Assembly (NCBI GenBank): GCA_937139365.1
Contig: CAKZPT010000079.1
Location: forward strand, 2,581 to 66,580
Origin: an uncultured bacterium
Lineage (GTDB): Bacteria > Verrucomicrobiota > Kiritimatiellia > PWTM01
Direction: 5' to 3'
DNA: 64,000 bases
Shown here one piece after another: positions 1 through 64,000 of the stretch. A program made the position numbers and the translations under genes. Each line of letters starts with the position of its first letter. The first letter of the stretch is position 1. The notes under the pieces were generated by a model, which was not told the origin of the DNA, ran no database searches, and saw only the letters and a program-made list of their open reading frames with translations.

Positions 1-543
1 CGAGGATGAACGCCTTGGGAGGGAGTTGTTGAGCGACCCGAAGGAACGCGCAGAACACATCATGCTGGTGGACCTGGCTCGGAACGACCTCGGACGGGTT
101 TGCACCTCCGGTTCGGTGAGGGTGCCGGAGCTGATGGTCATCGAGCGCTACAGCCACGTGATGCACATTGTCTCCGAGGTCGTCGGCCAGCTCGCCCCGG
201 GCCGGGACGCCTACGACCTGATGCGGGCCACGTTCCCCGCCGGCACCGTGAGCGGAGCGCCGAAGATCCGCGCGATGCAGATCATCGCCGAGCTCGAGGC
301 CTCGCGTCGCGGGCCGTACGCGGGCGCAGTGGCGTATTTTAGCTTCGACGGCAACCTCGACTCGTGCATCACGATCCGGACCCTCATCCTCGACGAGGGA
401 CGGGCCTACGTGCAGGCCGGCGCCGGCGTGGTCGCCGACTCCGATCCGGGCCGTGAGTACGAGGAAACCTGCAACAAGGCCCGGGCGCTGTTGTATGCCC
501 TGGCGATGTCGCGCGCCTTCCGGTCGGGAAGGCCTCCCCCCGC

Positions 544-547
<4 letters not shown>
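1..547 (+). CDS. trpE: Anthranilate synthase component I (C-terminal part; starts before the window)
   Basis: Motifs [47 protein letters not shown]. The frame is open back to the window edge. Confidence 0.93.
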
Positions 548-1107
<560 letters not shown>

Positions 1108-1125
1108 TCGGCCAAAGGAGCCCCC

Positions 1126-1536
1126 ATGGTCCGAATGTCCATTGTCTACCGCGGTGACTTGCGCTGCGAAGCGGTTCACGGCCCGTCGGGCTCGCGCGTC
1201 GAAACGGACGCCCCGGCGGACAACGGCGGCCGGGCCGAGCGTTTCTCGCCGACCGACCTGGTCGCCGCCGCGCTCGGCAGTTGCATGATGACGATCCTCG
1301 GCCTGCGCGCTCGGGAACGCGGCTGGGACCTGGCTGGCATGACCGCCGAGATCGAAAAGGAGATGGGCGGCCCGCCGCGTCAGATCCGGCGCATCGGAGT
1401 ACGGTTGAATATGCCCATCGCGCTGGCGCCGGCCGACCGGGCCGAGGTCGAAGCGCTCGCGAAGGCCTGCCCCGTCGCGCGCAGCTTGCATCCCGCACTG
1501 GAAGCCGACATCCGCTTCGTCTGGCCGGAGAGGTGA
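1126..1536 (+). CDS. OsmC/Ohr-like family protein
   Basis: TDAPxDNGG, FSPTDLVAAALGSC and ACPVARSL (two conserved Cys). AAGGAG RBS. Confidence 0.85.
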   Translation: MVRMSIVYRGDLRCEAVHGPSGSRVETDAPADNGGRAERFSPTDLVAAALGSCMMTILGLRARERGWDLAGMTAEIEKEMGGPPRQIRRIGVRLNMPIALAPADRAEVEALAKACPVARSLHPALEADIRFVWPER

Positions 1537-1553
1537 ATGCGCGGCGCGGCCCG

Positions 1554-3080
1554 CTATTCGCGCCGGTCGCCCGCCACCGCGTAGAGGCGGCGGTGAGTGG
1601 CGACATAGAGGCGTCCGTTGGCGGCGGCGGGTGAGCCCCAGATCGCGCCGCCCTCCAGCAACGCGTCACCGAGCACCTCCAACGCCGCGGCGGCGCGCAA
1701 CGTGTGAAGCCGCCTCCGGTGAGTGCCGATGAAGACCCGGCCGTCCGCGCACAGCGGCGATCCCGAGACCTCGCTCGAGAGTTCCATGGTCCACCGCGGA
1801 GTGCCGTCGCCGGCGTCAAAACAGTGAAGCTTTCCCCCACTGTCGGGGATGAAGACGAGGCCGTCGCGGACCGCCGGCGTGGACATGCAATGGCGGACCA
1901 GCGGCCGACGCCACCGCTCCCGCAGGCGCACCTCCACGCCCACGGGCTCCGCATCTATGCAGACGACCCAGGCCTCTCGCTTACCCCACCAGCGGTCGCC
2001 GCCGACGGCCACGTAGATCCGGCCGTCCACGAGCACCGCCATCCCCTTGATCGTCGAAGGGCCGCCCGCTTCCCGGCGGCCGTTCCACTCGCAGGCGTTC
2101 GCTTTCACGGTCCCCGGGTCGAGGTCCAGGCGGCCCACGCATCTGAGCGTCGCCGACGCCTCGCGGTCGGCGGATAAGCGCTCCAACGGCTCGAATACGC
2201 GCACGACGGCATCGGCGCCGCCCAGCACAATCGGGGGACGCCCCGCCAGCATCCCTAGGGCCGGCGAGGACCACTGGCAATGCACGATCCGGGGACCGAT
2301 CCGTTCCGTGTCCTGCGCTAGAAGACGCCCCGTCCGCTTGTCGACCGCGATGAGCGTCGCGGCGTCCGGCCGCCGGATTCGCCGGTGGGTGTTGTCCACG
2401 CCGTTGCAGGTGTTCAGGTAGAGCAGATCCCCGTCCACGAGAACCGAGGCATAGGTAGCGTCGTGGGTGTGGATGCCGGGTGTCGTGCGAAGGTCCAGCG
2501 ACCAGACGATGTCGGCGTCCAGCGGGCCCAGGCCGGCCGGGGTTTCGCCTTAGGGCGTCAGGAACCGATCCTCATCGAAAAAGGGGCCGTCGTTGCCGTC
2601 GGCCAGGCCGTCGGCGCCGAGGCACAGCAACTCGCCGCGGTTGCCGAGGACGTACAGCCGGCCTTCCTCCACGGTTGGCGGAGAACAGAGACCGGCGCCC
2701 GGCCAGTCGAGGTAGATGTCGCCCGTGAGCTTCGGCACCGCCAGTTGCCACAGCAGACGGCCATCCGACTCGGCGAAGCACATCAGGACGCCGCGGTCGC
2801 CGCCGCGACGGGCGTCGCGCGGCCGTCCGTAATTGGTACCGATGATCACTCGGCCTTCGGCGATGACGGGCGTGCCATAGGTCTTCGTGCCCATCTCCGC
2901 AGTCCACGAGGGCGGCCCGGGCACGGACGGGTGGAACGAGACGGGCAGGCCCGTTTCAGGCGAGACCATGTTGCGCGAATGGCGCGCGCCCCACTGGGGG
3001 CTGTCCCCGCCGAGGGCGAGCGTGGCCGCCGTCAGGACGGCCGCAATGGGCGGCCGTGCGCGAGCGGACCGGCGGCTCAT
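1554..3080 (-). pseudogene. PQQ-binding-like (BamB-type) beta-propeller protein interrupted by an in-frame TAA
   Basis: ORFs 2550..3080 and 1554..2438 are in the same frame. The sequence reads FLTP*GETPAGLGPLDADIVWSLDL across TAA 2550-2552. Signal peptide plus propeller repeats (YGTPVIAEGRV, WSSPA, MSTPAV, SGSP, WGSPAAANGRLY). Confidence 0.75.
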
Positions 3081-4168
3081 ACGGGCGGACTCCCCGCGCG
3101 AGCCGTCCCGCGCGTCCAGAACGGCAGGGCCACGACGCGGCCCGCCAACACGGCCCCTCGCCCGCGAACCGAAAGGGGGGTCCCCACGGCATCCCAGCCC
3201 CGATTCACGTACGCCAGCGCAATCGCCGTCTCCACGCTTGGGCCGTACGCGCCGCTGGTCACCCGGCCGACTTCGCGGCCGTCGGCCAGCACTTCATCGC
3301 CGGCCCGGGCCGCGCGGCGTCCCTCCAGCGCAATGCCAACCAGATGCTGATCACACCCCTCGCGCAGGTCCCGCTCCACCCGCGGGCGGCCGATGAATGC
3401 CTTGCCCGGATCCACGAAGGCCCCGTGCGCCGCGGCCACGGGAGACCGGTCCACTCCCAGCTCATGGCCGTACAGCGGATACCCCATCTCGAGCCGCAGC
3501 GTGTCCCGTGCGCCCAGACCTGCCGGTGCCGCCCCGGACGCCAAAAGCCGCCGCCACAATTCAGGCGTCCGATCGGACGGCACATAGACCTCGTACCCCC
3601 ATTCGCCCGTGTAGCCCGTCCGGCTGATCAGCATTCGACCGCAGGGACTGTCCATCTCGACGAAGCGGAAATAGCCGAGCAGCGGCACCGGCATGCCCAG
3701 CGCCGCCGCCAGAACTGCGTGGGAAGACGGCCCCTGCACGTCGAGCTTGCCCATGCCGGCCGACAGGTCTTCCACGAGCGTGCCGCTCGACACATGGCTG
3801 CGCACCCATTCGAAATCCGACGTCCGCGTGCCGGCGTTCACGATCAGTCGGAAGCGCTCGGGGCCGAGCCGGTAGCATGTGAGGTCGTCCAGCACACCGC
3901 CGTCCTCGCGCAGGAGGTAGCCGTAGCGGCAGCGGCCGACCGGAAGATCCCCCACCCGCTGCGTCAGGAGCCGTTCGAGATCCACCGCGGCCTCCGGCCC
4001 CGAGCATTCGATCTGGCCCATGTGGCAGGTGTCGAATACGGAGCATGACTGGCGCGTCCGGCGGTGCTCCTCGAGAATGCCAGCGTAGCTCAGCGGCATG
4101 TCCCAACCGGCGAACTCCGTCATCCGGGCCCCGAGGCGCAGGTGTTCACTGTACAGCGGAGTGCGCAT
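3077..4168 (-). CDS. gcvT: Glycine cleavage system aminomethyltransferase T
   Basis: FAGWDMP, FDTCHMG, SRTGYTGEWGYE, GLGARDTLRLEMGYPLYG. Confidence 0.95.
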   Translation of the reverse strand: MRTPLYSEHLRLGARMTEFAGWDMPLSYAGILEEHRRTRQSCSVFDTCHMGQIECSGPEAAVDLERLLTQRVGDLPVGRCRYGYLLREDGGVLDDLTCYRLGPERFRLIVNAGTRTSDFEWVRSHVSSGTLVEDLSAGMGKLDVQGPSSHAVLAAALGMPVPLLGYFRFVEMDSPCGRMLISRTGYTGEWGYEVYVPSDRTPELWRRLLASGAAPAGLGARDTLRLEMGYPLYGHELGVDRSPVAAAHGAFVDPGKAFIGRPRVERDLREGCDQHLVGIALEGRRAARAGDEVLADGREVGRVTSGAYGPSVETAIALAYVNRGWDAVGTPLSVRGRGAVLAGRVVALPFWTRGTARAGSPPV

Positions 4169-4174
4169 GCGCCG

Positions 4175-4203
4175 ACTCTAGCGGCGGAAGTCCGGCGCCG
4201 CAA
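4175..4203 (-). promoter_or_regulatory. Putative sigma70 promoter for gcvT (probably leaderless)
   Basis: TTGCGG-N17-TAGAGT on the minus strand, 6 nt before the ATG, with no Shine-Dalgarno. Confidence 0.5.
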
Positions 4204-4310
4204 ACACCCCCTTTCCCGCCGGGCATCCGCCTCGTCGCCGTTTTCGCGCGAAGGAAAACCCGGTATCTTTCCGGCAACGGCATGGCCGTGAGCGGAGGCG
4301 ACGACGGGCG

Positions 4311-5204
4311 ATGAAGGCCGCGGCATGGATGGCGGGCATGGCGATGGTGTGGGGGGCGGCCCGGGCCATGGAGGTCGGCGAGGGCTTTCGAGTTGTGCCC
4401 ATTGGCCCCAGTTCAAGGTTCGAGGCGGCGGCGGTGGCCGATCTCAACGGAGATGGGCGGCCGGACATTTTCTGTGGCGGGTTCTGGTACGAGGCCCCCT
4501 CGTGGACGCCGCATTTCGTTCGCGAGGTCGAGGCGCGCGACGGTTACCACCTCGATTTCGGCGCGATCCCGCTCGATCTCAACGGGGACGGGCACACCGA
4601 CATCGTCGGCGCCACCTGGCACAACCGGGACGTCTACTGACTGAACAACTCTGACCGGGCGGGCGATCCGTGGAAGCTGCGAACGGTGGACACGCCGGGG
4701 AACATCGAGACCGTATTGGCCGCCGATCTCGATGGCGATGGTCGACCGGACATTTTGCCCAACGTCGTCGGGACGCCGGCGTGGTACTCGTGGCGGCCGG
4801 ATCCCGAGGCGGATGGCGGCGTGCGGTGGACGCGGCATCCGTTGCCGGGGCAGGTCGGCAGCCACGGCTTGGGCGTCGGGGATGTGGACGGCGACGGCCG
4901 GCCCGAAGTGATCACGGGCAAGCGGTACTACGCGCACAACGGCAAGGACCCCGGAGCCGAGGACCCCCGCTGCGTTCACGCCTACTCGTGGGATCGCAAT
5001 CGCGGCACGTGGGCACGCCGTACCCTTGCCCATGGCGGCCCGGTCGGTTTCGGCATTTCCACGAAGGCCGACGATATCGACGGCGATGTCGATTTGATCT
5101 GCCCCGGCAAAAGCGGCCTCTATCTGATTGAAAATCTGGGCAATGAAGCTTCCCGACGAGGGAGGCCAAGTCCGGATTTGACGCCGATATCACCAAATCG
5201 TTAA
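4311..5204 (+). pseudogene. FG-GAP/VCBS repeat secreted protein interrupted by an in-frame TGA
   Basis: ORFs 4311..4640 and 4686..5204 share a frame. The sequence reads DVY*LNN at TGA 4638-4640, a position normally Trp (YWxEN). Several DxNGDG/DxDGDG repeats. Confidence 0.75.
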
Positions 5205-5230
5205 GATCAATCGGATCGGAAAGGAGAACG

Positions 5231-6592
5231 ATGCAAATGAGCGTTTCGCGCGTAGGTCGGCGAGGTTTTTTGGCGGCGGCCACGGCGGGAGCGGCGTTGG
5301 CGGCGGTGCGCGGGGCTCGGGGTGTCGCCGCGCCGCGCCGACGGCACGAATCGGTCCTGCAGTTGGCCCTGCCGAAGATGGAAAAGGTGAGGATCGGGGT
5401 CGTGGGCATCGGCTCGCGCGGCTACGAGGCGGTCCGTCGCCTGTGCCGGATCGAGGGGGCGGAGGTCGTGGCCCTGTGCGACATCCGTCCGGAACGGGTG
5501 GCGGCGGGGCAGCATATTTTGGAGAAGGCCGGCCAACCCAGGGCAAAGGAATACAGCGGCGGTGAGAACGAATGGCACCGGCTGTGCGGCGACGCCGACG
5601 TCGATCTGGTCTACAACTGCACCCACTGGGACCTTCACGCGCCCATCTCCGTTCGCGCGATGCAGGAGGGCAAGCACACGGCCGTGGAGGTTCCCGCCGC
5701 CATCACCCTGGAAGAATGCTGGCAGTTGGTCGAGACGGCCGAGGCGACCCGCCGGCACTGCATGATGCTCGAAAACTGCTGCTACGGCTACACGGAGCTG
5801 ACGGTCCTTCGGATGTGCCGCGAGGGGCTGCTGGGCGAGCTCATCTATGGCGAAGGGGCCTACATCCACGATTTGCGCGCCTTGCTGATGAACGAGAAGG
5901 GGTATTTCAGGATGTGGCGCCTGGAACACCAGCAGAAACGAAACGGGAACCTGTACCCGACCCACGGGCTTGGGCCGATTGCGCAATACATGGGGATCAA
6001 CCGCGGCGATCGGTTCGAGAGCATGGTCTCGATGAGCTCGCGAGAGCGTAGCCTCAGCCTGTACGCCGAGACGCGGTTCCCGCCCGAAGATCCGCGGCGG
6101 AAAACGATCCGCCGCGGGGACATGAACACCTCCATCATCCGCACGGCCCTGGGCCGCACCATCCTTGTCCAGCACGACGTCGTCAGCCCTCGGCCCTACA
6201 GCCGGATCAACCTGATCTCCGGCACGAAGGGCTGCTTCGCGGACTATCCCCCGCGCCTGGCACTAGAGCCGGATGCCCACCAGTGGATCGAAGGCGAGGC
6301 ACTGAAAGAGTATCTGACCAGGTATACGCATCCCCTCTGGCACAAGGTCGGCGAGGAGGCAAAGAAGGTGGGCGGCCATGGTGGAATGGATTTTGTGATG
6401 GACTGGCGGCTGATCCAGTGTCTGCGCAACGGCGAACCGTTGGACCAGAGCGTCTATGACGCCGCCGCGTGGAGCGCGATCGCGCCACTCAGCGAGTGGT
6501 CCGTGGCCCGCGGAGGCGCGCCCATCGAGGTGCCGGACTTCACGCGGGGCGAATGGCAGCGCGTGCCGCCCCTGCCGATCGTCGGCGCATAG
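5231..6592 (+). CDS. Tat-exported Gfo/Idh/MocA oxidoreductase, GH109 (alpha-N-acetylgalactosaminidase-like)
   Basis: Tat signal RRGFL, Rossmann GIGSRG, AVEVPAA, MMLENCCYG, YPTHGLGP, GGHGGMD. AAGGAG RBS. Confidence 0.88.
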   Translation: MQMSVSRVGRRGFLAAATAGAALAAVRGARGVAAPRRRHESVLQLALPKMEKVRIGVVGIGSRGYEAVRRLCRIEGAEVVALCDIRPERVAAGQHILEKAGQPRAKEYSGGENEWHRLCGDADVDLVYNCTHWDLHAPISVRAMQEGKHTAVEVPAAITLEECWQLVETAEATRRHCMMLENCCYGYTELTVLRMCREGLLGELIYGEGAYIHDLRALLMNEKGYFRMWRLEHQQKRNGNLYPTHGLGPIAQYMGINRGDRFESMVSMSSRERSLSLYAETRFPPEDPRRKTIRRGDMNTSIIRTALGRTILVQHDVVSPRPYSRINLISGTKGCFADYPPRLALEPDAHQWIEGEALKEYLTRYTHPLWHKVGEEAKKVGGHGGMDFVMDWRLIQCLRNGEPLDQSVYDAAAWSAIAPLSEWSVARGGAPIEVPDFTRGEWQRVPPLPIVGA

Positions 6593-6674
6593 CGACGCCC
6601 CATTCCGACGGCGGCCGAGGGCCTGGGCGCAGCCTGCACGCGGTGCGGCCCTCCAATCGCCGGGTGCCAGGGTT

Positions 6675-6721
6675 TTCCAAGCATTGGAAGACTTGGCACT
6701 GCGGGCTTCCAAGGATTGGAA
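6675..6721. repeat. Palindromic repeat array 1: 2 x TTCCAA-N3-TTGGAA, 32-bp period
   Basis: TTCCAAGCATTGGAA at 6675-6689 and TTCCAAGGATTGGAA at 6707-6721. Confidence 0.85.
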
Positions 6722-6827
6722 TTTTGCCGCTTCGGCCCGCTTCCCGCCCCCTTCCAGTTGGCCGACTGCAGACCGGTCAGGGCGGTTTTAAGTGCCTGCT
6801 CGGAGACGCTCGGCCGCGCGCATCACC

Positions 6828-6898
6828 AGTGCCTGTCCCCATTTTATGCATTGATTTCCAGTAGCTTGTAAGATGCGAAAAAGTGTCTGTCCCCAATT
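6828..6898. repeat. 17-bp direct repeat AGTG(C/T)CTGTCCCCA(T/A)TT flanking an AT-rich 37-bp core
   Basis: AGTGCCTGTCCCCATTT at 6828-6844 and AGTGTCTGTCCCCAATT at 6882-6898. Confidence 0.6.
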
Positions 6899-6959
6899 CG
6901 CGCGCGAGTTGCCAAGAAGAAGACGCGCAGGTGCGGAGGGGCGCATCCTCTCCGTTGGC

Positions 6960-6988
6960 TTGCACGGGTCGGACAGCGGGAGTACGCT
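6960..6988 (+). promoter_or_regulatory. Putative sigma70 promoter
   Basis: TTGCAC-N17-TACGCT upstream of the lipoprotein gene. Confidence 0.45.
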
Positions 6989-7025
6989 GCCCAATCGCGA
7001 TCGAGTCGCAGGTGAAAGGGGACCG

Positions 7026-7844
7026 ATGATGAAGATGAATTGGATCGTTGTGGGCGCCGCCGCGCTGGCCGCCGGCTGCATCGAAAGCCGAACCGTGGTG
7101 ACGGTTAAGAACGACGGAAGTGGCCGGATCGTGGTGGAGGAATACATGTCGCCGCAACTGACGGCGATGATGGACCAGTTCAAGGACACGATCGCCCCCG
7201 GCGCAACCAACAAGCCCGCTACAGCCGCCGATCCCCTCGCGATGTTTGCCGACCAGATCGAGAAGAAAAACCGGGAGTTTGGCGGCAAGGCGCGGCTGGA
7301 GAAGAGGGAACCGGCGGCCAACGCTGCCGGATGGAAGGGATTTCGCCTGACCTACGCCTTTGACGACGTCCGCCAGGTTCTGCTCCCGCTCGGAACCAGC
7401 GCCGAGGGCGACGAGGAGAAGCCCTCGGACCGAATGAAGGTCGAGTTCACGCCCGGACAAAAAGCCGTCCTCCGGCTCGTACCGGCGGCCGACGTGGACC
7501 AACCATCCGGTGTCTCCGCCGCGCCGGCCTCTCCCCCGCCGGAGGCGAATCCGCAGATGGCCGCGATGATGGCCCCCATGTTCGCGGGCATGCGGGTCTC
7601 TCTGGCGATCGCTGTGGACGGGCGAATCACCCGCAACGACGGTGGCTACGTCGCCTCCGACGGCAAGTCGGTCACGCTGCTCGATGTGCCGGTCGACAAG
7701 CTGCTGGGCCATGCCGAGGCCATGAAGCTGATGATGGACAAGTCGATTGGGGACGCCGAAAAGGCACGGCTTCTGGCGGGTCTGAAAATTGACGGACTGC
7801 AGGTGACGGACGTCACCCGGCCGGTCACCATCGAGTTCGAATAA
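7026..7844 (+). CDS. Hypothetical lipoprotein (LppM/DUF3153-like N-terminus)
   Basis: Lipobox LAAGC followed by IESRTVVTVKNDGSG. RBS-like AAAGGGG. Strong coding-type codon usage. Confidence 0.7.
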   Translation: MMKMNWIVVGAAALAAGCIESRTVVTVKNDGSGRIVVEEYMSPQLTAMMDQFKDTIAPGATNKPATAADPLAMFADQIEKKNREFGGKARLEKREPAANAAGWKGFRLTYAFDDVRQVLLPLGTSAEGDEEKPSDRMKVEFTPGQKAVLRLVPAADVDQPSGVSAAPASPPPEANPQMAAMMAPMFAGMRVSLAIAVDGRITRNDGGYVASDGKSVTLLDVPVDKLLGHAEAMKLMMDKSIGDAEKARLLAGLKIDGLQVTDVTRPVTIEFE

Positions 7845-7859
7845 GGACGGCCGCCCACT

Positions 7860-9113
7860 TCAGCGGGGCAGCGAAGACTCGACGATGCCGTCCACGGGGC
7901 GGCACTCGTGGATCGCCCACGCCTTCGCAAATTCGGGGTGGCTTATGGGATAGGCCCTTGCCACGGCGCGGCGCAGCGCCGGCAGAGCGCGGGCCAGCAC
8001 AATGGCGCCGGCCGCGCCCTTGTCGCCGCCGCCCAGCATTCGCTCTCCCAACACGCCGGGCACCGTTCGGGCGATGTCGCACATCGTCTCGAGCTCCGGT
8101 CCGGAAATCTGGTATTGGTCTCGCAGGCCGATCCCGTCGGCCCGGAACAGCGCGCCCAGCCGCGCGATGTCGCCTTCCCGCCAAGCCCGAAGCATCCCGC
8201 GGAACCGTCGTTGGGCGTGGTAGAGATAGGTCAGCCGTTCGCAGTGATGGGGATGCGTCGTCTGGAACCGCGCCAGGATCCGGCGGTAGAGATCGGCGCT
8301 CCGCACGTCGGCCAATTGCCGGATGCCGAACTCCGGCCCCGCCAGCGCCACCAGTTCCTCGCACTCGGCCCGGCGGATGCGGTAGGTCGACTTTTCGAGC
8401 CCGGGGCGGACCGTACCGGTGTCCAGGCTGACGATCCGAAAGTCCGGCGCACCGCTCCCCAGCGGCACATGGCGGATGCGCCGATCGGAAGGCCGGTAGT
8501 GCGTGCCCATCCCTGCCCGGGCGAACAGGATCATGATCTGGTCCAACTGCCCGCAGGGCGAGCCGATGTACACGTTTTCCACCGCCTGGGCCATGTCCAC
8601 GAGGTCGAGCGGGTGTCGCGGCCGGGCGTGGGCGGCATCGAGCATCGTCATCAGCAGGTTCAGCGTCAGCGACGCAGAGCGCGACATGCCGCCGCCGGGG
8701 ATGTTGCCCACCAGGACCGCGTCGAACCCGGCCGGCGGAGAAAACCCCTCTCGGCGCAGGATGAAGTCGGCGCCGCAGGGAAAACGCGCCCACGAATCCC
8801 GGATCGAGCGCGGCGGCGGGACTTCCCCGGGCCGGAACTCGACGACGCCGTCGCCGGGGAAATTGCCGCTGAAGAACCTGACGCGGCCCGAGGTGTTCGG
8901 CTTCCAGGCCAGCCAGATGAAGCGGTCGGTCCCGATGCCGAAGAGCTCGGTGCCGTTGTAGTCGCCATGCTCGACACCGAAGCAGAAGCGCGAGGAGGAT
9001 CGCCGCAGGCGCCCGCCGGCGATGTCGAGCCCCGCCCACGCGGCGAGCCGGCGCAGCAGCACCACGGCCTCGCGGTCCGTCGATGGCGGACGTAAGGCGG
9101 CCAAGGCCGTCAC
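7860..9113 (-). CDS. Divergent galactokinase-like GHMP sugar kinase
   Basis: RFCFGVEHGDYN (cf. GRVNLIGEHTDYN), NIPGGGMSRSAS (ATP loop), CGQLDQ, GERMLGGG. GTG start overlaps the symporter TGA (GTGA). Confidence 0.78.
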   Translation of the reverse strand: MTALAALRPPSTDREAVVLLRRLAAWAGLDIAGGRLRRSSSRFCFGVEHGDYNGTELFGIGTDRFIWLAWKPNTSGRVRFFSGNFPGDGVVEFRPGEVPPPRSIRDSWARFPCGADFILRREGFSPPAGFDAVLVGNIPGGGMSRSASLTLNLLMTMLDAAHARPRHPLDLVDMAQAVENVYIGSPCGQLDQIMILFARAGMGTHYRPSDRRIRHVPLGSGAPDFRIVSLDTGTVRPGLEKSTYRIRRAECEELVALAGPEFGIRQLADVRSADLYRRILARFQTTHPHHCERLTYLYHAQRRFRGMLRAWREGDIARLGALFRADGIGLRDQYQISGPELETMCDIARTVPGVLGERMLGGGDKGAAGAIVLARALPALRRAVARAYPISHPEFAKAWAIHECRPVDGIVESSLPR

Positions 9114-10939
9114 CAGAAGCGGATGTACAGGGCCAGCGTGGCCGCGACGACCAAAGCGCCGAAGATGGCCGCGCCGCGGGACGACTCGACGGCGACCCGG
9201 CCCTGCGAACGAAAAACGACCGGTTCGGGCAGAGGCCGCACCAGGCCGATCAGCTGCATCACGGCGAGGTCTGCAAAGAAACAGATGGCCATCCGGTCCA
9301 GGAACGCGATTCCCGGCCAAACGCGCGCGATCAGGAAGTACAGCGCGGGGTTGAGCAGCAGCCCCGCCACGCCGGCGGCGCCGGGCGCGGTGCGGTTCAG
9401 CAGGCCAAACACGAAGACGGCAAGGATGCCGGGCGACACGTACCCCTGAAATTCCTGGATGTACTTGAAAATGCCGCCGAAGCGGGGGTTGTCCAGCAAG
9501 GGGGAAACGATGCCGCCGACCACGACAAACGCCGCCACGCAGACGCGGCCGACGGCGACCAACAGCCGCTGGGACGCGTCGCGCTTCAGGTACTTCGCGA
9601 AGACGTCCATCGTGAAGATGGTCGAGGCGGCGTTGAGGATCGCGGCCAGGGAGCTGACGATCGCCCCCAGCATCGCGGCCAGCACAAACCCCATCAGCCC
9701 GCGGTTCTTGGGGATCAACTTGCCGATCAGCAGCGCGAGGGCCGAGTCGTGCTTGAAGTCTTGCGGGCGACGTTCGGTCGGTGGACGGCCGGCGGCTTCG
9801 GCCCGGGCCCGGGCGGTCTCGTTGTGGGCGCGGATGCGGTCGGCGAGCGCAGCGACCCTGGGCCATCGCGCCACCGCATCGTCCGGCACCGCGAAGACGT
9901 CGGTCGACGCGGTCGAGGCCGAGGCCCGTTCAAACAGCGCGACGTAGTCCTGTTCGGCCCGGGCGGCCATGTCGCGGCTGAACAGGTTGAACGCAATCAT
10001 GCCCGGGAACACGATAATGAAGGGGATTAGCAGCTTCAGCGCGGCGGCGAACACGATGCCCTTTTGTCCCTCGCGCAGAGAGGCGGAGCCGAGGACGCGC
10101 TGCGTGATGTACTGGTTAAGGCCCCAGTAGTAGAAGTTCGGGATCCACAGACCGACGACGAGGGCGGTCCAGGGGATGTTGAGATCGTTGCGCGGCAATA
10201 CCATGTGGAGCTTGCCGCCGTTGAGGGCCATCATCCGGCCCCAGCCGCCCATGCCCTCGGCGATCAGGTCGGCGGCGGGGCGGCCGGCGCCATCGACCAG
10301 CTCCGCGGGGCTGGCCGCGCCGAGTCGCTGCAGCGCAAAGGCGAGGATGATGGCCCCGCCGGCGATCAGGGCGGTGCCCTGGATCAGGTCGGCCCACGCG
10401 CAGGCCTTGAGCCCGCCGAAGGCGACGTAGGCGGCCGCCATCAGGCCCATAAGCCAGCAGGCGGCCTCGAGGCTGAGCCGGTAGCCGTTGTCGGCCAACA
10501 GATCGCGCATCGTCAGCGCCCCCGCGTAGATCACTCCCGACAGGCTGACGCCGACGAGGATCACCATCATGAAGACGGCCATGATCAGGCGGGCCCAGTG
10601 GTTGTAGCGGTGCTCGAGAAACTCGGGAATCGTGAAGATGCCGGCGCGCAGAAAATAGGGCAGGAACGCGAACGCGACCACCACCAGGGTGACGGCCGCC
10701 ATCCACTCGTAGCTGGAAATCGCCAGTCCGAGGTAGTTCGCGGCGCTGCCCGACATTCCGACGAACTGCTCGGCGGAGATGTTCGCGGCGATCAGCGAGA
10801 CGCCGATCAGCCACCACGTCAACCCGCGGCCGGCGAGGAAATAGGACTCGCTGTCCGACTCGTGCCGAGATTTGAGCATCCCGAGCGACAGCACCGCCGC
10901 GATGAACGCGAAGAAGACGACGACATCGAGCGCGCCCAT
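9110..10939 (-). CDS. Sodium:solute (sugar) symporter, SSS/SLC5 family
   Basis: YFLAGRGLTWW, SLIAANISAEQFVGMSG, TIPEFLEHRY, YYWGLNQYITQR. Many TM helices. GGAG RBS. Confidence 0.92.
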   Translation of the reverse strand: MGALDVVVFFAFIAAVLSLGMLKSRHESDSESYFLAGRGLTWWLIGVSLIAANISAEQFVGMSGSAANYLGLAISSYEWMAAVTLVVVAFAFLPYFLRAGIFTIPEFLEHRYNHWARLIMAVFMMVILVGVSLSGVIYAGALTMRDLLADNGYRLSLEAACWLMGLMAAAYVAFGGLKACAWADLIQGTALIAGGAIILAFALQRLGAASPAELVDGAGRPAADLIAEGMGGWGRMMALNGGKLHMVLPRNDLNIPWTALVVGLWIPNFYYWGLNQYITQRVLGSASLREGQKGIVFAAALKLLIPFIIVFPGMIAFNLFSRDMAARAEQDYVALFERASASTASTDVFAVPDDAVARWPRVAALADRIRAHNETARARAEAAGRPPTERRPQDFKHDSALALLIGKLIPKNRGLMGFVLAAMLGAIVSSLAAILNAASTIFTMDVFAKYLKRDASQRLLVAVGRVCVAAFVVVGGIVSPLLDNPRFGGIFKYIQEFQGYVSPGILAVFVFGLLNRTAPGAAGVAGLLLNPALYFLIARVWPGIAFLDRMAICFFADLAVMQLIGLVRPLPEPVVFRSQGRVAVESSRGAAIFGALVVAATLALYIRFW

Positions 10940-10980
10940 AACCGTACTCCCGGCCGGCCGTCGCCGGCGCAACGCTCGGG

Positions 10981-11010
10981 ACTATAGGCGACGACGTGCC
11001 GGCGCGGCAA
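10981..11010 (-). promoter_or_regulatory. Putative sigma70 promoter for symporter-kinase
   Basis: TTGCCG-N18-TATAGT on the minus strand. Confidence 0.5.
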
Positions 11011-11028
11011 GCGGTGGTGCGGCGCCGC

Positions 11029-11927
11029 TCACCCGCGGCCGCCGTGGCTGCGCTCGCGGTAACGGACCGGCGGCAAGCCCGTCTTCGCGTGAAAAAGGCG
11101 TGAGAAATAATGGATCGAGTTCATGCCCACCCGCGCGGCAACCTCCCGGGCGGGCAGCGAGGTCGCTCGAAGAAGCTCGCCGGCGCGGTTGATTCGCAAT
11201 TGAAGATGGTATTGGGGGGCGAAAAGCCAGTGGTCTCGCGAAACTTCTTGCGGAACCAGGAATGGCCGACGTGCAGTTCGCGGGCCAGCTCGCGCATGTC
11301 GAGGTCGTGCTTTAGCCGCTCGGCCATCAGCGGCCGCGCCCTGAGCACCGCCTCGGCGATCTGCTCGCCCGCCAGCGCCCGCCGCGTCTCCTCCGTCGCG
11401 ACGCGAGCCATCGCCTCCATCGCCCAGGCGGCCAGCAAAGGGCCGCCGCCGTGCCGCTCGGTGCGAAGTTCGTCGAGGATCTTCTCGTAGACGTCCACAA
11501 GCGACCGCGTCTCGCTGGGGCGCCGGAGCGGCCGCTGCGGCCGGAAGTTGTGTTCGGCCATCAGCTCCGCCGCCTCGCGCCCAGCAAAGGCCAGCCGGTA
11601 CTCGTCCCAACCAATGCTGGGCGCGGGCATGTCCCGGTGCCAGACGCCGGGATAGAGCGAAATGACGTCGCCCGCGCGCACCCGGCGGCGCCCCGTCGCG
11701 CGCGATTCGAACCAGCCGCCTCCCCGCGTGATGTAGACGAGCTGAAACTCATCGAGCACCCGCCCTTGCCGCCACGTGAAGTGGTGATCGCTCGGGTGCT
11801 GCGTCGGCGGATAGGGATGCCGGGCCGGAACGCTGGCGAAGCCGCAGCCGATCACAAACAGGCATCCCCGCCGCGTCTCGTCGGCCAGCGGCAAATACCG
11901 GTGCCAAAACCTCGCACGCGCGCTCAC
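11029..11927 (-). pseudogene. AraC-family transcriptional regulator, frameshifted in a C6 tract
   Basis: Cupin domain (YPPTQHP, GRVLDEFQLVYITRGGG, PGVWH) and first HTH in one frame. QYHLQLRINRA...YFSRLF second HTH in another frame. Shift at the G6 run 11214-11219. Confidence 0.78.
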
Positions 11928-12009
11928 GCCGTGGACGAGGTCGCCGCCGGCCAGGGTTGTCCACTTGCCTTGTCCGGCCCGCCCGACGATGATGGTCACG
12001 TAGGCACGC

Positions 12010-13093
12010 ATGCACGACGAGCCCAGGCTGTCAAAGGAATTGATCGTCCTGTCGCGCGAATTCGGGTCGCCGGACTACGTTCGTGGCGGAGGCGGAAACA
12101 CCTCCGCCAAGACGATGGACACATTGTGGATCAAGCCCTCCGGGACCACACTGGCCAGACTGACACGGGACCGGTTGGTGGCGATGGACCGCGCCCGTCT
12201 CAGGCGGCTGTACGCCATGACGCCGCCCCCCCGAACCCGCAGCGCGCGAGGCGATGGTGAAGGAGGCGATGGCCGCGGCGGTGCGGCCCGCCACCCCAGG
12301 ACGGCCCTCGGTGGAGGCCCCGCTGCACGGCAGTTTCGGCGCCCGTTTCGTGATCCATACCCACCCCGCCCTGGTCAACGGCCTGACCTGCTCCCGGGAT
12401 GGCGAGGAGGTTTGCCGGCGCCTGTTTCCCGACGTGCTGCGGATGCCGTACGTGGAGCCGGGCTACACGCTGTGCATGGAGGTCCGGACGGCGACGGCAC
12501 GCCACCGCGCTGCGACGGGCACCGACCCCGCCGTCGTCATGCTGCAGAACCATGGCCTTTTCGTAGCCGGCGACACGCCCGACGCGGTCCGCTCCGCCTA
12601 TTGGAGGATCATGGCCGGCTTGCGGGCGGAGTATGTCCGCCGCGGCGTTTCGCCCGACCCCTCCCTGCCGGCGGAGGCCGATCCGGCCGTGGCGGCCCGG
12701 CTGGCCGACGAGCTGCGGGCCGTCATGGGGGCCGAGGCAGCCCATGCGGCAATTGCAGGTCCGTTCGACGTGGCGGAGGGGCCGCTTTCGCCGGACCACA
12801 TCGTGTACGCGCGGTCATTTCCCCTGATCGGTCCGGCCGGCAATAAGGAGTTGGAGGGGTACCGCCGGCGGCATGGCGTCTGGCCGAAGGTCGTCGCCAC
12901 GCCAGAGGCGGTCGCCGGGGTCGGCGCCAGCCGCCGTGACGCGGAGTTGGCTCTCGAATTCGCTCAGAACGGCTCCCAGGTCCGCCGGCTGGCCATGGCG
13001 TTTGGTGGCCCCCGCTATCTGTCCGACGCGGCCCGTCGGTTCATCGAGAAATGGGAGGCGGAGTCCTACCGGCGGCAGGTGTCGACCTCCTGA
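12010..13093 (+). pseudogene. Class II aldolase/adducin family (rhamnulose-1-phosphate aldolase-like), frameshifted in a C7 tract
   Basis: GGGGNTSAK/IKPSG in the 12010 frame. RPSVE..LH, HTHP, LQNHG, PDHIVY, WEAESYR in the 12254 frame. Shift at C7 12226-12232. Confidence 0.78.
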
Positions 13094-13107
13094 GGGCGGC
13101 ACCGGGT

Positions 13108-13136
13108 TTGACACGGGCGCCCTCCTGCCGCACTCT
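13108..13136 (+). promoter_or_regulatory. Putative sigma70 promoter
   Basis: TTGACA-N17-CACTCT. Confidence 0.5.
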
Positions 13137-13186
13137 GCTTCGGTTTGGGAGGCGATTCCTCGCTCCCCGATGGAAAGGATATTTCG

Positions 13187-14203
13187 ATGCGCACGCAAGC
13201 AATCGGGATCCTGTGCGGATGTGCGGCGGCCCTAGCCGCGCCGGAGCCGAAAGGCGGAGGGCTGGCCATTCCCGACAACCTTTTCGCGCCGGCGCCGGCC
13301 GCCGTTGCCCCCACCTCGGTGGTGGCCGTCGTCGAGGGGCGCCCGATCCTCCAAGCCGACGTCGACCGAGTGGTCGAACGCGCCCTGGCCATCCAGCAGG
13401 GACGCATCCCGGCCGGCCAGATGAACGTAGTGCGGCAGCAACTGGCGCTGCGCGCCCGGGAGGAGATGATCACGCAGGCGGTTCTTGTGGCCGAGGCGGA
13501 GCGGCAAAAGATCCAAGTGACCGAGGAGGAGGTGCGCAAGGCGCGCGAGGCCCTGCCGCTGCCACCGGGACAGACCCTGGACAGCGTGCTCGCGGCGCAG
13601 GGCATGACGGCCGCCCAGCTCGACGAGGACCTCCGCCGCGCCCTACGCATCCGCGCCTTGTTGGACAAGAACGTGCAGGTCGCGGAGCCGACCGACGCGG
13701 AAGTCAAGGCCTTCTACGAGCAGAACTACGGCAACTTCAACCTGCCGGAGTCGGTGACGGCCCGGCACATCCTGATCGCCGTGCCCTCGAATGCGACCGA
13801 GGCGGTTCGGAGCGAAAAACGCGCCGCCGCGGAAAAGGTCCGGGCCGAGCTTCAGGCGGGTGCGGATTTTGCGGAACTGGCCCGGAAGTATTCCGACGAT
13901 CCCGGCAGCCGGGACCGCGGCGGGGTGTACACCTTCGGCCGGGGCCAGATGGTCGCGCCGTTCGAACAGGCCGCCTTCACCCAGAAAATCGGGGAAATCG
14001 GGCCGCTGGTCGAAACCGTGTACGGCTTTCACATCATCCAGACCACCAACCGCTCGCCTGCGCGCACGGTGGGGCTGGAGGAGGCCGCGCCGCGGATTCG
14101 TGAATTCCTCTCCCGAAATGGCCGCGCACAGGCCGAGCAGGAGTACGTGAGGAAGTTGCGCGAATCCGCGAAGGTCGTCCTCCCCGCGGCGGCCGGCCCC
14201 TGA
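13187..14203 (+). CDS. Parvulin-type peptidylprolyl isomerase (PrsA/SurA-like foldase)
   Basis: ARHILI, DFAELARKYSDDPGS, GQMVAPFEQAAF, VETVYGFHII. Signal peptide. Confidence 0.9.
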   Translation: MRTQAIGILCGCAAALAAPEPKGGGLAIPDNLFAPAPAAVAPTSVVAVVEGRPILQADVDRVVERALAIQQGRIPAGQMNVVRQQLALRAREEMITQAVLVAEAERQKIQVTEEEVRKAREALPLPPGQTLDSVLAAQGMTAAQLDEDLRRALRIRALLDKNVQVAEPTDAEVKAFYEQNYGNFNLPESVTARHILIAVPSNATEAVRSEKRAAAEKVRAELQAGADFAELARKYSDDPGSRDRGGVYTFGRGQMVAPFEQAAFTQKIGEIGPLVETVYGFHIIQTTNRSPARTVGLEEAAPRIREFLSRNGRAQAEQEYVRKLRESAKVVLPAAAGP

Positions 14204-14209
14204 GGCACG

Positions 14210-14941
14210 TCAGGCCTGTCTGGCCGCCGAATGGCGGGCGCGCCACCGTCGGAGCATTCGCCAGAAGCGGATCGTGTCTGCGCAGGGGCGGATCTTGCTG
14301 CGCTCGCCGCCGTAAATGGTCCGGATGCGCACCGAATCCATCCGGATTCCCCGCGCCGCCATCTCGAGCAGAACCTCCGATTCCGCGGCGAAGCGCTCGG
14401 AGTGGGTCTCGAGATACGGCAGCAGGTCCGTTCGAATGAACCGGAAGCCGCACTGGGTGTCGGGAACGTAGCGGCCCATCTCCCGGCTCAGCAACCAGCT
14501 CATAAAACGGTTTGTGAGGCGGCGGACCAGCGGCATGCCGGCGGGGTTCCACAGTCGGTTGCCGATCAGCACGGGAATGCCGGTCCGCTCGTAGGCCTCG
14601 ATGAATTTGGGGATCTCCTCGGGGTCATGCTGGCCGTCGGCGTCGAGCGTGACGACCCCCTCGTAGCTGGCCTCCAGCGCCCGTCGGAATCCCGTCCGCA
14701 ACGCGGCCCCCTTCCCTGCGTTCTCGGCATGCCGGATGACCTCGGCCCCGGCGGCGGCGGCGACGGACGCCGTGTTGTCGGACGAGCCGTCGTCGACCAC
14801 GATCACGGCCAAGCCGTGGCGTCGCGCCTCGGCCACGACCGGCCCAATCCGACCGCTTTCATTGAAGGCCGGGATGACCGCGCAGAAACGAGCGCGCGGC
14901 GACAATGTCGGCCCGCCATCCTCTGTGCCATCCTCGTTCAT
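14210..14941 (-). CDS. Glycosyltransferase family 2 (DPM synthase-like)
   Basis: IPAFNE, VVDDGSSDNT, NAGKGAAL, LDADGQH, DTQCGFR. Confidence 0.9.
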   Translation of the reverse strand: MNEDGTEDGGPTLSPRARFCAVIPAFNESGRIGPVVAEARRHGLAVIVVDDGSSDNTASVAAAAGAEVIRHAENAGKGAALRTGFRRALEASYEGVVTLDADGQHDPEEIPKFIEAYERTGIPVLIGNRLWNPAGMPLVRRLTNRFMSWLLSREMGRYVPDTQCGFRFIRTDLLPYLETHSERFAAESEVLLEMAARGIRMDSVRIRTIYGGERSKIRPCADTIRFWRMLRRWRARHSAARQA

Positions 14942-15831
14942 GCCCCATCTCCCTGGCGAGGGGGCCCGGCCTCGACGGAGCCCCAGAAGTCGCGGAAAAC
15001 AAACCACTGAACGGGCACCTCGCCGATGACATCCTCAAGGGCCGCCACGACCCGCTGCTGGATGTCGCCCACGCCACCGGCCGCCGACGGCTCGACGGGT
15101 TCGTAAAACCGCAGCAGGAAGCGGTCGTCGATCTGACGAATCAAAAAGGCGGGCAGGATGGGCGCGCCCGTGCGCAGCGACAGGACGGCCGCCCCCACGG
15201 GCATGGGAACCTCGGCGCCGAAAAAACGAATCGGCCGGCCCCGGTGGGTGAAATCGCGGTCCACCAGGAGCGAGACGAGCTGTCCGTTGGCGAGCGCCCG
15301 AAGCAGGCCGCCGACGGCGGAGCCGAGGGACAGCAGGTGGATCCCGCGCCGCAGCCGGTGATATCGCCAGAGCCGGTCCACGTGGGGCACGCCGGTGGGC
15401 CGGTAGACGGCGGTGACGGGCCGGCCGAGGCAACCGAGCACCAAACCGCCCATCTCCCAGTTGCCGATGTGGCCGGTGACGAGGATGGCCGGTTTCCCCT
15501 TTCCGGCGACAGCATCGAAGTAATCCCGCCGTTCGAATCCGATCCGCGGCTCGAGCTCCGCATAGGAAGAGCGGGAATAACGGTAAAAGTCTACGATGTA
15601 TTTGCCAAATTGTTGGTAGGTCTTGCGCACGAGGCTGCGTACATCGCCGCCCGGGGGATGCACGCCGCGGTAGGCGAGGATTCGCCGAAGGTTGGAGGCA
15701 ACGCCTTGGCGGCCGGCGGGGTCGGTCATGTAGTATACGTCCGCCACCCGCTGCCCCAGCCAGTAGGAGAACGCCAGCGGAAGCCGCCGGCTGAGCATCG
15801 ACGCCATCCAATTCGCCGCGTACCCCGTCAT
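14938..15831 (-). CDS. Lipid A lauroyl/lysophospholipid acyltransferase (LpxL/HtrB-like)
   Basis: GHIGNWE motif, LLVDR, FFG..PVGAA, PVQWF. Confidence 0.85.
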   Translation of the reverse strand: MTGYAANWMASMLSRRLPLAFSYWLGQRVADVYYMTDPAGRQGVASNLRRILAYRGVHPPGGDVRSLVRKTYQQFGKYIVDFYRYSRSSYAELEPRIGFERRDYFDAVAGKGKPAILVTGHIGNWEMGGLVLGCLGRPVTAVYRPTGVPHVDRLWRYHRLRRGIHLLSLGSAVGGLLRALANGQLVSLLVDRDFTHRGRPIRFFGAEVPMPVGAAVLSLRTGAPILPAFLIRQIDDRFLLRFYEPVEPSAAGGVGDIQQRVVAALEDVIGEVPVQWFVFRDFWGSVEAGPPRQGDGA

Positions 15832-15928
15832 CGTCCGAACCACGCCAGCCCAGCCTACGGAGCGGCCTGCCCGTACGCAAGGCGGGCGTTGACCGAGCGC
15901 GGCGAACGCGGGAAACTGGAGACTGGTC

Positions 15929-16900
15929 TTGGAAACCATCCTCCAGTTTGACAACGCGCGCGAAGCGCAGGACTTGACCGGCCCGGCCGGCCGGTGGCTC
16001 GAGCGAGTAGGCGGAGCGCTCGGCGTGCGCCTGACGGCGCGCGAGGCGTGGCTGAAGATCGAAGGACCCGACGACGCGGTCGAACGGGCCGCCCGGCTGT
16101 TCCGCCTGCTGCGCGCCGCCCGCAACCGCGGTGCCGTGCCTCGGGAGCAGGGCGTCATGTTCGCCGTCCGCGCCGTGCTCGAGGGCCGCGAGGCCGAGCT
16201 GGAGCGCCTCCACGCCACCCGGATCGCCGTGGCCGCCGGGATGCCGCCCGTCTTTCCACGCACCTTTGGGCAACTTCGATACGTCGAAGCCATCGCCGCC
16301 TGCGATTGCACCTTCGGCATCGGCCCGGCGGGCACCGGCAAGACCTACCTGGCGATGGCGATGGCCGTGTCCACGCTGCTGCGCGGCGAGGTCGGCCGCA
16401 TCATCCTGACCCGGCCTGCGGTCGAGGCGGGCGAGGCCCTCGGGTTTCTGCCCGGCGACGTCGAGCAGAAGGTCCTTCCGTACCTGCGGCCGCTGCGGGA
16501 CGCCCTCTACGACATGATGCCCGCCGAGGAGATCGAGCGGTGCACGTCGCGCGGCGTGATCGAGGTCGCGCCGTTGGCCTACATGCGGGGACGGACGCTC
16601 AACCACGCTTTCGTAATCCTCGACGAGGCCCAGAACACGACCCCCGAGCAGATGCTGATGTTTCTTACGCGGCTGGGCTTCGACTCTAAGTGTGTCGTTA
16701 CGGGCGATCTGACGCAGATCGACCTTCCCGGGCGCACAATGTCCGGCCTCTTCGAAGCCCGCCGGACATTGGACGGCATCGAGGGCATTCGGATTTGCGA
16801 ACTGGACGACTCGGACGTCGTGCGCCACGAGCTGGTCCAGAAGATCATTCAGGCATACCGCCGCAGCCGGACGAGGCGGACGGGGCGGGGCCGGGCATGA
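15929..16900 (+). CDS. phoH: PhoH family ATPase
   Basis: [46 protein letters not shown]. Confidence 0.95.
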
Positions 16901-19281
16901 GCGAATCCTCCGCGCCAACGCGTGGTCGCCATCGTCCGAACCGCGGCCGCTGCCGTCCGCGCGGGCGCCGCGACGGTTTCCCCGTGCAACTGCTGGCCGC
17001 GGCCGCGGCGGCCTGGGTCGGCGGCTCGGCGCTGCTGTTCGGCACCTGGCCGACCGTCCACGGGCAACTGGCCATCGGCCAGCGGGCCCCAGCCACCCTC
17101 GTGGCGCTGACTGATTTTGAATGCGCCGATCTGGCCCGCACCGAGTCGGCGCGCCAGCGGGCGGCTGATGCCGTTCCGCCGGTTTTCACGGTCAGCCTCT
17201 CGCCGTTGGTCTCGGCGGCCGGCGCGATGGTCCGCCTGGCAGGGATGCTGGCGGACCTACGCCAGCGCGACGCCCCCGCCGACGTCGTCCGGGCGGATCT
17301 CGCCCGCTCGCTGCATCTGTTGGGCGCAGATCTAACGCCTGAGGAGGCGCAGCTTCTGGTCCCCGAGCGGGAGGCCGGGGCTCCCGTCGCCGAACGCCTC
17401 ACCAACGCGCTAGCCACAGTGTGGATGGCCGGCATCGTGTCCCCCGCCGATCGCGACGGGGTGATCGCCGAGCTTGCCCGCAACGGCAAGGTGGTCCTCG
17501 ACGCCGGTCCCAGCGGCCCCCTGCGGATCACAGACGTCGAGTCCCTGCGGACGCCGGCAGAGGCCGCGGTGGCGTTCGCAGATCTGGTAGCCGCCTCGGA
17601 GGCCCCGCTCCGCGCCCCGCACGAGGCATTGGTCCGCATGGGTCTGGGCTGGATGCAACCCAACCTTGCCTACTCCCCCCCGATGACGGCCGAACGGCGG
17701 CGCCAGGCGGCCGAGCGGGCGCAGGTCATTCCGATGGTTGTACGTGCGGGCACCACGTTGATCGAGGCCGGCGACGCCGCCACGGCCCAGACCGTCGAGA
17801 TGCTCGCCGCGCATGAACGCCGACTCCGCGAACGGATGCGCCCCGCCGACGAGTGGCTGCAACGGCTGGGCCGATCGGCCTTTCTGGCCGTCGCCATTTT
17901 GTGCAGCTTGGCCATGTTGCCGATGCTCGACCCGACCGCGCGGCACGGCTGGAAGCCGTCGGCACTCTACGTGGTCCTGGTGCTGCTGAGCATCGCGTCG
18001 GCGCGCGCCGTTCCGGCGCTGGCCAGCGTCGGGCTGCTGCCACGTCCCTACGTGGACTTCTTTCTGCCGACTGGTTTGGGCGCGTTGCTGGCGGCGCTCC
18101 TCGGAGGCCGGCCGATGGCGATCGCGGTCGGCGCGGGTAGCGCGCTGGCCGCCCCGCTGTTCGCCACCGACCCATTTCATAGCCTCTACCGCGGCGCCGT
18201 GGTAGCCACGGCCGCGATCCTGGCGGGGCGGCACGCGCGGCGTCGATCCCGCATCTACCGGGCCGGTGTTTGGATGGGCGCGGTCGCCGTGGCGTTCGTC
18301 GTGTTCGAGGCCCTGTTGATCCGCAACCCCGTCCGCGTTGCCGCGGCGCAGGCCGCCTCCGTCATGGCGACGAACATTGTCGTGGCCACCGCGACGCTTG
18401 CCTTGTTGCCCCTGCTGGAGACCGCGTTCGGGCTGACCAGCGACATCCACCTGTTGGAGTTGTCCGACCCCGCCCATCCGCTGCTCCAGCGTCTGGCGAC
18501 GGAGGCCCCGGGCACCTACCACCACAGCCTCATGGTGGCCAACCTGGCTCAGGCCGCGGCCGATGAGATCGGCGCCAACAGCCTGTTGGCGCGGGTCGGG
18601 GCGCTGTACCACGACATCGGCAAGCTCGCCAACCCCAGGTACTTCATCGAGAATGTCCCATCGGGCGCCAACCCGCATGCGGATTTGGCCCCCCACATGA
18701 GCACCCTGGTCATCCTCTCCCATGTCCGGGAGGGATTGACCCTCGCCCGCCAGTACCGCCTCCCTGCTCCGATCCGCGAGGCGATCAGCCAACACCACGG
18801 CTCCACCACCGTCTCTTTCTTCTATTCCCGCGCACTGGATGCCTATCACGCGGCCGCCCGACTCGCCCCCCTCATCGCCACCCCGCCTCAGGAGGACGAA
18901 TACCGCTACCCCGGCCCCCGCCCCGCCAGCCGCGAGGTCGCCCTGATCGCACTGGCGGACTCCGTCGAGGCGGCCAGCCGCTCGCTGGCCAACCCGTCGC
19001 CTTCCCGCATCGAACGCCTGGTGAACGACCTGCTCCATCAGCGGCTGCTCGACGGCGAACTCGACGACTCGCCATTGACGTTCGTCGACCTTCGCCGGAT
19101 CGCACGCGCGTTCGCCTTCACGCTGAACAGCATGTATCACGGACGGATCGCCTATGGATCGCCCGAGGATTCGGATCGTCAACCGGTCGGCAACGCGGGT
19201 GCCCGCGGCGCCGCTTCGGCGGCTGACGGAATTTCTGATGACTCTCGCCGCGCGGCGGAGGCCGCGCAGACGATGGGATGA
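16897..19281 (+). CDS. 7TM-HD (HDIG) phosphohydrolase, PgpH-like c-di-AMP phosphodiesterase
   Basis: Extracellular 7TMR-HDED region, multi-TM segment, EAPGTYHHSL, YHDIGK, QHHG, YRYPGPRP, LADSVEAASRS. Confidence 0.88.
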   Translation: MSESSAPTRGRHRPNRGRCRPRGRRDGFPVQLLAAAAAAWVGGSALLFGTWPTVHGQLAIGQRAPATLVALTDFECADLARTESARQRAADAVPPVFTVSLSPLVSAAGAMVRLAGMLADLRQRDAPADVVRADLARSLHLLGADLTPEEAQLLVPEREAGAPVAERLTNALATVWMAGIVSPADRDGVIAELARNGKVVLDAGPSGPLRITDVESLRTPAEAAVAFADLVAASEAPLRAPHEALVRMGLGWMQPNLAYSPPMTAERRRQAAERAQVIPMVVRAGTTLIEAGDAATAQTVEMLAAHERRLRERMRPADEWLQRLGRSAFLAVAILCSLAMLPMLDPTARHGWKPSALYVVLVLLSIASARAVPALASVGLLPRPYVDFFLPTGLGALLAALLGGRPMAIAVGAGSALAAPLFATDPFHSLYRGAVVATAAILAGRHARRRSRIYRAGVWMGAVAVAFVVFEALLIRNPVRVAAAQAASVMATNIVVATATLALLPLLETAFGLTSDIHLLELSDPAHPLLQRLATEAPGTYHHSLMVANLAQAAADEIGANSLLARVGALYHDIGKLANPRYFIENVPSGANPHADLAPHMSTLVILSHVREGLTLARQYRLPAPIREAISQHHGSTTVSFFYSRALDAYHAAARLAPLIATPPQEDEYRYPGPRPASREVALIALADSVEAASRSLANPSPSRIERLVNDLLHQRLLDGELDDSPLTFVDLRRIARAFAFTLNSMYHGRIAYGSPEDSDRQPVGNAGARGAASAADGISDDSRRAAEAAQTMG

Positions 19282-19642
19282 GGTCAGCGTCATCCTCCTC
19301 GGCCCCTCCGCCATGCGCCGCGCCCACGCCCGATGTTTCGGCTCCGAACGCGACACGGACGTCATCAGCCTTGCCTACCGGCCGTCCGTGCCCGGCGAGG
19401 GCTGGACCGGCGAGATCCTGGTCAATCCCTCGCTGGCGCTGCAGGCCGGTCCGCCGGCCGCCGCCCGGCGCGAGCTGGCCCTTTACATCGCGCACGGCTG
19501 CGATCACCTGTGCGGGGGGCGCGACGAGCGGCGCGGCGACCGGGTTCGCATGCTCCGCCGCGAGCACCGGTGGCTGGCCGCCGCCCGCCGGCGCGGCCTT
19601 TCGCCGGAGGCGTTGCCGCTTATCTCCGCCCGCCAGCGATGA
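19154..19642 (+). CDS. ybeY: rRNA maturation RNase YbeY (variant metal motif)
   Basis: TDVIS, GEILV, ELALYIAHGCDHLCG. Canonical position in the phoH-HD-ybeY-recO cluster. Confidence 0.8.
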   Translation: MDRPRIRIVNRSATRVPAAPLRRLTEFLMTLAARRRPRRRWDEVSVILLGPSAMRRAHARCFGSERDTDVISLAYRPSVPGEGWTGEILVNPSLALQAGPPAAARRELALYIAHGCDHLCGGRDERRGDRVRMLRREHRWLAAARRRGLSPEALPLISARQR

Positions 19643-20622
19643 GCAACCTCGTCCGGGACACGGCCATCGCGTTGCGCTTTGCGCCCCACTCCAACTCCTC
19701 GCGGTTCGTCGTGTGGTTCGGGCGGGAGCAGGGCCGCTTCGTAACCCTGATCCGGGGCGCCCAGCGGCCAAAAAGTTTTTTTCTCGGCCAATGTGACCTC
19801 TTCGCCACCAGCGACATCGTCTTCTACCGCCATCCCCGCCACCCGGTGCACCTGGCACGGGAATGCGCGCTCGTCCGGGCGCGGCCCGTCCTGCGCCGCG
19901 ACTGGCGCGCCGCCGCGGCCGCGTCGTACGCCTCCGACTTGCTGCAGCGCAGTCTCCCTCGCGAGGAGCCGCACCCCCGCCTTTATAACGTGGTCTCCGA
20001 CTGGCTCGACACCCTCGGTTCGCCGCGTCCGGTGGAGCCGGATCTGTGCTGGTTCGAGCTAGCGTACCTTGCGGCGGAAGGACTGGCCCCGCGCCTCCAG
20101 GGTTGCGTCGCCTGCGGCGCGGCGCTCGACGCCGGCCGGCCCGCGCGGTTTGTCACGGGCCGGGGCGGGTTCCTCTGCGGCCGCTGCGACACCGGCCCGG
20201 CTGGCTCTCGCACATTTCGCCTCGGGCCCGCCGACCTGGCCGTCCTGCGCTCGTGGCAGGCGGCGGAACGTCCCCGCCGGCTGGACGCCTCCGGCGTTCC
20301 GCCCGAGACCGTGCGGCGGATTGCCGATCTGCTCGGGGATTTCCTGCGGCACCACCTCAACCTCCCCTTGCCCAGCCGCGACCTTGCCTTCGAGATCATC
20401 CGGTTCCGACCCCGTCGTGCCGCGTTGTCGCCAAACGCCGGCGCGACTAAGATCGCCATGGGTGGGCGAGTGGCGGAATCGGCAGACGCGCAAGACTTAG
20501 GATCTTGTGGAGTCATCCGTGGGGGTTCGAGTCCCCCCTCGCCCACCAACCCTGTCGCGGAGAACATGCGCCCAACGGAGACCGCCGATGACCGGTACGA
20601 CCCGGATCAGCCTGTCGCTTGA
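19639..20622 (+). CDS. recO: DNA repair protein RecO; ORF reads through the downstream tRNA
   Basis: N-terminal OB fold (SNSSRFV...RGAQRPKS), Zn motif CVAC...CGRC. Recognisable homology ends near 20400. First in-frame stop at 20620-20622. Confidence 0.8.
20425..20453 (+). promoter_or_regulatory. Putative sigma70 promoter of tRNA-Leu
   Basis: TTGTCG-N17-TAAGAT, 10 nt before the tRNA 5' end. Confidence 0.55.
20464..20548 (+). tRNA. tRNA-Leu (anticodon TAG)
   Basis: Acceptor stem GGGCGAG/CTCGCCC, D-arm TGGCGGAATCGGCAGACGC, anticodon stem CAAGA-CTTAGGA-TCTTG, long variable arm, GGTTCGAGTCC, encoded CCA. Confidence 0.97.
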
Positions 20623-21004
20623 CCACGCCCTAGCGGCCGCGTTCGACCAGCACGTCCGACGCGAAGGCGCGCCCAGCCGTTCCAAGGCCTTCGCCGACCT
20701 GATCCGGCGACATCTGGTCGAACGCGAATGGGCGGAAGGCCGGGAAGTCGCTGGCGCCGTTACCGTCCTCTATGACCGCCACCGCAGCGACCTCGTCCGC
20801 CGGCTCAACCGGATCCAGCACGACCACCATCGCCATATCCTCGCGGTGCAGCACTTTCACCTCGACCACCACCGATGTTTGGAGATTCTCGCTGTCCGCG
20901 GACGGCCCGAGGAAATCCGGCGGCTCGTCGAGCGGATGTCGGCGCTGAAGGGGATCAAGGCCGTATCCGTAGCCGGCGCCTCCACCGGGCGGCAGCTACC
21001 GTGA
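20588..21004 (+). CDS. nikR: Nickel-responsive transcriptional regulator NikR
   Basis: RHH N-terminus (RISLSL...[11 protein letters not shown]), [18 protein letters not shown]. Confidence 0.88.
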
Positions 21005-21020
21005 CCCCGGAGGGGACGCG

Positions 21021-22328
21021 ATGGAACGCTTTTCGATGGGGATCGGCGACCGCTTCGGCCGCGAAGGCCGCGCTCAACTGGCCGCCTTCGCCGCGGCGCG
21101 AGGCGAGGGGATTGAGGCGACCCCGGTCTGGAACAAGTCGCACCGCGAGCACCGTCTGACCGGGACGGCGCCGATTGACGTCCGTCGCGAGGCCGAAGCC
21201 GCCGTCGCCGCGCTCGGCTGGACCGGCTCGTAGCACGTGGATGTTGATCACATCTGACCCTCAAACGTCCATGCCTTCGTCGAGTGGAGCGATGTTTTCA
21301 CGATCGATGTCGCCGGCGCGATCGGCCGCGAACCGCCAGCCGGGGAGCTGGGCGCATTCGAGGAGTTCCTTCGCGCGCACCTGCCGGCGACGGTCGAGCT
21401 GCCCGACGGGACGCGCGCGCTCGACCCCGCCCGCGTGGCCGTCGCGGCGAGCGCATGTCTGGAGGCCGCCCGCGAGGCGGCCGCCACATGTGCGCTGATC
21501 CGTGAGGGGGCCGGTGACCGCGCGGTTCACATCGAGGTCTCGATGGACGAGACCGACCGCCCACAGTTGCCCGAGCACCTGTTCGTCATTCTCGCCGCGC
21601 TTGCCCGGTTCGGGGTTCCGGTTCGGACCCTGGCGCCGCGATTTCCCGGAGCGTTTCACAAGGGCGTGGACTACCAGGGGGATATCGAGGAGTTTGCCCG
21701 CCATTTCACCGCCTGCGTCCAGGTTCTCCGGACGGGCCGCGAGGTCTTCGGACTTCCGGCCGATTTGCGGTTGAGCCTCCACTCGGGCAGCGACAAATTC
21801 GCGCTTTATCCGGCCATTCGCGACATCCTGCGCCGGACCGGCGCCGGCCTCCACGTGAAGGCCGCAGGCACGACATGGCTGGAGGAATTCGCGGGGCCGG
21901 CGGCCGCCGGCGGCGGCGCGCTCGCGCTGGCCAAGGAGGTGTACCGGCAGGCCTGGCCGGCATACGAGGAACTCGTCGCGCCCTACGCCGCCGTGGTCGA
22001 CATCCGCCGCGAACGGCTCCCGTCGCCGGATGAGATCCGGCGGTGGTCGGCGGCCGAATTTGTCGCCGCGGTCGTCCACGATCCCACCAACCCCGCGTTC
22101 CAGCCCGACCTTCGCCAGTTTCTGCACGTGGCGTACCCGGTGGCGGCCCGGATGAGCGCCGAGTTTCTCTCGGCCCTCGACGCGCACCGGTCGGAGATCG
22201 AGCCGCGCGTCACGTCCAACCTGCTGGTCCGGCATTTGCGCCCCTGTTCGCCCCCGAAGCGCCGAGCGGTTCGCCCACTCTCGGTGCAAGGGGGCTGCTT
22301 GCGCAATCTGCCGCCGAGTGGAAGCTAA
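21021..22328 (+). pseudogene. uxaE: Tagaturonate/fructuronate epimerase (UxaE family) with two in-frame stops
   Basis: SMGIGDRFG, PVWNKSHREH, then S*HVDVDHI*PSNV (TAG 21231-21233 and a TGA 8 codons later), FTIDVA, EVSMDETD, APRFPGAFHKGVDY, SLHSGSDKF, HVKAAGTTWLEE. Confidence 0.85.
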
Positions 22329-22338
22329 CTTGGCAACG

Positions 22339-22385
22339 TTCCAACCCTTGGATAGTGTGACGGTCAGGAGTTCCAATCATTGAAA
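22339..22385. repeat. Palindromic repeat array 2: 2 x TTCCAA-N3-TTGGAA-like, 32-bp period
   Basis: TTCCAACCCTTGGAT at 22339-22353 and TTCCAATCATTGAAA at 22371-22385. Confidence 0.8.
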
Positions 22386-22409
22386 ACCACAGACCTCGGC
22401 CCCGCGCGG

Positions 22410-23723
22410 ATGGACCGCCGCCGTTTTCTCACGATGGGCGCCACGGCCGCCGCGGCGGGGGCGACCGGCTGCGTGACCAATCCGGTGACGGGAAAATCGG
22501 AGTTTTCCCTCATTGGCCCCGACGACGAGGTGCGGATGGATCGCACCAACGCGCCGCATCAGATTTCGGCCGATTACGGCGTGCTCCTCCATCCCGCCGT
22601 TCGGTCGTACGTCGAGTCGGTGGGGCAGAGTTTGGTCGCCGTGTGCCACCGTCCCGGCATGCCCTACTCCTTTCGTCCGGTCTACGCCTCCTACATCAAC
22701 GCGTACGCGTTCCCCGGCGGCACCATCGTGGCCTCGCGGGGCATCCTGCTGGAGCTTGAAAACGAGGCCCAACTGGCCGGGCTGTTGGGCCACGAGATCG
22801 GGCACGTCTGCGCGCGCCACACCGCCAAACGGATGACATCGGCGATCGTGACGCAGCTGGCCGTGGCCGGCATCGCGGCGGCGATCGAGGCCAAGGGGCA
22901 CGGGAACACCGCCGCCGTCGTCGCCGGCCTTGGGGCGGTGGCGGGCGGTGCGCTGCTGGCCCGCTACAGCCGCGACGACGAGCGGCAGGCCGACGCCCTC
23001 GGCATGGAGTACATGGTCAAGGCCGGCCACAACGCCGAGGGCATGGTCGGCCTGATGGACATCCTGCTGCGTCAGGAGAAGCACAAACCATCTGCGCTCG
23101 AGATGATGTTCGCCACTCATCCGCTTAGTCGCGAGCGGCGCGACACGGCCGCGGAGCGCGCGCGCACGACGTGGGCGGCCGGCGCCGGGCTGCCGCTCGG
23201 ACGGGAGCGTTTCATGGACGCGACCGCCCCTCTGCGGCCGATGAAGCCGATCGTGGCTGCGGTGCAGCGGGGCGACGAGTCCATGGCCCGCGGCAACCCC
23301 GGCGAGGCCAAGCCCGCCTACGCCGCCGCGCTGGCCGCCGGTCCGGAGGACTACGAGGCGCTGCTGAAAATGGCCGCCTGCTGCATCGCGCTGGGCCGCC
23401 CCGGCGAAGGGCGTCCCTACGCTCAGCGCGCCCGCGCCGCCCATCCCGACGAACCGCAGGCCCTGCACGTCCTCGGGATGATCGCCCTCTTGACGCGCCA
23501 GCCGGACCAGGCCCACGAACACTTCGTGGAGTACGAGCGGCGGCTGCCCGGCAACCCGGCGACGGTCTTTCTCGACGGCCTTGCGCTGGAGCGAATGGGC
23601 CGCCGGCAAGAGGCCGCGCGGCGTTATCTCGAGTTCCTCCAATCCGGCGCGCAGGGGGACGAGGCCAACCACGCGCGCCATCGGCTGATCGAGTGGGGCG
23701 TCATCCAGCCCGCCGCCAAATGA
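22410..23723 (+). CDS. M48 family metalloprotease with TPR repeats (Tat/lipoprotein signal; BepA-like)
   Basis: DRRRFL plus GATGC lipobox, [29 protein letters not shown]-terminal TPRs. Confidence 0.88.
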
Positions 23724-23733
23724 GGTACCACGC

Positions 23734-24435
23734 ATGCCCCCCGAGCTGATCGTCGCGCTGGATCTGCCCGACCTCGCCGCGATCGGACCGCTTGTGGACC
23801 GACTTCCGGACGGGGTGCGCTGGTACAAGGTCGGCCTCGAGTTGTTCGCCGCAGCCGGCCCCGCGGCGTTGGATCCGTTGCGCGAGCGCGGCCGGCGCGT
23901 GTTTCTCGACCTCAAGCTTCACGACATTCCGCGAACGGTCGAACGGGCGGTCCGGTCTGCAGCGGGCCACGGAGTCGGGCTGCTGACCCTACATGCCTCG
24001 GGCGGCCCGGCCATGATCGCCGCGGCCGCGCGGGCCGCCCGCGAACTCGGTCCCGAGCGACCGCGCATCGTCGCCGTGACGGTGTTGACCAGCCTCGATG
24101 CGGCCGACCTGGCGCGCATCGGCGTCGCTCGGCCGCCCGCGGACCAGGCCGAGGAACTGGCGGCGATGGCCGTGGAGGCCGGCGCGGACGGTGTCGTCTG
24201 TTCGGCGCTCGAGGCCGCGCGCCTGCGGGCACGGCTGGGGCCGTCGGCCCTCCTGATCACTCCGGGGATCCGCCTGCCATGCGGAGAGGCGGGCGATCAG
24301 AAGCGCGTGGCCACCCCGGCGGCAGCGGCCCGGGCGGGCGCCGACTTCGTCGTCGTTGGCCGGCCGATCCTCGACGCGCCCGACCCGGCCGCCGCGGCGA
24401 CCGCGGTCCTTGCCGAGCTGCGGGCGACGGGATGA
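23734..24435 (+). CDS. pyrF: Orotidine-5'-phosphate decarboxylase
   Basis: [50 protein letters not shown]. Confidence 0.96.
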
Positions 24436-24460
24436 GCCCGCCCCGCAGCCCGCCGGCGCC

Positions 24461-25945
24461 ATGACCGCAGCGTTCTGGTTCGAGCTGGGCACGGTGGCCC
24501 ATTTCCTGGCCGCGGCGGCCGCCTCGATCCACGCGATCCGGCTCAAGCGAGAGGCCAGCTCGGCGCTGCTGTGGCTGTTCCTCATCTGGTCCTTTCCCTT
24601 CGCGGGCGCGGCGGTGTACGTCGTGTTCGGGATCGACCGCATTGCCGACCACGCCATGCGCCGCGCGGCCGCGCACGGCGCCTTTTGTGGCGAGCGGGGC
24701 GCGCGCGCCGAGGACCCGCTCGCGATGGCCTACTGGCGACGCGTCCGCGAGGAACAGGCCATAGCGCCGAGCTCGGAGGAGGCCGCGGCGCTCCACCGTG
24801 CCATGGATGCCCTGCTTCCGGACTTTCCCCTCCTTGGCGGCAACCGGATCGACCTTTTGGTCACCGGCGAGGAGGCCTACCCCCGAATGTTGGACGCCAT
24901 CCGCGCGGCGCGGCACCACGTCCACCTCCAGACCTTCATTCTCGCCAACGATCCGGTCGGGCGGCGGTTCATGGATCTGCTGGTCGACAAGGCCTCCGAG
25001 GGCGTCGAGGTGCGGCTCCTGTACGACCGGTTTGGCTCCACGCCCGCGATCGTCACCGGCTTCCTCCGGCGCTACCGCGGACGCCATCCGAACTTGCGGC
25101 TCGCCGGATGGACCCTGGCCCAACCGCTCCGACGGCAGTTTCAGGTGAACCTGCGCAACCACCGCAAGATCCTCGTCGTGGATGGGCGCATCGCGTTCAC
25201 CGGGGGCCTCAATCTCTCCGGGGTCAACGCGACGGCCGACGGCCGCCCGCCCGACCGCGATGTTCACTTCGAGGTCCGCGGCCCGGCCGTGCACGAGCTG
25301 CAGTTCTCGTTTTTGAGCGACTGGCATTTTATGACGGCCGAACCGGTGGACCGCCTTCTCCGGGCCGAACTGTTTCCCTCGCTGGTGCCGGAGGGCAGCA
25401 CGCCACTCCGGATCGTCAACGGCGGACCGACGCTCGATGGCGAGGTGATGTCCGACGTCGTGTTCCTACTGCTCGCCGCCGCCCGTCGGCGGATCGTGCT
25501 GGTAACCCCCTATTTCGTGCCGCCGCCGGACATTCTTCGCGGCCTGCGCGCCGCCTCGCTCCGCGGCGTCGATGTCCGGTTGCTGGTGCCCCAGGTCAAC
25601 AACCACGTCTACGCCGGCTTGGCGGGCCGGTCGTACTACGGCGCCGTCCTCGCCGCGGGCGGTCGTATTTTCGAGCGAGCCCCGCCGTTCATGCACACCA
25701 AGGCGCTGTTGATCGACGACGGCGTCGCCATGGTCGGCACTGCCAATCTCGATTCGCGCAGCCTGCGGCTGAACTACGAGACGAATCTCGTGGCGATGGA
25801 CGCCCGCTTCACGTCGCGGCTGGACGCGGCGATCGGAGAGGAATTCCGGCGCGCACACGAGATCCGGCCGGCGGACTGGGCGGCCCGTCCGGCGCGCCAC
25901 CAGCTCCTGGAGCGAGCTTGCGCGCTGCTTTCGCCGATTCTCTAG
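24461..25945 (+). CDS. cls: Cardiolipin synthase
   Basis: N-terminal TMs and two HKD motifs (RNHRKILVVDG, MHTKALLIDD), ANLDSRSLRLNYE. Confidence 0.92.
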   Translation: MTAAFWFELGTVAHFLAAAAASIHAIRLKREASSALLWLFLIWSFPFAGAAVYVVFGIDRIADHAMRRAAAHGAFCGERGARAEDPLAMAYWRRVREEQAIAPSSEEAAALHRAMDALLPDFPLLGGNRIDLLVTGEEAYPRMLDAIRAARHHVHLQTFILANDPVGRRFMDLLVDKASEGVEVRLLYDRFGSTPAIVTGFLRRYRGRHPNLRLAGWTLAQPLRRQFQVNLRNHRKILVVDGRIAFTGGLNLSGVNATADGRPPDRDVHFEVRGPAVHELQFSFLSDWHFMTAEPVDRLLRAELFPSLVPEGSTPLRIVNGGPTLDGEVMSDVVFLLLAAARRRIVLVTPYFVPPPDILRGLRAASLRGVDVRLLVPQVNNHVYAGLAGRSYYGAVLAAGGRIFERAPPFMHTKALLIDDGVAMVGTANLDSRSLRLNYETNLVAMDARFTSRLDAAIGEEFRRAHEIRPADWAARPARHQLLERACALLSPIL

Positions 25946-26040
25946 CGCGAGCAGGCCGCCGCACTCGCCAGATGGGCGCCGATGCCCGGGCGTTCCGCGC
26001 CTGCGCCCCTGCCGGGGCCGGGGCGAAGCGGCCGGGGCGA

Positions 26041-27159
26041 TCAGAGCGGCGACATGGGGGCCAGCGGCTCGAACGACGTTCGCTCGTCGAACCGGCGGCT
26101 ACGGCGGGCTCGAAGCACCGCATCCTCCGGCGGCGCCTCGAGGAAGAGCGCGTCGGCGTCGGGAAACTCCCGCTCCAGCCAGCGCAATCCCTCGTCGGGG
26201 CCGAGGATCAGGAGCACGGTGGACAACCCGTCGGCGGTGACGCAGTCGTCGGCGATCACCGTGACGCTCATTCCCGCACGTGGGACCGCACGGCCGGTCC
26301 GGCCGTCAAAGACGTGGGTGACCGGCCGGCCCGCGGCATCCCGCCGCTGGCGCCGGTAGCCGCCCGAGGTGGCCACGGCCAGGTCGGACACCTGCAGCAC
26401 GCCGGCCAGCCGCTCGCCGGGCAGGGTCTCGGCGCGCGGCTGGTCGATGCCGATGCGCCACCGCCGGCCCGCGGCGTTGCGCCCAGCCGCGTACAACTCG
26501 CCGCCGACCTCGACCATGAAATCCCGTGCGCCGAGGGCGCGCAGCCGCGCGGCGATCCGGTCCACGGTCCATCCCTGCGCAACGGCGTTCAGGTCCAGCT
26601 CCATCCCCTCGCGGCGCTTGATCATCGCCGGCGGCGGTCCCTCGTCGAGAATCCAGTCGCGCCATCCGACCGCCTCGAGGGCACGCGAGAGTTCGACGTC
26701 GTCGGGAGGGCGCGCGGGCGTGTCGGGTCCGAATCCCCAACGGCGCAAAACGGTCCCCAGGGTAGGGTCGAAGGCCCCGCTCGTGCGGGCGGCGAGATCC
26801 CGGGCCAGCGTCGCCACACGGTGGAAGCCGGGCGAGCTTTCGAATCGTTCCCCGGCCGGGGTGCGGTTGAACCGGGCGATTTCGCTGTTGGTGTTCCATA
26901 GCGAAAACGCGCCGTCCGCCTCCGCAAGGGCTTGGTGAACGCCCTCCTCCACGGCTCCGCCGGCGACGCGGGGCGGCACCCGAACCCGCACGTGGTACCA
27001 CGTGCCCTGAGCCTCGCCGCTCCACTCCGCCATCCCGCCGGTGGGGGCGTGCCGGCGAAGGGACCACACGGTCGCGCCGAGCACGGTGGACGCCACCAGG
27101 AGCGTGCGCCAGAGGTCGAATCGGCGCGGCTGGACAAGGCGCGGGCGGGCGTCGGGCAT
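26041..27159 (-). CDS. apbE: FAD:protein FMN transferase ApbE
   Basis: QGTWY, SEIARFN, GAFDPTLG, LDLNAVAQG, VEVGGE, ATSGGYR, ADGLST. Directly downstream of nqrF. Confidence 0.9.
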   Translation of the reverse strand: MPDARPRLVQPRRFDLWRTLLVASTVLGATVWSLRRHAPTGGMAEWSGEAQGTWYHVRVRVPPRVAGGAVEEGVHQALAEADGAFSLWNTNSEIARFNRTPAGERFESSPGFHRVATLARDLAARTSGAFDPTLGTVLRRWGFGPDTPARPPDDVELSRALEAVGWRDWILDEGPPPAMIKRREGMELDLNAVAQGWTVDRIAARLRALGARDFMVEVGGELYAAGRNAAGRRWRIGIDQPRAETLPGERLAGVLQVSDLAVATSGGYRRQRRDAAGRPVTHVFDGRTGRAVPRAGMSVTVIADDCVTADGLSTVLLILGPDEGLRWLEREFPDADALFLEAPPEDAVLRARRSRRFDERTSFEPLAPMSPL

Positions 27160-27169
27160 CCGGACCGCC

Positions 27170-28405
27170 TCACCCGAACTCGTCGTAGGCGATCATGTCC
27201 TTTTCGACGCCGAGGTCGAACAGCATCCGGTTGACCGCCGCGATCATCATCGGCGGGCCGCAAAGATAGTACTCGATCTCCGTCGGGTCGGGGTGGTCCT
27301 TCAGATAAAGATCGTAGACGACCTTGTGGATGAACCCGGTCGGCCCGTCCCAGCGGTCCTCCGGCAGCGGCTCGCTCAGTGCGACCGTGTAGCGGAAGTT
27401 GGGAAACTGCGCGGCGATCGCGCGGAAATCCTCGTCGTAGAACATCTCGCGGCGGGACCGGGCGCCGTACCAGAAGCTGACCTTCCGCGCGGTACGGCGG
27501 GTCAGGAACAGGTCGAAGATGTGGCTGCGCATCGGCGCCATGCCCGCGCCGCCGCCGATGTAGAGCATCTCCCGCTCCGTCTCCTTCGCGAAGAACTCCC
27601 CGTAGGGACCGCTGAGCATGACCTTGTCACCGGGTTTGAGGCTGAACATGTACGTCGAGGCCAGGCCAGGCTGAACGCCGGGCATCCCAGGGGGCGGGGT
27701 CGCGATCCGGACGTTCAGCATGACGATCCCGGACTCGGCGGGGTGGTTGGCCATCGAATAGGCGCGGAAAATCGGCTCCGGATTGGTCGCCGTAAGAGCC
27801 CAGAGGCCGTACTTGTCCCACGCGTCGCGGAAGCGCTCGTCAATGTCGAACGATCGGAACGAGAGGTCGCGGTAGGGGGGGATGTCGATCTGGATGTAGC
27901 CGCCGGCCCGGAAGTTCAGTGTCATGCCCGGTGGCAGATCGAGGACCAGCTCCTTGATGAACGTGGCGACGTTCCGGTTGGAGCGGACGGTCGCCTCGAA
28001 CTTCCGGATCTCGAGGACCTCGGCCGGCACCCGGATGCGCAGGTCGCGTTTGACCCTCAACTGGCAGGCGAGCCGCCACCCCTCGCGGGCCATCGCGCGC
28101 GAGATGTGGCCGGCCTCGGTCGGCAGCAGCTCACCCCCGCCCTCGGTGACGATGCACTTGCACATCGCGCAGGTGCCGCCGCCGCCGCAGGCGGAGGGAA
28201 GGAAAATCTTCTGCGCGGCCAGCGCGGACAGCAGCGTCGGCCCGGAGTCCACCGTCAGACGCTTCTGGCCGTCGTTGACGTCAATCGTCACCGGCCCCGA
28301 GGGCACCAGACGGCGCGAGGCGGCGTTGAGTCCGGCGACGAACAAGAGAATGAGGCCGGTGAACACGGCCGCGCTGACGGCCATCAGCAGAATCAATTCG
28401 CCCAT
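27170..28405 (-). CDS. nqrF: Na(+)-NQR subunit F
   Basis: 2Fe-2S motif [12 protein letters not shown]...[33 protein letters not shown]. Confidence 0.96.
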
Positions 28406-28417
28406 CGCCGTTCCGCC

Positions 28418-29032
28418 CTAGAGCTGGATGCCCGAGAAGATCATAAACGTCATCGCCATCAGGCCGGTCATGATCATGGTGATGCCGAGGCCGCGCAGCC
28501 CCGGCGGCACGTTCGAGTACCGGAGCTTGCGCCGGATCGCCCCCATCGCGACGATCGCCAGCGCCCACCCCGCCCCCGACGCCACGCCGAACACCGCGGC
28601 CTGCGCCGCGCCGTAGTTGCGCTCGACCATGAACAGCGACCCGCCGAGGATCGCGCAGTTCACCGTGATCAGCGGCAGGAAAATCCCCAGCGACTGATAA
28701 AGCCTCGGAAAGAACCGGTCCAGCGTCATCTCCACCAACTGGACCATCGAGGCGATCGTCGCGATGAAGACGATGAACGTCAGGAAGGACAAGTCCAGCG
28801 CCGCCAAGGCCGGCACGCCCGTCCAGGCCAGAGCCCCCGGCGCCAGAAAGACGCGGCGCAGCGCCCAGTTGACCGGCACGGTAATGGACTGGACGAAGAT
28901 CACGGCCACCCCCAGCCCGATCGCGGTCTCCATCCGCTTCGAGATCGCCAGAAACGAGCACATCCCGAGGAAGGAGGAGAGCAGGATGTTTTCGATGAAG
29001 ATGGACTTGATCGCGAGGCTGAGCAGCTCCAT
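28418..29032 (-). CDS. nqrE: Na(+)-NQR subunit E
   Basis: [46 protein letters not shown]. Confidence 0.95.
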
Positions 29033-29045
29033 GGCTCGGGTCTCC

Positions 29046-29672
29046 TCAGGCCGTCTCGTAATGGCGGATCAACGTCCGCTGGGCCCAGATCAGGAGCCCC
29101 AGCACGATGAACGCGCCGGGCGCCAGCAACAGAAGCCCGTTGTTGACGTAGCCGTGCCGGTAGAGCGCCGCCGGAACGACGGCGTGGCCGAACAGCCGAC
29201 CCGACCCCAGAAGCTCCCGCACCGTCGCGACGGCCACCAGCACAGCGCCGTACCCTAGGCCGTTGCCGAGCCCGTCGAGGACCGATGGGATCGGCGGGTT
29301 TTTCAGCGCGAACGCCTCCAGCCGCCCCATCACGATGCAGTTGGTGATGATCAGCCCCACGAACACGCTGAGCTGGCGGCTGATGTCGAACAGGTACGCC
29401 CGTAGAAACTGGTCGGCGAGGATGACCAGGGTCGAGACCACGACCATCTCGACGATCATCCGAATGCGGGAGGGCACCGAGTTGCGGATCAGCGAGATCA
29501 CCAGGTTCGAGCCGGTCGTCACCACGGTCAGCGCCAGCGCCATCACGACCGCGGTCTCGAGCTTCACCGTCACCGCCAGCGCCGAACAGATGCCGAGGAT
29601 CTGGATCGTGATTGGGTTGGATTCGGACAGCGGATCTTTGAGGGGTTTCCAGAACGTGGCCATGGCCCTCAT
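29046..29672 (-). CDS. nqrD: Na(+)-NQR subunit D
   Basis: [46 protein letters not shown]. Confidence 0.95.
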
Positions 29673-30379
29673 CCCCCCTTGCCCATCGCCCGAAGGTACG
29701 GCGCATAGGCCTCGAGCGAACGGTTCAGAAACGACATCACCCCGCGGCCGGTCAGCGTCGCTCCGCTGATGCCGTCCACCACCACCCGCGACGCGTCGTC
29801 GGCCGCCCCAGGCGACGCGGCGCCCTTCGCGATGACGATCGGCCGGAGATGGTCGCCGTCGCGGATGCGTCGGCCCCGGAACTGCTCCTGAAACCACGGC
29901 TGCTCGATCTCGCCGCCCAGCCCCGGCGTCTCGCCGTGCCGGTAGAACGTTAACCCGACGATCTCCGAGAGCGTCGCGTCCAGCGCCAGGTAGCCGTAGA
30001 TCGTGGACCAGAGCCCTTTGCCCGAGACCGGGAACGCATGGCGGGCGGGTCGTCCGTCCTCGATCCACTGGAACACCGGCAACGCCGGCGAGCCGGCCGC
30101 GGGCGCGGAGGTCGTGACCGTGCCAGCGGCCGGGTCGAACCAGACCTCCCGGACGCTGTGCGCATACAGGGCGTTTACCTGCGCCGCGGGCAGACGCCGG
30201 CCGCGTCCGTCCGTTACGGCCGCCCCCAACGCCTTCAAGACGTTGAACCGCCGGTCCAGTTCGGACATCCGCTCCTGGCGGGCTCGGAGGCCGGCGCTGG
30301 CGCCGGCCAGCAGGGCGCTGGCCGCCAGGCAGACCGCGCCGGCATACGCCAGCACATACCCCTCGCCCGACCTAGGCAC
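29669..30379 (-). CDS. nqrC: Na(+)-NQR subunit C
   Basis: [25 protein letters not shown], flavinylation motif DGISGATLT. The start may instead be ATG 30418. Confidence 0.92.
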
Positions 30380-31580
30380 GGCGCCCCCTCTCCAGGTAAC
30401 GCGCTCGGTTCGCGACATGCGCGCGCAGGACCGCGTAGTCGATCAGCGGGGCCATCGCATTCATGAAAAGGATCGCCAGCATGTTCCCCGCCGTATAGGC
30501 AGGGTTGAAGAGGCGCACCACCACCGTCAGCGCCCCGATCAGGAACCCGTAGATCCACTTGCCCTCGTTCGTCGCTGCGGCGGACACCGGATCAGTGGCC
30601 ATGAACACTATGCCGAACAGCGCGCCTCCCATCACCATCTCGTACCAGAACGGCAGCGCGAGGATGGGATAGGCCTGCAGGGTTCCGGCGGGCAGGAGGT
30701 TGATCGACCCCGCGGTCAGCGCCAGCCCCAGCAGGCCGCCGACGATGATCCGCCACGAGCCGACGCCGGTGACGAGCAGCACCGCCATGCCGAGCAGCAC
30801 CGCCACCGCCGACGTCTCCCCGAGACTGCCCGGTTCCAGCCCCAACGTCATCGACCGCAGCGTGTGCCCCGCTTCGGCGAGGTGGGCGACGATGTCCACC
30901 CCCGCCGGCGCGCTCTTGGCCACCGCCAAGGCCGTCGCCCCGCTGACCCCCTCGGCCAGCCCATGCCCGGCCGGGGCCGCGATCCATACGGCGTCGCCGG
31001 ACATCTGTGCCGGATAGGCAAAATAGAGGAAGGCCCGCGAGGCCAGCGCCGGGTTGAGGACGTTGAACCCGACCCCGCCGAAAATCTCCTTCGCAACGAC
31101 CACCCCGAACGTGATGCCCGCGGCCACCTGCCACAAGGGAATCGTCGGCGGCAGCGTCAGCGGAAAGAGGATCCCCGTAATCAGGAAGCCCTCGTTGATC
31201 TCGTGCTTCCGCACGGCGGCGAACAGCACCTCCCAGAAGCCGCCGACCGCGTAGGAGGTCACGATGATCGGCACCACCAGCCGGGCACCTCGCAGCAGGT
31301 GCGCCCACAACGGCGCCTCCGCCATCCCCGCCGCCCGGTGGTACTGGAAACCCGCGTTGTACATGCCGAACAGGATGCACGGGATTAGCGCGTAGAAGAC
31401 GGTGATCATGTACCGCTTCATGTCCAGTGCATCCCGCACGTGCGGAGGACCGGAAGTCGTCGTCGCGGGCGTGAAGACAAAGGTCTCCAGCGCCTCGTAC
31501 ACCGGCCACAGCGGCCGCAACGGCCCGCCCTCCTCGAACTTCGGGCGGAGCTTCTCGAAGCTTCGCAGCAGCGGGTGCAT
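30372..31580 (-). CDS. nqrB: Na(+)-NQR subunit B
   Basis: HVRDALDMKR, INEGF, KEIFGG, AYPAQMSGD, SGAT flavinylation motif, FMATDPVS. Confidence 0.95.
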   Translation of the reverse strand: MHPLLRSFEKLRPKFEEGGPLRPLWPVYEALETFVFTPATTTSGPPHVRDALDMKRYMITVFYALIPCILFGMYNAGFQYHRAAGMAEAPLWAHLLRGARLVVPIIVTSYAVGGFWEVLFAAVRKHEINEGFLITGILFPLTLPPTIPLWQVAAGITFGVVVAKEIFGGVGFNVLNPALASRAFLYFAYPAQMSGDAVWIAAPAGHGLAEGVSGATALAVAKSAPAGVDIVAHLAEAGHTLRSMTLGLEPGSLGETSAVAVLLGMAVLLVTGVGSWRIIVGGLLGLALTAGSINLLPAGTLQAYPILALPFWYEMVMGGALFGIVFMATDPVSAAATNEGKWIYGFLIGALTVVVRLFNPAYTAGNMLAILFMNAMAPLIDYAVLRAHVANRARYLERGRRA

Positions 31581-31583
31581 GGA

Positions 31584-32978
31584 TCAGAGCCCCTCCGCCT
31601 CGGCCATCGCCAACCCTTCGCGGATGATCCCGACGAGGTCCATCTTGGAAGGACACGCGAAGGCCGCCAGCGCCACATCCTCCGGCTCCAGCTCCAGTAT
31701 CCCCAGTTGAATCGCCTCCTCCCAGTCGCGCGCCAACACCGCCCGGATCAGAAAATCGAGGCGGATGCGCATCGGCAGATACCGGTCGTACAGTCCCGTG
31801 GCGACCATCGCCCGGGGCGCCCCCTGAAGGCTCGTACCCAGCGGCCACGCCCCACCTCGCCGCCACGCCGACACAAACGTCTGAGAAAAACTGAAGCGCC
31901 CATCGAGGGGATTGGCCCAGGCCAACAGGTGCCGCTCCCGGTCCTCCGGCAGCACCGTCACCGACGAGGCCCATGGCGGCAAAAAACCATCCGGCGCCAC
32001 CGCCGTGCCTGACAGCGCATCTCCAGCGACCACTCTCATCTCCCCCGCAGCCAGCCGCGCCGGTAACCAGGCGGACAAGGCCACGCCCCACGGCACCCGA
32101 TAGTGACACGCCCGGCCCTCCGCCACCCCCGGCCCGCCCAGCGCAACCAGTCGCCAGCCCGGCATCGCCCCCTCCAGCAGAAACTTGCCGATCAAGGCCA
32201 GATCCGCCAGCCGAACCGTCCACACATGCTCCCCCGGCCGGATGGGATCGAGGTGATGAATATGCACCCCCGAGTTTCCCGAAGGATGCGGCCCCGAAAA
32301 CCTGGCCAGCGTCACGCCCCCCGCCCCGGCGATCCGCTGCGGGAGATCCCGGCCCGAACCGGCGCACAAATACACCGGACCGGCCGTCAGACGCCGCAGC
32401 GCCGCCAATCCCGTCGCGATCGCGTCGGTTTCCTGCGAGGCGATCAGCAGCGGATCGGCCTGAAATGGGGCTGTCGCCATCGCATTGACGAAGATGGACT
32501 TCGGCTTCGAGTCACGCCTGGGCATTCTCGAAAATGGCCGCTCGACGATCAATGAAAGCATCCCGGAGGAGCGCAGCCGGCCGAGAATCTCATCGCCAGG
32601 CATCCGCTCCAACTCCCCCGCCGTCGCCTTTGCAAAAGGCTCGACCTCATCGGCTCCGTCCGGTTCCACAACCACCCGCTGGAGGATCCTGCGCGGCCCA
32701 AAGTCGATCGAACGCACCCAGCCCGCCACCGGCGAACACAGCCGGAAGTCAGGGTCACGCTTGTCGTACACCAGCGGCGTTCCCCGCCGGATCCGGTCGC
32801 CTACCGCCACCATCGGGCGCGGCTTCATGCCCCTCACCCAGAGCGGCTGAACCGCAACCGGACCCGAAACGGGCTCCGCCGCGACGGAGGCTTCGGGCGC
32901 GCCAGACAACGGCACGTCGCGTCCGCGACGGATCACGAACAGGGGCTCACTGCCCGAAATCTTGCGCTGTGCTCCCAT
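31584..32978 (-). CDS. nqrA: Na(+)-NQR subunit A
   Basis: IRRGRDVPLSG, GMKPRPMV, ERPFS, FSGPHPSGN, LEPEDVAL...CPSK. Confidence 0.93.
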   Translation of the reverse strand: MGAQRKISGSEPLFVIRRGRDVPLSGAPEASVAAEPVSGPVAVQPLWVRGMKPRPMVAVGDRIRRGTPLVYDKRDPDFRLCSPVAGWVRSIDFGPRRILQRVVVEPDGADEVEPFAKATAGELERMPGDEILGRLRSSGMLSLIVERPFSRMPRRDSKPKSIFVNAMATAPFQADPLLIASQETDAIATGLAALRRLTAGPVYLCAGSGRDLPQRIAGAGGVTLARFSGPHPSGNSGVHIHHLDPIRPGEHVWTVRLADLALIGKFLLEGAMPGWRLVALGGPGVAEGRACHYRVPWGVALSAWLPARLAAGEMRVVAGDALSGTAVAPDGFLPPWASSVTVLPEDRERHLLAWANPLDGRFSFSQTFVSAWRRGGAWPLGTSLQGAPRAMVATGLYDRYLPMRIRLDFLIRAVLARDWEEAIQLGILELEPEDVALAAFACPSKMDLVGIIREGLAMAEAEGL

Positions 32979-32994
32979 GAACCGAAGACGCGAC

Positions 32995-33048
32995 AATATA
33001 TCCACGCGGTTCGGCCCGTCAACGTATGCAGGTGGCAAGAGATGCCAC
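32995..33048 (-). promoter_or_regulatory. nqr operon promoter plus upstream palindrome
   Basis: TTGACG-N16-TATATT on the minus strand (33022-32995). Perfect inverted repeat GTGGCA-N5-TGCCAC at 33032-33048. Confidence 0.55.
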
Positions 33049-33391
33049 GCAGTGACGCGAATAACCGCGCATCGTCACAAAAAACCGCCTCGGCAGATCT
33101 GTTTCGTGGGCCGTGCAACTGAGGTCCGTCTCCGTCGAGTGGCCGGAATGATAGGTTGCAGATGCGGCACGGACGTCACAAATTCGGGGCAGCCATCGTT
33201 CATGAATTGGCGACCATTTAAGATTCCGGTTCTCCGAAAGATGGGGCCGGCTGGAGGCGGCTGGGCCCCCGGCACAATTGACAAACAGGGTCGAATGCAT
33301 GCGGCCATTCGACGTGCCATGAGCACTCCGAACAAGCCGGCCCAGTTTCAGGATCTGGGCAAACCCTACGAGTGCTGCGATCGCAGCGCTC

Positions 33392-36017
33392 ATGGCGCTC
33401 CACGGGGCGGCGGCCAATCCGATCCAGCTCCCATCGCCCGACGACCACCGCCTGTCCCTCGTCCCGCTCCTGCTGCTAGCGCCGGGCGACGAGATTTGCG
33501 CGACCGGGGCGGTTGCCAATCTTGGCGTCGCCCCTATCGAGGCGCTGACTGAATGGGAGATTCGCTACGATCCCTTGTTGGACGCCTTTCCTCTCCCCCT
33601 TCTCGGTCCGGATCTCGCATACGGCCGGCCGAGTTGGACGGAAATCGACGGACAACTTGCTGAGAGCAATTCGTTGACCGATGGCCGTGCGTACACGACG
33701 CGCGAGCCGTCGCTCCGTCGCGAGGGATATCGCGAAAGCCGTTCAAACGGTGAATCTATAGGAAAGTGGTCCCCATCGTCCGCATCGAATATCTGGCCGG
33801 CGACGCGAACTGGATCTGGCGCAGGGACGTCCAAGCGTCCGAGGACGGCCGACAATGGACAGAGCTGATGCGAGATTTCGACGCCCACAAAAAGTGGGGA
33901 CGTGTAGCGCTGCCGATTTTCGGACCGGTGTCGGATCGCTATGTCCAGTGGCGTGTGCACCGCGGTGGCAGCCCCATGGACGTCGTGCGTTGTCCGGCGG
34001 AAATGCGGGTGTACGTGGCCTCGCCGCCGGCCCCACCGCCCTGGAAAGAGGCGCCCGTCGAACAGGGCTTGGTTCGTGTTCGGGCAAAACCGCCTGGCGA
34101 GCCGAGCCGGGCCTGTGGCGAATGGCCGTGCGGATGCGTTCCGGCGGTCGCGGATGCTGCCCGGACATGGGTGATGGTGGCCGGAGACCCGCCGTCCACG
34201 ATGGCCGAGGCGTCGCGGTTTGGCATCAACGGCTCCAACACCAAGATGGCGCCCCTTTTGCGTCGACCCGGGATTCGATGGGTCAGGTTTGAAAACCTAA
34301 AGTGGCCGATGGTGTCTCCGGGGTCGGCCGAGTTCCGCTTCGACGGATCCGTCGGTCCCCGTGGCGCGTCCACCATGACGCCATTCTGCAATGCTACCGG
34401 GAGGCCGGTCTCGACGTGCTGCCGTTTTTGTTCATGACCGCTCCCCACGCCAGCTCGCCCCCCGCCGACATCACGAACCGGCAGCGCCGGATGTTTTACC
34501 TGCCCAGCGACGACTCGGAGTTTGCGGAATACGCGTTCCAGACGGCGGCGCGATACGGGACGCGGCCACACCCGGTGGGGGCGCTGCGGACACCGGACGG
34601 GCAGTCCGGCCTCGGATGGCTGACCGTTTACGAAATCTGGAACGAACCGAACCTGTCAGATCCGCGATGAGGAGCATGGGCGGTTCGTTGGACCGGTATC
34701 TGCTGTTGCCTCGCGCGGCGGCGGAGGCCGTTCGCCGCGCCGATCCCGCCGCGAAAATCGCCAATGGCGGGTTTGCGGGCGTGGACGTGGACACCGTCGA
34801 CCCCCTCCGCGTTTTCCTATCCCGACGGGCGCCGTCCGCTCGATTTCATCGACATCCTGAACGTCGGTTGTTACACCGGACGCGAGGCTCCGGAGACCGC
34901 CCTTGAGGATTTCAACGCCGGCGGCGCCGGCGAGCTGCCCCCGCCGAAACAATTCCGCCGTCTCGCGAGGTGGCGCGATCGGAACAAGCCAGGGATGCCC
35001 ATCTGGCTGACGGAAACAGGGTACGGCTCGGCCGGCCCCTTCGGAACCGACGAGCGCACCCAAGCGGCCCGCCTCCCGCGGATGGTCATGCTCGCGCTGG
35101 CTAACGGAACGGACAAGGTGTTCGTGTACCGCGAGAGCTGATCCACGCCCGCCAAGCACGCTGCCTCGGCATTGGTCCGCAACGACGGCACGATCAAACT
35201 GTCCTTTCTGAGCTACGCAACGCTGGTGCGCAGGATGGACGGAGTACGCGGAGATGCGGTGCCGCTATCCGTCGGCGACTCCAATGTGGTGGCGCTGGTC
35301 TGGGAGTCCAGGACCGCCGCGCCGCCGATCACGGCCTGGACCATCGAGGACCATCCAAGACGCCTGGAACTCGACCTCGGCGAGGCGGCCGTCTGCGATG
35401 CGTTCGGGTGGTGCATGACGGTCGCCTGTGCGACGGGGATCGAACTGTCGATCTTTCCTCTCTACATCCGGCCGAACGTGCGGACCGATGGGATGGTCCG
35501 GGCTATGGCGCGCGCCTTGGAGGACCGGCGGCGGAACGAAATGGCGGACGCGGAGCTTGGACGCCGGAGAGGATGGGTGTTCAATTTTGGTCCGGAAACC
35601 CATCGCATGTTTCGGTGGATCGGCGTCGAACGCGAGGTCGTCAGCGTGCCCGCGGCCACGGTGTTCGAGGACGGCCGCGGATACGGTTGGTTTGGTCGGC
35701 GTGACCGCCGCGTCCGACGGCCGGAGGCCGTGGGCCAGGGACCCCATGGAACGGACTCTCACGTCCGCATCGCTCCCAAGGGGCGGTTTCGCGTCCTCAC
35801 GGGCCCCTGGCGATTCATGTTGAGGGTTTCTGCTGAACCAGCAGGGACCACGGGCATGACGGCCGTTTCCGATGCCAAGGAATGGTCCGTTCCCTTCAGC
35901 GCCAGCATCCGGCCATCTCGACCTCGTGTTCGCCGGATGGTCCGCGCTGCATTGGTTGTCGCTGCTCGAAAAACCATCGCCTTGAGTAAGTGCCACAACG
36001 ACACTTCTTGGCTGTAG
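33392..36017 (+). pseudogene. Heavily degraded clan GH-A (GH39/GH5-like) glycoside hydrolase with accessory beta-sandwich domains
   Basis: Fragments in several frames: discoidin-like piece (SEDGRQW), GIRWVRFENLKW, YEIWNEPN (acid/base), KIANGG, PIWLTETGY (nucleophile), in-frame TGA 35139-35141, FNFG...GYGW domain. Boundaries approximate. Confidence 0.65.
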
Positions 36018-36126
36018 AGTCACTGCGCCAGAGTGCCATTATGGCTTGCTCTTGGTGACAGTCAAATTGTTCTTAATTCACCATCAATAATTTATCCATG
36101 TATACATGCGTGGCATGTCTGTTGCT
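35988..36126 (+). promoter_or_regulatory. Sigma-54 promoter with IHF site and putative enhancer (UAS) palindromes
   Basis: TGGCATGTCTGTTGCT at 36111-36126 (GG-N10-GC). IHF-like ATCAA-N4-TTA at 36083-36094 in an AT-rich tract. GTGCCA-N3-(T/C)G(G/A)C dyads at 35990 and 36033. Confidence 0.75.
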
Positions 36127-36181
36127 GTCCAGCTTGATGGATCGCATAAGGCGAACCAGAGAGAACGCGGAGGTGATCAGG

Positions 36182-36607
36182 ATGATGCTGAACAGTGCAT
36201 GGTGGGATCCGATGGCGGAACTGGCGAGGTTCCAGCGGGAGATGAATCGGCTGATGGATGCCTTTTGCCAGTCCAGCGACCTGTTCCCGCGCGTCAATGC
36301 GTGGGCGGACGATAACACGGTGGTGGTTCGCGCCGAAGTGCCTGGGGTGGACCCGGCCTCGCTGAAGGTCTCGGTGGCCAGCGATGTCTTGACTCTGGAG
36401 GGGGAGCGGTCGGAGGCGACTCCGCCGAACCTTCGGGAAGCGCATCGTCAGGAGCGGGCTGCCAGGACCTTCTCTCGGTCTCTTCGTCTCCCCTGGGAGG
36501 TCGAGGAAGGTCAGGTGAAGGCCGTGCAGAAGAACGGCGTGCTGACGGTCACCCTGCCGCGGCGGGAATCGACGAAGCCCCGGCCGATCGCGGTGACCGC
36601 AGAGTGA
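36182..36607 (+). CDS. Hsp20/alpha-crystallin small heat shock protein 1
   Basis: FPRVNAW, RAEVPGV, RQER...FSRSLRLP, KNGVLTVTLP. GGAGGTGA RBS. Confidence 0.92.
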   Translation: MMLNSAWWDPMAELARFQREMNRLMDAFCQSSDLFPRVNAWADDNTVVVRAEVPGVDPASLKVSVASDVLTLEGERSEATPPNLREAHRQERAARTFSRSLRLPWEVEEGQVKAVQKNGVLTVTLPRRESTKPRPIAVTAE

Positions 36608-36623
36608 GTTTGGAGGTGACACC

Positions 36624-37022
36624 ATGAACAATGCGAAGGAATTGCAGGTGCAGAGGGTAGAACCCCGGCCGGTGGATGCCACGCGGAATCGCCCCGTCTG
36701 CCGTCCGGATACGGACATCTATGAAACCGACGAAGCGATCGTGGTGGTGGCGGACCTGCCCGGGCTCGATCAGTCGAATGTGACGGTCGAATACCAGGAC
36801 GATGTGCTCACGGTCCGCGGTCACGCGCCGGCGCCGCCCGCCGTCCAGGGCGAACCGCTGTTCCGCGAGTTCGTGGATCGCGATTTCGAGCGCTCGTTTT
36901 CGATCAGCGCCGCCATCGACCGTGACCGGATCAGCGCGCGGATGAAGCACGGGGTCCTGACGGTGACCCTGCCGTTCGCGCCGGAAGTCCGGCCGAAGCA
37001 GATCGCTGTGACGTCGGATTGA
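36624..37022 (+). CDS. Hsp20 small heat shock protein 2
   Basis: PDTDIYET, ADLPG, FERSF, KHGVLTVTLP. Confidence 0.92.
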   Translation: MNNAKELQVQRVEPRPVDATRNRPVCRPDTDIYETDEAIVVVADLPGLDQSNVTVEYQDDVLTVRGHAPAPPAVQGEPLFREFVDRDFERSFSISAAIDRDRISARMKHGVLTVTLPFAPEVRPKQIAVTSD

Positions 37023-37041
37023 TGTAGAAAGGAGGAAAACG

Positions 37042-37548
37042 ATGAGCCGCAGTCTGATTCCGTGGCGCCGACGCGCGCCCGCGCCGGCGCGGGTCGAGGA
37101 CAATCCGTTCGAGGTCCTGCACCGCGAGATGACGTCGTTGTTCGACGGTTTCTTCCGCGAGTTCGAACAGGCGTTCCGCGGTTGGCCGGGCCTCGCCCGG
37201 GGCGGCGGACCCGCGCTCGCACCGGCGGTGGATGTCTCGGAGACGGACGACGAGGTCCACATCGCCGTGGACCTCCCCGGCCTGACCGAGAAGGACGTCG
37301 AAGTCAGCATTGACGACGACGTGTTGGTCGTCCGCGGCGAGAAGAAGCAGGAACGAGAGGAAAAGAAGCGCAACTATCATCTCCTCGAGCGCTCCTACGG
37401 GCGTTTCGAGCGGCAAGTGGAGCTCCCGGGCGGGCTCGATCTCGACCGCGCGGGCGCCAAATTCAAAAACGGCGTGCTAACCGTGACCCTGCCAAAGCGT
37501 CCAAACGCTCAGTCCCGTCGACGCACCATCGAAGTCCGGGAGGAATAA
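37042..37548 (+). CDS. Hsp20 small heat shock protein 3
   Basis: PAVDVSET, DLPGL, ERSYGRFER, FKNGVLTVTLPK. Confidence 0.93.
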   Translation: MSRSLIPWRRRAPAPARVEDNPFEVLHREMTSLFDGFFREFEQAFRGWPGLARGGGPALAPAVDVSETDDEVHIAVDLPGLTEKDVEVSIDDDVLVVRGEKKQEREEKKRNYHLLERSYGRFERQVELPGGLDLDRAGAKFKNGVLTVTLPKRPNAQSRRRTIEVREE

Positions 37549-37562
37549 TCCACTTCTGCCTG

Positions 37563-37587
37563 GCCGCGCGGCCCCCCGCGCGGCTCT
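37563..37587 (+). terminator. Putative hairpin terminator after the sHSP cluster
   Basis: GCCGCGCGG-CCCC-CCGCGCGGC, perfect 9-bp stem with a weak U-tract. Confidence 0.5.
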
Positions 37588-37660
37588 CGTCGTATACAGA
37601 CGGGTCGGCCGGGTGCGCGATCCCTAGTCGCTTCGGCACCCAACCGGGGACCGACGCGGC

Positions 37661-39019
37661 CTACGCGGGCGGAGCCTTGGGAACGTGGCCCAGTTCCATC
37701 GCGTCCGCCGCCATTTGCCGCGCGCGGCGGATCGATCGCTCGGCCGATTCATGCAACTCCGCCCAAGACAACGGTCGCCGGGCCACACCCTCGACCACCG
37801 CCTGCGTGCCGACGTCGGCCGCCTCGCGGGGAAACACCTCCCAATCGTCCATCGTCGGCAGAATCCGGTCGACCGAGAGACGGGGGCCGACGGATCCTGC
37901 CAGCGAACGGGCCGCGGCCAGGCACATCGTGTCGGTGATGGTGCGTGCCCGCACGTCCAGGACTCCTCGGAAAAGACCGGGAAAACACAGCGAGTTGTTC
38001 ACCTGGTTGGGAAAATCGGAGCGGCCGGTCGCGAAGACCGCCACGCCGGCCTCCGCGGCCTCCCAGGGCCATATCTCGGGAACGGGATTTGCGCACGCAA
38101 AGACGATCGCGTCGCGCCGCATGGTCCGCAGCCACTCCGGCCGGATCGTGCCGGGGCCGGGCGTCGAACAGGCGATGACGACGTCGGTGTCCCGGATGGC
38201 CTCCGGAATGCCGCCCGTCCGTCCTTCCGCATTCGTCTCGAGGCAGAGCCGCCACTTGGCGGCGAACCGATCCCGCACCGCCTCCACATCGCGCCGGTCG
38301 CGCCCCAACAGGCCGCGGCTGTCCACTACGTAACACCGGCCTGGATCGGCCCCGGAGGCCATGAGCAGCCGGGCGGCCGCCGTGTTGGAGGCGCCCGCCC
38401 CGATCAGCGCAATGGCGACATCGCCGATCCCCTTGCCCACCACCTTCAGCGCATTGATCAGTCCGGCGAGGATCACTGTCGCCGTCCCCTGCTGGTCGTC
38501 GTGCCAAACGGGAATCTCGGCCTGCTCGCGCAACCGGTCCAACACCTCAAAGCACGACGGCTGGGCGATGTCCTCCAGGTTGATGCCGCCGAACGAGGGT
38601 TGGATCGCCAGTACGAAATCCACGAGGGCCTGCGGCTCGTGCAGATCGACCACAAGGGGCACGGCGTCCACTCCCCCGAGGTATTTGAACAACAATGCCT
38701 TCCCCTCCATCACAGGAAGCCCCGCCGCCGGCCCGATATTCCCGAGGCCCAGTACACGGCTGCCGTCGCTGACCACGGCCACCGTGTTGCCGCGATTCGT
38801 GTGGTCAAAGACCCGCTCCGGCCTTTCCGCGATGTCGCGGCAGGGAGCGGCGACGCCGGGCGAATACCAGATCGCGAAGTCGTCGAAGCCGGCCACGCGG
38901 CATTTGATGCCAGTCTCGACCTTGCCGCGGTAAAAGGGATGCAGCCGCATCGCCTCGCGGGCTGGCGCCTCCGCCCGCGCCCGCAGTTCCGCGCCGTTGT
39001 CCGCCGGGTTGCTGTTCAT
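37661..39019 (-). CDS. NAD(P)-dependent malic enzyme
   Basis: WYSPGVA, DGSRVLGLGNIG, PVMEGKALLFK, GGINLEDI, WHDDQQGTA, GRSDFPNQVNN. Confidence 0.93.
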   Translation of the reverse strand: MNSNPADNGAELRARAEAPAREAMRLHPFYRGKVETGIKCRVAGFDDFAIWYSPGVAAPCRDIAERPERVFDHTNRGNTVAVVSDGSRVLGLGNIGPAAGLPVMEGKALLFKYLGGVDAVPLVVDLHEPQALVDFVLAIQPSFGGINLEDIAQPSCFEVLDRLREQAEIPVWHDDQQGTATVILAGLINALKVVGKGIGDVAIALIGAGASNTAAARLLMASGADPGRCYVVDSRGLLGRDRRDVEAVRDRFAAKWRLCLETNAEGRTGGIPEAIRDTDVVIACSTPGPGTIRPEWLRTMRRDAIVFACANPVPEIWPWEAAEAGVAVFATGRSDFPNQVNNSLCFPGLFRGVLDVRARTITDTMCLAAARSLAGSVGPRLSVDRILPTMDDWEVFPREAADVGTQAVVEGVARRPLSWAELHESAERSIRRARQMAADAMELGHVPKAPPA

Positions 39020-39125
39020 TGGTTGATTTCGTCCCGCCATCGGCCGCGGGCCGCAAGAGCATGACCGATGCCCGCCCGTCTGCCGACCACGGCGCCGGCG
39101 CCGTCGGATGGAATGCCGGCGGCGG

Positions 39126-40040
39126 TCACCCCTGCCATTCGGTCTTGTCCACCGTGGTCTGGAAGTCCGCGACGACGACTGCCGGAGCCTCTTCGCCGGC
39201 GGTCGCCGCTAGGTCGCTGGGCGTGGGCTTGCCCACGTAGATCAGCCCGTGCATCGGACATTTCTCGACGGCCTGGTCCACCCCCTCCATGTGATCGGGG
39301 TCGTATGCATCGTAGTCGATCACCGGCAGGTGTCCGTCGGTGAACTGGAACACGGGGCTTCGCTTCCCGCACGCACGGCAGCCGATGCACCCGACGGTGC
39401 AGACGTCCTTGACCTCCTTACCGAAATCCTTGTTCGAGCAGGCGATCACGAGCATCCGGTCGCGCTTGAAGGGCACCATCGTGATGATATTGCGTGGACA
39501 CACCCGGGCGCAGGCGCCACAACCGGTGCACGCCTCGTAGTTTACCACCGCCAGTCCGTCGCGGATGTGGATGGCGTCGAACTCGCAGGCCCGCACACAG
39601 TCGCCGAGGCCAAGGCATCCGTAGACACACCCCTGAACGCCGGCGACGAGATTGGCGGCCGCACAGCTCGGCTCGCCGCGGTACTCCGCCCGCTGCAGCC
39701 GCTCGTTCAGGCTGGCCCGGCAATGGACCACCGGACGCCGCGGCCACGACGGCTTGAGCTCGACCCCCATGATCGCCGCAACCGCGGCCGCACACGAGGA
39801 GCCACCGACGGGACACTTGTCCGGCAATTCGCCGTTCAGCACGACCGCCTCTGCATAGCTGGCGCACCCGACGTAGCCGCATCCGCCGCAGTTGGCGCCC
39901 GGAAGCTCGCCCAGCACCGCCTCGACCCGCGGGTCGACCTCCACGTGCAGAGCGTCCTTCGCCCACCCCAACACCCAGCCAGCGCCCACCGCCAGCACCA
40001 ACATGGAACCGCCCGCCAGTCCGATGACCAAAAGATCCAT
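39126..40040 (-). CDS. rnfB: Rnf electron transport complex subunit B (polyferredoxin with N-terminal TM), stand-alone
   Basis: VEVDPRVE, LPGANCGGCGYVGC, CPVGG, CVYGCLGLGDCVRAC, CTGCGACARVCP, CIGCRAC. Confidence 0.9.
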   Translation of the reverse strand: MDLLVIGLAGGSMLVLAVGAGWVLGWAKDALHVEVDPRVEAVLGELPGANCGGCGYVGCASYAEAVVLNGELPDKCPVGGSSCAAAVAAIMGVELKPSWPRRPVVHCRASLNERLQRAEYRGEPSCAAANLVAGVQGCVYGCLGLGDCVRACEFDAIHIRDGLAVVNYEACTGCGACARVCPRNIITMVPFKRDRMLVIACSNKDFGKEVKDVCTVGCIGCRACGKRSPVFQFTDGHLPVIDYDAYDPDHMEGVDQAVEKCPMHGLIYVGKPTPSDLAATAGEEAPAVVVADFQTTVDKTEWQG

Positions 40041-40167
40041 ACGGTCCAGTCTAACGTGCCCTGTCCGACCGGCCAAGCCGGCCCGGCTGCCGGTGTGCCG
40101 TCCCAGCGCCGTCTCCGATCGCCGCCGTCGTTGATCCCCTCCCCGGCCGCGCGGCGCGCCCCGTTGC

Positions 40168-40196
40168 TTGACCTACCCCGCCGACGGACCTAGCCT
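40168..40196 (+). promoter_or_regulatory. Putative sigma70 promoter
   Basis: TTGACC-N17-TAGCCT. Confidence 0.5.
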
Positions 40197-40222
40197 TCTA
40201 CCGCCAGCGCCATGGAGGCCCG

Positions 40223-41098
40223 ATGACACCCCTATTCCTCAGCCGCCGGCAATTTCTGGCCGCAAGCGCGGCGGCCGGCATCGCCCCAGCCGGACGCACC
40301 GCCGCCGAACCGCGCCGTTTCCTGTTCGGCGCATGTCAGGCGCCGGACCGTCTCGCCTTGCTCAAGGAGGCCGGCTACGACTTCCTCGAGGCCGACGTCG
40401 CCGGCCTTCTGATGCCGGCGAAGCCCGACGAGGAGTTCGACCAGAAGACCGCACGGTTTCTGCCCCTCCCCATTCCGATTCGCTCGTGCACCGGCTTTTT
40501 CCCCCACTCGATTCCACTGGTGGGACCCAGCGTGGACATGGCGGCGATCGAGCGGCACGCGGCCACCACGTTCCGCCGCGCCCGGCAACTGGGCATCTCG
40601 TTCATCGTCCTCGGCAGCGGGGGTTCGCGCAAGATCCCAGACGGCTTCGATCCGGCCCGCGCCCGCGAGCAATTCATTGAGGTCGGCCGTCGGCTGGGCC
40701 CGCTGGCGGAGCCCTGCGGCGTGACGGTCGTATTGGAACCGCTCAACCGCGGCGAAACCAACTTCCTCCACACCGTCGAAGAGGGCATCGGAGTAGTTGA
40801 CGCCATCGCCCACCCCAACGTGCAGCTGCTGGCCGACTTCTACCACATGTTGAGGGAGGACGAGGGGCCGGCGTCGATCGAAAAGGCGGGCGCGCGGTTG
40901 CGCCACTGCCACATCGCCGAAAAAAAGGACCGGGCCGCGCCTGGCACGTCAGGCGAGGATTTTCGGCCATTTTTTCACGCACTCAAGAAGATCGGGTACG
41001 CCGGCGGGGTCTCGATCGAGGGCAGATGGAGCAAGGACCTCGCCGCCGACCTTCGTCGCGCGCTGGAGACGATGCGCCGTCAGGCCGCCGAGGCTTGA
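40223..41098 (+). CDS. Tat-exported sugar phosphate isomerase/epimerase (xylose-isomerase-like TIM barrel)
   Basis: SRRQFL Tat signal, GYDFLE, GSGGSR, LEPLNRGE, DFYHM, HCHIAE, SIEG. Confidence 0.85.
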   Translation: MTPLFLSRRQFLAASAAAGIAPAGRTAAEPRRFLFGACQAPDRLALLKEAGYDFLEADVAGLLMPAKPDEEFDQKTARFLPLPIPIRSCTGFFPHSIPLVGPSVDMAAIERHAATTFRRARQLGISFIVLGSGGSRKIPDGFDPARAREQFIEVGRRLGPLAEPCGVTVVLEPLNRGETNFLHTVEEGIGVVDAIAHPNVQLLADFYHMLREDEGPASIEKAGARLRHCHIAEKKDRAAPGTSGEDFRPFFHALKKIGYAGGVSIEGRWSKDLAADLRRALETMRRQAAEA

Positions 41099-41106
41099 AA
41101 AACCTC

Positions 41107-43135
41107 TTACCCTCCGTGAAGGGCGGGGCGGGCGAGCTCGACGACCACCGCGCAGGGCCGGTCGTGGGGGCGGTCCAACAGGAACATGGCCTGCCATTTT
41201 AACGGCGGGTCGGGGCGGCCGTTTTGGTCGCCGCCCCACCAGTGGGCCCCGTCGGCGAACAGGCTCAGCCGGATCCACGTCCACTCGCCGTCGCGCGTCA
41301 GTTCGGCGGCGCGCGCCTGGAAGACCTCCCCGCTGCGGTCCTCAACGCGACAGGTGATCCGGCACGGATCGCCGACCGCGCGCGCCCAAAGGCCCAGCAC
41401 CTCCGGCACGCCCTGGACGGACGCCGCGTCGGGCGCGGAGGGCTGCACCGGAAAATAGGCATAGCCGGTGTCGGTGGTCACGGCGACGCACAGCGCCGGG
41501 CACGTCCACCCGGGCAGAAGCCCTTCCGCTGCGATCGCCCGCGCTTTCGCCCCATGGCGGGGTGCGGGGCGGCCGTCGGAGTTCATACGAACGCGATACC
41601 GGGCCGGATCGAACGGCTGGATCGGCCGCCAGCGGGGGGCATCGGCCTGCGCGATGACGACCGATTCGAGCCATACCTCCGCCCGCGACACGGCGGCCGG
41701 CGCCGGCCGCCGCACCACGACGCGTCCGGAGGGGAGGTCCAGCTCGTGGCGGGTCGCCGTCCCGTCAGCGCCGGCGATGCGCAGGGCGGCGCGAAGCGGC
41801 GGCCCGAACCCTTTCTCGACAATCGCCACCATGTTGTCGTCCGAGGGGCCGGGCGCGACATCCAACGACGTGACGCGCCCGTCGGACCAGTCCCACTGTG
41901 TGGGGCGCTTCAATTCGCCCACGGCGGCGGCGGGCACCGCGATATAGCACGGTGCGTCCGTCAGCCGCACCACGGCGTCGTTGCCCACGCGCGCCGGCGC
42001 GCCAAGGTGTCCCTCGAGAGGCGCACCGACCATGGATGCCGGCAGGCGCAGGTCGGCGCCGCCAGGATCGAGCGTCCACGCGGCCAGCCGCCAGCCGTGG
42101 GTCTCGCGATACAAGAGGACCCAGTCGGCGGGCCTCGATCCGCCGTCGATCCGGGGCAGCGAACACCGGCGATCGAACCGGGCGTCGCCCAGGTGCCGGT
42201 GAAGCGTCACGGCGGCCACATCGGCCGGCTTCGGTGCGAACGCCGGCACGGCGTTGGTGCGCCAGCGATGGGCGACCACGCCGAAATGATGTTCCGGGTC
42301 CTTCGGGTCCAACCCGTCGTCGCGCCAGTCGTACCAGATGGACAGCGGAATGCCGCAAGCCGCGTTGACCAGCCATTCCCGCGGCAACAGGCGCCCCTGG
42401 CGGTCGGCATCAAATTCCTCCCAGACGGCGGAATAGCCCCACTCGCCCGACAGGATGGGCACGGACCGTCCCGAGGGCGCGTATCGGGCGATCAGGTCCC
42501 GCAGCCGTCCGTACTCCGCCGCCACGGTTTCAGGGTCAGTCCGGCGGTAGGGATCACGGTCACGGCGTGCCAGTGCTCCAGCAGGCCGCCACGGAAGCAT
42601 TCCTCGAGAAAGGCCCAGTCGATTTGCGAGACGGCGGGGCCGACGAGCCGCTCCTCCGGCGCGGCGGCGCGCACCTCGCGCGCGACGGCGCGCGCCAGCG
42701 CGATGTAATCGGTGACGTTGGGCGCCGGCTTCCAAAACTTTCTCAGGTTCGGCTCGTTCCAAAGTTCCCAGAGGTGTCCGCGGCCGCCGCCCACCGCGCG
42801 AAAGCCGCCCGTCCCTCTTCCGTGCGCGGCGCCTCGCCGTTGTCGTAATGGGGGTTGCCGTAGTCAAGGATCCAAAGCGCCCGCAGCCGATGGTCCGCGA
42901 GGGTGGCCGCCAGCCGGTCGTACGCCGAAAAATCGTACTCGCCGCGCCGCCGCTCGATCGCCGCCCAGAACATGTCCATCCGGACCCAGCCGACGCCCGT
43001 CGCCGCAAGGGTCTCCATCTCGCCCGGCCGCGGATCGGTGAAATGGATGTTCACGCCGCGTTCGTCGCCGCCGAAAACGCCGGCCGCGGCGGCCGCCCAT
43101 ACGGCCGCGCAAAATCGCCATCGGGTCCGGAGCAT
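41107..43135 (-). pseudogene. Clan GH-A (GH5/GH39-like) glycoside hydrolase, two frameshifts
   Basis: Frame 1: signal peptide, GVNIHF, WVRMD, ILDYGN. Frame 2: WELWNEPN. Frame 3: PYRR..PE, PILSGEWGYS, SIWYDW. Shifts near 42785 and 42555. Confidence 0.75.
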
Positions 43136-43238
43136 GCCGTTCTCTCCGACTTCGGTTTGTCCGGCGGCTCGTCATGACTTACCTTTTCCTCGCTTCGCCG
43201 CCGGTCCGGCGGCACTATAGCAAAGCGAGGAGGATTCG

Positions 43239-43970
43239 ATGAACATGCATCGCGCGATCGCGCTGGCGGCCGCATCGGCGGCGATCAGGGTGGCAGCGGC
43301 CGACCTGAATCCAGCCGCGGTCCCGACCGATCGGATGACCAACGAATGGTGGGCGAAACGCCACGAGGCCAAACTGGCCGACCCGGCCCGCGCCGGCTGC
43401 CGGCTGCTGTTCCTCGGCGACTCGATCACCCAGGGATGGGAGGGGCCGGGGAAGGCCGTGTGGGACCGCTACTACGCCCACCGCGCCCCGTTCAACCTCG
43501 GGTTCAGCGGCGACCGGACCGAGCATGTCCTCTGGCGCCTGGACCACGGCGAAATCGACGGCATGTCGCCGGAGTTGGTCATCCTAATGCTCGGCACGAA
43601 CAACACCGGTCACCGGAAGGATCCGCCCGACCACACGACCGAAGGCATGAAGCTGATACTCGATCGCCTGACCCGCCGGCTGCCTCAGGCCAAGGTCCTC
43701 TTGCTGGCGGTCTTTCCCAGGGAGGCGCGCCCCGATGGAGAGCTGCGCCGCATCAACGACGCACTCAACGAGCGGCTCAAGGCATTGGCGGATGGCGAAC
43801 GGGTGATCTTCGTGGACATCAATGCGAAGTTCCTGGCGCCCGACGGCTCGCTCCCGACAGAGATCATGCCCGACTTCCTTCACCCGAAGGAACAAGGCTA
43901 TGCAATCTGGGCCGCCGCCATCGAGCCGTGGGTGTCGCGGATCCTCGGCGACACGCCCGTGGCGCCCTGA
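43239..43970 (+). CDS. SGNH/GDSL hydrolase (PAF-acetylhydrolase Ib-like, possible carbohydrate esterase)
   Basis: FLGDSIT, NLGFSGDRT, LGTNN, DFLHP. Signal peptide. GAGGAGG RBS. Confidence 0.9.
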   Translation: MNMHRAIALAAASAAIRVAAADLNPAAVPTDRMTNEWWAKRHEAKLADPARAGCRLLFLGDSITQGWEGPGKAVWDRYYAHRAPFNLGFSGDRTEHVLWRLDHGEIDGMSPELVILMLGTNNTGHRKDPPDHTTEGMKLILDRLTRRLPQAKVLLLAVFPREARPDGELRRINDALNERLKALADGERVIFVDINAKFLAPDGSLPTEIMPDFLHPKEQGYAIWAAAIEPWVSRILGDTPVAP

Positions 43971-43990
43971 CCGGGCCGCCGGTCCGCCGC

Positions 43991-44101
43991 TTCCCGGTCT
44001 CGGACACCGAACGGCGTCAGGTTTCCAAAGATTGGGCGCACTTCGCCGCGAAGTGTCCAACCATTGGACACACCTCGCCGGCCGGCCTCCAAGGATGGGA
44101 T
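43991..44101. repeat. Palindromic repeat array 3: 3-4 x TTCCAA-N3-TTGGAA-like, 32-bp period
   Basis: Degenerate TTCCCGGTCTCGGAC at 43991, TTCCAAAGATTGGGC at 44023, GTCCAACCATTGGAC at 44055, CTCCAAGGATGGGAT at 44087. Confidence 0.85.
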
Positions 44102-44135
44102 GCCGTCGCCCGTCGGCCGTGACCGGCCAGGACGA

Positions 44136-45905
44136 CTATTCCTCGACCAGCGTGCGGATGTGAACTTCCCGAAGCTGGCGCGGATCCACCCGCGACGGGG
44201 CGTTCATCATCAGGTCCACGGCCTTCTGCGTCTTCGGGAAGGCGATCACGTCCCGGATCGAGGCGGCGCCGACCATCAGCATCACGAGGCGGTCGAGCCC
44301 GAGGGCAATGCCCCCGTGCGGCGGCGCCCCGTAGCCGAGCGCCTGGATCAGGTGGCCGAAGCGATCGGCGATCTCTTCGTCTGGGAGGCCGAGCCGGCGG
44401 AACATCCGCTGCTGCAGCTCGGGATCGTGGATCCGGATGCTGCCGCCGCCCAGCTCCACACCGTTGAGCACGATGTCGTAAGCCAGCGCGCGCACGGAGA
44501 GCGGATCGGAGTCGAGCCGATCGAGGTCCTCGGGGTGCGGCGCCGTGAACGGATGGTGCATGGCCTGAAGGCGGTTGTCCTCGCCGCGCTCGAACAGGGG
44601 AAATTCTGTGATCCAGACGAACGCCATCGCATCGCCCGCGAGGGCGCCGGCCAGCTCTCCGCACATCAGCCGCAGGCGGCCCAGGAAGGGGTGGACCTTG
44701 TCCGCCTCGTCTGCGGCGAAGAGCACCAGATCCCCGGCCCGGATGTCGAGGCGCGAGGCCAGCTCGGCTTTCTCCCCCTCGCTGAGAAACTTCACGATCG
44801 GGGATTTCCAGGAGCCGTCCGGCTGGACGCGGATATGGGCGAGGCCGCCGAAACCCGACTGTTTGGCCAGTTCCGTCCATTCGTCGGTGACCCTCAACGG
44901 CACCTCGGCCAGGCCGGTGGCGTTGATGGCTTTCACGACATGCCCGCGCTCCACCGCCTGGGCGAACAGCTTGAAGGAGCTGCCCCGGAAGATGTCGGTC
45001 AGGTCGGTGATCGCCAAGCCGAACCGCAGATCGGGCTTGTCGCTGCCGTACCGGCTCATCGCCTCGGCGTAGGGCATCCTCGGAATCGGCGATGGGGGTT
45101 CGGGCCGGCCGGCGGCGCGGCAGACGTCCGCGAGCAGGCCGTCGACGAGGGTGTAGATGTCCTCCGGCTCGATGAACGACATTTCGATGTCGATCTGCGT
45201 GAACTCCGGCTGGCGATCCGCGCGAAGGTCCTCGTCCCGGAAGCAGCGCGCGATCTGCATGTAGCGATCCATGCCGGCCATCATCAGCAGTTGTTTGTAC
45301 TGCTGCGGCGCCTGCGGCAGCGCATAGAACATGCCCGGGTTGACCCGGCTGGGCACCAGGTAGTCCCGCGCCCCCTCCGGCGTGCTCTTGGTGAGGATCG
45401 GCGTCTCGATCTCGAGGAATCCGAGGCGATCGAAATACCGGCGCGCGGCCATCACGATGGCGTGGCGCTGCGCGAGGTTGGCCTGCATACGGGGTCGGCG
45501 CAGGTCGAGGTGGCGGTGGGTCAGTCGCAGGTCTTCCGCAACTCTGGCGGCCCCGGCGTCGTCCAACGGAAACGGCGGCGTGCGGCTTCGGTTGAGCAAT
45601 TGGATCGCCGATCCGCGAACCTCGATGGCGCCGGTCGCAAGGTTCGGGTTGACCATGTCCGCCGGTCGCGGCTCGACCACGCCTTCGACCCGTACGACGT
45701 ATTCCGGCCGGGCCCGCTGGGCCTGCTCCCAAGCCGACTGCGAATCGCGGGGGTCGTACACCACCTGCGTGATGCCGTAGCGGTCGCGCAGGTCGATGAA
45801 CACCAACCCACCGTGGTCGCGGACGGTGTCCACCCACCCGCACAACGCCACGCGCCGGCCGGCGTCGCCGATCCGCAGATCTCCGCAGGTATGGGTCCGC
45901 ATCAT
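44136..45905 (-). CDS. aspS: Aspartate--tRNA ligase
   Basis: MRTHTCG, RDHGGLVFIDLRD, KSTPEGARDYLVPSR, CFRDEDLRADRQPEF, GAPPHGGIALG. Confidence 0.97.
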   Translation of the reverse strand: MMRTHTCGDLRIGDAGRRVALCGWVDTVRDHGGLVFIDLRDRYGITQVVYDPRDSQSAWEQAQRARPEYVVRVEGVVEPRPADMVNPNLATGAIEVRGSAIQLLNRSRTPPFPLDDAGAARVAEDLRLTHRHLDLRRPRMQANLAQRHAIVMAARRYFDRLGFLEIETPILTKSTPEGARDYLVPSRVNPGMFYALPQAPQQYKQLLMMAGMDRYMQIARCFRDEDLRADRQPEFTQIDIEMSFIEPEDIYTLVDGLLADVCRAAGRPEPPSPIPRMPYAEAMSRYGSDKPDLRFGLAITDLTDIFRGSSFKLFAQAVERGHVVKAINATGLAEVPLRVTDEWTELAKQSGFGGLAHIRVQPDGSWKSPIVKFLSEGEKAELASRLDIRAGDLVLFAADEADKVHPFLGRLRLMCGELAGALAGDAMAFVWITEFPLFERGEDNRLQAMHHPFTAPHPEDLDRLDSDPLSVRALAYDIVLNGVELGGGSIRIHDPELQQRMFRRLGLPDEEIADRFGHLIQALGYGAPPHGGIALGLDRLVMLMVGAASIRDVIAFPKTQKAVDLMMNAPSRVDPRQLREVHIRTLVEE

Positions 45906-45937
45906 GACTTTGGGTCCTGTCCGGGGTCGGGCCGGGC

Positions 45938-45966
45938 AGCATAGGCAAGCCCCCCCGCCGCGTCAA
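45938..45966 (-). promoter_or_regulatory. aspS sigma70 promoter
   Basis: TTGACG-N17-TATGCT on the minus strand. Confidence 0.65.
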
Positions 45967-46141
45967 ACACCACCGTTCCGCGCCCTGCCGGCATCGTGAC
46001 CGATGGCGGCCGCGCCGCCCTACGGCCATCCTCCGCACTCCGGCGGCGAACCAACGATCGCCGATGTGCGACGAACCACAGCCCCCCTCGGAGCCGTCAT
46101 CGCGAGTCGGCTTCCCACTCCGTCTTCCCCTGCGCCGGACC

Positions 46142-47683
46142 TCATGCGCCGCCGAGCGGATGCGATGCGTCGCCGTCCCACACGGATGGCAGCGGATGGC
46201 CGGGCTCCGCCGAGGCCGAGGGACCAAACTGCTCGTGGAACCACACTTTGTAGGGGTTGGCGGTCGCCAGGGGCACGTCCTCGTTGCACATGCAGGACCG
46301 GACCGAACGCCACCACTCGTCGTGCGCGCCGGCCAGCTCTGCCACGAGTCCGGGGCGGGCAGCCGCGATATCGCGAGATTCGGCAGGGTCCGTCTCGAGG
46401 TCGAACAGCTGCCACGCCGCAGGTCGGTGGGGCGGCGAGACGGACACCAGGTGGTGGCGGCCGCGACGGACCGTGCACTGGATGAACTTGTACTCATCGA
46501 AATTGGCGCACCGCGGCCAACGGCCGAGGTGGCTGAACAGCGTCCGCTGCGGCCAGTCCGCCGTCGGATCGGCCAGAAGCGGCGCCAAGCTGCGTCCCTC
46601 CCATCCGGCGCGCACCGCGTCGGGCACGGGGACGCGGGCGATGTCGGTCAGCGTGGCGAACAGGTCAACGTGCGCCGCCAGACGCTCGCAATCGGCAGGC
46701 CGGATGCGGCTGGGCCAGTGCGCGAACAGCGGCACCCTCGTGCCGCCCAGCCACGGCGTGCCCTTGGCCCCGCGCATCCCCGCGTTGAACACCTGGGCGC
46801 CGGCGCTGCCGTTGTCCGTGAGATAGAGCCGCAACGTGTTCTCCACTCACCCCCACTGGGCCGGCGCCTCTCGAGGCCGGCCGACGTTGTCGTCGATGTT
46901 TTCGATCATCCCGTAGAAGCCCTCGATCTTCTCCGGCACGCGGCCCGCAAATCCCCGGCGGTAGGTCTCCGGAGCGTGGTGCAGCACATAGGGTGCGTTC
47001 GGCGCGATCTACGCGAAGAATGGGCCGCGCCCGCGGCGCGAGCCGATCCAGCGGATCGCTTGCGCAAAAAGAGCATCGGTGCAGAACCCCTTCGTGCGGA
47101 CGAAGCGGCCGTTGTGACGCACCACCGGATCGAAGTACGTGTTGCCCGGCACGTCGCCGCAACTGCCCTCGTAGGTCTGTCCGATCCCGCCGCCACCGTG
47201 AATGAAGACCTCGTCGAAGCCGCGGCGCGCGGGCTGGTAGGGCGCCTCGTCGCCCAGATGCCATTTGCCGAACGCACCGGTCGCGTAACCCGCCGCCCGG
47301 AGCACCTGAGGCAGCGTGACGGCCTCCAGGCTCATCCGTTCGCGCTCCAGGATCGTGTGCGTCACGCCGAAGCGGAACTCGTGGCGGCCGGTCATGATCG
47401 CACACCTCGTTGGCGCGCAGGTGGGGCCGACGTGGAAGTCGGTGAACCTCACGCTCTCCGCGTGGAGCCGGTCGAGGTGCGGCGTGCGGAGCAACGGGTT
47501 GCCGTGGCAGGCCAGGTCGCCATAGCCTTGGTCGTCCGGGATGACGACGACGATGTTCGGCCGGTCTGTGTCAGCCGCCCGGACCATCCGCCCCGCCCAA
47601 CCGGCGCCGGCCGCGGTCGCCGCGCGCGCCAAAAACTGTCGCCGCCCAAGTCCGTTACGCCATCGCGCGATGCCGTTGGCCAT
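46142..47683 (-). pseudogene. Tat-exported arylsulfatase (S1, Cys-type) with two in-frame stops
   Basis: GRRQFL, RPNIV..DDQGYGD, CAPTR motif, GKWHLG. FFA*IAPNAP (TAG 47009-47011), WG*VENTL (TGA 46847-46849), TDNG, RGAKG..GGTRVP, WQLFDLETDPAE. Confidence 0.85.
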
Positions 47684-47715
47684 GACCGTCCTCCTTGATC
47701 CCGCGCATCGATCGA

Positions 47716-48716
47716 TCACCCGGCCGCGACGATGTCCGCGTCGAACTCCAACCGGATCACGAGCACCTCATTGGCCCGCTCGTTCACAGGCAGACGCCAC
47801 AGCCGCAGGTACGCCGTCTGCTCCCGGTGGTCGCTCGGCAGCATCTCGACCGACCGCCGCACCGCCTCGCCCGTGTTGAGGAGAACCGCCCTCGCCGGCG
47901 CCGTCCGCATCGGGTTCAGCTTCACGGCGTTGCAAAGCCGACGCCTCGGCCGCTTTCGCGTCGTACTCGCGCTCCGGCGTCCCGAAGTCCCCCTCGTCGA
48001 ACCCACGGTTGTTGATGACGATCCCGGGCTGCAGCTCGCGGATCATCGCGTTCACCGACGGGTCGCGGTGTTGCGGCACATTCATGTCCCACCAGAACCC
48101 GTGGATCCGACCGTAGTTCGTGCACAGTTCCCGCACCTGCTCGCGCAAGAAGTCCATGTAGCGATCCCAGTCCGGCGTGTCCCCCGGCTGCGGCGGCAGC
48201 TCGTGATGCCGGCCCTGGTTGGGATAGCAGGGGTGGGTCCAGTCGGCGATCGAAAGGCACAACGGCATGCGGCGCCGGTGGCCGGCGTCGGCGAGCATCG
48301 CCAGCACGTCCCTCCCGTACGGCGTGTTCATTGTGTTGAACGCCGTCTGCCGGGTGTCCCACAAGCAGAAGCCGTCGTGGTGCTTGGTCGTGAAACACAC
48401 GTACCGCATACCGGCCTCGGCGGCGAGGTCCAGCCATTGGTCGAGATCGTAGTGCCGCGGCTTCCACTGCCGGGCCAGCCTCACGTATTCTGCTAGCGGC
48501 GCCCGCCCCCGCCATTGTTCCTGCTCGTGAACCCCCCGAATGGCGACCCCAGTGGATGAACAGGCCGAACCGCGCTTCGAAAAACCAGTCGCGCCGGTCC
48601 CTGAACCGCGGGATGCCCGCCCGACGCACCGCCGCCGGGGCCGACGGCGCCGCCGCACCGCTCGCGCCCGCCGCCAGCGCCGCCGCACTTCCTGCCAGAA
48701 ACCGCCGCCGGTTCAC
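47716..48716 (-). pseudogene. Tat-exported alpha-L-fucosidase (GH29), frameshifted and internally deleted
   Basis: NRRRFL, WFFEARFGLFIHWG, then a frame change to TTKHHDGFCLW, GFWWD, NNR, GDFGTPE. C-terminal piece in the 47716..48006 ORF. Confidence 0.8.
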
Positions 48717-48806
48717 TCCGCGCCTCCTCCTGGTTCCGGCTTAGCCGCCCGGCCGACGTCGGGCAATCTTCAGGCGTTTTTGATATGCTCCGTCCGCGTG
48801 ACTTCG

Positions 48807-51752
48807 ATGCGGTTCGACGACACGCGCCCCCCTTTCTGGGCCACCCCCCTGGCCGGCGAGCTAGAGGGTGAACTGGATTGTTCGGCGCTGGCCCGCCGCC
48901 TGTACGGCCAGGACGCCTCGATCTACGAGCAGTATCCCCTCGGCGTTGCGCGCCCCCGAAACCTGCGAGATTGCCAAACCCTCGTCCGCCGCGCCGTGGC
49001 GGAGCGATTTAGCCTGATCGCCCGCGGCGGCGGCACCAGCCTGGCCGGCCAGTGCGTCGGCGCGGGTCTCGTCGTCGAGTTCACCCGCCACATGAACCGC
49101 ATCCTCGAACTCGACCCGGCCGGCCGGCGGGCGCGGGTTCAGGCCGGCGTGATCCAGGACGACCTCAACGACGACGCCGCCGTCCACGGCCTTATGTTCG
49201 CGCCGGACACGTCGACGTCGCGCCAGGCGACCGTCGGCGGCATGATCGGCAACAACTCCTGCGGCGCGTTCTCCGTCCGATTCGGCACAACGCGGGACCA
49301 CGTCGAATCTGTCGAGGTCGTCCTGTCCGACGGCTCGACCGCCGAGTTCGGCCCGATCCCGCTCGCGGAACTCGAGGCGCGCCGCCGCGCGGACACGTTC
49401 GAAGGACGACTGATCGACGGGGTGCTGGGCCTGGTGGACCGGCACCGCGATGCGATCCTGGCCGCGGCGCCAAAGCCGGGCGTCCGGCGGCGGAACGCCG
49501 GCTACGCGCTCGATGCCCTGGCGACGGGCCAGCCGTGGAACCCTGGTGGTCCGCCTTTCAACCTCGGGCGCCTCGTCTGCGGCAGCGAGGGGACCCTCGC
49601 CCTGGTCGCCTCGGCGGCCGTCCGTCTGGTCCCGCGTCCGCGCGGACGGCGGTTGATGTGCGTCCACTTCGATTCGGTCACCGCCGCTTGCGACGCGACG
49701 CCCGACGTGCTGCGTCACGACCCAGTCGCGGTGGAACTGATGGACGGCGCGCTGCTGGAGGCGACCGGCCATCATCCCCAGTACGCGCGCGACCGCTTCT
49801 GGGTCGTTGGGCATCCAGGCGCCGTGCTGGCCGTCGAATTCTGGGACGACGACGAGGCCGCGCTCGATCGGCGGCTGGCGAACTTCGAAACCGACCTGCG
49901 CGCGCGGAACGTCGGCTACGCGTGGCCCGTGGTGCCGGCCGACCGCATCGCGCGCGTCTGGGCGTTGCGCAAGGCGGGGTTGGGCCTGCTGACCGGCATC
50001 CCCGGCGACGCCAAGCCGGTGACCGCCATCGAGGACATCGCCGTCGCTCCGGAGGACCTGGGCGCGTTCGTGCGCGAGCTGGACGAATTGCTCGGCCGGC
50101 TCGGCTGCTCCTGCGTTCACTACGGCCACGCCTCCGTCGGGTTGTTGCACTACCGGCCGATGTTGAACCTGAGGGATCCGCGTGACCTCGAGCGGTTCGT
50201 GCGGCTGATGGAGGAAGTCATCCCGCTGGTCCGCCGCTACGGCGGCAGCCTGTCCGGCGAGCATGGCGACGGGCGGCTGCGCGCCCCGTACCTTCGGGCG
50301 GCGCTGGGCGCGGAGCTGTACGACCTATGCGTTCAGGTGAAGCGACTCTTCGACCCCGCGGGCGTCTTGAACCCCGGCAAGATTGTGGACGCGCCGCCGG
50401 TGACCGCCGACCTGCGCACCTCGCCGGCGACGCCCACGCCCGACCTCGAGACCGAGTTCGACTGGTCCCGCACCGAGGGGTTCCTCCGCGCCGCCGAGGC
50501 GTGCAACGGGGCGGCCGTCTGCCGGCAGGGGCCGGGTCGTGGCCTGATGTGTCCCACCTATATGGCCACCGGCGACGAGGCCCACACCACCCGCGCCCGC
50601 GCTAACCTGCTCCGGCAGACGTTGACGGCGAACGACGGCAGCCGCGGATGGTGGCGGGACCCCGAGCTGGCATCCGTGATGGACACCTGCATCGCTTGCA
50701 AGGGCTGCCGCGCCGAATGCCCGTCCGGCGTAGACATGGCCCGGATGAAGGCCGAATGGGCGGCGAGGCGCAATGCCTCCGGCCTGCCTCCGTTGCGTTC
50801 GCTGGTCTTCGGCCACATGTCGCGCCTCGCCCGCCTCGCGCGGCTGGCTCCCGCCCTGGCCTCCCGGTTGGCCGCGGATCCGCGGGTGAAACGACTGCTG
50901 GGCATCGCGGCACAGCGATCGCTGCCGGCGTGGGCGTCGACCACCTTTTCGGAATGGTTCCGCCGCCGGCGGCCGAATGACGGTCCGAAGGGCGAGGTGG
51001 TGTTGTTCGCGGATGAATTCGTCGAGTACCTCGAGCCGGCCGTCGGCATCGCGGCGGTCGAGTTCATGGAGACCGCCGGCTGGCGGGTCCACTCCGTCGG
51101 TGGCCTGGAATCGGGTCGCGCGCAAATTTCCAAGGGTTTTCTCCGTTCCGCCCGTCGCGCCCTGGCCAATACGGTCTGGCAACTGGCGCCCTACGCCCGG
51201 CGGGGCCTGCCGATCGTCGGTTTGGAACCCTCCGCGCTCCTCGGACTCCGCGACGAGGCGCTCGACTTATTGCCCAACGGGCTTCGCTCGGAGGCCGAGG
51301 CCGTCCGCGACGCCGCACGGCTGTTTCCCGAGTGGGTGGCCGAGCAGGCCGAGGCCGGCCGCCTCGCCGGCTTGCGTCTGCACCCCCTGCCCTGTTCCGA
51401 CATGCTGCTTCACGGCCACTGCCATCAGAAGGCCCTCGGCGGAACCGAGGCCGTGCGACGCGCCCTTCAGCTCATCCCCGGCCTGCGCGTGATCGAGTTG
51501 CCGACCGCCTGCTGCGGCATGGCCGGCTCGTTCGGCTACGAGGCGGAGCATTACGAGCTCTCGATGCGCATGGGCGAGTTGGTCCTTTTTCCCGCCATCC
51601 GGGCGCGGCCCGAGGCGGCCATCTGCGCCGATGGCGCAAGTTGCCGGCAGCAGATCGCGCACGGCACTGGCCGCGTCGCGAGACACTGCACCGAATGGCT
51701 TCGTTCCGCCTTGACCGCGGCCGTCGCGGACGGACCGTCGGATTGGACATGA
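48807..51752 (+). CDS. FAD-binding and Fe-S-binding oxidoreductase (GlcD/GlcF fusion, YdiJ/D-2-hydroxyacid dehydrogenase-like)
   Basis: ARGGGTSLAGQ, GGMIGNNSCG, CGSEGTL, SGEHGDG, CNG..C, MCP, CIACKGCRAECP, HGHCHQK, CCGMAGSFG. Confidence 0.9.
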   Translation: MRFDDTRPPFWATPLAGELEGELDCSALARRLYGQDASIYEQYPLGVARPRNLRDCQTLVRRAVAERFSLIARGGGTSLAGQCVGAGLVVEFTRHMNRILELDPAGRRARVQAGVIQDDLNDDAAVHGLMFAPDTSTSRQATVGGMIGNNSCGAFSVRFGTTRDHVESVEVVLSDGSTAEFGPIPLAELEARRRADTFEGRLIDGVLGLVDRHRDAILAAAPKPGVRRRNAGYALDALATGQPWNPGGPPFNLGRLVCGSEGTLALVASAAVRLVPRPRGRRLMCVHFDSVTAACDATPDVLRHDPVAVELMDGALLEATGHHPQYARDRFWVVGHPGAVLAVEFWDDDEAALDRRLANFETDLRARNVGYAWPVVPADRIARVWALRKAGLGLLTGIPGDAKPVTAIEDIAVAPEDLGAFVRELDELLGRLGCSCVHYGHASVGLLHYRPMLNLRDPRDLERFVRLMEEVIPLVRRYGGSLSGEHGDGRLRAPYLRAALGAELYDLCVQVKRLFDPAGVLNPGKIVDAPPVTADLRTSPATPTPDLETEFDWSRTEGFLRAAEACNGAAVCRQGPGRGLMCPTYMATGDEAHTTRARANLLRQTLTANDGSRGWWRDPELASVMDTCIACKGCRAECPSGVDMARMKAEWAARRNASGLPPLRSLVFGHMSRLARLARLAPALASRLAADPRVKRLLGIAAQRSLPAWASTTFSEWFRRRRPNDGPKGEVVLFADEFVEYLEPAVGIAAVEFMETAGWRVHSVGGLESGRAQISKGFLRSARRALANTVWQLAPYARRGLPIVGLEPSALLGLRDEALDLLPNGLRSEAEAVRDAARLFPEWVAEQAEAGRLAGLRLHPLPCSDMLLHGHCHQKALGGTEAVRRALQLIPGLRVIELPTACCGMAGSFGYEAEHYELSMRMGELVLFPAIRARPEAAICADGASCRQQIAHGTGRVARHCTEWLRSALTAAVADGPSDWT

Positions 51753-53923
51753 CGCCGGAGCCGGCCACCCAACGGATGCGCGAGTGGCCATGGGTCGCGG
51801 CCGCCCTCGGTGCCGCCGTGGTGGCGCTGGCCGCCGTCGCCGCGTTCATCCTTCGGCACCATTCGATCAAGGCCTGGTCCGATCCCGTCAACTGGCTGAC
51901 GTTCGCCCGCGATTTTGCCGCAGAATTCAGGAGCAGCCGGTTCGCCTGCGGCTATCCGATCTTCCTGCGCCTGATCCTGCCTCTGACGGGGCCGTTTGGG
52001 GTCTTCCTGAGCAATCTGCCGCTGGTGCTCCTAGTGATGGTCCAGGCCGGCTGGCTCGCGGCGCGGGCGTTGCCCGACGCGCGTCCCGCGGTCCGCGCGG
52101 CCGCGGCCGCGGTGACCGTCGCCCTGCTGGCCGCCGCCGATGCCCACGTCTTGCTGACGATGGCGAATCCGTACCGCGACCCGCTGTCCCACGCCCTCCT
52201 TTTGGCGTCGCTCCTGATGGTCGCCAAACGGGCCGATGGTCAGCGCCCCTCCCCCGCCGCTTCGTTCGTCGCCGGCCTGGTTTTCGGCCTCGCTTTCACG
52301 GTCCGCGAACCCGCGTTGATCACGGCGTTGCCGATCGGGGTGCTCCTGCTGTGGGTCCAGCGCAGCCGGCCAGAGTTCGCCCTGCCGCGCTGGATCGGCT
52401 GGGCGGCGGCCGGCGCCGCGCTGGGCGCCGCGCCCCTCGTCGTGCAAGGCATGGTCCGCGCCGGCGGCTCGGCTCCCCTGCCTCCCCAATCCATCGCCGA
52501 AGGTCGCCTGATGCCGGGGTTGCACTGGGCGGCACTCGCCCAGACCGGCCGTCTGGCCACGGCGTATTTCTCCACCTTCTCCGGCGTGCGGCCCTTGATC
52601 CCGATCCTCTGGGCCATCGGACTGGTCGGTTCCGCACTCGCCCGCCGGCGGAGAGCGTTGTGCCTTTTGGCCATTCCCGCCGGGCTCTACTCGGCGTTTT
52701 ATTCCTTCTACTGGACCTTTGTGCCCCGCTATTTTTGGATCGCCCTCGTGTTCGGCGCTGCGACCGCCGGCTGGCTCGTGGGCCATGTCGCGGACCGCCT
52801 AACCCGACGGCGCTCTGCCTGGCTGGCCGCCGCCCTGCCCGTCCTGGTCGCCGTCTCCGCCTGTGGCGCGCTGGCGGCATGGCTGGCGCGGATCCCGACG
52901 CCCTCTGAGCGCTTCACAATACACCACGCTCGCCGCCTTGCGACCGCTGTCGAACGCATCGTTCCCGCCAACGCGCACTTCCTCGCGCCACGTCCGTTTT
53001 GCGAGATCGTCCGATGGTTCAACCGGCTCGACGCATGGCCGGCCTCGTGGTTGTGGGAGCCGGGCGTCGCGGATCCGTCGCGCAGCCTGCGCCGCCGGCT
53101 GGCGGCGTCGTTCGACGGCGATCGGCCCGTTCTGGCCGGTGAACTCCGGCTCGCCGGACGCCGCGACATCGAATTTTCAGCGCTCCGACGAGCATTTTCC
53201 TCCCATCGACTCGAATCGCTCGACCTCGAGCCCTACGGTCTGGGTCGCCAGCGCGTGACCTTCTGGCGGCTCGAACCCTGGACCGCGACCCAGCAGGAAT
53301 GGACGGTCTATTCGCCCCTCTCGAATTGCGTGTTGCAAATCGACGCCGGCCCGCTCGACGAACCGGCTGAGCTGCAGGTGGACGGCGCGCCGCCGATGGT
53401 GGCCCGTCCCGGCGCAAACTTTGTCGCACTGCCCCGCGTGGGCGATTTCCGAGTCCGGCTCCATTCGACCGTGCCGGTCCCCCGCCTGCCCGTGCGAATC
53501 CTTGCTCCCGACGAACCCCTCCTGCTCGACTTCGATGTCTCGGCCGATGTTCCTTGCCTGGCGTGGCTGGCGGATGGCTTTCGCATTCCCCCCTACGGCC
53601 TTGCCGCGCCGGTGGTGGAACGCACCGGCGATATCCGGCTGCCCACCGCGTTGCCGGGCAACCCGGGGCCTCGCCGCGTGCGTCTCCGCGTACGCGCGAC
53701 CGAGCCGGCGACTGGATCCGTCCTCCGCTTTGCGGTGGGGATGGCCGGCAACGAGTGGGAACTGGCCGTTCGAATGGACCGACGATTTCACGAACTCGAC
53801 ATCGGGCCGGCCACGCCGCCTGCCGGCGTGGAGTGGACCTGCAGAATCCGCGTGATCGACCCCGGCCCCGACCGCGGCCTCGAGGTTGAAAGCATCGCAA
53901 TTGCCTCCGCCACCGACGGCTAA
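51749..53923 (+). CDS. Multi-pass membrane protein with periplasmic C-terminal domain (GT-C/ArnT-like architecture)
   Basis: About 11 hydrophobic segments, acidic WSDP in the first loop, PRYF motif, beta-rich C-terminus. ATGA overlap with the upstream gene. Confidence 0.6.
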   Translation: MTPEPATQRMREWPWVAAALGAAVVALAAVAAFILRHHSIKAWSDPVNWLTFARDFAAEFRSSRFACGYPIFLRLILPLTGPFGVFLSNLPLVLLVMVQAGWLAARALPDARPAVRAAAAAVTVALLAAADAHVLLTMANPYRDPLSHALLLASLLMVAKRADGQRPSPAASFVAGLVFGLAFTVREPALITALPIGVLLLWVQRSRPEFALPRWIGWAAAGAALGAAPLVVQGMVRAGGSAPLPPQSIAEGRLMPGLHWAALAQTGRLATAYFSTFSGVRPLIPILWAIGLVGSALARRRRALCLLAIPAGLYSAFYSFYWTFVPRYFWIALVFGAATAGWLVGHVADRLTRRRSAWLAAALPVLVAVSACGALAAWLARIPTPSERFTIHHARRLATAVERIVPANAHFLAPRPFCEIVRWFNRLDAWPASWLWEPGVADPSRSLRRRLAASFDGDRPVLAGELRLAGRRDIEFSALRRAFSSHRLESLDLEPYGLGRQRVTFWRLEPWTATQQEWTVYSPLSNCVLQIDAGPLDEPAELQVDGAPPMVARPGANFVALPRVGDFRVRLHSTVPVPRLPVRILAPDEPLLLDFDVSADVPCLAWLADGFRIPPYGLAAPVVERTGDIRLPTALPGNPGPRRVRLRVRATEPATGSVLRFAVGMAGNEWELAVRMDRRFHELDIGPATPPAGVEWTCRIRVIDPGPDRGLEVESIAIASATDG

Positions 53924-54051
53924 ACATCTCCCGGAGAGGCCCAGTCCCAACTCTGCGCGCCGTGGTTTTTCGGCCGGGGTTGCCAGCGGTATCGAACCCA
54001 CCGAGGTGGGTCGGCCTGCAGAAGGAACGCGGATCTTTCGCCGCTGCGCCT

Positions 54052-56436
54052 TCAACGCCTCGCGCCGGGGAGGTTGCGGGGCGTCCACACCGGGTTTTCG
54101 AGGGTGCCTCTCAGTTCGAATTCCAGGAGCCGCGTGACCGGTAGGGTCAGCAGCCGGAGCACGTCCGCAGCCGCGCCGCTGCGCAGCAGCTTAGCCCCCA
54201 CGACGAAGTCAAGCCGGCGATCCAACGCGTACGCCCCCCGCCCCTCGAGTGAAAGAACGTCGCCCCGCAGCTCCGCCAGGTCGGTCCAGATCCATCCATC
54301 CGCGACCCGAAACGACGCCCGAAAATCGCCCTGCGACACGAATCCAAGGCCGGGCACGACCGAGGAGAGATGGCGCGACAGGCCGCCGAACAGCGGAATT
54401 TCCAGGAGATGGCCTCGTCGCACGCGAACGGTGCCCACGCCCACGACTCCCGCCCCCTGGCCACGGCCTACCCGGCCGGTCAGCGACAGCTCTCCATATA
54501 GTCGCCCGATCTGGGGAAGATCGTTCCGATCGGTCACCGCCCGCAACACCTCGGCCAGGGCGGCGTTGGTGACAGACATCGTGACGGCGTACTGCGTCCG
54601 CTCCGCCGGTCCGGCGGGCAGAATCAGGCCGGCCCTCCCGCCGAACGAGCCGCCGAATGCCTGGCCGCCGAACGAGCGGATGTCCACGCGCCGCCCTTCG
54701 ACGGCAGCAGCCACGGAAAGGCGGTCGGCCGTGAACCACGCGAAGGAGACCGTCCCCCCTTCGAAGACTAGTTCACCCTGGTGATTTGTGCGCTCGCCGT
54801 AATCCACCGTTCCGCGCACCGCGAGGCGGCAGGAATCGCCAAAGCCGAATTGCGACATGAACAGGTGCGGTCGCGGGCCCGCCAGCCGCGCCACCACCGG
54901 GGGTGGGACGGTAGCAACCGCATCCACGAAGACGCTGCGTCGCGTCGGGTCGTGTTCCGCCCGGCCGGCGATCCATCCGTGAGGGGCCTCGGCATATACG
55001 TCCTCCAGCCGAACTACGCTGTCGCGCACGGCAAAGCGGGCCGAGGCCCTTCGGAGAAGGGCGCCGTTCCAGGCAAAGTTGGACGCCTCTCCGGTCCCTT
55101 CGATCTCCAAGCTACCCGGATCGTCCCATGGGACGCGAAAGACCATCCGGATTGAGGGCGGCGGACCAAACCACCGGGCGGCAGACGCGTTGAGCAACTG
55201 GGCCGGCGTCATCCACGCCGCCAACGCCATCGGATCGAATGCGGCGGCAAGCCCGCCCGTGACGACGCAGGCGGCCAGATCCACCGTCCCCTGCGCAACC
55301 AACGGTCCCGCGCCGGAACCCTCGCCCACGATGGCCAGAAGACGCTTCACCTCGATCTGACGGGATGACGCCACCAGTTCCGCACGGGCCTGCTCGACCC
55401 AGACACCGCCCAGCTCGAATCGCGAGGCGGCCACCCATCCCTTCCCGCGCACGCCTCCGGGATGTGCTGGATCCGGCAACACCGTGCCCTCCAAGCGCAG
55501 CGGCCCTTCCACGCGTAGCGCCGCGGACGCCCGATACCGGTCGGCCGCCGGCGGAAGCGGAAATGCCATCGCCAACAGGGGCGACAGACGAGCGGCAAGG
55601 GACACCTCCGGCGGATGGCCCGGCCGCCAGGCACCAGCGATCGAAAGCCGGCTCCCGACGCCGTCCAACGCAAGACGCAGCACCGACAGCGTCCGCTCCG
55701 ACCACCGCGCCGAGATGTCCCATCGCTCCCACGGCAGGCCGGCCCATGTCGCGGCCCCGCCGGATCCCACAAGCTGCACATCGGCGCCCCCGGGGTCGTC
55801 CAGATCGATCCGGCCGGCCAGGCGCAAACATCCGCCCCGAAACTCGACGCGCTGCCATGGCTGCGGCCAACGGGGCGGCGCGACGACAGGCGGGCCGGGC
55901 GGCGGTCGCGGAGCCGCGGCTCGGGCCCACGGCCCCGTCCGCCTGACGTGAAGGTCCACGTCAAGGTCGGCGCCCGCCCATGTCCCGCGACCAACGATCC
56001 GCCACCAAGCGCCTGATTCCGCAATGGCGCGCCCGGCCAGCGCCGTCAGGCGGCCCAGCGGATCGGCGCCCGCACTCCGCCACTCCACCTCCGTGTCGCG
56101 CCATTCCACCACGGCGGGCTCCCATCGACCCGATAGGAGGGTCTGGAGCGTCCACGCCGCCGCCAGAGTCCCAGCCCGCAGATGGATGCTCCCGCCGCCG
56201 GCACGCGACGTCCAAGCGACCTTCTCCGCAACGACGCCAAGTGGCCATCGCCAGCGGAGGGTGGCCAGCGTCATCGTCGCCCCGCGCCGGGCCAGGGCGC
56301 GCTCCACCCCGCGGATCAACGGCGCCGGCGCCCCCCATCGCGTCAAAGCCAATGCCGCGAAGAGCAGGGCGATCATGAGCGCAACCGCCACGCGACGGGC
56401 GGCCCGCCGGCGCGCGACGCGCCGGCCCGGAGTCAT
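54052..56436 (-). CDS. AsmA-family protein (N-terminal TM, AsmA-like C-terminal region)
   Basis: N-terminal anchor, long beta-strand repeats, C-terminal IPLFGGLS...LEGRG...LEFELRGTLENPVW. Confidence 0.7.
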   Translation of the reverse strand: MTPGRRVARRRAARRVAVALMIALLFAALALTRWGAPAPLIRGVERALARRGATMTLATLRWRWPLGVVAEKVAWTSRAGGGSIHLRAGTLAAAWTLQTLLSGRWEPAVVEWRDTEVEWRSAGADPLGRLTALAGRAIAESGAWWRIVGRGTWAGADLDVDLHVRRTGPWARAAAPRPPPGPPVVAPPRWPQPWQRVEFRGGCLRLAGRIDLDDPGGADVQLVGSGGAATWAGLPWERWDISARWSERTLSVLRLALDGVGSRLSIAGAWRPGHPPEVSLAARLSPLLAMAFPLPPAADRYRASAALRVEGPLRLEGTVLPDPAHPGGVRGKGWVAASRFELGGVWVEQARAELVASSRQIEVKRLLAIVGEGSGAGPLVAQGTVDLAACVVTGGLAAAFDPMALAAWMTPAQLLNASAARWFGPPPSIRMVFRVPWDDPGSLEIEGTGEASNFAWNGALLRRASARFAVRDSVVRLEDVYAEAPHGWIAGRAEHDPTRRSVFVDAVATVPPPVVARLAGPRPHLFMSQFGFGDSCRLAVRGTVDYGERTNHQGELVFEGGTVSFAWFTADRLSVAAAVEGRRVDIRSFGGQAFGGSFGGRAGLILPAGPAERTQYAVTMSVTNAALAEVLRAVTDRNDLPQIGRLYGELSLTGRVGRGQGAGVVGVGTVRVRRGHLLEIPLFGGLSRHLSSVVPGLGFVSQGDFRASFRVADGWIWTDLAELRGDVLSLEGRGAYALDRRLDFVVGAKLLRSGAAADVLRLLTLPVTRLLEFELRGTLENPVWTPRNLPGARR

Positions 56437-58199
56437 GGCGCGCCGCTCCCGCGCGCGGGCGCGGCCGCGGCGGTCTCGGCCATCAACGCCATCGCCGTGG
56501 CCTGGTCCACGATGCCCACCACGTCGCGGCCGCGGACCAGCATATAGACGCCCTCGCCCACGGTGGCACCCATCAGAATGGCGGGCGCCACGCCGGCCTC
56601 ACCGGCCACCAAAACGGTCAGCGTGGCCATGGGCGGGTCCAGACCACACGACACCAGTTCCCGCGGATTCTCCGCCACCAGGTGAGTCGCGCGCAACTGG
56701 GCCAACGCCTGCAGGCGGGCTTGGACCGCGGCCGGCGGGACTGCCTCGCCCGTGCTCAGCGCAAACCCGTTGGTGGCCGTGCGGGTCGCCCGCTCTTCGA
56801 CGCCGCCCTTGGAAAGAATCCAGCCGGAGACTGACTCGGGCGGGATCGACAGCAACACGCGACTGCGGTACCGAAGGGGATCGGCCGACAGAAACCCCGG
56901 CACCTTGGAGCGGATCCGCACCGTGTTGGTGCCGTCGGCATCGATGACGACGGCCGGCACAGTTTCGCCCGGTGTCTCCGTCACCACGACCGTCGCGTCG
57001 GGCGGAGCGTCCGCCACGCGGTGGAATTCGATACGGACGGCCCGATCGGCAGCCGGGCGCGCCTCGGGAACGGCGAACTCCTCGATCCGCGTGGCGGTCC
57101 ATTCCTGAAGGAAGGTGCGGATTCGCTGGCTGTCGCCCTCGACCGTAGCGGGTTCCAGCAGGGACCATGCGTCGCCGTTCCGAACGACCTTCAGGCGGCG
57201 GTCACCGCGCACCAGGCTCCAAGCGGAGATGTCGTCCGGCGACAACGGCACCAGCCGGCGATCCCGGAGCTCATCTACGGGCAATCCCAGTGCGATCGGG
57301 ATCACCGAGGGGATGGTGAACACAGAGGGGCGGCCGGGCCAGGCCGCGTATACGCGAGTCGGGGACGTCTCCATGCGATGGCCGATTCGCAGTGAGATCG
57401 GCCCCCCTCCGCCCGCGCCCGGTTCCAGCGTGACCTCCACGGCCCCGTCGTCAAGGCCGTAAGGCGCGCCGACCGCGACGTCGTCGCGTACGAACTCCTC
57501 GATCCGGGCGCCGAGCAACATCTCGATTAGCCGGACCACGACGGTGCGGTCGGCACGGGCGAGAAACGGCTGGCGAATACGCCAACCTTGCGCGTCACCG
57601 CGGACGATGTGGAGGTACCCGTCAGGCCGACGGATGCGGATCTGGCTGACGTCGGCGAGGCCAGGAAAAAGGGTTCGATCCCGGAGGTCGCCGACGAAGG
57701 ACGGCACTGCGGCCACGAGGTTCGTCGACGCGGTGGCGAGGGCGCCGTACGGACCTACCCGGACGAACACCCGTCGGCCGGGCATGGGTTCGCCAATCTG
57801 GAACTCGAGATTGCCTCCCGGCCGGACGACGCGCACGATCGCCAGCGGGGGGGCCAACCCGTAATCACGCAAAGCGGCTTCGGGCACGGACGGCAGGGAG
57901 ACGGTCAACTCGGACGAGAGGGCGTGAAGCAGGCGGGACACGACGGACGCATCCGCCGCCGTCGCCAGCGGCTCGGCCAGCCTCCAAACGGGGCCCTCCC
58001 GCGTCAGCCGCGCACGGAAATTGGGGCGTTCGACACCCAGCGCCGACACTTCGTCCGGCTCGAAGCGGATGGCGCGGGCGGCCTGGTCGGCGCGGTCTGC
58101 CCGGCGCGTCTCCCATCGGACCGAGGCGAACCACGCGCCCGCCAACAGAACCGTCAGGCCGGCGAGAACACGGTTGGCTCGGCTGTCGAAGGGATTCAT
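56433..58199 (-). CDS. DUF4340 domain protein (three repeats)
   Basis: Repeated W.L.EP...AD, YGL..P and LRDR motifs. N-terminal TM. Confidence 0.75.
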   Translation of the reverse strand: MNPFDSRANRVLAGLTVLLAGAWFASVRWETRRADRADQAARAIRFEPDEVSALGVERPNFRARLTREGPVWRLAEPLATAADASVVSRLLHALSSELTVSLPSVPEAALRDYGLAPPLAIVRVVRPGGNLEFQIGEPMPGRRVFVRVGPYGALATASTNLVAAVPSFVGDLRDRTLFPGLADVSQIRIRRPDGYLHIVRGDAQGWRIRQPFLARADRTVVVRLIEMLLGARIEEFVRDDVAVGAPYGLDDGAVEVTLEPGAGGGGPISLRIGHRMETSPTRVYAAWPGRPSVFTIPSVIPIALGLPVDELRDRRLVPLSPDDISAWSLVRGDRRLKVVRNGDAWSLLEPATVEGDSQRIRTFLQEWTATRIEEFAVPEARPAADRAVRIEFHRVADAPPDATVVVTETPGETVPAVVIDADGTNTVRIRSKVPGFLSADPLRYRSRVLLSIPPESVSGWILSKGGVEERATRTATNGFALSTGEAVPPAAVQARLQALAQLRATHLVAENPRELVSCGLDPPMATLTVLVAGEAGVAPAILMGATVGEGVYMLVRGRDVVGIVDQATAMALMAETAAAAPARGSGAP

Positions 58200-59698
58200 G
58201 CGCGCCGTCTCCACCACACCGCCAGGCCAGCGAGGGCGACCGCGCCGGGCACCCCCCCGACCACGGCCAGTCCGAGCCATCGCAGTCCGACGCGGCTGAT
58301 GTCGATCCGCGTCGGACTGATTCGGCGGGGGGGCACGTCCACCCTCTCCCGGCGTTCGAGCAGCCAATTCAACGCCCCGATGAAAAAATCACCGTTGCCG
58401 CTGACCATTGCGCCGTTCGCCACGAAGGCGCAATCGCCGACGACCACCAGCCGCGCCGGCCGGATGCCGAATGCCCATTCCTCCGGATCACCGCGCTCCA
58501 CGGCGACGGCCACCGAGACCGGCCCGCGCCGGTCCCTTCCCTCGTGGAAGACCCACGGTAGGGTCGAGTATTCGGCCTCGGCCCATCCGTGGTCGCTGGT
58601 CAGCGCGAGACGAACCACTCGCGGCCGGTCGGCGCCGGCGACCGGACCCGCGGTGACCTCGGCCGGCTCGACGGAGCGAGGGTTGTAGAACACGCACGCT
58701 AAGTCGCGCATCCGTTCCGTCGCGCCATGGCGGAGGAAGCGCGTGATCAGCAGGCCTCCGCCCAGCGTTCGTCCCTCGTCCACGACCCGGTCGTCCCCGA
58801 CCTCGACGCCCCAGCGACGGAGCCAGGATTCGAGGCCCGTCCGGGTCCCGCCCTCCAGCAGGATCATCGCACGGCCGTTGCGCTCCAGATGCGCGTGAAC
58901 CATGTCGAGCACCGGCTGCGGTAGGCGCGAACGCGGCCCGGCGATCAGCAGCACGGAGCAGTCGGCCGGGATGCCGGCGTCCTCGCTGAGGACCAGCGGC
59001 CGAACCTCGATGCCCTCGCGCCGGATGAGCCGCGCCGCGGCGGCCAGCCCGCGGAGGCGTTCGGTGTCGTCGGGAGATCGCTCGCCGTGGCCCGTCAGGG
59101 CATAGACGACCGGCGCTTTGGTCCGCGTTACCTCGTGGATCGCCGAACTGATCGCCGCCTCGCCGCGGAACGCCGTTCGAACCCGCGACGATCCCGGGCC
59201 GGCCCCGGAGGGCGCCTCCTCGTACAGGTCGCCCGGGTCCAGCACACGCACGCGGTCGCCGGCGGCCACGACGAGGCACTCGACCGACGCCAGCGGCCAA
59301 CGCCGCGCCATCCCGTTGACGGCCGCCACCTCGCGATCGGGGTCCAACCGCCGCACGCGGACCCGCGGCGTTGCCGCCTGGTAGTTGGCCAAAAGGTCGA
59401 GCGCGTCGTCCAACTCCGGTCCCGGCCGCAACAACACGACCACCTCGACCGTGTTGGTCAGCCGGCCCAAAAGGTCCAGCGTGGCCTCGGAGAGGGAATG
59501 TCTTCGGTCGCGGCTAAGGTCGAGGCGGGCATAGTGGCGACGCGCCAGCGCGTGGGCCAGACCGGCGCACGTCGCGGCGAGGACCACGGACAGCAGCAGC
59601 GACGCGCCCACCCCCATGCGTCGGCGCCGCATCCGGCGCAGCCGGCGTCGAAGGTCGGACCCGTGGACGCGGCCGCCGCTCACCGCCATCGCTCCCAT
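58196..59698 (-). CDS. GldG-like ABC-associated protein
   Basis: RLDLSRDRRHSLS, FRGEAAISSAI, YALTGHGERS, LLIAGP, RLVVVGD, NWL, C-terminal TM WWRRR. Confidence 0.82.
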   Translation of the reverse strand: MGAMAVSGGRVHGSDLRRRLRRMRRRRMGVGASLLLSVVLAATCAGLAHALARRHYARLDLSRDRRHSLSEATLDLLGRLTNTVEVVVLLRPGPELDDALDLLANYQAATPRVRVRRLDPDREVAAVNGMARRWPLASVECLVVAAGDRVRVLDPGDLYEEAPSGAGPGSSRVRTAFRGEAAISSAIHEVTRTKAPVVYALTGHGERSPDDTERLRGLAAAARLIRREGIEVRPLVLSEDAGIPADCSVLLIAGPRSRLPQPVLDMVHAHLERNGRAMILLEGGTRTGLESWLRRWGVEVGDDRVVDEGRTLGGGLLITRFLRHGATERMRDLACVFYNPRSVEPAEVTAGPVAGADRPRVVRLALTSDHGWAEAEYSTLPWVFHEGRDRRGPVSVAVAVERGDPEEWAFGIRPARLVVVGDCAFVANGAMVSGNGDFFIGALNWLLERRERVDVPPRRISPTRIDISRVGLRWLGLAVVGGVPGAVALAGLAVWWRRRA

Positions 59699-60423
59699 TC
59701 CACCACCCGCTCCGCGCCAAACAACACGAACGCCGTGTTGATCAGGTAGAAGGCCGCCACACGGCTATCGAACACGCCCCGCGCAAAGTCCGCCATGTGG
59801 GCGATCGGCGACAGCCACGTCGCCAGTGCGTCACCCCCTCCGTCCGGCCACAACCACGCGACCAGGCCGGAGGAGAGGAACAGCGCGATGAAGGTAAAGG
59901 CGAGAAGTCCGGCCGAGATTTGGGACCTCGTCAGGGCGGAAGCGAACAGGCCGAGGGAGAGGAAGAACCCTCCGATGAGCAGCGCTCCCACCCCCAGCCC
60001 CCATGCCGCCGCCGGATCGACGGTCGGCGGGGCGGCCGCAAACGCGCGCAGCAGCGGGCCGTAGGCCAGCGTCGGGGCCAGCGTCGCCGCGAACAAGGCC
60101 AGCGTGGCCGCATATTTGGCGCCCACGACGGCCCCCGGCGTCACCGGAGCGGTTAACAGCGTCTCCAGGGTGCCGCTGCGCCGCTCCTCCGCAAACAGGC
60201 GCATCGTCAGCAGCGGCGCGGCGGCCGTCATCGTCAGCACAAAGCCCCAACCGGAGACCTCGACTAGACCGGCCGACGACGGCGCCCCCGAGGACATCGA
60301 GGTGACGAGGATCCAGAACCCTGTCCCGACCACGACGAGGAAAAGGACCGCCACCACGTAGGTCGTGGGCGAGAGAACATGGGCGGCCAGCTCGCGCCGG
60401 CAGAGCACCAGCCACTGCCTCAC
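59680..60423 (-). CDS. ABC-2 permease (GldF-like)
   Basis: RRELAA..SP, PLLTMRLFAEERRSGTLETLLTAP, GLFASALTRSQI. Confidence 0.88.
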   Translation of the reverse strand: MRQWLVLCRRELAAHVLSPTTYVVAVLFLVVVGTGFWILVTSMSSGAPSSAGLVEVSGWGFVLTMTAAAPLLTMRLFAEERRSGTLETLLTAPVTPGAVVGAKYAATLALFAATLAPTLAYGPLLRAFAAAPPTVDPAAAWGLGVGALLIGGFFLSLGLFASALTRSQISAGLLAFTFIALFLSSGLVAWLWPDGGGDALATWLSPIAHMADFARGVFDSRVAAFYLINTAFVLFGAERVVEWERWR

Positions 60424-61364
60424 GGCGCCCTCTCCCCTGCGCCGGTGAGGGCGACGAAGACCTGTTCCAGCGACAACTCCTCGCTGCGCAGTTCCCGTAG
60501 GGCCCATCCCCTCGACGCCGCCAACGCCGCAACCTCGGGCCGCGGATCGCCCTCGCCAGCCGCCTCGAAACGGGCCTCGCCCCAGCCCCCACCAGCATCC
60601 TCCCACCGCACGCCGGCGCCGTCGGCCAGCCGGGCCAGCGCCGCGCATGCCTCCTCTGCCGGCGCGCGAAGCTGAACGACAACCCTGCGGCGCCCGCGCA
60701 ACGAGGCCGCCAGCGTCTCCACCGGTCCCTGGGCAAGAAGCCGGCCGCAGTGGAGGATCAGCACCCGATGGCACGTCATTTCGACCTCGGGGAGGATGTG
60801 GCTGGACAACAGGATCGTGTGTCGGGCCGCCAACGTCCGGATCAGTTCGCGCGCCTGCCGGATCTGGTTCGGGTCAAGCCCCAGCGTCGGCTCGTCCAAG
60901 ATCAGCAACTGCGGCTCGTGAACGAGGGCGTCGGCCAACGCCACCCGCTGGCGGTACCCCTTCGACAACTGGCCGATGATCCGCCGGCGGACATCGGCCA
61001 CCCCGCACATTTCCGCCGCCTCGGCCACGCGCGCGGCCACGCGCCGGGACGTAACCCCCTTCAGCGCCGCCCGGTAGCGGAGGTACTCCTCCACCCGCAT
61101 CTCGGGATATAGCGCGGCGTGTTCCGGAAGATAACCGATGCGCCGCCGCACGCCGACCGGGTCATCGAGCACCGAAAGGCCCGCGACCCGGATGGAGCCG
61201 GCCGAGGGGCAGAGGTAGCCGGCGATCATCCGCAGGGTCGTCGTCTTGCCGGCCCCGTTGGGGCCGAGCATTCCGACGATTTCCCCCCGGCCGATCTCAA
61301 AGGTCAGGTTCTGAACGGCGGTGACCGGCCCGAACCGGCGGGTCAACTGTTCGACCGCAACCAT
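60420..61364 (-). CDS. ABC transporter ATP-binding protein (GldA-like)
   Basis: GPNGAGKTT, LSKGYRQRV, LILDEPT, SSHIL. Confidence 0.93.
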   Translation of the reverse strand: MVAVEQLTRRFGPVTAVQNLTFEIGRGEIVGMLGPNGAGKTTTLRMIAGYLCPSAGSIRVAGLSVLDDPVGVRRRIGYLPEHAALYPEMRVEEYLRYRAALKGVTSRRVAARVAEAAEMCGVADVRRRIIGQLSKGYRQRVALADALVHEPQLLILDEPTLGLDPNQIRQARELIRTLAARHTILLSSHILPEVEMTCHRVLILHCGRLLAQGPVETLAASLRGRRRVVVQLRAPAEEACAALARLADGAGVRWEDAGGGWGEARFEAAGEGDPRPEVAALAASRGWALRELRSEELSLEQVFVALTGAGERAP

Positions 61365-61370
61365 GCCGCG

Positions 61371-62711
61371 CTACTCCGCCACCACCGCCAGCGTGTGAGT
61401 CCGGGCCACAATCAGGCCCTCCGCGCGTTCCACCGCCGCCACCGACAGCGCAACCGTGTCGCCCGGCCGGACCGTCTCCAGGGTCGCGCCAACCTCCTCC
61501 AGGCGCCCCACGGCCCGGCCGCCAATGCGGGTCACGCGGAGACCCGGTCGCAGGCCTGCCCGCGCCGCCGGTCCACCCTCGCGCACGCCGGAGATCCTCA
61601 GTCCCCCGCGCACCGGATCCTCCGCCGCCGGCGGCTCCAGCACCAACCCGAGGCGCGCCATCGCCAGCCGGACGCCGTCGGGGAACTCGTACGGGCCCAC
61701 CTCGACCTCAGCCAGCACCGGCCGACCGTCGCGTTCGGCCGCAATGCGCAGCCGGTCCCCCGGTCGGACGCGAAGCAGAAGGCGGTGGTAATCCAACAGC
61801 GATGCGACGGCCCGCCCGTTGATCCCCCCGATGCGGTCGCCGGCCCGCAACGGCGCCGGCGGGCCGTCGCCGGCTGCCACCAGGAGGCGGCCGTCGCGCT
61901 CCTCGAGGTCGAGGCGCACGGACAGGTGCCGCAACAGGCGAGGCGACAGCCATTGCGTCAACAACGCCCGCGCGCGGTGAACCGGCACCGCGAATCCGAT
62001 GTTCTGCCCCTCCTGGTGGATGGCGACGTTGATCCCCATCAGTTCGCCGTCGGCGTTCAGCAGCGGCCCCCCGGAACTGCCCGGGTTCACCGCGGCGTCC
62101 GTCTGAAGGATGTCCCGAAAAATCACCTGGCCGCGATACCGCGCCTCCCGGTTGCGCGAGGAGATGACGCCGACAGTGACGGTGTGCGAGAGGCCGAACG
62201 GATGGCCCACCGCGATCGCGGGCTCGCCGAGCATCACGTCGCCGTCCCGGGCGAACCGGACCTCGGGCAGCGGCTCGGGCGCATCGATCCGGATCAACGC
62301 CAGGTCGCTCAACTCGTCGCCGGCGATCAGCTGCGCCGGGAACGTCCGCCCGTCCACCAGCGTCACCCGGACGGTGGTCGCCCGCTCGATCACATGAAAA
62401 TTCGTCAGGATGAACCCGAGGGAGTCCACGATGACCCCAGAGCCCAGCGAGTGACGTACCTGGTAGCCCGGCGACGGCGGCTGGCGGAAGAAATCCCCGA
62501 ACAGCCGGTCGAACAGTTCGCCGCGAAACTGCTGAAGCGGATCGGCGGGCACGACGCGAACCAGTTCCTCCGTGCCGATGTTGACCACGGCGGGAAGAAC
62601 TGCCTCGACCGCCTCGACGATCGGCGACCGGCGCCGCGCCGACGCCGTCGCAGGATCCGCCGCCGGCGCGAAAATCACCGCTGCAGCCAGCGCGCCAATT
62701 GCCCGTCGCAT
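61371..62711 (-). CDS. HtrA/DegP-like trypsin serine protease with two PDZ domains
   Basis: SLGSGVI, LTNFHV, DLALI, LQTDAAVNPGSSGGPL. PDZ motifs. Confidence 0.9.
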   Translation of the reverse strand: MRRAIGALAAAVIFAPAADPATASARRRSPIVEAVEAVLPAVVNIGTEELVRVVPADPLQQFRGELFDRLFGDFFRQPPSPGYQVRHSLGSGVIVDSLGFILTNFHVIERATTVRVTLVDGRTFPAQLIAGDELSDLALIRIDAPEPLPEVRFARDGDVMLGEPAIAVGHPFGLSHTVTVGVISSRNREARYRGQVIFRDILQTDAAVNPGSSGGPLLNADGELMGINVAIHQEGQNIGFAVPVHRARALLTQWLSPRLLRHLSVRLDLEERDGRLLVAAGDGPPAPLRAGDRIGGINGRAVASLLDYHRLLLRVRPGDRLRIAAERDGRPVLAEVEVGPYEFPDGVRLAMARLGLVLEPPAAEDPVRGGLRISGVREGGPAARAGLRPGLRVTRIGGRAVGRLEEVGATLETVRPGDTVALSVAAVERAEGLIVARTHTLAVVAE

Positions 62712-62732
62712 TCCGCCCTTCACGGTCGGGCG

Positions 62733-62806
62733 ATTATGGCGGCGCGGTGGAATTTCGGCAAATCCCGCGCCCGGGGTTGCAAAGATGTCTCCTTGGTCCG
62801 TATGCT
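62733..62806. promoter_or_regulatory. Back-to-back divergent sigma70 promoters
   Basis: Minus strand TTGCCG-N17-CATAAT (62761-62733). Plus strand TTGCAA-N18-TATGCT (62777-62806). Confidence 0.5.
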
Positions 62807-62833
62807 GGTCCGGCCATCGCACCGCGGCTAGAC

Positions 62834-63862
62834 ATGCGACGATCCCGACCCCAGCCGGCCGGATGCCGCCGGATCCTCGTGGTCAAGCTCAGCTCGTTGG
62901 GCGACACGATCCACGCCCTGCCCGCCGTCCGCGCCCTCAAAGCGGCCTCCGGGGCCGCGATCGACTGGTTGGTCCATCCCGAATACGCCGACATCCCCGC
63001 GGCGTGCCCCGACGTGGACCGCGTCATCCGCCTCCCCCGTCGGGGATGGCTCTACCGGTTACCGGCCTGGTGGGCGGATCTCCGGAGGGAACACTACGAC
63101 TTGGCCGTCGATTTCCAGGGTCTGCTCAAAAGCGCGCTGCCGATGCGTATCACCCGCGCCGCCTACCGTCTCGGTCCCTCCTTCCACCGCGAGGGCGCGG
63201 CGCTCTTCTATGACGCGGTGGCCGCTCCGCGCGACAAGAACCGCCACGCGGTGGACGAAAACCTCGACGCCCTTCGCCATCTCGGCTGGCCTGTCGGCCT
63301 GCCTGAATTCGCCTTGCGCTTTCCGCCTCACCCCGCCCCGGGCCCCCCACCTCGCGTGGCGATCGCCGCGTCGTCGCGCTGGCCGACCAAAAACTGGCCC
63401 GTGGACCGATTCGCGGCGCTGGCCGCCGGGCTGGCCGCGCGTGGAGCAACGGTGGTGCTCGTCGGCTCGCTGGCCGACCGCCCCGTGTGTGAAGAAATCG
63501 CCGCCCGAGCCCGAGGCGGCGGCCGCGTCCTCGACTGGAGCGGGCGCACCACCCTCGCGCAGCTGGGGGGGATGCTGTCGGCGTGTGATCTGGCCGTGAC
63601 CGTGGATACCGGTCCCATGCACCTGGCCGCCGCGCTGGGGGTGCCGGTCCTCGCCCTGTTCGGCCCCACGGATCCGGTGCGGACCGGCCCGTACGGCCCG
63701 CACGCCCGCACGTTGACCTGTGGTCCCCTCCCCTGCCGACCATGCTTCGGCAGCCGGTGCTCGCGCAAGGACCTCGCGTGCCTGACCGGCATTCAGCTCG
63801 CGACCGTGCTCGAGGCGGCCGAGGAGATGCTCGCGCGTTCACTCCAAAACCGCCGCTGCTGA
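62834..63862 (+). CDS. Glycosyltransferase family 9 (LPS heptosyltransferase-like)
   Basis: KLSSLGDTIH, DFQGLLKS, WPTKNWP, VDTGPMHLAAA, LFGPTDP. Confidence 0.9.
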   Translation: MRRSRPQPAGCRRILVVKLSSLGDTIHALPAVRALKAASGAAIDWLVHPEYADIPAACPDVDRVIRLPRRGWLYRLPAWWADLRREHYDLAVDFQGLLKSALPMRITRAAYRLGPSFHREGAALFYDAVAAPRDKNRHAVDENLDALRHLGWPVGLPEFALRFPPHPAPGPPPRVAIAASSRWPTKNWPVDRFAALAAGLAARGATVVLVGSLADRPVCEEIAARARGGGRVLDWSGRTTLAQLGGMLSACDLAVTVDTGPMHLAAALGVPVLALFGPTDPVRTGPYGPHARTLTCGPLPCRPCFGSRCSRKDLACLTGIQLATVLEAAEEMLARSLQNRRC

Positions 63863-63906
63863 CCTTTCCGCGCCTCGCCTTTGGCTGGCGGCCAACGGGA
63901 GAGCTA

Positions 63907-64000
63907 TCACCGCCCCCACTGCTGCCGCCGGTAGACGACGAACAGAACCGCCACCACGACGGCGCCGAGCGTCCATCTCCATGGGAAACGTCTTCGCGCA
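63907..64000 (-). CDS. C-terminus of a membrane-anchored protein (continues beyond the window)
   Basis: Minus frame ARRRFPWRWTLGAVVVAVLFVVYRRQQWGR followed by TGA TAG. Confidence 0.45.
   Translation of the reverse strand, partial: ARRRFPWRWTLGAVVVAVLFVVYRRQQWGR

Follow-up and report, generated by a model that had tools for sequence, protein, structure and literature searches.

Phased pairs of a 15-bp palindrome in the genome of an uncultured bacterium and its relatives: candidate sites for an oligomerising DNA-binding protein

In NrdR boxes and in NtrC enhancer sites, two palindromes about 31-32 bp apart, that is three helical turns, are read by a dimer of dimers, and the parS, matS, Noc and SlmA sites are palindromes bound by dimers and present in tens per chromosome. 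CRISPR arrays are long, consist of repeats of 23 bp or more and come with cas genes. The operators of Lrp/AsnC regulators of the Ss-LrpB type are dyads of about 15 bp carrying dimers on one face of the helix, with centre-to-centre distances of two or three turns, cooperative binding and wrapping of the DNA, according to the sections of PMC2995911 dealing with them. REPs, as presented in the part of PMC3733652 on their structure, are imperfect palindromes of 20-40 bp that end on one side in the tetranucleotide GTAG (or CGTC).

The element described here is a palindrome of 15 bases found in a 64-kb stretch of DNA (hereafter the window, taken as a whole) and throughout the genome that holds it (G000; 2.83 Mb in 117 contigs, 97% complete, 69% G+C). 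Like the REP/BIME elements of Proteobacteria, in the account given by the same part of PMC3733652, the dyads are short palindromes dispersed in numbers from tens to thousands, with some copies inside genes, with clusters of alternating linkers and with copy numbers that differ greatly among relatives; the REP preference for positions downstream of genes is shared by the arrays of relatives, and not by those of G000. Unlike them, the dyads carry no GTAG/CGTC tag, their unit is 15 bp instead of 20-40 bp with an exact three-turn spacing and unrelated spacers, their core is common to many families, compensatory variation is lacking, and the motif-rich genomes have no Y1 or RAYT gene. With the Lrp/AsnC operators of PMC2995911, as far as its operator sections go, they share dyads of about 15 bp in phase on one helix face; those operators are clustered at promoters, whereas the dyads are found genome-wide and, in relatives, after stop codons, and the presence of an Lrp orthologue does not follow that of the dyads.

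Intrinsic terminators combine a G+C-rich stem with a T-run, whereas the TTCCAA/TTGGAA stem of the dyad is A+T-rich within a genome of 69% G+C and no T-run is found in G000. The NrdR and NtrC sites resemble the dyads in pair geometry only, their sequences being unrelated, and they serve few promoters, whereas G000 has 72 arrays with no functional theme and no enrichment in sigma-54 promoters. Tens of palindromic sites per chromosome are also the rule for parS, matS, Noc and SlmA; these are single and often regional, whereas the dyads are phased in pairs or arrays and evenly spread in the relative G004. CRISPR likewise alternates repeats with unrelated spacers at a fixed period, but here the repeat is 15 bp, the spacer 17 bp, the repeats usually two (65 of 72 arrays) and the loci about 72. 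A literature search of limited extent (on the motif, Kiritimatiellia and Verrucomicrobia REP) gave no prior description of phased palindrome pairs, in agreement with the first-pass annotation, which knew of none, and the combination of a 15-bp dyad, three-turn phasing, unrelated spacers, no transposase and one core across families was not found described.

Motif, phasing and pair unit

The consensus dyad KTCCAA-NSN-TTGGAM is a 15-base palindrome, written in its degenerate form KTCCAANSNTTGGAM. G000 contains 58 exact matches, 72 with one mismatch and 45 with two, so that 130 dyads have at most one mismatch, compared with 6 for the reversed control; the control patterns taken together (scrambled, reversed, or with an N2 or N4 gap) gave 0-1 exact and 0-6 one-mismatch sites. 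In the window, six dyads with up to two mismatches were counted against a mean of 0.43 in 100 dinucleotide-preserving shuffles, none of which reached six. The motif is thus enriched over a shuffled background, and the extrapolation made from the window to many arrays genome-wide holds, with 72 arrays in 2.83 Mb.

In the logo of 75 pairs of G000, the dyad core is invariant, 74 of the 75 first dyads have G or C in the centre, and the pair is two-fold symmetric overall, position 9 being M-rich and position 39 K-rich. The spacers, which had been seen to differ in the window, are random sequence in this logo (information below 0.25 bit over 17 bp) and mutually unrelated, and the 25-bp flanks show no conserved sequence (at most 0.25 bit). 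Of the 78 distances below 200 bp from one dyad start to the next, 75 are 32 bp and 3 are 31 bp, which bears out the exact 32-bp period claimed from the window. Pairs make up 65 of the 72 arrays, the others being 6 triples and a single quadruple, and in-phase neighbours beyond the G000 pair score no better than out-of-phase controls. In the longer arrays of the relatives G034 and G023, distances of 31 and 32 bp mostly alternate, giving a mean period of 31.5 bp, or three helical turns. The dyad pairs have the geometry of Lrp-type sites, with dyads on one helix face and two or three turns between them.

The first-pass annotation had noted that substitutions often preserve the symmetry of the dyad. 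Over 150 array dyads of G000, positions 1 (T/G) and 15 (A/C) combine as T/A (64), T/C (28), G/A (28) and G/C (12) and are independent of each other (odds ratio 0.98, p = 1). Among 33 core changes, 25 are one-sided and non-pairing, 7 lead to G.T and 1 is compensatory, the five inner pairs offering little variation for covariation tests. The half-sites therefore vary independently, contrary to that claim, and the dyad would be recognised as sequence, not as structure.

These data bear directly on an RNA-level element, in which tandem hairpins in 3' untranslated regions would serve termination, 3'-end protection or a dimeric RNA-binding protein. Once single-stranded, as RNA or as DNA, any dyad can fold into a hairpin with a predicted stem of 6 to 9 bp, which also counts against the duplex-DNA reading favoured below, and in six of seven sequences the arrays fold well below their shuffles (z = -2 to -6). 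The seventh folds no better than shuffles (z = +0.51), and the rarity of compensatory change and the independence of the outer pair argue against an RNA-level element. The location of arrays within about 25 bp past stops in high-copy relatives is in agreement with such an element, as are the AAAAC...GTTTT flanks of G034, which look like a weak two-way terminator and also surround a GC-rich terminator-like hairpin of this genome. In most families, however, a T-run precedes the dyad and an A-run comes after it, the A+T-rich stems of G000 have no T-run downstream, and the arrays of G000 lie near starts as often as near stops. Terminator-like sites in an 8-kb locus with four arrays number 8 versus 11.3 in shuffles, none of them at an array. 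Since exact helical-repeat spacing is moreover a property of duplex DNA, we consider the RNA-level explanation quite unlikely.

Position relative to genes and chromosome

The intergenic bias anticipated from the window was found in the whole genome: 54 of the 72 G000 arrays are intergenic though 87% of the genome was called coding, and about 12 pairs lie inside genes. The intergenic gaps that hold arrays follow the background in type (8 of 50 convergent, versus 138 of 1233 for all gaps). In tandem regions of a high-copy MAG, 24 of 30 arrays are nearer the upstream stop (medians 23.5 and 120.5 bp, p = 0.0014), and in other relatives 39 arrays are nearer a stop versus 20 nearer a start. No such stop bias is present in G000, with 15 arrays nearer a stop and 16 nearer a start, so that a role in punctuation would rest on the relatives.

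The genes were called with a home-made caller, and start positions are therefore rough; with these calls, several G000 pairs lie 5-130 bp upstream of the starts of serA and carA (both named from their translations), hisB, guaB, aroA, nadE, ddl and an M48 peptidase gene. Such positions would suit the operators of a global transcription factor controlling a large regulon through promoter-proximal tandem sites, and so would the pair kept upstream of the M48 gene in the congener G003 and the use of tandem dyads three turns apart by Lrp-type regulators, as given in the operator sections of PMC2995911. The background-like gap types, the pairs within genes and the arrays adjoining stops in relatives argue against this. 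No protein family recurs downstream of the arrays among 119 loci, where the largest cluster has two near-array members, and the 30 downstream proteins of G000 are diverse and without common theme, which led us to reject a shared regulon. A sigma-54 enhancer was likewise rejected: given the promoter consensus GG-N10-GC, 5 sigma-54-like sites were found within 300 bp of arrays versus 3.4 expected, without enrichment. We regard global operators as very unlikely.

In G004, an assembly of four contigs, arrays occur along all of both large contigs, C1 and C2, roughly every 100 kb (99 kb on average on C2), and no regional, ori/ter-like clustering is present. The parS/matS-like organisation put forward by the first-pass annotation is not supported by this even spread in G004. 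Even spacing along the chromosome would suit a signal of self-recognition that molecular drive has fixed, such as the DNA-uptake sequences read by competence receptors, and the flanks do show "dialects" specific to lineages (AAAAC/GTTTT, TTT/AAA, AATTC/GAATT). All 41 genomes have ComEC, but motif-rich and motif-poor ones alike, so that it does not discriminate, G000 has just about 72 arrays, and we know of no uptake sequences with the strict 32-bp pairing and strong intergenic bias seen here. An uptake signal is in our opinion highly improbable.

Distribution, candidate proteins and proposed reading

Among 301 genomes belonging to one class, probably Kiritimatiellia, 113 carry the pair pattern, with controls near 0, and the number of pairs per genome runs from 0 to 1728 over the class. 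It tracks families, being found in 13/14 genomes of f1, 13/14 of f16, 19/21 of f17 and 11/12 of f24, and nearly absent from f12 (2/33), f25 (1/22) and f30 (0/15), and one 12-base dyad core is common to many families. In a scan of bacteria and archaea with one genome per species, the 80 matches listed were all MAGs labelled as Kiritimatiellia, Lentisphaerae or Verrucomicrobia, or simply as "uncultured bacterium". No other phased dyad was found in motif-poor genomes, in a small sample of 200 kb of G028 and 53 kb of G024.

The range of copy numbers and the situation in G034, where entire arrays are repeated together with their spacers (a 63-bp super-unit) and flanks, many of them at contig ends where they break the contigs, look like repeat proliferation, beyond selection on sites alone. 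A REP/BIME-like selfish repeat, its dyads amplified by a putative non-RAYT enzyme, would account for this; it would pile up downstream of genes because insertions there cause little harm, as with the arrays of relatives after stop codons and between convergent genes, and some copies lie within genes as in REPs (PMC3733652, same part). The whole-unit sequence sharing of replicated REP copies is present in G034 but missing in G000, where spacers and flanks have no sequence in common and no GTAG or CGTC tag is found. The 12-base core is identical across many families, and the exact pair occurs in just 2 viral contigs of the whole collection.

Comparison with G003 also argues for maintenance in place. 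Nine of its 41 arrays lie beside a G000 array at an orthologous gene edge, where about 2.4 were estimated by chance, and three intergenic pairs at orthologous loci agree in 59/60 positions of the inner core, compared with 19/51 in the spacer and 88/240 in the flanks; orthologous loci thus keep their cores while the surroundings randomise. One pair is inside conserved coding sequence of both G000 and G003 (C18:3681), and another, at C32:5917, is part of the coding frame of a called, putatively methyltransferase-like ORF and arose in place without insertion. The mover proposed earlier, a RAYT/HUH transposase, was looked for and rejected: Pfam Y1_Tnp (PF01797) has no match in six motif-rich genomes (G000, its congeners G001-G003, G006 and G034), whereas many motif-poor genomes have 2-21 matches. 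With neither tag nor shared spacers nor transposase in G000, spread as a REP/BIME by such an enzyme is not supported, and a selfish repeat amplified by another enzyme appears unlikely.

Two further observations concern array neighbourhoods. Sequences on the two sides of a G003 array are found at different places in G000, as if arrays marked synteny breakpoints, but 20 kb without arrays proved just as scrambled in G001-G003, so that this pattern carries no meaning. A 3-dyad array follows hisS in both G019 and G023 (2 of 30 loci), which is suggestive but could be due to chance given the preference for 3' ends.

No binding protein for the dyads was found among the Lrp/AsnC, IHF-like, HU-like and Fis candidates. 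A search for the Lrp/AsnC orthologue found none in G019 and G020, which are rich in the motif (221 and 205 sites), whereas the motif-poor G024, G031-G033, G035 and G039 have it; no dyads are near the sole full Lrp/AsnC gene of G000, the second AsnC_trans_reg match of which is a stand-alone RAM-domain ORF without helix-turn-helix. Autoregulation of the IHF-like gene was rejected, since a pair precedes it in G000 but in none of 29 other genomes, and the HU-like gene, present in 293 of 301 class genomes, has no discriminating power as a clade-specific binder. The dyad presumably resembles the Fis core motif, but all three HTH_8 matches are inside long frames of 475-631 aa, which rejects a stand-alone Fis. 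Loops of the CsrA type, in which the motif is GGA, were rejected because the central triplet of the dyad varies (GGG, CCC, GGC or GCC in G004).

The explanation that we favour, with a probability of about one half, is that the dyads are helically phased duplex-DNA sites, kept by selection, for a putative dimer-of-dimers DNA-binding protein. The earlier reading as phased sites for a cooperatively binding dimer is supported indirectly, by the exact spacing, the invariant core, the independent half-sites and the conservation of the core at orthologous loci; from these we infer protein binding and the oligomeric state of the protein. The dyads would be high-affinity double-stranded sites for a symmetric, dimeric, sequence-specific protein, and two bound dimers, three helical turns apart on one helix face, would touch each other; given this contact, the functional unit in G000 would be a dimer of dimers on the 47-bp pair. 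In relatives the same contact may be repeated along 3 to 7 or more dyads with the 31.5-bp period, and these arrays would probably bend or wrap the DNA. The sites would be maintained by host selection, copying as a mobile unit not being involved, and, with protein bound, may punctuate transcription units or nucleoid domains (as insulator, roadblock or anchor). An architectural role is most likely, in preference to that of operator of a regulon, because the sites are chromosome-wide, beside unrelated genes and, in high-copy relatives, within about 25 bp past stops.

More tentatively, a large clade of Kiritimatiellia might possess an oligomerising protein that sits on phased dyads at the ends of transcription units, for roadblock termination or domain insulation. 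If so, arrays (up to one per few kilobases) would replace the intrinsic terminators and REP elements of other bacteria, in a class that has received little study and of which few members are in culture. With a motif this sharp, capture of the binding protein should be easy. Sites marking operon or domain ends would give a direct handle on the organisation of chromosomes and transcription units in the PVC group, and the paired motif is usable as a practical marker.

The loci of the window

The dyad is present at the three loci where the first-pass annotation had placed it, with starts 32 bp apart in 6675/6707, 22339/22371 and 44023/44055 (Table 1). The GH109-like gene has its stop 82 bp before pair 1, and the next called gene comes 304 bp after the pair. 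Pair 2 has the UxaE-like gene on one side and the M48/TPR peptidase gene on the other, the likely start of the latter being the in-frame ATG at 22410; in G003 a pair is found just upstream of the orthologous M48/TPR gene, with a spacer unrelated to that of pair 2.

Table 1. Dyads of the window and the genes beside them.
Feature	Position	Strand	Remarks
Dyad pair 1: TTCCAAGCATTGGAA, 17-bp spacer, TTCCAAGGATTGGAA	6675..6721	.	both exact, starts 32 bp apart
GH109-like oxidoreductase/glycosidase gene, by pair 1	5270..6592	+	Pfam Glyco_hydro_109_C, E = 1.5e-52
Gene without Pfam family, by pair 1	7026..7844	+	
Dyad pair 2: TTCCAACCCTTGGAT, 17-bp spacer, TTCCAATCATTGAAA	22339..22385	.	one mismatch per dyad
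UxaE-like gene, by pair 2	21435..22328	+	Pfam UxaE, E = 4e-35
M48 peptidase gene with TPR repeats, by pair 2	22380..23723	+	Pfam Peptidase_M48, E = 3.6e-32
Dyad pair 3: TTCCAAAGATTGGGC and GTCCAACCATTGGAC	44023..44069	.	1 and 0 mismatches to KTCCAANSNTTGGAM
GDSL-like lipase gene, by pair 3	43239..43970	+	Pfam Lipase_GDSL_2, E = 2e-33
Aspartyl-tRNA synthetase gene (aspS), by pair 3	44136..45905	-	Pfam tRNA-synt_2, E = 5.1e-119, plus GAD, anticodon OB fold
Third dyad of locus 3 (probably decayed): CTCCAAGGATGGGAT	44087..44101	.	in phase at +32 bp; 3/13 specified positions mismatched
Fourth dyad of locus 3 (doubtful): TTCCCGGTCTCGGAC	43991..44005	.	in phase at -32 bp; 4/13 mismatches

Pair 3, with two mismatches per dyad to the strict pattern, lies between the convergent GDSL lipase and aspS genes, as had been reported for the longest array of the window, and the palindromic spacer CACTTCGC-C-GCGAAGTG is indeed present at this locus. 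In G001, G002, G004 and G006 no counterpart of pair 3 was found beside the orthologous genes, and the query had no match in G003. The four-dyad array claimed at this locus stands for its two central members only in full: the dyad at 44087 outscores all 288 out-of-phase control flanks and is therefore probably a decayed member, whereas the mismatches of the one at 43991 are equalled by 2 of the 288 control flanks, which makes a fourth dyad doubtful.

A second motif, YGYCTGTCCCCA, seen only in G000, has copies at 6830-6841 and 6884-6895 (+), 109 and 163 bp from pair 1; of its 27 copies in G000, 12 are no more than 300 bp away from a dyad array, versus 1.24 expected for random intergenic positions.

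Phased dyads in the window and the genome

The first-pass annotation had placed dyads (15-base palindromes of the TTCCAA-N3-TTGGAA type) at three loci of the window, and these are present as placed, with a start-to-start distance of exactly 32 bp in every pair. The expected enrichment was also observed: the window has six sites at up to two mismatches, whereas 100 dinucleotide-preserving shuffles averaged 0.43 and never reached six. Locus 1 lies 3' of a GH109-like gene and locus 2 is flanked by a UxaE-like gene and an M48/TPR peptidase gene, while a GDSL lipase gene and aspS converge on locus 3, as originally described. Of the four-dyad array claimed at locus 3, the inner pair stands; the dyad at 44087 is probable and decayed (3 mismatches in 13 specified positions, fewer than in any of the 288 control flanks taken out of phase) and that at 43991 is doubtful (4 mismatches, equalled by 2 of the 288). 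Locus 3 thus comprises a secure pair, a probable third dyad that has decayed and a doubtful fourth.

Dyads and other features of the window
Feature	Position	Remark
Locus 1 dyads	6675 + 6707	exact match, both
Locus 2 dyads	22339 + 22371	one mismatch each
Locus 3 dyads	44023 + 44055	two mismatches each against TTCCAANNNTTGGAA
Second motif, YGYCTGTCCCCA	6830-6841 + 6884-6895	12 bases, often GTGCCTGTCCCCAWTTT
tRNA gene	20464-20545	sole Rfam match of the window at the gathering threshold
Weak coding signal (our own gene caller)	33000-36600	G+C 0.58-0.67, below the genome's 0.69

The genome (G000; 2.83 Mb in 117 contigs, 69% G+C, the window being part of contig 79) contains 58 exact, 72 one-mismatch and 45 two-mismatch sites, against 0-1, 0-6 and 15-55 for reversed, scrambled or N2-/N4-gap controls; the built-in control of the motif scan gave 6 sites versus 130 dyads. 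Neighbour distances, measured over sites allowing up to two mismatches, were 32 bp in 75 cases and 31 bp in 3; no others fell below 200 bp and 37 were longer, so that the 32-bp peak holds genome-wide. The extrapolation to many arrays was likewise confirmed by 72 arrays of at least two dyads (65 pairs, 6 triples and 1 quadruple). The next in-phase 15-mer beyond these arrays showed no improvement over out-of-phase controls, which, with the 65 pairs, indicates that the unit in this genome is the pair. The logo of 75 pairs gave the consensus K-TCCAA-N-S-N-TTGGA-M, with the inner five bases of each half-site almost invariant, G or C at the centre of the first dyad in 74 pairs, and no information (at most 0.25 bit) in the 17-bp spacer and flanks. 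Position 9 weakly favours A/C and position 39 G/T, which gives the pair two-fold symmetry overall.

Independent half-sites, retention and genomic position

The idea that substitutions preserve the symmetry of the dyad was refuted: positions 1 and 15 combine independently (T/A 64, T/C 28, G/A 28 and G/C 12 in 150 dyads; odds ratio 0.98, p = 1), and the changes in the inner five pairs of 137 partner dyads comprise 25 one-sided non-pairing, 7 G.T and 1 compensatory. The bases themselves are read, one half-site at a time, which fits a symmetric protein on duplex DNA, unlike a stem kept only for pairing. Since palindromes fold as hairpins by nature, folding is hardly informative.

Between the congeners, coding DNA is only 67-79% identical and gene order breaks every few kilobases, even in array-free stretches; the 20 kb at 24000-43900 of the window scatters to 6-7 places in each of the congeners G001-G003, at 66-79% DNA identity. 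When the arrays of the congener G003 were mapped with their flanks on G000 by tblastx, 9 of 41 had dyads at the orthologous gene edge, for a chance expectation of about 2.4 estimated from array density; one of the nine is locus 2, on the 5' side of the M48 peptidase gene. In three shared intergenic pairs, identity was 59/60 in the inner core, 19/51 in the spacer and 88/240 in the 40-bp flanks. In the two genomes alike, one pair falls inside conserved coding sequence. No counterpart of locus 3 was found in G001, G002, G004 or G006, and the query had no match in G003.

Taken together, the exact phasing, the symmetric pair, the independent half-sites, the drifting spacers and the long retention at some loci point to reading by a symmetric protein; its binding is a prediction, and we give the dyads a probability of about one half of being protein sites. 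Such a protein would recognise both 6-bp half-sites of a dyad in duplex DNA, and a bound dimer would contact a second dimer three turns away on the same helix face, a contact that could repeat along the array where further in-phase dyads occur. Phased A/T tracts, found in most lineages, would favour bending of the DNA around the protein. This prediction is sharp and testable.

Genes were called with a self-trained hexamer caller (2622 genes, 87% coding, start positions rough). Intergenic DNA holds 54 of the 72 arrays, and about 12 others are well within called ORFs. The intergenic types (tandem 17 + 14, divergent 11, convergent 8) track the background gaps (403, 398, 294 and 138 in the same order), so promoter-bearing regions are not preferred; in tandem regions, 15 arrays are nearer the upstream stop and 16 the downstream start. 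The genes starting beside arrays are diverse (guaB, hisB, aroA, nadE, ddl, kpsF-like, ahpC, an IHF-like gene, bactofilin, glycosyltransferases; serA, carA and a glpD-like gene are named by translation only), and about one third of array-adjacent genes have no Pfam family. One of the internal pairs (C32:5917) falls within the frame of a called ORF which we take to be putatively SAM-methyltransferase-like; on that reading its dyads formed in situ, with no insertion.

In one high-copy MAG (23 loci, 176 kb), 47 of 55 arrays are intergenic. Its tandem regions have the upstream stop nearer for 24 of 30 arrays (p = 0.0014; medians 23.5 bp from the stop and 120.5 bp from the next start), and its 8 convergent arrays are each snugly flanked by two stops. 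The remaining 96 loci of relatives hold 96 intergenic arrays and 35 within called coding sequence, the stop being nearer for 39 of 59 in tandem regions (medians 27 and 77 bp). Canonical terminator-like sites were unenriched in one 8-kb stretch that carries four arrays (8 versus 11.3 +/- 4.1 in shuffles). At about 130-220 of L237 (G023) and L252 (G019), ihf-hisS is followed by a three-dyad array 6-15 bp past the hisS stop; the two genomes belong to different families and the spacers are unrelated, and the sharing may be coincidence, given the preference of arrays for 3' ends.

The proposed parS/matS-like role is at odds with the arrays of G004, another genome of the class, which are scattered along both large contigs (mean interval 99 kb on C2). 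The 19 intervals on C2 (coefficient of variation 0.63) are somewhat more even than placement at random would give. The unrelated neighbour genes, the even chromosomal scatter and the post-stop position in relatives with many copies suggest that the arrays serve an architectural function at transcription-unit or domain borders, rather than regulon control; this role as punctuation is a tentative reading, held at less than even probability.

Spread across the class

Across 41 genomes of the class, the number of single dyads with at most one mismatch ranged from 2 to 2316, reversed controls giving 0-26. Searched at the 32-bp spacing alone and with two mismatches allowed, the pair pattern of 47 bases was found in 113 of 301 class genomes, with controls at 0 except in three genomes. 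It is frequent in families f1 (13/14), f16 (13/14), f17 (19/21), f24 (11/12), f10 (3/3) and f27 (5/5) and rare in f12 (2/33), f23 (1/19), f25 (1/22), f29 (3/22) and f30 (0/15); the highest counts were 1728, 521 and 425, the last in a 2.5-Mb genome. With one genome per bacterial or archaeal species, the exact pair occurred in at least 119 stretches, and the 80 matches listed all belong to MAGs whose titles read Kiritimatiellia/-ae/-ales, Lentisphaerae, Verrucomicrobia or 'uncultured bacterium'; on these titles the class is probably Kiritimatiellia. No other phased dyad was seen in small samples of motif-poor genomes; one of these (G028; L221-L230, 200 kb) carries about 10 copies of an unphased palindrome, CGCACCC-N3-GGGTGCG.

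Arrays of 4-7 dyads occur in G034 and G023, with spacings that mostly switch between 31 and 32 bp and so have a period of 31.5 bp, equal to three helical turns of 10.5 bp each. The flanks read TTT(TT)-dyad-AAA(AA) in most families, AAAAC-dyad-GTTTT in G034 and AATTC-dyad-GAATT in G003. In G034 the same spacers and flanks recur at other loci and many contigs end in arrays, which indicates recent copying of whole arrays there. The main alternative, a dispersed repeat that proliferates in genomes, draws on these copied arrays and on the thousand-fold range of copy number; it may hold together with protein sites, as argued for REPs. A G+C-rich, terminator-like hairpin repeat, ttcTCCCGCC-nnn-GGCGGGAtttggaagtttt, adjoins dyad arrays at G034 loci L165, L173-L176 and L003 and has the AAAAC/GTTTT flanks in common with the dyads.

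Candidate systems and neighbouring repeats

A REP/BIME family spread by a HUH transposase, as first proposed, is not supported: Y1_Tnp gave no match in G000, G001-G003, G006 or G034, and motif-poor genomes commonly have it. The logo of G000 pairs also has no GTAG/CGTC tag, which belongs to the REP definition in PMC3733652. The site geometry of Lrp/AsnC, as given in PMC2995911, resembles that of the dyads. Against an Lrp/AsnC binder, the single full-length gene of G000 has no dyads nearby, and an orthologue was not found in motif-rich G019 and G020, while several motif-poor genomes have one. Nearly every genome of the class has IHF-like and HU-like genes, and a pair stands upstream of the IHF-like gene in G000 alone. 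Sigma-54-like promoters are unenriched near arrays (5 versus 3.4 expected), arguing against an enhancer, and a phage-borne origin is opposed by the exact pair occurring in just 2 viral contigs of the whole collection. REP/BIME elements are closest in distribution and Lrp-, NrdR- or NtrC-type tandem operators closest in geometry, yet the dyads fail the defining tests of each. No published account of the motif or of similar repeats in the class was found, subscription journals being mostly outside reach. An HU-like gene, an Lrp/AsnC gene and an aminotransferase gene (named by translation) cluster at G000:C66:96246-97582, and the HU-Lrp adjacency recurs by coordinates in G001-G003, G008, G011, G013 and G014.

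Of the 27 copies of the motif YGYCTGTCCCCA in G000, 25 are intergenic, and 12 stand no more than 300 bp from a dyad array, where 1.24 would be expected and 500 trials never gave more than 5. Several degenerate copies are grouped in long intergenic stretches with a higher A+T content. The array loci of other genomes (881 kb) hold 2 copies, 1 within 300 bp of an array, and those of G003 hold none. A further repeat, ...CCGTACCGGCAGGAGTGTCTGTCCCCAG, lies near three G000 contig ends (C22, C67 and C86), in places twice in tandem.
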